Positions 1-32,000 are shown, numbered from the stretch's first letter. The stretch: 32,000 nt of DNA from Dickeya dadantii NCPPB 898 (GCF_000406145.1 NZ_CM001976.1:375776-407775); one strand, 5' to 3'. Made by a program: numbers and translations. Notes: generated by a model not told the origin, from the sequence alone.

Positions 1-615
1 CACCAGTCCGCTGAACAACAGCACCAGCGGCAGAATGCACAGCGCGGTCATCACCTGATCTTCATAGCGTTTGACCAGCGGAATATGGCTGAGGGCGTAA
101 CCCAGCGTAACGATGCCGGTAACCCACAGAAAACCGCTCAGCCAGTTGAAAATCTGAAAGCGGGTACTGCTAAGTCCGGACACCCCGGCGATGGTCGGCA
201 ACAAGGTGCGCACGAACGCCAGAAAACGACCAACCAGCAGTGCGGCCAGCCCATGCTGGTGGAACAGGTTGTGGGTGCGTTGATGATAGTGAGCCGGTAG
301 CTGATGCAGCCATTTCTTCACCAGCCGGGTATCTCCCAGCCAGCGCCCCTGAAGGTAACTCAGCCAGCAACCAAGACTGGCGGCTACGGTCAACAGCACC
401 ATAGTGGGAATGAAGCTCATCACGCCTTTGGCGATCATGGCGCCGGTTAGCAACAACAGGCTATCGCCCGGCAGAAACGAGGCGGGCAGCAAACCGTTTT
501 CCAGAAACAGGGTGGTGAAAAGCACGCCATAAATGACCCACACCACGCGCGGATCGGCCAGTGCGCTGAAGTCTTGTCGCCACAGCGCCTGAATAATTTC
601 ATGAACAACACTCAT
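1..615 (-). CDS. yghB: DedA-family inner-membrane protein (YghB/YqjA type); 3' end cut by window edge
   Basis: Absent from the ORF track because it runs off the window. Manual reverse translation from ATG (615-613) gives [65 protein letters not shown]...[20 protein letters not shown]... with no stop down to base 1. Colinear with E. coli YghB as recalled. Conserved yghB-metC-exbBD synteny. Confidence 0.85.
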
Positions 616-799
616 ATCGCATCCTGTCTGGTTTGCTATAACCCTTGAAGCCCGCGTAAATACGCCGCGCTGAGCCGGAAAAGACGAGCATCAGGATAGG
701 GTAAAAAAGGTAAACGTATTGTCATCGTTGTTACTGTTCATCATATACGCTTTGCCTGACTTACCACAGCGGCATCAGGGGGCTGGAGGGATAGTGGCG

Positions 800-1993
800 T
801 CACATTTCCCGCAATCTCCTGAAGCCGGTTTCCAAATCGGCGATCAAATCGTCGCAATCTTCCAGGCCGATGTGCAGCCGTACCAGCGTACCGGTAAAGT
901 CGACGCCGCCTGCCGGACGAATCGCCGCCAGTTCTTCCGGCTGGTTGGCCAGAATCAGCGATTCGAAACCGCCCCAGGAATAGGCCATGCGGAAATGGCT
1001 GAAATGGTCGAGATAATGGGCCAGTTGCTCGCGGCTCAGTTTGTCTTTCAGCACGAACGAAAACAGGCCGTTACTGCCGCTGAAATCCCGTACAAAGTAT
1101 TCGTGCCCTTTGCAGCCGGGCAGCGCCGGGTGGTTGACTATCGCCACTTCCGGGCGCTCCGCCAGCCAACGCGCCACGCGCAGGCCGTTTTCCTGATGCT
1201 GCTGCAACCTCACCCCCAGCGTCCGCAGCCCGCGGCTGGCCATGTAGGCGCTGTCGGCGTCGGCCATTTGCCCCATCAGGTAGGATTGCTCGCGCAACTG
1301 ATCCCAGCAGCGCGCGTTGGCGACGGCGGTGCCGATCATGGCATCGGAGTGGCCGACGATGTATTTGGTGCCGGCCTGAATCGAGATATCCACCCCCAGA
1401 TCCAGCGGACGAAACAGTACGCCGGCCGCCCAGGTGTTGTCGATCATGATGACGATATCCGGGTTAACGCGGCGAACGGCGGCGACAATCGCCGGAACGT
1501 CCTGCACTTCCATGGTGATGGAACCGGGTGATTCCAAAAATACAACTCGGGTATTGGGCTGGATCAGGCTGGCGATGTCGCCGCCAATCATCGGATCGAA
1601 AAAGGTGGTGCTGATGTTCATTTTGCTCAGCACTTTGTTACAAAAATCCTGCGTCGGTTCGTAGGCGGAACCGGTAACCAGCAGGTGATCGCCCGCCGAG
1701 ACAAACGAGACGATGGCGTTGGCGATCGCCGCCGCGCCGCAGGGGTAAAGCGCGCAGCCCGCGCCGCCTTCCAGTTCGGTCATGGCGTCCTGAAAAGCGA
1801 AGTGGGTCAGGGTGCCGCGACGACCGTAAAACAACGCGCCTTTGGCGCGATTAATGGTGGCGTGTTTTTTATCCTGCACGCTGTCGAATACCAGCGAAGA
1901 GGCACGCTGAATCACCGGGTTTACCGCCCCCTGGGTCACTCTTTTGCTGCGCCCGGCGGCCACCAGCGCGGTGGCGATTTTTTTACTCGTCAT
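800..1993 (-). CDS. metC: Cystathionine beta-lyase (PLP-dependent, Cys/Met metabolism family)
   Basis: 397-aa ORF with the typical MetC N-terminus (KxATxLVxAGR...[13 protein letters not shown]) and the PLP-Lys region ([18 protein letters not shown]). Sits between yghB and exbB as in E. coli. Confidence 0.93.
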
Positions 1994-2166
1994 ACGGCAT
2001 CACCTGTAGCTCAAACATTCCTTGCGTCCATCGCTTTACGTTACCACGGCTGGGATGACAGGGGGGCGGCTTTTCTTATTTAAGATGAACATGCCGCTGA
2101 TGCGATGTAACGAATGTGCTGAGAAACGGTGCGTTAGAGGCAAAGCGTGCAGCAAAATGCGTAAAT

Positions 2167-2185
2167 AATAATGAGAACGACTATC
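2167..2185. promoter_or_regulatory. Putative Fur box in the metC/exbB divergent region
   Basis: AATAATGAGAACGACTATC matches about 14/19 positions of the Fur consensus GATAATGATAATCATTATC. It lies ~70 nt upstream of the exbB start. exbBD is classically Fur-repressed. Confidence 0.5.
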
Positions 2186-2255
2186 AATTAATTCTGGGTT
2201 TGGTATCATTTTCGCCAGATTAAAGTGGCATGAAAATGATGGGTGGAGGCACAGC

Positions 2256-3194
2256 GTGTATACGGCTGACAAGAATATTAACCAACGGGGATCATCAGTC
2301 TGGCGTAAGCCCGGCCGCGTGTTCGGGGGCTTTACTCAACGTCTGATGGCGTTCGCGTTGCTGGGGATGGCAGGCAGCGCATTGGCCGCGCCGGCGTCAA
2401 CGCCGATCGCGACCGGCACGGCAGCAGCGACTACCGCCGCTCCGTCCGCGCCGCCGGGAGCTGTCGGCAGCCTGATGAGCACGGATCTGTCCGTCTGGGG
2501 AATGTATCAGCACGCTGACGTGGTGGTAAAAACGGTGATGATCGGCCTGTTGCTGGCATCCGTGGTTACCTGGGCGATTTTCTTCGGCAAGAGTACCAGC
2601 CTGATGGGCGCCAAAAAGCGCATTCGTCGCGAGTATCAGGCGCTGGAAGACGCCCGCACGCTGGATGATGCGTTGGATATCTCCGGCGTGTTCAAACCGG
2701 GCAGCGTGTCGCTGCAACTGCTGGCGGATGCCCGCAATGAGCAGGAGCTGTCCGAACGTTCCGACGACAATAACGGCATCAAAGAGCGCACCGCGTTTCG
2801 TTTTGAACGCCGGGTAGCGGCTACCGGGCGTCAGATGGGGCGCGGAACCGGTTATCTGGCGACGGTGGGGGCTATCGCGCCGTTCATCGGTCTGTTCGGC
2901 ACCGTGTGGGGCATCATGAACAGCTTTATCGGCATCGCCCAGTCGCAGACCACCAATCTGGCGGTGGTAGCGCCGGGTATCGCCGAAGCGCTGCTGGCGA
3001 CGGCTATCGGTCTGGTCGCGGCGATTCCGGCGGTGGTGATTTATAACGTGTTCGCACGCTGGACAGCCGGTTACAAGGCGATGGTGGGCGATGTGGCCGC
3101 GCAGATTCTGCTGTTGCAGAGCCGCGATCTGGATATTGCAGCCAGTGCCGGCAACGCGTCTTCTTCACCGGCGCAGAAACTGCGGGTAGGGTAA
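2256..3194 (+). CDS. exbB: TonB-system energizer ExbB (MotA/TolQ/ExbB channel family), long form with Ala/Thr/Pro-rich N-terminal extension
   Basis: 312-aa ORF. GTG start is preceded by GGAGG 6 nt upstream. The C-terminal ~230 aa carry the ExbB transmembrane core (GAIAPFIGLFGTVWGIMNSF...APGIAEALLATAIGLVAAIPAVVIYN). Followed 4 nt later by exbD. An alternative start at M31 (2346) is possible. Confidence 0.92.
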   Translation: MYTADKNINQRGSSVWRKPGRVFGGFTQRLMAFALLGMAGSALAAPASTPIATGTAAATTAAPSAPPGAVGSLMSTDLSVWGMYQHADVVVKTVMIGLLLASVVTWAIFFGKSTSLMGAKKRIRREYQALEDARTLDDALDISGVFKPGSVSLQLLADARNEQELSERSDDNNGIKERTAFRFERRVAATGRQMGRGTGYLATVGAIAPFIGLFGTVWGIMNSFIGIAQSQTTNLAVVAPGIAEALLATAIGLVAAIPAVVIYNVFARWTAGYKAMVGDVAAQILLLQSRDLDIAASAGNASSSPAQKLRVG

Positions 3195-3198
3195 GTCG

Positions 3199-3618
3199 AT
3201 GGCGATGCATCTGAACGACGGGCAGGGTGAAAACGGTGAAATGCATGACATCAACGTGACGCCGTTCATCGACGTCATGCTGGTGCTGTTAATCATCTTC
3301 ATGGTGGCTGCGCCGCTGGCGACGGTGGATGTGCGGGTTAATCTGCCCGCCTCCAGCGCCACGCCGCAGCCGCGCCCGGAAAAACCGGTGTTCCTGACGG
3401 TGAAGGCCGATAAACAGCTCTATCTGGGCGACGATGCGATCACCGAAGCGACGCTGGCTCAGGCGCTGGAAGCCAAAACCCTGGGCAATAAAGACACCAC
3501 CATTTTCTTCCAGGCAGACAAGAGTGTGGATTACGAAACCCTGATGCGGGTGATGGATTCGCTGCGCGAAACGGGCTACCTCAAAATCGGCCTGATGGGC
3601 GCGGAGAAAGCGCGCTGA
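3199..3618 (+). CDS. exbD: TonB-system protein ExbD
   Basis: 139-aa ORF with the motif INVTPFIDVMLVLLIIFMVAAPL and a periplasmic domain (ADKSVDYETLMRVMDSLR), as in ExbD/TolR. Confidence 0.95.
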   Translation: MAMHLNDGQGENGEMHDINVTPFIDVMLVLLIIFMVAAPLATVDVRVNLPASSATPQPRPEKPVFLTVKADKQLYLGDDAITEATLAQALEAKTLGNKDTTIFFQADKSVDYETLMRVMDSLRETGYLKIGLMGAEKAR

Positions 3619-3643
3619 GGCGCGGTTTCCTGCCTGAACTGAA

Positions 3644-3668
3644 CCACCGCTTCGGCGGTGGTTTTTTT
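3644..3668 (+). terminator. Rho-independent terminator after exbD
   Basis: CCACCGC-TTCG-GCGGTGG stem-loop followed by TTTTTTT. Confidence 0.8.
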
Positions 3669-3748
3669 ATGTGCGCTTGGTCTTTTGCACGTTGCCGCGC
3701 CTAAACCGAGAGCGCTAACGGCGCCTGCCGAATCCTTGCGGCCTCGGA

Positions 3749-4399
3749 CTATTGTTCAATCACTATGATTCCGAGACGCTCCATCAACGTATTTATCTGA
3801 TGACTATCTAACTTTACGCCTTCGAGATTTGTCGAACGCACATCAAGCTCCCCCAATTCGGCGTTGATTAAATCGCATTGCGTAAAGTCGGCGGAGCGCC
3901 AGTCAAAAGCATTAAACTCTCCCCCGGACAAATCGGAGCCGACAAAGCTGGCGCCGTTGACATTCGCGCCTGTCCAGCGGTTTTCCCATAGCTCACACTT
4001 TTCCAGTATGACGCCCGACAGGTTGGCGTAACTTAAATTTGATTTCGTGATGTAGGCGCTGCAAAACCATGTGCGGGCGGTAATCCTGTTCATGAAGCTT
4101 GCGTCCCGGAAGTCGGCGCCCTGTGCCCGGCAGTCGCGTATTTCAATGCCCAGTGCTTTCACCGAGCGGAAATTACACAGCGACAAATCGCAGTTTTTAA
4201 AGCTGGCGTCTTTCAACGTCGCTCTATAAAAATTACAGCCCATTTGGCTTTCTTGATCGAAAAACTGGCAGTTCAAAAACTGGGTATCAGTTAAATCGCA
4301 GCCTGCAAAGTCGCAATTATGGAATTTACAGTTTTCGATGAGCTGTTGGGTGAAGCGATCCGCACTGAACTTTTGCTCTGTAAAGGTCTGGGCAATCAT
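3749..4399 (-). CDS. qnr: Qnr-family pentapeptide-repeat protein (DNA-gyrase protection / quinolone-resistance type)
   Basis: The ORF aligns along its full length to QnrB/SmaQnr as recalled (...NCDFAGCDLTDTQF..CQFFDQESQMGCNF..A.LKDASFKNCDLS...ALGIEIRDCRAQGADFRDASFMN.IT.RTWFCSAYITKSNLSYAN.S.VILEKCELWENRW.G...GA.F.GSDLSGGEF..FDWR.A.F..CDL.N.ELG.LD.R...L.GVKLD......LMERLGI). Preferred start is ATG 4399 (216 aa; AGGTG RBS). The ORF track begins at GTG 4405. Confidence 0.88.
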   Translation of the reverse strand: MIAQTFTEQKFSADRFTQQLIENCKFHNCDFAGCDLTDTQFLNCQFFDQESQMGCNFYRATLKDASFKNCDLSLCNFRSVKALGIEIRDCRAQGADFRDASFMNRITARTWFCSAYITKSNLSYANLSGVILEKCELWENRWTGANVNGASFVGSDLSGGEFNAFDWRSADFTQCDLINAELGELDVRSTNLEGVKLDSHQINTLMERLGIIVIEQ

Positions 4400-4407
4400 T
4401 ATCACAC

Positions 4408-4423
4408 CTGTAAATATAACCAG
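4408..4423. promoter_or_regulatory. LexA (SOS) box-like site overlapping the qnr RBS
   Basis: CTGTAAATATAACCAG has the form CTG-N10-CAG with an AT-rich centre. With flanks it matches about 14/20 positions of TACTGTATATATATACAGTA. It lies 9 nt upstream of ATG 4399. qnrB-type genes are known to carry a LexA box just upstream of the start codon. Confidence 0.55.
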
Positions 4424-4463
4424 TTTTCGGTCATCTTACTGGTCGCCAGCCTCGCAAGCTACT

Positions 4464-4493
4464 TTTTGTCACGCGAACTTTTGTCACGCGAAC
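4464..4493. repeat. Perfect 15-bp tandem duplication (TTTTGTCACGCGAAC x2) in the qnr upstream region
   Basis: Read directly. A third partial TTTT follows at 4494-4497. Confidence 0.9.
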
Positions 4494-4527
4494 TTTTCGG
4501 TGAGACCTTTGGGAGGCGCTATCGTGT

Positions 4528-5568
4528 TCAGGCGCGGGAATCCGGGTGACGCCAGTGCGGGCGGGTCGGCACATATACGCGGCTTTCCGTCAGCGGCTGT
4601 CCTTCAATCAGTGCGTTGATCATCTCAAAACTGTTGCGCGCCAGCGTCTCGCAATCCTGCGCCACGGTATCGATCTTCATCGGCAGGCAATCGAACAGGT
4701 AGTGATCGTCAAAGCTGCACAGCCGCATGTCGCAGTCCATCAGGTTGTGCTGATTCAGGTAACGCAGCACGCCTTCCAGCAGGCCGCAGGCGGCGGTAAA
4801 CAGCGCTTTGGGCGGCCGGCCGAGGCGGGCGCACAGTTGGGCGAACATCTCGTAACCGGCGCTGGAATGATAGTTGCCGTGGATAATCCATTCCGGGCGG
4901 CACTCGACGCCGGCGCGCTCCAGCCCAAGCTGGAAACCGGCCAGTCGATCGCGGGTAGGGGAAATGCGCGGCTGACCGCCGATGAAATAGAACTCGTCCG
5001 GATGCCGACGGGCGATGTTTTCCACCAGCGCAGCGGTAGACTCCACCGCTTCGGAAACCACCATCGGCAGGTTGGACTCGCCGATCACCCGGTCGAACTG
5101 CAACACCGGCAACTGCTGATTAATCTTTTGGTATTCGACATCGCTCAACATGCTGGAGGCGACGATCAGGCCGTCCACCTGACGCTGTATCAGGCTGTTG
5201 ACCGCCATCATTTCCTGGCTGGCGTTCTCATCGGTACAGGCAATCAGCAACTGCAACCCGGCTTCCCGACACAAGCACTCCAGTTCGCGGGAGATCATCG
5301 CAAAACCGTAGTTGGTCATTTCCGGCACCACCAGCCCCAGCGTGTTGCTACGGCTGGAGCGCAGAGAGCGGGCGTGGATGCTGGGTTGATAGCGTTGCTG
5401 TTGCGCCAGCGCCAGCACCCGGTCACGGGTTTCGTCCGAAACGCGGAACTCTTTGCTGCGGCCATTGAGAACCAGACTGGCGGTGGATTTGGATACTCCC
5501 GCCAGTCGTGCGATGTCGCTGATTGTGACGCGTTTGGTCTGTTTCACCGTGATATCTTTAGAGGACAA
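4528..5568 (-). CDS. scrR: LacI/GalR-family sucrose operon repressor
   Basis: 346-aa ORF with an N-terminal HTH ([23 protein letters not shown]) and a periplasmic-binding-protein-like core. It is the last gene of a scrK-Y-A-B-R array. Confidence 0.88.
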
Positions 5569-5596
5569 TGTGCCTTTAATGGCATGAAAAGGAACC

Positions 5597-7009
5597 TTAT
5601 TCTATCACGCACGGTGCCAACAGCCAGTGTTGCAGCGTAATGCGTCCGGAACCGCTGAAGCTGACCATGGCGTCGCTGGTGGGGAAGTAGCGTGACGACA
5701 TCACCGCCTGCCCGTGGTTGATAAAGATTTCCACGCTGGAGCGGTCGCACAGAATCTGTAGGTGGTGCAGCGGGCCGTCATGCCAGTAACGGTGTTCCGA
5801 CTCATTGGTGCGGCGATTACGGCGGCTCAGGGTCAGGCGTTCGCCGTCCCAGCACAGCACCATTACTCCGGCGAAGTTGAGCTGAAATTCGCCCTGCGTG
5901 TCCAGCACCAGTTCCGCGCTGCTGGCGGGCAACGCGGGCGCGTAATCGGCGACGCCCTGCCACAGATGTTCCAGATGACGCAGGCTTTGCAGCTCGCGCA
6001 CCGGTTGCTGGTAAATCCGGTCATCGCGCAGCGTCAGTTCACGCGGGCAGGTCATGGTATGGATCCAGCCGTGGACGATCGTGGGCTGGAAGAACTCGTT
6101 CTGATCCGGCACGCCCATCCAGCCGAACAGCAGCCGGCGGCCATCTTCGCTTTGCGTGGTTTGCGGCGCGTAAAATTCGAAGCCCAGATCCAGTTCGTGG
6201 AACGCCTGATGGGTGAAGCGGCCGCTGTCGTAGTCGAGCGAGCCGATGAAATAGCCGGACTGATGGGTATTCAGGTAGCGCTCTTCTTCGGCGGGCAGCC
6301 CCTGCGGGCAGCAAATCAGCACGTCGTGGTTTTCCAGTGCAAACAGGTCCGGACATTCCCACATGTAACCGAAATCGCCCAGCCCGTTGAGCCGGGAGCC
6401 GGCGATTTCACCCAGAGCATGCCACTGCAGCAGATCGGAGGACCGATACAGCAGCACCTTGCCCTGCAAATCCATATCTTGCGCGCCCAGCACCATGTAC
6501 CAGTTATCCTGATGACGCCAGACCTTCGGGTCGCGAACGTGGCCGGTGTACCCTTCCGGCAATGACAACACCGGGCCGGTCTTGTCGAATTCGCCGTCGT
6601 CGTTGGCGCGCGCCAGACACTGATACGCGGTGCGTGAGCCGTCGTCGTATTTCACATTGCCGGTATAAATCAGCACCAGGGCATCGTTGTCCACCACGGC
6701 GGAGCCAGAATAACAGCCGTGGCTTTCATAGCTTTCCGCCGGCACCAGCGCCACCGGTTCGTGACGCCAGTGCACCAGATCGGCGGAGCTCCAGTGCCCC
6801 CAGAACTTGGCGCCGTGGGCGCAGGCCTGTGGATTCCACTGATAAAACAGATGGTAACGCCCCTTATGCTGCACGAATCCATTGGGGTCGTTCAGCAGCC
6901 CGACCAGCGGCGACAGGTGCCACTGCGGACGATGCGGGTCATAGGTTTGCCGTGACGGTCCGGACATCAGGGCGTAGGCCATGCGTTTTAACAGATGGAT
7001 TTCCTTCAT
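5597..7009 (-). CDS. scrB: Sucrose-6-phosphate hydrolase (GH32 invertase)
   Basis: 470-aa ORF with GH32 motifs ([15 protein letters not shown]..., FYQWNP, RDPKV, MWECPD). The start overlaps the scrA stop by 1 nt (TAATG). Confidence 0.93.
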
Positions 7010-8379
7010 TATGCGTTGTCCGTTTTGTATTTCAGCAACAGAGAGATCAGGAAGGCAGCGCCAAAGGCGATCAACATACCGAGCAGATAATTCAGCATTG
7101 AGCCAGCCTGTACGATGGCAAGGCCCGGAATGCCGGTCAGCCCGACCGCCGTCATGTTGACGTGGTTGGCGACGACCCAGGCGCCACCCAACGCACCGCC
7201 CGCCAGCCCGGCCAGGAACGGTTTGATGAAGCGCAGGTTAATCCCGAAGATCGCCGCTTCGGTAATGCCGAGCAGACAGGAAAGCGACGACGGCACGGCG
7301 ATGGCTCTGATTTTAGCGTCGCGGGTTTTGAAGTATACCGCCAGACAGGCGCCGCCCTGCGCCACGTTAGCCATCGCCCAGATCGGCAGCAGGAAGTTGA
7401 CGCCGATGGACGGGTTACCCAGCAATCCGGCTTCGATGGCGTGGAAGCTGTGGTGGACGCCGGTGATGACGATAGCCGAATACAGTCCGCCGAACAGCAG
7501 CCCGGCCAGCCAGCCCGCGTGGGTAATCAGGGTGCTCAGCACTAAGGAAATGCCGTCGCCCAGCATGCGGCCCGCCGGGCCAATCACCAGCATGGCGACG
7601 AAGCCGGAAATGATCACGGTCAGGAACGGCGTCACGATGATATCCAGCGCGTTCGGCACCACCTTACGCAGGCGCTTTTCCACCAGACTCATGAACCATA
7701 CCGCCAGCAATACCGGGAACACGGTGCCCTGGTAACCGATCATGGCGAATTCCAGACCGAACAGGTGCATGGTTTTGAAACCGCCGGCCACGCCCCAGGC
7801 GTTGGTCAGCGCCGGGTGGGTGAGGATGCCGCCCAGCGTCGCGCCCAGATAGGGGTTGCCGCCAAATTCACGCGCGGCGGTAAAGCCGATCAAAATCGGC
7901 AGAATGATGAACGCGGCGGAGCTGAACATATCCAGCATCACGAAAATGGCGCTGCCGGCATCGACCCAGCCGTAGGTCTTGATCATGCCGAGCAGGCCCA
8001 TCAGCAGGCCGGAGGCGACAATCGCCGGGATAATCGGCACGAAAATGTTCGACAGCAACCGGGCCAGGCGTTGCAGCGGGTTGAGTTTCTGCGCCGCCAG
8101 CGTGGCCGCTTCGCTGGTGCTGGCTTCGCTGATGCCGGCGGCCTTGATGAATTCGGCGTAGACCTTGTTCACCAGCCCGGAGCCAAAAATAATCTGCATC
8201 TGGCCGGCATTCTGGAAACACCCTTTGACGCCTTCGACATTTTCGATGGCGGTTTTATCGGCCAGGCTGTCATCGTTGAGCACCAGCCGCAGGCGGGTGG
8301 CGCAGTGCGCGGCGCTGGCGATATTTTCCCTGCCTCCCAGTAAAGGGATCAGGGAGGCCGCAGTGGCATGAATATCCAT
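7009..8379 (-). CDS. scrA: PTS sucrose-specific EIIBC component
   Basis: 456-aa ORF. N-terminal EIIB with an active-site Cys (NIASAAHCATRLR), followed by a polytopic EIIC domain. Confidence 0.93.
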   Translation of the reverse strand: MDIHATAASLIPLLGGRENIASAAHCATRLRLVLNDDSLADKTAIENVEGVKGCFQNAGQMQIIFGSGLVNKVYAEFIKAAGISEASTSEAATLAAQKLNPLQRLARLLSNIFVPIIPAIVASGLLMGLLGMIKTYGWVDAGSAIFVMLDMFSSAAFIILPILIGFTAAREFGGNPYLGATLGGILTHPALTNAWGVAGGFKTMHLFGLEFAMIGYQGTVFPVLLAVWFMSLVEKRLRKVVPNALDIIVTPFLTVIISGFVAMLVIGPAGRMLGDGISLVLSTLITHAGWLAGLLFGGLYSAIVITGVHHSFHAIEAGLLGNPSIGVNFLLPIWAMANVAQGGACLAVYFKTRDAKIRAIAVPSSLSCLLGITEAAIFGINLRFIKPFLAGLAGGALGGAWVVANHVNMTAVGLTGIPGLAIVQAGSMLNYLLGMLIAFGAAFLISLLLKYKTDNA

Positions 8380-8460
8380 AGTCTTCCTCTTTTATCAATC
8401 AGGTGTGCGGCCACCCGTCACCGGTAGCATAAGCCTTGCCGGTGACGGCCGCGTTAACCG

Positions 8461-10098
<1,638 letters not shown>

Positions 10099-10127
10099 TC
10101 AGATGGCTTTTTTTGTTTTGCTAAATT

Positions 10128-10145
10128 GCTAAACCGGTTATGCAG
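10128..10145. promoter_or_regulatory. Putative ScrR (LacI-type) operator upstream of scrY
   Basis: TGCTAAACCGGTTATGCA is 14/18 self-complementary around a CCGG centre. It shares the half-site GCTAAACCG with the site upstream of scrK (11239-11254). Confidence 0.45.
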
Positions 10146-10204
10146 CGAAAGCTAAATGGGGCGAAGAGGGTTGGCAAGGAATTTTGTTTTCTTGCTGTGC
10201 TAAC

Positions 10205-10220
10205 TGTGATCATGACAACA
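10205..10220. promoter_or_regulatory. Possible CRP site upstream of scrY
   Basis: TGTGA-TCATGA-CAACA matches 8/10 positions of TGTGA-N6-TCACA. It lies ~130 nt upstream of the scrY start. Confidence 0.3.
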
Positions 10221-10255
10221 AAACCCGCTCCCGACGGTGCATGCGGCTGTCGGGA
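10218..10255 (-). terminator. Probable terminator after scrK
   Basis: On the minus strand, a TCCCGAC...GTCGGGA hairpin (10229-10255) is followed by GCGGGTTTTGTTGTC. Confidence 0.45.
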
Positions 10256-10270
10256 ACCGGTTCTGAAAGG

Positions 10271-11194
10271 CTATGACGCGGTGGTGAGTTGATGGGCGAA
10301 CGGTAGCGCCGTCATCGCGCCTTTGGCGGTGGTCGCCAGTGCGCCGCAGCGTTGCGCCTGCGTGAGCACGCTATGCCAGTCGTCAATCTGGTACAGGCTA
10401 TCGTAGCCGGCCAGCGCGGCGAGCATGCCGGCGACAAAGGCATCGCCGGCGCCGGTGGTGTCGACCGGGGTGACGCGGTGCGCCAGGAAGTGCCGCAACT
10501 GGTGGCCGTCATGCAGCCAGACGCCGTCGCCGCCCTGAGTAATCAGCAACCGTTTGATGGGGTAGCGGGCCATCAGGTTAGCACTGCCCTGACGAATGTC
10601 CTCGCTGCCGCTGAGAAACAGGAATTCCTCTTCCGACAGCTTCACCACGTCCGCCAGCGCCAGCACCTGATCCAGACTGGTTCTCAATTCCTGCTCGCTG
10701 CGCCACAGGTCGGCGCGGATATTCGGGTCAAAACTGACCCATCCTTGTGCGGCGCGAATCCGTTGTATCGCTTCCAGCGCCGTGCTGCGCGACGGTTCGC
10801 GAGACAGCGCGATAGAGCACAGGTGCAGCCATTCGCTGCGCTGAAACGCCGGCAGGTCGGACGGTTGCAGGAACAGGTCGGCGCTGGGGCGCACCATGAA
10901 CGTGAAGGTGCGTTCACCCTGGGCATCAAGACTCACCACCACGGTGGAAGTACGGTGTTCCGCATCCGGTTGCATGTGGCGGATATCTACCTGCTCGCGG
11001 GCCAGCACGTCGCGCAGGAAATGGCCGAACGCGTCCTCGCCGACGCGGCCGATAAAGCCGCTGTGTCCGCCCAATCGGGCGACGCCCACGGCGACGTTGG
11101 CGGGCGCGCCCCCCGGACATTTCAGATAGCGCTCCTCGCCTTCCGGAATGAGGTCGACTACCGCATCGCCCATTACCCATACTTTGTGAGACAT
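10271..11194 (-). CDS. scrK: Fructokinase (PfkB/ribokinase family)
   Basis: 307-aa ORF with VWVMGDAVVDLIPE...PGGAPANVAVGVARLGG at the N-terminus and DTTGAGDAFVAGMLA near the C-terminus. First gene of the scr regulon. Confidence 0.9.
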   Translation of the reverse strand: MSHKVWVMGDAVVDLIPEGEERYLKCPGGAPANVAVGVARLGGHSGFIGRVGEDAFGHFLRDVLAREQVDIRHMQPDAEHRTSTVVVSLDAQGERTFTFMVRPSADLFLQPSDLPAFQRSEWLHLCSIALSREPSRSTALEAIQRIRAAQGWVSFDPNIRADLWRSEQELRTSLDQVLALADVVKLSEEEFLFLSGSEDIRQGSANLMARYPIKRLLITQGGDGVWLHDGHQLRHFLAHRVTPVDTTGAGDAFVAGMLAALAGYDSLYQIDDWHSVLTQAQRCGALATTAKGAMTALPFAHQLTTAS

Positions 11195-11238
11195 AATTAC
11201 ACTCTTTATCGGGATAGTTAAACTGTTCGCTAAAATAG

Positions 11239-11254
11239 AAGAAACGGTTTAGCT
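11239..11254. promoter_or_regulatory. Putative ScrR operator upstream of scrK
   Basis: AAGAAACGGTTTAGCT contains the reverse complement of the GCTAAACCG half-site also seen upstream of scrY. It lies ~45-60 nt upstream of the scrK ATG. Confidence 0.4.
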
Positions 11255-11977
11255 AATCAACTTGTTGATGGCAAGAGGGGCATGAAAAGCTTATCAGCAG
11301 TGCGGTTCATGGCCGCTGTGTGGCGGTGTAACCCGGTGAGGTCGCTAATGACAGATCGTTGAATTTATGGCAATAAAAAATCAGGCGAGGATGTCATAAA
11401 AAATAATTATCTCGTGGGAATGCGACATATTTCCAAATCATTATTATACTAATCATATTATATTTATTCCCGAATATTATTTACCGGCTAACAAATATCG
11501 CCGATGAGATAACTCGCTTTTTTATTTATAAAAATTATCTTGTCACAAAATATTATTTTTCCATACTTTATAGTGAATCACTCATCAGTCGGTGAGGTAA
11601 CGCAATGCCTGATGCAGTCCATTCGGATCTGCTGTCTGTTGCTTATTTTCGCTATTGGGGCAAGGCGCGCTCGTATTCTGAAAATGATTCCCTTTATTTT
11701 TATTAGGTTAGTGATGCCCGCTGTTTCTGGTCGCTTCATCGGGACAGTGAGAAAAACGAACGTGCGTTGACGGACAGCCTTGTGTCGGATTCCACAGTAA
11801 TAACGCAACAATAATGAGGTTTATTCGGCTACGCGTCGGGTCGAAATGAAAAATATTCCCGCATTGGCGGGGTTTGTTCACCGGGAAATATCGGAGCCTC
11901 TGGCGTGAACTCTGGCGCGCCGGGGCGGAAAACAATAACAGGAACCATGACGACCTCAGGGATGAGGCCCGACTTGA

Positions 11978-13498
<1,521 letters not shown>

Positions 13499-13553
13499 CC
13501 GGTAGCCGTCCCCCGGCCGGGGTGATAGCCGTCCAGGCTGGGATTATTGAAAC

Positions 13554-13584
13554 GCGACCTGAATACTCAGGTCGCTTGGCTTTA
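13554..13584 (+). terminator. Possible terminator downstream of the cse1-like gene
   Basis: Perfect 9-bp stem GCGACCTGA-ATAC-TCAGGTCGC followed by a weak T-rich tail (TTGGCTTTA). Confidence 0.4.
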
Positions 13585-13859
13585 TGGGCACGCGTCGAGA
13601 GATTGGTCATATTTAAGCCTCATCGCGTTGCCTGCGAGTCGCTTGATTTCAACGTGAGCAGATGGCTTTACGTCAATGCTCGTCCCCTTCCACACTGGTC
13701 ACAACATCAAAATTTCCCTTTCTGTGAAGGCATTATCCGTTTTTTCTATCAATCTCGGGCAAAATACCGGCGCAGCAGGTCTGTATTTTGCCCGGGAAGT
13801 GGCATTATGTGCAGTTCGTGATAACAGGGACTGATGCTATCCGGTCAGGCAAGGATTAA

Positions 13860-14336
<477 letters not shown>

Positions 14337-14445
14337 CCGATGCCGGTTTTTCGGGGGGAGGTTTCCCGTGTGCCGGTTTTCCTTATAGCGGTATCCGCGT
14401 GGTGCGATACCTGCGCCACGCGGTTTGTCGGCGTCCGTCGCCGGA

Positions 14446-14910
14446 TCAGCGCAGATGATGAATCACCTGATTGCGGCTGCCGCGCCACATCAGCGTCAAA
14501 TCTCGCTGTTCCTGCACGAACCGGCCATCCACCAGCACGTTGATCAGATCCACCACCTCACTCTGTTCCGGCGTCAGCTCATCCAGCCGGTAGCCGGTCC
14601 ACATCCAGATATTCTTACCGGGGCATTCGTCGTGCACCCGTTTCACCAGCCGCAGGACCTCGGGCACGTTTTGTGGATGCAGCGGGTCACCGCCCGACAG
14701 CGACAGGCCTTGCAGCGGTACGTCGGTGTTTTGCAGATCGGCGATGATGCGATCTTCCATTTCCTGCGTGAAAGGGTGCCCGGAGTTCACTCGCCAGGTG
14801 CTCTGGTTATAGCAGCCGGGGCACTGGTGCTCACAGCCTGCCACAAACAGCGTACAGCGCGTTCCCGGACCGTTGACCACATCCACCGGGTAGTATTGAT
14901 GGTAGTTCAT
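14446..14910 (-). CDS. nrdG: Anaerobic ribonucleotide reductase activating protein (radical SAM)
   Basis: MNYHQYYPVDVVNGPGTRCTLFVAGCEHQCPGCYN... is near-identical to E. coli NrdG. The ORF-track start at 14925 is 5 codons upstream of the conserved Met. Confidence 0.95.
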   Translation of the reverse strand: MNYHQYYPVDVVNGPGTRCTLFVAGCEHQCPGCYNQSTWRVNSGHPFTQEMEDRIIADLQNTDVPLQGLSLSGGDPLHPQNVPEVLRLVKRVHDECPGKNIWMWTGYRLDELTPEQSEVVDLINVLVDGRFVQEQRDLTLMWRGSRNQVIHHLR

Positions 14911-15007
14911 AGCGTTACCGTCCAAAAGGCCGCCCGTCGGGCGGCATCAGCCTAACGCCGCAGTCGTGCATGAGGCCGCGCGCCCAATGGGAGCGCGGCG
15001 CAGACTG

Positions 15008-17146
15008 TCAGCCCAGTTGTCCGCTGGCAAGGTGTTTTACCCGGCGTTTGACCTCTTCCTGCTTGCCGGCGTTGAACGGACGCGCATCGGGGCTGCCCAG
15101 GTAGCCGCACACCCGCCGCGTCACCGAGACGCGCGAGGAGTCGTGGTTACCGCACTGCGGGCAGGTAAAGCCTTTGCTGGTGCAGTCGAACTCGCCGTTA
15201 AAGCCGCACTCGTAGCACTCGTCGATCGGCGTGTTGGTGCCGTAATAGGGGACTCGGGTGTAGCTGTAGTCCCACACGTCCTCAAGCGCCCTGAGGTTGT
15301 GCTGTAGGTTGGGATACTCGCCGTAACAGATAAAACCGCCATTCGCCAGCGGCGGGTAAGGGGCCTCAAAATCGATCTTCTGGTACGGATTGACCTTTTT
15401 CTCCACGTCGAGATGGAAGCTGTTGGTGTAGTAGCCTTTTTCGGTGACGCCGGGCACTACGCCGAATTCAGCGGTATCCAGACGGCAGAAGCGGTCGCAC
15501 AGGTTTTCGCTTGGCGTACTATACAGGCTGAAACCGTAACCGGTCTCTTCCTTCCAGCTTTCGGTCGCGGCTTTCAAACGAGCGACAATCGCCACTGCTT
15601 TCTGCCGCAGGGTTTCATCATCGAACACATGAACCTGATTGCTGAACAAGGCGTTGATGGTCTCGTGAACCCCGATATAGCCCAGCGAAATGGAGGCGCG
15701 GCCGTTCTTGAAAATCTCGGCGATATTGTCGTCCGCTTTCAGGCGCACTCCGCATGCCCCTTCCATATAAAGTATAGGCGCTACGCGGGCTTTTACATTT
15801 TCCAGCCGCGCGATACGCGTCATCAGCGCCTTTTTCGCCAGCAGCAGCCGCTGATCCAGCAATTGCCAGAAGCGCGCTTCATCGCCGTGGGCTTCCAGCG
15901 CGATGCGCGGCAGGTTAAGACTGATGACGCCCAGGTTGTTGCGGCCGTCGTGGATTTGCTCGCCGTTTTCTTCGTATATCCCCAGGAAACTGCGGCAACC
16001 CATCGGTGTTTTGAACGAGCCGGTGACTTCCACCACCTGATCGTAATTGAGGATATCCGGGTACATGCGCTTGCTGGCGCACTCCAGCGCCAGTTGTTTG
16101 ATGTCGTAATTCGCATCGCCCGGTTTGTGGTTGACGCCGTCGCGGATGGCGAACACCAGTTTCGGGAACACCGCCGTCTTGTGGTTTTTGCCCAGCCCGG
16201 CGATACGGTTGCGCAGAATAGACTGCTGAATCAGCCGCGACTGCCAACTGGTGCCAAGCCCGAAGCCGAAGGTGACGAACGGTGTTTGACCGTTGGCGGT
16301 ATGCAGGGTGTTGACTTCGTATTCCAGCGACTGGAAGGCGTCGTAGCACTCTTTCTCGGTGCGGCTGAGCGCGTAGCCTTCGGCGTCCGGAATGTGCCAT
16401 TCGCGCGCCACGGCGCAGTGCTTCTCGTGGCTGGCGGTGACGAACGGCGCCAGAATTTCATCGATACGGTTGATGGTGGTGCCGCCGTAAATATGGCTGG
16501 CGACCTGCGCGATGATCTGCGCGGTGACCGCGGTGGCGGTGGAGATGGATTTAGGCGGCTCGATTTCCGCGTTGCCCATCTTGAAGCCCTGCGTCAGCAT
16601 GCCGTTGAGGTCGATCAGCATGCAGTTGAACATCGGGAAAAACGGCGAGTAGTCGAGGTCGTGGTAATGGATCTCGCCGCGTTCGTGCGCCAGCACCACG
16701 TCGCGCGGCAGAATGTGCTGTTTGGCGTAATGCTTGGCGACAATCCCCGCCAGCAGGTCGCGCTGGGTGGGAATGACTTTGCTGTCTTTGTTGGCGTTCT
16801 CGTTAAGCAGCGCGACGTTACTCTGCTCCACCAGCCCGCGGATTTCCTGATTCAATCGCCCCTGACGCTCGCGAGCCACATCGCGATCGTGGCGGTATTC
16901 GATATAGGTGCGCGCCAGCTGCTTGTACTTGCCGGACATCAGCAGGTTTTCCACCACGTTCTGAATCTCGCGGATATCAACGCGCGTTTTTCCCTGCATC
17001 TGCTGAGCGACGGCGCCGGCGACGGTGGCACAGTAGTCCGCATCATCCACGCCGGCGGCTTTGGCCGCCTTGATGACCGCGTCATTGATTCGGTTTTCGT
17101 CAAAAGGTACCTGACATCCGTCCCGTTTAATCACTACTGGTTTCAT
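15008..17146 (-). CDS. nrdD: Anaerobic ribonucleoside-triphosphate reductase (class III, glycyl radical)
   Basis: Colinear with E. coli NrdD from MKPVVIKRDGCQVPF to ...RRVCGYLGSPDARPFNAGKQEEVKRRVKHL (glycyl-radical and Zn-ribbon C-terminus). The true start is the ATG at 17146, so the 33 extra N-terminal codons in the ORF track are not coding. Confidence 0.97.
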   Translation of the reverse strand: MKPVVIKRDGCQVPFDENRINDAVIKAAKAAGVDDADYCATVAGAVAQQMQGKTRVDIREIQNVVENLLMSGKYKQLARTYIEYRHDRDVARERQGRLNQEIRGLVEQSNVALLNENANKDSKVIPTQRDLLAGIVAKHYAKQHILPRDVVLAHERGEIHYHDLDYSPFFPMFNCMLIDLNGMLTQGFKMGNAEIEPPKSISTATAVTAQIIAQVASHIYGGTTINRIDEILAPFVTASHEKHCAVAREWHIPDAEGYALSRTEKECYDAFQSLEYEVNTLHTANGQTPFVTFGFGLGTSWQSRLIQQSILRNRIAGLGKNHKTAVFPKLVFAIRDGVNHKPGDANYDIKQLALECASKRMYPDILNYDQVVEVTGSFKTPMGCRSFLGIYEENGEQIHDGRNNLGVISLNLPRIALEAHGDEARFWQLLDQRLLLAKKALMTRIARLENVKARVAPILYMEGACGVRLKADDNIAEIFKNGRASISLGYIGVHETINALFSNQVHVFDDETLRQKAVAIVARLKAATESWKEETGYGFSLYSTPSENLCDRFCRLDTAEFGVVPGVTEKGYYTNSFHLDVEKKVNPYQKIDFEAPYPPLANGGFICYGEYPNLQHNLRALEDVWDYSYTRVPYYGTNTPIDECYECGFNGEFDCTSKGFTCPQCGNHDSSRVSVTRRVCGYLGSPDARPFNAGKQEEVKRRVKHLASGQLG

Positions 17147-17241
17147 GTTGTTCCTCGGTGTTCTTCCTTTGTTGATGTTATCCACAGACGGAAGCCGCGG
17201 CTGACAACGGGTGCGGAGGCTGTGGATGTTCTTGTGGATAA

Positions 17242-17257
17242 ACACAATATGTAGGTT
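17242..17257. promoter_or_regulatory. NrdR box 1 upstream of nrdD
   Basis: ACACAATATGTAGGTT matches about 13/16 positions of the NrdR consensus ACACwATATATwGTGT. It pairs with box 2, 31 bp away, which is the typical tandem spacing. Confidence 0.5.
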
Positions 17258-17272
17258 CTTGTAAAAGGATAG

Positions 17273-17288
17273 ACACTATATATTGAAT
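17273..17288. promoter_or_regulatory. NrdR box 2 upstream of nrdD (overlaps a TATAGT -10-like hexamer on the minus strand)
   Basis: ACACTATATATTGAAT matches about 14/16 positions of the NrdR consensus. Confidence 0.55.
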
Positions 17289-17324
17289 TCGCCTGGAGGG
17301 GGACCCGGTTTTATTGCGTTAGAA

Positions 17325-17338
17325 TTGACCTGGCTCAA
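17325..17338. promoter_or_regulatory. FNR site upstream of nrdD
   Basis: TTGAC-CTGG-CTCAA matches 8/10 positions of TTGAT-N4-ATCAA. It is centred about 64 bp upstream of the transcription start implied by the TATAGT hexamer. nrdDG is FNR-activated in E. coli. Confidence 0.45.
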
Positions 17339-17454
17339 GGAAATTCCGGCATCGTAGAGAAATCAGTCTTGTACAAATAACGAACAAAAAAGAGCGGGCG
17401 TGATGCAGCCCCGTCACCACTGGCCTGACGACAGTCTGTGCTTTTTGGCTATCA

Positions 17455-17470
17455 AGGCATCTAGACATCC
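17455..17470. promoter_or_regulatory. Weak tandem MetJ-box candidates upstream of the homocysteine methyltransferase gene
   Basis: AGGCATCT-AGACATCC: each octamer matches 6/8 positions of the met-box AGACGTCT. The pair lies ~72 nt upstream of the ATG. Confidence 0.3.
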
Positions 17471-17541
17471 ATATAGGGTTTTTGTATGGTGGCGGGAAAT
17501 TTTTTTACGCGATAACGCGATGACGCGATTAAGGAAAGACG

Positions 17542-18450
17542 ATGGCAGACAACGTTCTGATTCTGGACGGAGGAATGGGGCGGGAACTGGCACGCATTGG
17601 CGCTCCCTTTCGTCAGCCGGAGTGGTCGGCGCTGGCGCTGATGGAATCGCCGCAGCATGTGCGTCAGGTACATGACAGCTATATCGCCGCCGGCGCGCAG
17701 GTGATTACCACCAACAGCTACGCCGTGGTGCCTTTCCATATCAGCGACGCGGTGTTTAACGCGCGCGGTCAGGCGCTGGCGACGCTGGCCGGGCAACTGG
17801 CGCGTCAGGCGGCGGATGCGGCCGCCCACCCGGTGCGCGTCGCCGGTTCGCTGCCGCCGGTGCTGGGTTCGTATCGTCCGGATCTGTTCAATGCCGCCGC
17901 CGCGACGCCGATCCTGAAAACGCTGATCGATGCCCTGAATCCGTACGTCGATGTGTGGCTGGCGGAAACCCAAAGTTCGCTGGCGGAAGTGGCGCTGGTG
18001 CGCGAACTGCTGGCGAACGATGCGCGCGAGCTGTGGCTGTCGTTTACGTTGCAGGATGAACTGGACGCCGACGGCCACGCCCGCCTGCGTTCCGGCGAAA
18101 CCGTGGTGGCCGCGGCGCAAGCGGCTATCCAACTGCGCGCCGCTAATTTGCTGTTTAACTGTAGCCGGCCGGAAGTGATGGCGCCGGCGGTGGCGCAGGC
18201 CAGCGCGACGCTGAAAGCGCAGTCCGCCGCCATTGGCGTGGGCGTGTATGCCAACGCCTTCGAGCCGGAAGATAACCAGCGCGGCGCTAACGAAGGGCTG
18301 AGCCGTTTACGCACCGATACGCACCCGGAGGGTTACCTGCAATGGTCGCAGGAATGGGTGGCGCAGGGAGCGTCGTTGGTCGGCGGCTGCTGCGGCATCG
18401 GCCCGGAGCACATCGCCCGTCTGGCGCAGGCATTCAACCGCCAGGGATAA
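17542..18450 (+). CDS. Homocysteine S-methyltransferase family protein (MmuM/YbgG-like)
   Basis: 302-aa ORF with LILDGGMGREL at the N-terminus, ITTNSYA, and the C-terminal Zn-ligand motif GGCCGIGPEHI. Confidence 0.88.
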   Translation: MADNVLILDGGMGRELARIGAPFRQPEWSALALMESPQHVRQVHDSYIAAGAQVITTNSYAVVPFHISDAVFNARGQALATLAGQLARQAADAAAHPVRVAGSLPPVLGSYRPDLFNAAAATPILKTLIDALNPYVDVWLAETQSSLAEVALVRELLANDARELWLSFTLQDELDADGHARLRSGETVVAAAQAAIQLRAANLLFNCSRPEVMAPAVAQASATLKAQSAAIGVGVYANAFEPEDNQRGANEGLSRLRTDTHPEGYLQWSQEWVAQGASLVGGCCGIGPEHIARLAQAFNRQG

Positions 18451-18523
18451 GCACCGGCGGTCATCTCCATAACGATAATAATCATCCGTCATGATGGATG
18501 AACACTCACGAAGGGAACACAAC

Positions 18524-20065
18524 ATGAATCGTCGTCATTTTATCAAGAGCGCCTGCGCCCTGTCCGTCGCGGCGGCCGCTACCGGCTGGCCGTTGAGCGC
18601 CGCCTGGGGAGCAGACGCCGCTGAACAACCGAAAAAGGGCGGTCACCTGATTGTCGGGGTGGATAACGCCTCCAGCACCGACCGTCTCGACCCGGCGTTC
18701 TGGTTCGAAACCTATATGTACTTCGTGGGTTCCCAACTGTTCAATAACCTGCTGGAGCTGGACGAAAAAGGCGAACTGGCGCCGTCGCTGGCCGAATCCT
18801 GGGACAGCAAGGACGGCGGCCGCACCTGGGTGCTGCATATCCGCAAAGGCGTACAGTTCCATGATGGCCGTACGCTCGGCGCCAAAGACGTGATCTACTC
18901 GCTCAACCATCACCGCGGCGAGAAATCCAGCTCGTCGGTGAAAGGCTATCTGGACCCGGTGATCGCGATGGACGCCACCGGCAGCCATGAAGTGACCATC
19001 CGCCTGAGCGAACCGAACGTGGAGTTCGTCGCACTGCTGAGCGACGTGCACTTTGCCATTACCCCGGAAAACGAGAGCTTCGACAAAGGTATCGGCACCG
19101 GTGCCTTTATTCTGGAGAGCTTCCAGCCGGGCGTGCGCACATTGGTGAAACGCAACCCGAATCACTGGAACAGCGAGCGCGGCCATGTCGACTCGGTCGA
19201 AACGCTGGCGATGAACGACTCAACTGCCCGCGTGGCGGCGCTGGTGAGCGGCTCGGCGCACATCATCAACCGTGTTAACCCGCGCATCGTCGGCCGCATT
19301 CAGAACATGCCGACCCTGCAACTGCTGCGCTCGCGCGACAGCCAGATTTTCACTTTCCCCGGTCTTGGCAACGTGGCGCCGTTCAACAGCGAGGACGGCC
19401 GGCTGGCGCTGAAATACGCCATCGATCGCCAGCAGATTATCGACACCGTGCTGGGCGGCTATGCCAGCGTGGCTAACGACAACCCGATTTTCCCCTCCAA
19501 CCGCTACTTCGCCAAAGACATTCCCCAGCGTCCGTACGACCCGGAAAAAGCCAAATGGCACTGGCAGAAAGCCGGTTTCAGCGGCCCGCTGACGCTGTCG
19601 GTCGCCGATGCCGGTTTCCCCGGCGCGGTGGACGCCGGCCAGTTGTATCAGGCGTCTGCGCAGAAGGCCGGAATTCCGCTGAACGTAGAGCGCGTGCCGG
19701 ACGACGCGTTCTGGGACAATGTGTGGATGAAAAAACCGTTCGTCTCCTCCAACTGGTCGGTGCGCCCGACCGCCGATGCGCTGCTGTCGCTGGTGTTCAC
19801 CAGTCAGGCGCCGTGGAACGAGTCCGCCTGGAAAGACGCCGGGTTCGACCAACTGGTGCAGGCGGCGCGTGGTGAAGTGAACGAAGACAAGCGCCGTCAG
19901 ATCTACCACGACATTCAGGTGATGCTGGTGGACAAGGGCAGCGAGATCATCCCGCTGTACGCTGACGCGCTCGATGCTTGCAGCAACAAGGTGAAAGGGT
20001 TGAGCGCCATTCCGGGCTTCCCGCTGAGCGGCAACCGCGCGGCGGAAAAAGTGTGGCTGGCCTGA
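18524..20065 (+). CDS. ABC transporter substrate-binding protein, family 5 (Opp/Dpp/Nik type), Tat signal peptide
   Basis: Start at ATG 18524 with an AAGGGA RBS. The N-terminus MNRRHFIKSACALSVAAAATG...AWGA fits the twin-arginine motif. The remainder is typical SBP_bac_5. Confidence 0.9.
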   Translation: MNRRHFIKSACALSVAAAATGWPLSAAWGADAAEQPKKGGHLIVGVDNASSTDRLDPAFWFETYMYFVGSQLFNNLLELDEKGELAPSLAESWDSKDGGRTWVLHIRKGVQFHDGRTLGAKDVIYSLNHHRGEKSSSSVKGYLDPVIAMDATGSHEVTIRLSEPNVEFVALLSDVHFAITPENESFDKGIGTGAFILESFQPGVRTLVKRNPNHWNSERGHVDSVETLAMNDSTARVAALVSGSAHIINRVNPRIVGRIQNMPTLQLLRSRDSQIFTFPGLGNVAPFNSEDGRLALKYAIDRQQIIDTVLGGYASVANDNPIFPSNRYFAKDIPQRPYDPEKAKWHWQKAGFSGPLTLSVADAGFPGAVDAGQLYQASAQKAGIPLNVERVPDDAFWDNVWMKKPFVSSNWSVRPTADALLSLVFTSQAPWNESAWKDAGFDQLVQAARGEVNEDKRRQIYHDIQVMLVDKGSEIIPLYADALDACSNKVKGLSAIPGFPLSGNRAAEKVWLA

Positions 20066-20075
20066 GGCGGGTAAC

Positions 20076-21116
20076 GTGACGATTTTTCACCGATGGGCTG
20101 CGCTTCACCGATGGGCAAGTCTTTACCGATGGGCAAGTCTTTACCGATGGACTGGCCGCTACCCGCTGCTGATGCTGATTCTGCGGCGTTTGCTGGCGGG
20201 TGTGGCGATGATCGCGGTGGTATCGGTGCTGATTTTCGCCGGTATCCAGTTGCTGCCGGGCAACGCCGCCACCGCCATTCTGGGGCAGACGGCGACGCCG
20301 GAAGCGGTGCGGGCGTTGAACGCCCAACTGGGGCTGGACCAGCCGGCGGTTTCCCGCTATCTCAGTTGGCTATGGGGCGTGCTGGGCGGCGATTTCGGCC
20401 AGAGCTTCACCAGCCGTCAGAGCATCGCGCCGGTGCTGGCGTACCGGCTGGAAAACACGCTGTTTCTGGCCGGCTGCACGGCGGTGATCGCGGTGCCGCT
20501 GGCGCTGCTGACCGGCTTTCTGTCGGTGCGTTATCAGGGCAGCTGGCTGGACCGGCTGCTTAACCTGTTTGCCCGCGCCGCGGTGGCGTTGCCGGAGTTT
20601 TTCTCCGGTTACCTGTTGATTCTGATTTTTTCCATCACCCTGTTCTGGCTGCCGAGCAACAGCAGCGTCAGCGACGGTATGCCGCTTGGCGCGCACCTGA
20701 CCGCCATCGCGTTGCCGTGCCTGACGCTGGTGCTGGCGGTGCTGGGGCACATGAGCAACATGACCCGCGCGGCGCTGATCGGCGCTCAAAACGCGGCCTA
20801 TGTCGACACGGCGTTGCTAAAAGGGATTTCGCCTTCCGCTATCCTGCTGCGTCACGTGCTGCCCAACGCCTGGGGGCCGATCATCAACGTTATCGTGCTC
20901 AACCTGGCGTACCTGATGGTGGGGGTGGTGATCGTCGAAAGCGTGTTTGTCTACCCGGGGCTGGGGCAGTACATGGTCGACAGCATCAGCAAACGCGATA
21001 TGCCGGTGATTCAGGGCTGCGCGCTGGTGCTGGCGACGATTTACATCCTGCTTAATCTGCTGGCGGATGTGGTGTCGCTGATGGCGAATCCGCGTCTGCG
21101 TCATGCCCGGCGGTAA
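20076..21116 (+). CDS. ABC transporter permease (DppB/OppB type)
   Basis: BPD_transp_1 permease. Two candidate starts: GTG 20076 (GAGG RBS 8 nt upstream, includes the repeat-encoded extension) or ATG 20172 (MLILRRLLAGV..., the canonical family N-terminus, but with no clear SD). Confidence 0.85.
   Translation: MTIFHRWAALHRWASLYRWASLYRWTGRYPLLMLILRRLLAGVAMIAVVSVLIFAGIQLLPGNAATAILGQTATPEAVRALNAQLGLDQPAVSRYLSWLWGVLGGDFGQSFTSRQSIAPVLAYRLENTLFLAGCTAVIAVPLALLTGFLSVRYQGSWLDRLLNLFARAAVALPEFFSGYLLILIFSITLFWLPSNSSVSDGMPLGAHLTAIALPCLTLVLAVLGHMSNMTRAALIGAQNAAYVDTALLKGISPSAILLRHVLPNAWGPIINVIVLNLAYLMVGVVIVESVFVYPGLGQYMVDSISKRDMPVIQGCALVLATIYILLNLLADVVSLMANPRLRHARR
20086..20157. repeat. 18-bp x 4 tandem repeat (TTyACCGATGGGCwrsks) at the SBP/permease junction
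   Basis: Units at 20086-20103, 20104-20121, 20122-20139 and 20140-20157. Units 2 and 3 differ at one base. The repeat is in frame with the downstream permease ORF and encodes HRWAAL-HRWASL-YRWASL-YRWTGR. Confidence 0.9.
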
Positions 21117-21143
21117 TGCCGTCAACCGAATGGATATCTGTAC

Positions 21144-21965
21144 ATGCCTGCTGTGAAACCTTCCGTGGTGTTTGGCCTGTTGGGGCTTAGCCTGTTTATT
21201 GGGGTGGCGCTGTTTGCGCCCTGGATTGCGCCTTACCCGGCCGATAAGGTGGTCGGCGGCGCCTGGTTGGGGCCGATGCCGCAGGTCTGGCTCGGCACCG
21301 ACAATATCGGGCGCGACCTGTTTTCCCGTTTGATCTGGGGCACCCGCACCTCGCTGGCGGTGACCGCGCTGGCGGCGGCGCTGGCGTTTGTTATGGGCAC
21401 CGGGCTGGGGTTTCTGTCCGGGGTATGCGGCGGCTGGGTCGACCAACTGATTTCCCGCGTTAACGACGTGCTGATGGCGATCCCGACGCTGATTCTGGCG
21501 CTGGTGGTGCTGGCGATGCTGCCGAAAAGCACCTTGATCATCATTCTGGTGCTGGGTGTGCTGGAAGCCACCCGCGTGCTGCGTGTTTCGCGCGCGCTGG
21601 CGGTGGATATCGCCACGCAGGAGTTCATCGAGGTGGCGCGCATGCGCGGCGAGTCGATGGGCTGGATCCTGTGGCGCGAGATCCTGCCGAATGCGCGCAA
21701 CACGCTGGTGGCGGAGTTCGCGCTGCGTTTCATTTTCATCCTGCTGTTCCTGTCGGCATTGTCGTTTCTGGGGCTGGGTATACAGCCGCCGACTGCCGAC
21801 TGGGGCGGTCTGGCGCGCGACAACAAAGACGGCATTCTGTTTGGCGTGTGGGCGGCGCTGGTGCCGGGGGCGGCGATCGCCCTGCTGGCGGTGTCGCTCA
21901 ATGTGGTGGCCGACTGGCTGCTGAGTCGCGACGGACGTAACTGGCGCGGAGGCCGTCATGAGTGA
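21144..21965 (+). CDS. ABC transporter permease (DppC/OppC type)
   Basis: 273-aa polytopic ORF with the family motifs LGTDNIGRDLFSRLIWG and EFIEVARMRGES. Overlaps the next gene by 8 nt. Confidence 0.9.
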   Translation: MPAVKPSVVFGLLGLSLFIGVALFAPWIAPYPADKVVGGAWLGPMPQVWLGTDNIGRDLFSRLIWGTRTSLAVTALAAALAFVMGTGLGFLSGVCGGWVDQLISRVNDVLMAIPTLILALVVLAMLPKSTLIIILVLGVLEATRVLRVSRALAVDIATQEFIEVARMRGESMGWILWREILPNARNTLVAEFALRFIFILLFLSALSFLGLGIQPPTADWGGLARDNKDGILFGVWAALVPGAAIALLAVSLNVVADWLLSRDGRNWRGGRHE

Positions 21966-23553
21966 GTTGCTGCGGGTCGAACAGTTGCGCGTAGTGGCGG
22001 GCGAGCACCCGCTGGTACAAGACATCAGCTTTACCCTCAATAAAGGCGAAGTGCTGGGGTTGATTGGCGAGTCCGGCGCGGGCAAGTCCACCATCGGCCA
22101 GGCGATTCTCGGCCACTGTCGTCACGGCATGCGTATCGAAAGCGGGCACATCTGGTTTCAGAACGGCGATAAACACAGCGATCTGGCCACGTTATCGGAG
22201 CGGCAGTTACGGCGGGTGCGCGGCGCGCGCATCGCGTATGTGGCGCAGTCCGCCAGCGCGTCGTTCAACCCGGCGCAGCGCATCGGCGAACAGGTGATTG
22301 AAACCGCGGTGCGCCACGGCGTGCTGTCGCGCCAGCAGGCCATCGCGCGGGCGATCGAACTGTTTGCGCAGCTGTCGCTGCCGGAACCGCAGGTCTTTTT
22401 CCAGCGCTATCCGCATCAGGTATCCGGCGGACAGTTGCAGCGGGCGATGATCGCGATGGCGATGTGCGCCGGCCCCGATCTGATCATTTTCGACGAACCG
22501 ACCACCGCGCTGGACGTGACTACCCAGCTCGGGGTGCTCAATGCCATCGATGAGATTATCCGCCTGACCGGCGTGGCGGCGCTGTATATCAGTCACGATC
22601 TGGCGGTGGTGGCGCAAATCAGTCACCGCATCATGGTGCTGCGTCACGGCCGTCAGGTGGAAATCGGCGACACGGCGTCGCTGCTGGCAAACCCTGGCGA
22701 AGCGTACACCCGCGCGTTGCTGCAGGCGCGCGGCGAACCCAAAGCGTCGCAACCGACGACCGACGACATCCTTCTGGATATCCGCCATCTCGGCGCGCGT
22801 TATCAGCAACAACCGGTATTGCAGGACGTGTCGCTGCAACTGGCGCGCGGACGCACGCTGGCGGTGATCGGCGAATCCGGCTCCGGCAAATCGACGCTCG
22901 GACGTACCCTGTGCGGGCTGCTGGCGCCGGCGGGCGGCGAGATTCGGTTAAATGGCGATGCGTTGCCGCCGCGACTGGCGCAACGTAACCGCGCCCAGTT
23001 GCAATCGATCCAGATGATTCACCAGCATCCGGACACCGCGCTCAACCCGCGCCTGCCGATCGGCGTGCAGATTGAACGGGCGATGGTGTGCCTGACCCAA
23101 CTGGACGCCGCCGCGCGCCGCGTACGCGTGAGCGACTTGCTGCATCAGGTCGGACTGCTGCCGGAAATGGCGCAGCGTTATCCCACCGCGCTGTCCGGCG
23201 GTCAAAAACAGCGGGTATGCATCGCCCGCGCGCTGGCGGCGCAGCCGTCGCTGATAGTCTGCGACGAACCGACATCGGCGCTGGACCCGCTGGTGGCGCG
23301 CGAGGTGCTCGCGCTGCTGCGTCAGATCCAGCAGGAAACCGGCGTCGCCTACCTGTTCATCACCCACGATTTACACGTGGTACGGGAAGTGGCCGACACC
23401 GTGGCGGTGCTGCGCCACGGTCGCATTGTCCGGCAGGGACCGGTGACCGAAACGCTGTCGCCGCCGCTGGACGACTACACGCAGCAACTGCTGCTGGCGG
23501 TGCCGGAAATGCGCTGCGGTTGGCTGCGGGACGTGATGGAGAAGGTGTGCTGA
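21958..23553 (+). CDS. ABC transporter ATP-binding protein, fused tandem ATPase (DppD/DppF-like halves)
   Basis: 531-aa ORF with two Walker A motifs (GESGAGKST, GESGSGKST), two signature motifs (VSGGQLQR, LSGGQKQR) and two Walker B motifs (IIFDEPT, IVCDEPT). Confidence 0.92.
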   Translation: MSELLRVEQLRVVAGEHPLVQDISFTLNKGEVLGLIGESGAGKSTIGQAILGHCRHGMRIESGHIWFQNGDKHSDLATLSERQLRRVRGARIAYVAQSASASFNPAQRIGEQVIETAVRHGVLSRQQAIARAIELFAQLSLPEPQVFFQRYPHQVSGGQLQRAMIAMAMCAGPDLIIFDEPTTALDVTTQLGVLNAIDEIIRLTGVAALYISHDLAVVAQISHRIMVLRHGRQVEIGDTASLLANPGEAYTRALLQARGEPKASQPTTDDILLDIRHLGARYQQQPVLQDVSLQLARGRTLAVIGESGSGKSTLGRTLCGLLAPAGGEIRLNGDALPPRLAQRNRAQLQSIQMIHQHPDTALNPRLPIGVQIERAMVCLTQLDAAARRVRVSDLLHQVGLLPEMAQRYPTALSGGQKQRVCIARALAAQPSLIVCDEPTSALDPLVAREVLALLRQIQQETGVAYLFITHDLHVVREVADTVAVLRHGRIVRQGPVTETLSPPLDDYTQQLLLAVPEMRCGWLRDVMEKVC

Positions 23554-23623
23554 CTGGCGTATGTTGCTAATCTTGTGTGATATTCGTGGCGGAAGCGAGC
23601 CATCAGGCTATTGGAGAAAAAAA

Positions 23624-23950
23624 GTGAAGGGATGGGTTTTATTGCTGGCGGGGTTGATGTCCGGTTCGGCATTTGCGGAAGTTAATTGCGAGAAACTTGA
23701 TAATAAGGCGTTTGATGAGGGTAAGGTTATCGACGTCGCTCAATCTGCTTATCAGGTTGGCGGTAAAGGCCGCCTCTATTTTTATTCTGCACCTGATGAT
23801 ACTTGCTTAAATAAACAACTGTTTATTGTTGTGGGCGATAAGGTCACTGTCTATCGGGAATGGAACGGGTTCTACGCGATAACCTACTACAATCCTGCGG
23901 GCGAACTGTTTGATGGTTGGGTAAAAGGCGACCGTTTGTCGGCAAACTGA
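23624..23950 (+). CDS. Small secreted protein of unknown function (signal peptide, two Cys)
   Basis: GTG 23624 with a GGAG RBS 7 nt upstream gives (M)KGWVLLLAGLMSGSAFA|EVNCEKL..., 108 aa. Visibly lower GC than its flanks. No family recognised. The ORF-track start at 23561 lacks a signal-peptide context. Confidence 0.55.
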   Translation: MKGWVLLLAGLMSGSAFAEVNCEKLDNKAFDEGKVIDVAQSAYQVGGKGRLYFYSAPDDTCLNKQLFIVVGDKVTVYREWNGFYAITYYNPAGELFDGWVKGDRLSAN

Positions 23951-23987
23951 CCCACCGTGTCTGATTGACTCTACTCCGCTTTGATTT

Positions 23988-24017
23988 CACCGGGCTTGCC
24001 GCTGGCGTAGCCCGGTG
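23988..24017. terminator. Hairpin between convergent genes (possible bidirectional terminator)
   Basis: Perfect 9-bp stem CACCGGGCT / AGCCCGGTG with a 12-nt loop. No clear U-tract on either strand. Confidence 0.3.
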
Positions 24018-24100
24018 CCTGGCATTAAAAATCCCAACCCTGGCTGTATTGATAGTCTGCCAATGCGCGCAGGTTTTTGATGCGGCGGCGCAGCGATGCC

Positions 24101-24835
24101 TTACCCCTGTGCCGGAAACGGCGGCAGTTGTCGAAAGGTGTTCAATAGCCCTTCCGACCAGGCTTTGCGAATGGCGACGAAGTAAGGGTCGTTTTCGGTG
24201 ATGCGGTGCTGTTCGCCGGCATCAAAGCTACCGGTGCGATAAATCATTACGTCCAGCGGCAGGCCGACCGACAGGTTGCTGCGCAGCGTGGAGTCGATGG
24301 AAATCAGCGCGCAGCACATTGCCTGTTCCAGCGAGGTGTCCGCCGTCAGTACCCGGTCGATAATCGGTTTGCCGTACTTGCTTTCGCCGATCTGAAAGTA
24401 GGGGGTATCGACGGTGGCTTCGATAAAGTTGCCTTCCGGGTAGATGTGGAACAGCCGCGGCGTTTCGTCGCCAATTTGCCCGCCCAACAGCAGGTTACAG
24501 CCGAAATTGGTGCTGCTGCCGTTTTGCTGGGCCTGACTGTCGCGGTGGATGACCTCGCGCACCGTTTCGCCCACCAGCGTGGCGGCGTCGTACAACGTGT
24601 CGACCTGCATCAGGTTCGGCGTGTGCTGAGCTTGTATGCGGGCGTTCAGCAGGCTGATGATGCTCTGGGTGGTGGCGAGATTGCCGGCGGACTGGAGCAC
24701 CAGCACCCGTTCGCCTTCCTGACGGAACACATGGAGCTTTCTGAAGGTTGCGATGTGGTCGACCCCCGCGTTGGTGCGGGAGTCGGAAGCGAAAACCAGC
24801 CCGTCAGACAGACGCATGGCCACACAGTAGGTCAT
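24101..24835 (-). CDS. Anbu (ancestral beta-subunit) proteasome homologue, Ntn-hydrolase T1 family
   Basis: 244-aa ORF starting MTYCVAMRLSDGLVFASDSRTNAG (Thr2 as the presumptive N-terminal nucleophile). It is the last gene of the ATP-grasp/alpha-E/transglutaminase/Anbu cassette. Confidence 0.85.
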   Translation of the reverse strand: MTYCVAMRLSDGLVFASDSRTNAGVDHIATFRKLHVFRQEGERVLVLQSAGNLATTQSIISLLNARIQAQHTPNLMQVDTLYDAATLVGETVREVIHRDSQAQQNGSSTNFGCNLLLGGQIGDETPRLFHIYPEGNFIEATVDTPYFQIGESKYGKPIIDRVLTADTSLEQAMCCALISIDSTLRSNLSVGLPLDVMIYRTGSFDAGEQHRITENDPYFVAIRKAWSEGLLNTFRQLPPFPAQG

Positions 24836-24864
24836 ACAACACCTTTTGAGTTAAACAGTGCCCA

Positions 24865-25686
24865 CTATTGCTGTTGTTGCACCTGCTGCTGTCGCTCAAA
24901 CAGGCTCACTTCAGCCTCGGAAAACATCTCTTCACAACCACCGCCAAGACGGCTGCCGCGCACCGGGCAGGCGTCCAGATAATCCATCCCTACCGCCAGC
25001 CGTAAGTGCTGATTGAGCAGACGGGTGTTGTTGGTGATGTCAAAGCTGTACCAGCGCTCATTCAGCCAGGCCTCGGCCCAGGCGTGCATCGCCACGTGCT
25101 CGGTATCCCGGCTGTAAACGTAGCCGCTGACGTAGCGCGCCGGAATGCGCAGGCTGCGACAGCAGGCCAGGAACACGTGGGTGTGATCCTGACACACCCC
25201 CTTGCCTTTGGCAAAAGCCGCCGATGCGGTGTCGTGCACCCGGGTGGCGCCGGGAGTATACGGCATTTTCAGCCGCAGTTCCGCCATCAGCGTTTCCAGG
25301 CTGCCCACCGGGTCAGTTTCACGGTAATAGCGCCGGGCGAACTCGCGGATTGGCTCGTCCGCCTCGGTCAGCTCGGTGCCGCGCAGGAACACCAGCGGCG
25401 ACAGCGACTCGTCGCTCTCCTCGGGCAGCTCTTCTACATTATCGGCGATTTCCACCACACCCTGAGCGTGGATCAGAATGTCGTGATGAGGGTGGTCCAG
25501 CGTCAGCACGTGCATCAGGTTGCCGTAGGCGTCGGTGGTGGCGACCGCCGAGGCCGGCAGCGTCAGCTTCCAGTCACTGATGCGCTGGCGGGCGGAATTC
25601 TGCGGCGTAAGCCGTAGGTACTGGGTGCTGAACTTCACTTCTTCATCGTAACGGTAGTGGGTCAGGTGATTGATGGTGAGTTTCAT
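24865..25686 (-). CDS. Transglutaminase-like cysteine protease with Bact_transglu_N domain
   Basis: 273-aa ORF with N-terminal MKLTINHLTHYRYDEEV and a Cys-His-Asp core (GKGVCQDHTHVF, MHAWAEAW, SFDITN). ATGA overlap with the upstream gene. Confidence 0.88.
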   Translation of the reverse strand: MKLTINHLTHYRYDEEVKFSTQYLRLTPQNSARQRISDWKLTLPASAVATTDAYGNLMHVLTLDHPHHDILIHAQGVVEIADNVEELPEESDESLSPLVFLRGTELTEADEPIREFARRYYRETDPVGSLETLMAELRLKMPYTPGATRVHDTASAAFAKGKGVCQDHTHVFLACCRSLRIPARYVSGYVYSRDTEHVAMHAWAEAWLNERWYSFDITNNTRLLNQHLRLAVGMDYLDACPVRGSRLGGGCEEMFSEAEVSLFERQQQVQQQQ

Positions 25687-26612
25687 AGCGCCTCCAGGTA
25701 GGTGTGGCGGATGCTGTCAGCCAGTTCGTTGATTTTAGTAAGGAAACGGTTGAGATAATTTTGCAGGTCGTCGGCCAGGACATCGTCGAGCGAGCCGAAG
25801 CGCAGTTCCACGTGCAGCAGATGGGCCAGCCGCTGCGGAATGCGCGCCCGTTCACTGCCGATCATCTCCAGTTGTTGCACCAGATCGCCCACGCAGGCGT
25901 GCAGCGAGCGCGGCACGTCGTTGCGCAGTACCAGCAGTTCGGTGACGGTTTCCCGGCTGATGGGCTGGCGATAAATGCTGTGGTAGGCCTCGCGGGCGCT
26001 CACCGCACGCAGCAGGGTATCGAGCCGGTAGTATTCACGCACCGGGTCTGGGTCGTTGTTGAGCTGTTGATCCTTGATCGTCAGCAGTTGCGCGGTAGCA
26101 AACGCCCGTTCGATCAGGGTGCCGATGCGGATAAAACACTGGGCGTCGTTGCGCAGCAACGTGCCGAACATGGCGCCGCGAAACAGGTGCGCGCGCTCTT
26201 TTACCCAGTCGAAGAACGCATCGATACCGATCTTGTCCACCCCGGACTGACGCAGGTTACGGATATCGATACGGGTGGTGTTGATGCATTCCCACACTTC
26301 GGACGACAGGCTGCCGCGTACCGCGTGGGCGTTGTTCCAGGCCATTTCGATACAACTGTAGATGCTGCTGGGGTTGTGGCTGTCCAGCGCAAAGAAGTTC
26401 AGCAGGTTGTTCATGGTGAAGCGGGCGTAGCGCTCCTGGAACAGCTCATGGGTGAACGTCAGATTGAGCGGCAGCGACAGATCGTGCTGCTGCTGGCTGT
26501 GGCGTGGCATCATCGACAGCTTGTAGGTGACGTCCAGCACGCGGGCAAAACTTTCCGCCCGTTCCAGATAACGGGCCATCCAGTACAGTTCGCTGGCGGT
26601 ACGGCTTAGCAT
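25683..26612 (-). CDS. Alpha-E domain protein (DUF403)
   Basis: 309-aa all-helical ORF starting MLSRTASELYWMARYLERAESFARVLDV, the characteristic alpha-E N-terminus. 7-nt overlap with the upstream ATP-grasp gene. Confidence 0.85.
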   Translation of the reverse strand: MLSRTASELYWMARYLERAESFARVLDVTYKLSMMPRHSQQQHDLSLPLNLTFTHELFQERYARFTMNNLLNFFALDSHNPSSIYSCIEMAWNNAHAVRGSLSSEVWECINTTRIDIRNLRQSGVDKIGIDAFFDWVKERAHLFRGAMFGTLLRNDAQCFIRIGTLIERAFATAQLLTIKDQQLNNDPDPVREYYRLDTLLRAVSAREAYHSIYRQPISRETVTELLVLRNDVPRSLHACVGDLVQQLEMIGSERARIPQRLAHLLHVELRFGSLDDVLADDLQNYLNRFLTKINELADSIRHTYLEAL

Positions 26613-28045
26613 GATTGGTCCTCCTCCATCACCCAGGTATCTTTGGTGCCGCCTCCTTGTGAGGAATTCACCACCAGCGAGCCTTCGGTCAGCGCTACGC
26701 GGGTCAGCCCGCCGGGCACCAGCCGGATCTCCTCGCCGTACAGCACGAACGGGCGCAGGTCGATGTGGCGCGGCGCCAGCCCTTCCTCGACGAATGTCGG
26801 GCAGGTGGAGAGCGCCAGCGTGTCCTGAGCGATGTAGTTGCCGGGGTTGGCCAGCAGCCGCTGGCGGAACTCATCGATTTGCTGGCGGGTGGATTTGGGG
26901 CCGACCAACATGCCGTAGCCGCCCGCGCCGTGCACCTCTTTCACCACCATGCTGTCCAGATGGGCCAGCACGTAGCCGAGATCGTCGGGTTTGCGGCACT
27001 GCCAGGTGGGGATGTTGCCGAGAATCGGCTCTTCGGACAGGTAAAAGCGGATCATCTCCGGCACGTAGGGGTAGATGGATTTGTCGTCCGCCACGCCGGT
27101 GCCGATGGCGTTCGCCAGCACCACGCCACCGGCGCGGTACACCGACAGCAGCCCCGGCACGCCGAGCATCGAATCGGCGCGGAATGCCAGCGGGTCGAGG
27201 AAGGCGTCGTCAAGACGGCGGTAGATCACGTCCACCCGGCACGGACCTTCGGTGGTGCGCATATACACCGCGCCCTCTTTTACAAACAAGTCGGCGCTTT
27301 CCACCAGTTCCACCCCCATTTGCTGGGCGAGGAAACTGTGTTCGAAATAGGCGCTGTTAAAGCGACCCGGCGTCATTACCACCACCGTCGGATCGTCGAC
27401 GTGGGTGCTTTCCCGCAGCGTCTGTAGCAGGTAGCTGGGGTAACGCTCCACCGGCGCGATGTGCTGGCTGGCGAACAGGTCCGGATAGAGCCGCATCATC
27501 ATCTTGCGGTTTTCCAGCATGTAGGACACGCCGGACGGCGTGCGCAAGTTGTCTTCCAGCACGTAATAGTGGCCGTCGCTGTTGCGCACCATATCGATGC
27601 CGGTGATGTGGGCGTAGATATTGTTGTGCAGGTCGACGCCCTGCATGCATGGCTGATACTGCTCGTTGGCGAGCACCTGTTCGCGCGGCACGATGCCGGC
27701 GTTGAGAATGTGTTGCTGATGGTAGATGTCGTAGAGAAAGGCGTTGAGGGCTTTGACCCGCTGGCGGATGCCGAGGTCGAGCATCCGCCATTCATGGGCC
27801 GGAATGATGCGCGGCACGCTGTCAAAAGGAATCAGGCGCTCGGTGCCGCCTTCTTCGCCATACACGTTAAAGGTAATCCCCACCCGGTGGAACAGCAGTT
27901 CCGCCTGTTCTTTCTTCTGGCGGATAGCGTGCTGGTCGGTTTGTTGCAACCATTGCCAGTAGGCGTCGTAGTGCTGGCGTTGCCCGCCTTCTGCGCTGAG
28001 CATCTCATCGTAGTAAGGCGCGGTCGGAAGCGTCATTTTTATCAT
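26606..28045 (-). CDS. Circularly permuted ATP-grasp type 2 protein (DUF404/DUF407)
   Basis: Family-typical N-terminus ...YYDEMLSAEGGQRQHYDAY... and body. Preferred start is ATG 28045 (AGGGGA RBS 5-6 nt upstream). The 67 extra N-terminal codons in the ORF track (to 28246) are low-complexity and cover the predicted promoter. Confidence 0.85.
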   Translation of the reverse strand: MIKMTLPTAPYYDEMLSAEGGQRQHYDAYWQWLQQTDQHAIRQKKEQAELLFHRVGITFNVYGEEGGTERLIPFDSVPRIIPAHEWRMLDLGIRQRVKALNAFLYDIYHQQHILNAGIVPREQVLANEQYQPCMQGVDLHNNIYAHITGIDMVRNSDGHYYVLEDNLRTPSGVSYMLENRKMMMRLYPDLFASQHIAPVERYPSYLLQTLRESTHVDDPTVVVMTPGRFNSAYFEHSFLAQQMGVELVESADLFVKEGAVYMRTTEGPCRVDVIYRRLDDAFLDPLAFRADSMLGVPGLLSVYRAGGVVLANAIGTGVADDKSIYPYVPEMIRFYLSEEPILGNIPTWQCRKPDDLGYVLAHLDSMVVKEVHGAGGYGMLVGPKSTRQQIDEFRQRLLANPGNYIAQDTLALSTCPTFVEEGLAPRHIDLRPFVLYGEEIRLVPGGLTRVALTEGSLVVNSSQGGGTKDTWVMEEDQSC

Positions 28046-28088
28046 TGTCGTCCCCTGCATTCCGCTTGATGGAAGATACAACGAAAAA

Positions 28089-28104
28089 TGCAGAAAGCAT
28101 GCCA
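28089..28104 (-). promoter_or_regulatory. Sigma54 (RpoN) -24/-12 promoter for the ATP-grasp/Anbu operon
   Basis: The minus strand reads TGGCAT-GCTTT-CTGCA versus the consensus TGGCAC-N5-TTGCA. The GG and GC doublets have the canonical spacing. It lies ~45 nt upstream of ATG 28045. Confidence 0.6.
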
Positions 28105-28146
28105 GCGTGGCAAATGAGGTGCTTATTGCTGACGGCGGAGAAAAAC

Positions 28147-28163
28147 TGCACTTCGCTGGTGCA
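28147..28163. promoter_or_regulatory. NtrC (GlnG)-type enhancer site
   Basis: TGCACTTCGCTGGTGCA is 17 bp long. Its arms match the NtrC consensus TGCACC-N4-TGGTGCA (compare glnAp2 TGCACCAACATGGTGCT, recalled). It lies ~40 bp upstream of the -24 element. Confidence 0.5.
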
Positions 28164-28354
28164 AATAACGACAAACGGTGCGCTACGGCGGGGTGATGCG
28201 GCGAAAATAACGATAGGGGATGGTGCGATAGCGGAGGAGTGTGCACGGGTTTGAGTCAACACTATCAAGTAATAGTGGAATAAAATAACGCGACAAAATG
28301 TTGCGTATCGCGATTTAATGTCTTAGCATGCTTGTAAGTCATAGCATGATGTCT

Positions 28355-28440
28355 GAGACCACAGAGACCACAGAGACCACAGAGACCACAGAGACCACAG
28401 AGACCACAGAGACCACAGAGACCACAGAGACCACAGAGAC
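28355..28440. repeat. Perfect 9-bp tandem repeat (GAGACCACA) x 9.6
   Basis: Counted directly: nine identical units plus GAGAC. It ends 23 nt before the antitoxin ATG. It lies in the divergent region between the Anbu operon and the TA pair. Confidence 0.97.
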
Positions 28441-28463
28441 GATTACATATAGGTATCAATAAT

Positions 28464-28700
28464 ATGGCTATCAGTATTCGATTGGATGAAGACTTTGTCA
28501 CCGAAGTAAAGGTGTATGCAGAAGCATCCAGCCGTAGTGTGCCCAAGCAGATAGAGCACTGGGCCAAAATCGGCAGGATTGCTGAGGATAATCCCGATCT
28601 GACATACGAATTTATTATGGAAACTTTGCTCGCCCGAAGCGAAGTAGAGAATGGTAAGGTTTCTCGTTATGTCCGAAGAACAAAACCAAGCAGAGATTGA
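28464..28700 (+). CDS. ParD-like antitoxin (type II TA)
   Basis: 78-aa ORF starting MAISIRLDEDFVTEVKVYAEASSRSVPKQIEHWAKIGR. Small size and a 32-nt overlap with a RelE/ParE-type gene downstream. Confidence 0.75.
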   Translation: MAISIRLDEDFVTEVKVYAEASSRSVPKQIEHWAKIGRIAEDNPDLTYEFIMETLLARSEVENGKVSRYVRRTKPSRD

Positions 28701-28998
28701 GGTTTATCAGACCAACCGGTTTGAAAAAGCACTGGACAAATTACCGCAACAGTTCAGAGCTGTAGTTGAAGATGAAATTGATGCGATTGTTGAAAACCCG
28801 GAGCTGGGTGAGCTAAAGAAAGGCGACTTGAGTTATTTAAGAGTTCATAAGTTCAAGCTGAACAACCAGTTAATGTTGCTGGGGTACAGCTGGAACCAAG
28901 ACCAGCTTATCATCCATCTGCTGAGTTTAGGTTCTCATGAAAACTTTTATCAGCAACAGAAAAAGATGAGAAAGTCAGATTTAAAACTCATCAGATAA
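28669..28998 (+). CDS. RelE/ParE-family toxin (type II TA)
   Basis: 109 aa from ATG 28669 (MSEEQNQAEIEVYQTNRFEKALDKLP...GDLSYLRVHKFKLNNQLMLLGYSW...IIHLLSLGSHENFY). Typical RelE/ParE size and C-terminal G-HEN-Y motif. Confidence 0.78.
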   Translation: MSEEQNQAEIEVYQTNRFEKALDKLPQQFRAVVEDEIDAIVENPELGELKKGDLSYLRVHKFKLNNQLMLLGYSWNQDQLIIHLLSLGSHENFYQQQKKMRKSDLKLIR

Positions 28999-29087
28999 AC
29001 GAAACCCCGGTATTAACCGGGGGTCGTCATTTAACCATAACGACATTCGCAATCCGTCGTTATTGCAACGCAGCCGGGTAACGGACC

Positions 29088-29474
29088 TTAGCCGCGAACC
29101 GCGATAGCTTCGATCTCGATTTTCACGTCTTTCGGCAGGCGAGCCACTTCCACGCAGGAGCGAGCCGGGAACGGCGCGTTGTGCTCGGTGAAGAAGGCTT
29201 CGTACGCGGCGTTAACCGTGGCGAAATCGTTCAGATCTTTCACGAACACCGTGGTTTTGACGATGTTGCCGACTTTCAGACCGGCCGCTTCCACGATGGC
29301 TTTCACGTTTGCCAGCGACTGACGGGCCTGTGCGGTGATGTCGTCCGGCACCAGACCGGTTTTCGGGTCCACCGGGATCTGGCCGGAGGTGAAGATCATG
29401 CTGCCCAGGTCAACACCCTGAACATAAGGGCCGATGGCGGCCGGAGCCTGTTCCGTACTGATAATGCGTGACAT
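29088..29474 (-). CDS. ridA: 2-iminobutanoate/2-iminopropanoate deaminase RidA (YjgF/TdcF family)
   Basis: 128-aa ORF starting MSRIISTEQAPAAIGPYVQGVDLGSMIFTSGQIPV... and ending ...ARSCVEVARLPKDVKIEIEAIA. Downstream of pyrBI as in E. coli. Confidence 0.95.
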   Translation of the reverse strand: MSRIISTEQAPAAIGPYVQGVDLGSMIFTSGQIPVDPKTGLVPDDITAQARQSLANVKAIVEAAGLKVGNIVKTTVFVKDLNDFATVNAAYEAFFTEHNAPFPARSCVEVARLPKDVKIEIEAIAVRG

Positions 29475-29587
29475 GTTTTCTCCTGATTATGTCTGAAATG
29501 ATGCGACTTCCGCATTATTCCAAAAAGCCCGCCGTCAGGCCAATGCCGCAATCCGATGGGCGGCGTTTTCCTGACGGCAACCGCGCA

Positions 29588-31004
<1,417 letters not shown>

Positions 31005-31063
31005 GTGGCTATGCTCCCCTCGGTTAGGCCCGGTAAACAAACGGTATGGCTGGCGGCGACAGG

Positions 31064-31097
31064 CAAAAAAAAGCCCCTCAACGAGGGGCTTTTTTTA
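31064..31097 (-). terminator. pyrBI attenuator (rho-independent terminator in the leader)
   Basis: The minus strand reads AAAAAAAGCCCCTCGTTGAGGGGCTTTTTTTT. It lies 60-90 nt upstream of the pyrB ATG, and the leader ORF stop sits inside the hairpin. Confidence 0.85.
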
Positions 31098-31188
31098 CGA
31101 ATCGATCAGGCAACGGGAGGAAAAACGCTGTCATGCCGCCAACAGGCAGTTGCGGTTCGGCACCCACAAAAACAGCAGCGTCAGACAT
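31078..31188 (-). CDS. pyrL: pyrBI operon leader peptide
   Basis: 36-codon ORF ([36 protein letters not shown]) with a GGGAGG RBS 4 nt upstream. It reads through the attenuator hairpin as in E. coli pyrL. A T-rich pause tract (CTGCTGTTTTTGTGGG) lies early in the leader. Confidence 0.6.
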
Positions 31189-31235
31189 GTTCCCTCCCGG
31201 CAAATTGTCCGGAATTATACGCGCCGAAGAGGTGA

Positions 31236-31883
<648 letters not shown>

Positions 31884-31904
31884 TTCATTATTTTTATGAC
31901 AATA

Positions 31905-31932
31905 GGCTGTTGACAAACAGCCGCGTTGTTTT
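31905..31932 (+). terminator. Probable terminator after the tabA-like gene
   Basis: GGCTGTT-GACA-AACAGCC followed by GCGTTGTTTTG. Confidence 0.45.
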
Positions 31933-32000
31933 GTGAACGTGAAATCTGTCTAATCAGTGAATAGTTTCGTGCGGGATAAACGGCGCTGTTTCTTTGCAAT

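Follow-up and report, generated by a model that had tools for sequence, protein, structure and literature searches.

Within the window, by which we mean the whole 32-kb stretch of Dickeya dadantii DNA analysed, an ORF listing places four minus-strand genes at 24101-28045. The first codes for a circularly permuted ATP-grasp (cpATP-grasp) protein of 479 aa, a predicted ATP-dependent carboxylate-amine ligase (26606-28045), and is followed by genes for a 309-aa, all-helical Alpha-E protein with a conserved ER motif (25683-26612), a 273-aa transglutaminase-like protein of the cysteine peptidase/amidase fold (24865-25686), and Anbu, a 244-aa homologue of the proteasome beta-subunit (24101-24835). 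The end of the ATP-grasp gene overlaps the start of the Alpha-E gene by 7 nt (26606-26612), the Alpha-E and transglutaminase-like genes overlap by 4 nt (25683-25686), and a 29-nt gap (24836-24864) precedes the Anbu gene, which has its own ribosome-binding site (AAAGG). These coordinates match exactly the preliminary description of four intact genes coupled in this manner; no reading frame, start or catalytic residue has been lost.

A mechanical reading of the cpATP-grasp ORF extends it to a GTG at 28246 (26606-28246), 201 nt upstream of the ATG at 28045. This ATG is preceded by a Shine-Dalgarno sequence (AGGGGA) and shared by 77 of 79 relatives; it is the true start, and the 201-nt stretch beyond it is a non-coding promoter region. 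At the other end of the gene set, a GC-rich hairpin on the minus strand (23988-24017; RNA fold -21.7 kcal/mol) sits between the convergent genes for Anbu and a small protein and could be a transcription terminator, a reading that is tentative because no U-run was found after the hairpin on either strand.

Protein families and predicted active sites

The cpATP-grasp and Alpha-E families, which we take to be those given the older names DUF404/DUF407 and DUF403, are both matched over the full length of their Pfam models. The cpATP-grasp protein aligns with PF14403 (CP_ATPgrasp_2) across positions 1-374 of 374 (E 8.8e-164; 545 bits against a gathering score of 32) and with PDB entry 3N6X in a PDB sequence search (E 1.2e-211), while the Alpha-E protein covers positions 1-294 of 294 in PF04168 (E 2.7e-83; 280 bits against a cut-off of 20.8). 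Across 74 Alpha-E homologues (28-93% identity), residues W11, R14, E17, R18, R99, N111, G164, E168 and L201 are invariant, E17-R18 being the N-terminal ER motif. An AlphaFold2 model of this protein has 16 helices (pLDDT 95.1, pTM 0.92) and found no significant match amongst PDB folds (best E 0.4), so that structure offers no hint of its role.

The transglutaminase-like protein combines a Bact_transglu_N domain (PF08379, E 6.3e-22) with a Transglut_core domain (PF01841, E 5.3e-22) and matches PDB entry 3ISR (E 3.5e-13), with whose residues the putative catalytic triad C165 (GVCQD), H201 (MHAWAE) and D216 (SFDIT) aligns. Anbu matches the Pfam Proteasome family (E 2e-11) and, far more closely, the known Anbu structures: 5NYW from Yersinia bercovieri (E 1.5e-112), 5LOY (4e-91), 5LOX (1.3e-88) and 5NYJ/5NYF (~1e-75), with archaeal proteasome alpha subunits much weaker at ~2e-4. 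Its N-terminus, MTYCVAM, has Thr directly after the start Met and no propeptide, and in alignments T2 falls on residue 1 of the mature chains. On alignment, T2, D18, K33 and G51 are all present as the probable counterparts of the Thr, Asp17, Lys32/33 and oxyanion Gly to which catalytic roles have been assigned in Anbu (PMC5666114, PMC6376114). Furthermore, the alignment to 5NYW and 5LOY reaches residues 239-241 of 244 and includes a conserved PYF..IRK.WSEGL, suggesting that the helix at this end of the protein is retained.

The predicted S1 pocket of Anbu is T21/F31/S49/L53/T56 (T20, F30, S48, L52 and T55 in mature numbering), which differs from the Anbu-1 pocket of P. aeruginosa Anbu, T20-F30-T48-L52-S55 (PMC5666114), by two conservative Thr/Ser swaps; T55 is also found in the Anbu-1 consensus protein 5LOY. 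The contrasting, basic Anbu-2 pocket is I20-A29-R46-R50-T53. By the S1 pocket, as read from alignment, the window's Anbu is of the Anbu-1 subtype. Pfam and PDB searches thus place all four ORFs, by margins far beyond chance, in the CP_ATPgrasp_2, Alpha-E, transglutaminase and Anbu families, as the preliminary description had proposed, and structure-sequence alignments bear out its statements that Anbu Thr2 and the Cys/His/Asp triad are present and that Anbu structures exist.

Promoter region

On the operon's strand, 44 nt upstream of the ATP-grasp ATG, lies a sigma-54 (RpoN) -24/-12 element, TGGCATGCTTTCTGCA (28089-28104, minus strand), with GG-N10-GC spacing. It matches the sigma-54 consensus TGGCAC-N5-TTGCA at 9 of 11 positions, with two mismatches, and no other site in the window matches TGGCAY-N5-YTGCW. 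A -24/-12 match of at least 9/11 was found no more than 120 nt upstream in 69 of 79 relatives, as compared with 159 of 16200 control windows (1%). In an alignment of the intergenic regions, where mean column identity is 42%, the TGGC..TTT.TGC columns form an invariant block.

A further 42 nt upstream is an NtrC-type, enhancer-like palindrome, TGCACCAGCGAAGTGCA (28147-28163, no strand assigned); the inferred transcription start is ~77 nt downstream of its centre, and both elements fall inside the 120 nt that precede the first gene. With one mismatch to TGCACC-N5-GGTGCA it is the best NtrC-like palindrome in the window and the sole site with one mismatch or fewer (0.15 expected in 32 kb). Within the equivalent zone, NtrC-like sites with up to two mismatches occur in 40 of 79 related loci and in 0.9% of control windows, and sites with up to one mismatch in 14 of 79 and in 0.05%, respectively, an enrichment of ~50-fold or more. 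The window has a single strong palindrome; a second upstream half-site, conserved in relatives, is degenerate here.

We infer that NtrC binds at TGCACCAGCGAAGTGCA and that the four genes are probably transcribed as a single unit from the sigma-54 promoter. This architecture fits the published induction by nitrogen limitation in Pseudomonas and Burkholderia. The Anbu operon of P. putida is amongst the genes most induced under nitrogen limitation (PMC3235984, note added in proof; PMC8050072, Table 2; PMC7801951), and a related cpATP-grasp/Alpha-E/transglutaminase cluster in B. cenocepacia is NtrC- and sigma-54-dependent (PMC5491218). Taking the conserved cis elements together with the transcriptomics of other genera, the promoter is most likely activated by NtrC under nitrogen limitation.

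Conservation and comparison with known systems

For comparison we fetched 80 related loci from Enterobacterales and Aeromonadaceae, with upstream and start counts taken over 79. In all 80 the four genes lie in identical order on one strand, as PMC6376114 also describes. Overlaps of 7 nt and 4 nt recur in most of the 79-80 loci, implying that the first three genes are translationally coupled, and the spacer before Anbu ranges from 11 to 86 nt. The nearest relatives, in Brenneria, Pectobacterium, Kosakonia and Phytobacter, are 84-95% identical per protein. Synteny with pyrBI-ridA was seen in 34 of 80 loci, mostly those of Pectobacteriaceae and Yersiniaceae. Plasmids rarely carry the cassette. 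Directly upstream of the operon in the window, beyond its promoter region, a ParD/ParE toxin-antitoxin pair and a 9-nt repeat array have been inserted, and a low-GC insert is also found directly upstream; all 80 relatives lack the pair.

The closest described system is the Anbu operon of Yersinia bercovieri (YbAnbu, 5NYW; Piasecka et al. 2018, PMC6376114), also of the Enterobacterales, which matches the window's operon in its four genes and in their order. YbAnbu aligns with the window's Anbu end to end, and Yersinia orthologues are ~75% identical. The Yersinia operon has the same sigma-54-like element upstream, and the Yersinia loci (L037-L039) share the pyrBI-ridA neighbourhood; it differs in species and in that the ParDE and 9-nt repeat insertion belongs to the window. 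The sequences of Pseudomonas (P. aeruginosa PA1733, 5LOX; P. putida PP_2685-PP_2688) are more distant, but are of the Anbu-1 subtype with a shared S1-pocket pattern, and their induction under nitrogen limitation by NtrB/NtrC matches the window's promoter architecture; the expression data are those of Pseudomonas, whereas the window's regulation is predicted from sequence. In B. cenocepacia, the sigma-54- and NtrC-dependent cluster BCAM1233-1236, annotated as DUF404/DUF407, DUF403 and transglutaminase-like, differs in containing a second, large transglutaminase-domain protein, and the tables of PMC5491218 give no proteasome-type gene for it.

Three further systems were compared. In the Pup-proteasome system of actinobacteria, which is linked to survival of nitrogen starvation in mycobacteria, an ATP-dependent amide ligase is likewise linked to a Thr1 hydrolase of the proteasome family. 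Membership of this system was rejected: amongst the neighbouring ORFs scanned, we found no Pup, no glutamine-synthetase-fold PafA/Dop, no AAA+ unfoldase such as Mpa and no alpha plus beta 20S subunits, the sole proteasome-family gene being Anbu, which forms an open split ring and not a closed barrel (PMC8665760). HslV is likewise a bacterial homologue of the proteasome beta-subunit with the same Thr1/Asp17/Lys33 chemistry, but it is heat-shock regulated, forms closed hexameric rings and pairs with the AAA+ unfoldase HslU, whereas Anbu lacks both an unfoldase partner and heat induction (PMC6376114). Finally, Zhang and Aravind (PMC3495828) drew an explicit analogy with tubulin tyrosine ligase-like (TTL/TTLL) tagging, where amino-acid tags are attached to protein carboxylates by an ATP-grasp ligase and taken off again by a transglutaminase-like peptidase; this analogy is a prediction only, and the window's ATP-grasp is of the circularly permuted type.

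Possible functions of the operon

The Anbu operon was described in 2008, and experimental work has been done in the close relative Y. bercovieri. No paper in the literature searched, up to 2026, defines its substrate, ligase product or role, in agreement with the preliminary description. Anbu showed no peptidase or amidase activity on any substrate tried, no stable complex of operon proteins was detected, and the ATPase of the ATP-grasp protein was not stimulated by Anbu (PMC5666114, PMC6376114). The Y. bercovieri ATP-grasp orthologue does hydrolyse ATP, releasing phosphate (PMC6376114). In P. aeruginosa Anbu, both epoxomicin and MG132 react with Thr1, and the S1 pocket of Anbu-1 can be superimposed on that of the proteasome (PMC5666114). 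An open lock-washer or helical dodecamer is known for the Anbu homologues of Pseudomonas, Yersinia and Hyphomicrobium.

The explanation that we consider best, with about an even chance of being correct, is that this orthologue of the Anbu operon, under sigma-54/NtrC control, serves the ligation and cleavage of peptides or proteins, its mechanistic part being conjecture. In this scheme the ATP-grasp protein would work in concert with Alpha-E, with which it is translationally coupled. Spending ATP, it would convert a carboxylate into an activated acyl-phosphate and go on to make an amide linkage (peptide or isopeptide) on a substrate that is itself a peptide or protein. Polypeptides tagged or ligated in this way would be cut by the two hydrolases, the transglutaminase-like enzyme with its Cys-His-Asp triad and Anbu, a Thr1 Ntn-hydrolase. 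Overall, peptides or proteins would be turned over in an ATP-gated manner and without an AAA+ unfoldase, recycling amino-acid nitrogen in starvation.

Of the alternatives, the one that survives best, though we think it unlikely, is small-molecule nitrogen scavenging, in which the ATP-grasp protein would join a carboxylate to a small amine or to an amino acid, like glutathione or glutathionylspermidine synthetases, and the transglutaminase-like enzyme and Anbu would be amidases releasing ammonia or amino acids and not proteases. Ntr control suits such a pathway, all peptide substrates tried gave negatives, and many Ntn-hydrolases are non-peptide amidases, a possibility raised by the Anbu authors (PMC6376114). 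The closest solved homologue of the ATP-grasp protein, 3N6X, was deposited as a 'putative glutathionylspermidine synthase', but this is an unverified deposit label, and the mycobacterial cpATP-grasp proteins Rv2411c and Rv2567 failed to make the sole small-molecule conjugate tried. In addition, Anbu assembles from multiple subunits into a large open ring with numerous active sites, has a proteasome-like S1 pocket and reacts with peptide-based proteasome inhibitors (PMC5666114).

Somewhat less probable still is the view preferred by Fuchs et al. (PMC5666114), that Anbu works on its own and without an unfoldase as a bulk protease, acting on damaged or unfolded proteins in starvation, akin to the uncapped 20S proteasome, with the other three genes co-regulated and biochemically separate. 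The spacer and own ribosome-binding site do set Anbu apart from the three overlapping genes, co-purification of operon proteins was not observed (PMC6376114), COG2308 (the ATP-grasp gene) also turns up where a genome lacks Anbu, and Anbu is not a strict requirement for transglutaminases (Valas and Bourne, PMC3235984). Yet the four-gene order, invariant in the 80 loci and, according to the literature, across phyla, is hard to account for without a functional link, and bulk protease activity, on casein included, was not detected (PMC5666114).

We hold it improbable that the operon serves peptide synthesis in the sense of Iyer et al. 2009, with the ATP-grasp and Alpha-E proteins building a non-ribosomal peptide or peptide-derived metabolite that the two hydrolases mature or trim. 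The ligase and hydrolase genes are probably co-transcribed, and it was this role that comparative genomics originally predicted, as PMC5666114 and PMC3495828 summarise. Against this, neither a precursor-peptide gene nor an exporter is conserved beside the operon, making a nitrogen-rich peptide under nitrogen starvation seems counter-productive, and Fuchs et al. judged the idea less likely (PMC5666114). A role in anti-phage defence or as a toxin module, or decay into a non-functional remnant, which the adjacent ParD/ParE pair and low-GC insert might suggest, is effectively refuted by the absence of PADLOC hits for any of the four proteins at E up to 0.01, the intact genes, the shared synteny, the rarity on plasmids and the lack of the toxin-antitoxin pair in relatives.

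Judged on its sequence, the locus is chromosomal and an intact, ordinary orthologue of the four-gene Anbu operon: a real, known system, whose function is no easier to test here than in established model organisms. What the analysis adds is the regulatory result, nitrogen control having already been published for Pseudomonas and Burkholderia, and the earlier suggestion of a nitrogen-starvation phenotype is reinforced by the conserved, predicted sigma-54/NtrC-type promoter.

Gene models, families and relatives

The ORF listing holds four minus-strand frames in the order cpATP-grasp (26606..28246), Alpha-E (25683..26612), transglutaminase-like (24865..25686) and Anbu (24101..24835). Pfam profile searches assigned these to CP_ATPgrasp_2 (8.8e-164, full model), Alpha-E (2.7e-83, full model), Bact_transglu_N together with Transglut_core (about 5e-22 each) and the Proteasome family (2e-11); NCBIfam offered no specific model for cpATP-grasp or Alpha-E and gave Anbu sub-threshold proteasome matches only. 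Sequence searches of the PDB paired cpATP-grasp with 3N6X (1.2e-211), the transglutaminase-like protein with 3ISR (3.5e-13) and Anbu with the Yersinia bercovieri Anbu 5NYW (1.5e-112). Anbu also matched 5LOY (the Anbu-1 consensus protein), 5LOX (P. aeruginosa) and Hyphomicrobium Anbu entries, with true proteasome subunits reaching merely about 1e-4. The catalytic residues are in place both in Anbu (Thr2, which becomes Thr1 once Met is removed, with Asp18, Lys33 and Gly51) and in the transglutaminase-like protein (Cys165, His201 and Asp216), and the Anbu S1 pocket (T20/F30/S48/L52/T55 in mature numbering) follows the Anbu-1 pattern and not the basic Anbu-2 pattern. The four families, the intact Thr2 and the Cys/His/Asp triad named in the preliminary description were thus all recovered, and the identity of the locus as a four-gene Anbu operon is virtually certain.

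When one genome per species was scanned, at least 569 relatives came back, and the best 80 were taken for locus comparison; these come from Enterobacterales, Aeromonas and Tolumonas, with Anbu identities of 65-88%. While the GTG at 28246 is the farthest mechanical extension of the open cpATP-grasp frame, the true start is the ATG at 28045, since this codon is directly preceded by AGGGGA-N6, the resulting N-terminus (MIKMTLPTAPYYDEM) matches most relatives from residue 1 onwards, and an ATG occupies the homologous position in 77/79 related loci. Successive genes are joined by a 7-nt overlap, a 4-nt overlap and a 29-nt gap, matching exactly the junctions first described from the sequence, in which 24101 and 28045 were also the outer limits of the cassette. 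The two overlaps followed by a short spacer recur in most related loci, and the four genes are tightly packed in identical order in all 80 of these best relatives. The C-terminus of the transglutaminase-like protein (24865-24900, minus strand) forms a variable, glutamine-rich tail, ERQQQVQQQQ; relatives align only up to about residue 260-273.

The closest protein matches (88-95% identical) come from Brenneria, Pectobacterium, Kosakonia and Phytobacter, and for Alpha-E the best were an uncultured Enterobacteriaceae bacterium (93%) and Brenneria/Pectobacterium (88-90%). As in the window, the operon adjoins pyrB-pyrI-ridA in 34 of the 80 related loci, and in Brenneria salicis the peptide ABC transporter downstream and mmuM are shared as well. 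Taken with the Alpha-E matches, this points to a Pectobacteriaceae-like enterobacterium as the probable source. Among 5,426 complete E. coli genomes none had a DNA-level match to the operon, and its plasmid occurrences are few, mostly on megaplasmids or mislabelled chromosomes; a mobile-element reading was rejected on these grounds. One related locus, L031, lies on a contig titled 'Pseudomonas lundensis strain I31', yet the similarity of its operon, ridA and pyrBI to the window is like that of the Serratia loci L030 and L033, with which it shares identical gene coordinates; this assembly is probably contaminated or mislabelled.

One homologue search with Alpha-E gave close relatives only (at least 67% identity), and diversity was taken from a representative search. 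Across the resulting 74 homologues (28-93% identity) the ER motif (E17-R18) is invariant, as are W11, R14, R99, N111, G164, E168 and L201. The 74-sequence alignment gave a confident AlphaFold2 model of 16 helices, with a pLDDT of 95.1 and a pTM of 0.92. A sequence search of the PDB with Alpha-E gave nothing meaningful, and Foldseek comparison of the model with 350,542 PDB chains gave no significant hit (best E 0.4, TM at most 0.36). Since Foldseek found no significant neighbour, Alpha-E, which is translationally coupled to the ligase, has no structural analogue, and on the basis of the model the family appears to lack a relative among solved structures. With both searches empty, no functional analogy could be drawn from structure.

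Neighbouring loci

A type II toxin-antitoxin pair lies on the plus strand at 28464-28998, made up of a ParD-like antitoxin (28464-28664; PF11903 at 3e-19) and a ParE-like toxin (28651-28998; PF15781 at 3e-33). The pair occupies an insertion between ridA and the Anbu promoter where GC content is low (0.448 for 28001-29000), and a ParE homologue is absent from all 80 related loci. At 28355-28440 a perfect 9-nt tandem repeat, GAGACCACA, in 9.6 copies with 100% matches, separates the start of parD from the NtrC-like site ahead of the divergently oriented Anbu operon; it may consist of operator repeats, act as a slippage-prone spacer in regulation, or belong to the inserted element.

Convergent with Anbu, a gene at 23561-23950 on the plus strand encodes a small protein (at most 129 aa) whose hydrophobic N-terminal stretch resembles a signal peptide. 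Pfam gave no match for it, and since none of the 80 related loci has a counterpart, it was rejected as a possible substrate or precursor. In a plus-strand cluster at 17542-23553, which stops just short of the Anbu operon, a gene for homocysteine S-methyltransferase precedes those for a peptide-type ABC transporter, namely an SBP_bac_5 binding protein, two permeases and a fused double ATPase. Of the related loci, only that of Brenneria salicis, L003, has this whole arrangement, and no sigma-54 site was found for this cluster.

Further away, a gene for Cse1/CasA, the large subunit of type I-E Cascade, lies at 11990-13498 on the plus strand (PF09481 at 1e-84), beside a segment with a GC content of 0.47 (11001-12000). 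This region may represent a partial or degraded CRISPR-Cas locus, since the ORFs that follow (13884-14336 and 14425-14955) have no Pfam match. A sucrose-type utilisation cluster (LacI-family regulator, GH32 hydrolase, PTS EIIBC, LamB-family porin and PfkB-family kinase) extends over 4528-11194, and a 218-aa pentapeptide-repeat protein at 3749-4405 on the minus strand (PF00805 at 6e-24) could, by size and family, be Qnr/MfpA-like.

The operon promoter and probable nitrogen control

The operon is preceded by a conserved promoter of the sigma-54/NtrC type. The only match to a sigma-54 -24/-12 pattern in the 32-kb window, TGGCATGCTTTCTGCA at 28104..28089, is on the same strand as the operon and sits 44 nt before the cpATP-grasp ATG, and 42 nt further upstream lies TGCACCAGCGAAGTGCA (28147-28163), the only NtrC-type palindrome in the window with at most one mismatch (chance expectation 0.15 per window). 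Among related loci, a sigma-54 match of at least 9/11 was found within 120 nt upstream of the cpATP-grasp start in 69/79, compared with 159/16200 control windows, and the remainder mostly have 8/11 matches. NtrC-like sites with at most two mismatches lie upstream of the sigma-54 element in 40/79 loci (0.9% of controls), and sites with at most one mismatch in 14/79 (0.05% of controls). Since the loci are related, this conservation of the sigma-54 element is best read as that of one ancestral site and not as independent events. The element nevertheless survives in a diverging spacer, which argues for constraint: in a ten-species intergenic alignment mean column identity is 42% and the invariant columns are essentially TGGC..TTT.TGC. 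A sigma-70 scan of the region gave nothing above shuffle expectation.

DUF404/DUF407 and DUF403 are the names under which the cpATP-grasp and Alpha-E families were formerly known. A DUF404/DUF407, DUF403 and transglutaminase-like cluster of B. cenocepacia is sigma-54/NtrC-dependent (PMC5491218), and in nitrogen-limited P. putida the operon ranks with the most strongly induced genes (note in PMC3235984; PMC8050072; PMC7801951). The promoter predicted here agrees with both, and Ntr control of the operon is very probable.

Function of the operon and its significance

The Anbu operon was first defined in 2008 (PMC3235984), and Iyer et al. (2009), as cited in PMC5666114, PMC6376114 and PMC3495828, predicted a peptide-ligase or tagging system. 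Anbu assembles as an open split ring. Tests on many substrates found no peptidase activity, and no mutual complex of the operon proteins was detected (PMC5666114, PMC6376114), while in Pa-Anbu Thr1 is reactive towards epoxomicin and MG132 (PMC5666114). The preliminary description held that substrate, ligase product and physiological role had yet to be established, and literature up to 2026, with subscription journals largely outside coverage, likewise yielded no later definition of function. Several leads were set aside. Rv2411c and Rv2567 belong to the same cpATP-grasp family. As ATP-grasp candidates for GABA-trehalose synthesis both were negative in a 2026 M. tuberculosis preprint. A 2026 preprint on pneumococcal Rrp concerns a different Ntn protease, and a paper on Rv2569c as a 'serine protease' makes no mention of a transglutaminase fold.

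The reading we prefer, to which we give about an even chance, is that peptides or proteins undergo ATP-gated ligation and are then hydrolysed, for nitrogen recycling under Ntr control. Judging from family knowledge, the ATP-grasp enzyme would form an acyl-phosphate and then an amide bond, and the transglutaminase-like enzyme (Cys-His-Asp) and Anbu (Thr1) would hydrolyse amide or peptide bonds; ATP hydrolysis has been reported for the Y. bercovieri ATP-grasp (PMC6376114). The tagging-proteolysis step of this reading is put forward tentatively. That the cassette is an Ntr-controlled, unfoldase-free tagging and degradation pathway for proteins or peptides is unlikely. In such a pathway cpATP-grasp and Alpha-E together would attach an amino-acid tag to protein carboxylates, to be read or erased through proteolysis by the transglutaminase-like enzyme and Anbu; if true, bacteria would have a third degradation-tag system beside ssrA tagging and pupylation, present in genetically easy Enterobacterales.

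Among the alternatives, a pathway for scavenging small-molecule amides is rather unlikely. It is distinctly improbable that Anbu acts as an independent bulk protease with the other genes merely co-regulated. A system for peptide-metabolite synthesis is very unlikely. Defence or decay is essentially excluded, a defence reading having been rejected when the operon proteins matched no PADLOC model.

The locus is real, correctly read and an ordinary orthologue of an already known operon, a close relative of which has been studied experimentally; the window's copy adds no new kind of system, and its function is no more tractable here than in existing model organisms. What the window places on record is a confidently predicted Alpha-E fold without a solved structural relative. 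The Anbu operon is widespread in bacteria and has been proposed to stand near the evolutionary origin of the proteasome. Enterobacterales and Aeromonadaceae keep its sigma-54 promoter with NtrC-type upstream sites, and these predicted sites extend the operon's place in the nitrogen-starvation regulon far outside Pseudomonas and Burkholderia. For substrate hunts, the condition indicated is NtrC activation, in tractable Klebsiella, Serratia, Pectobacterium or Yersinia.
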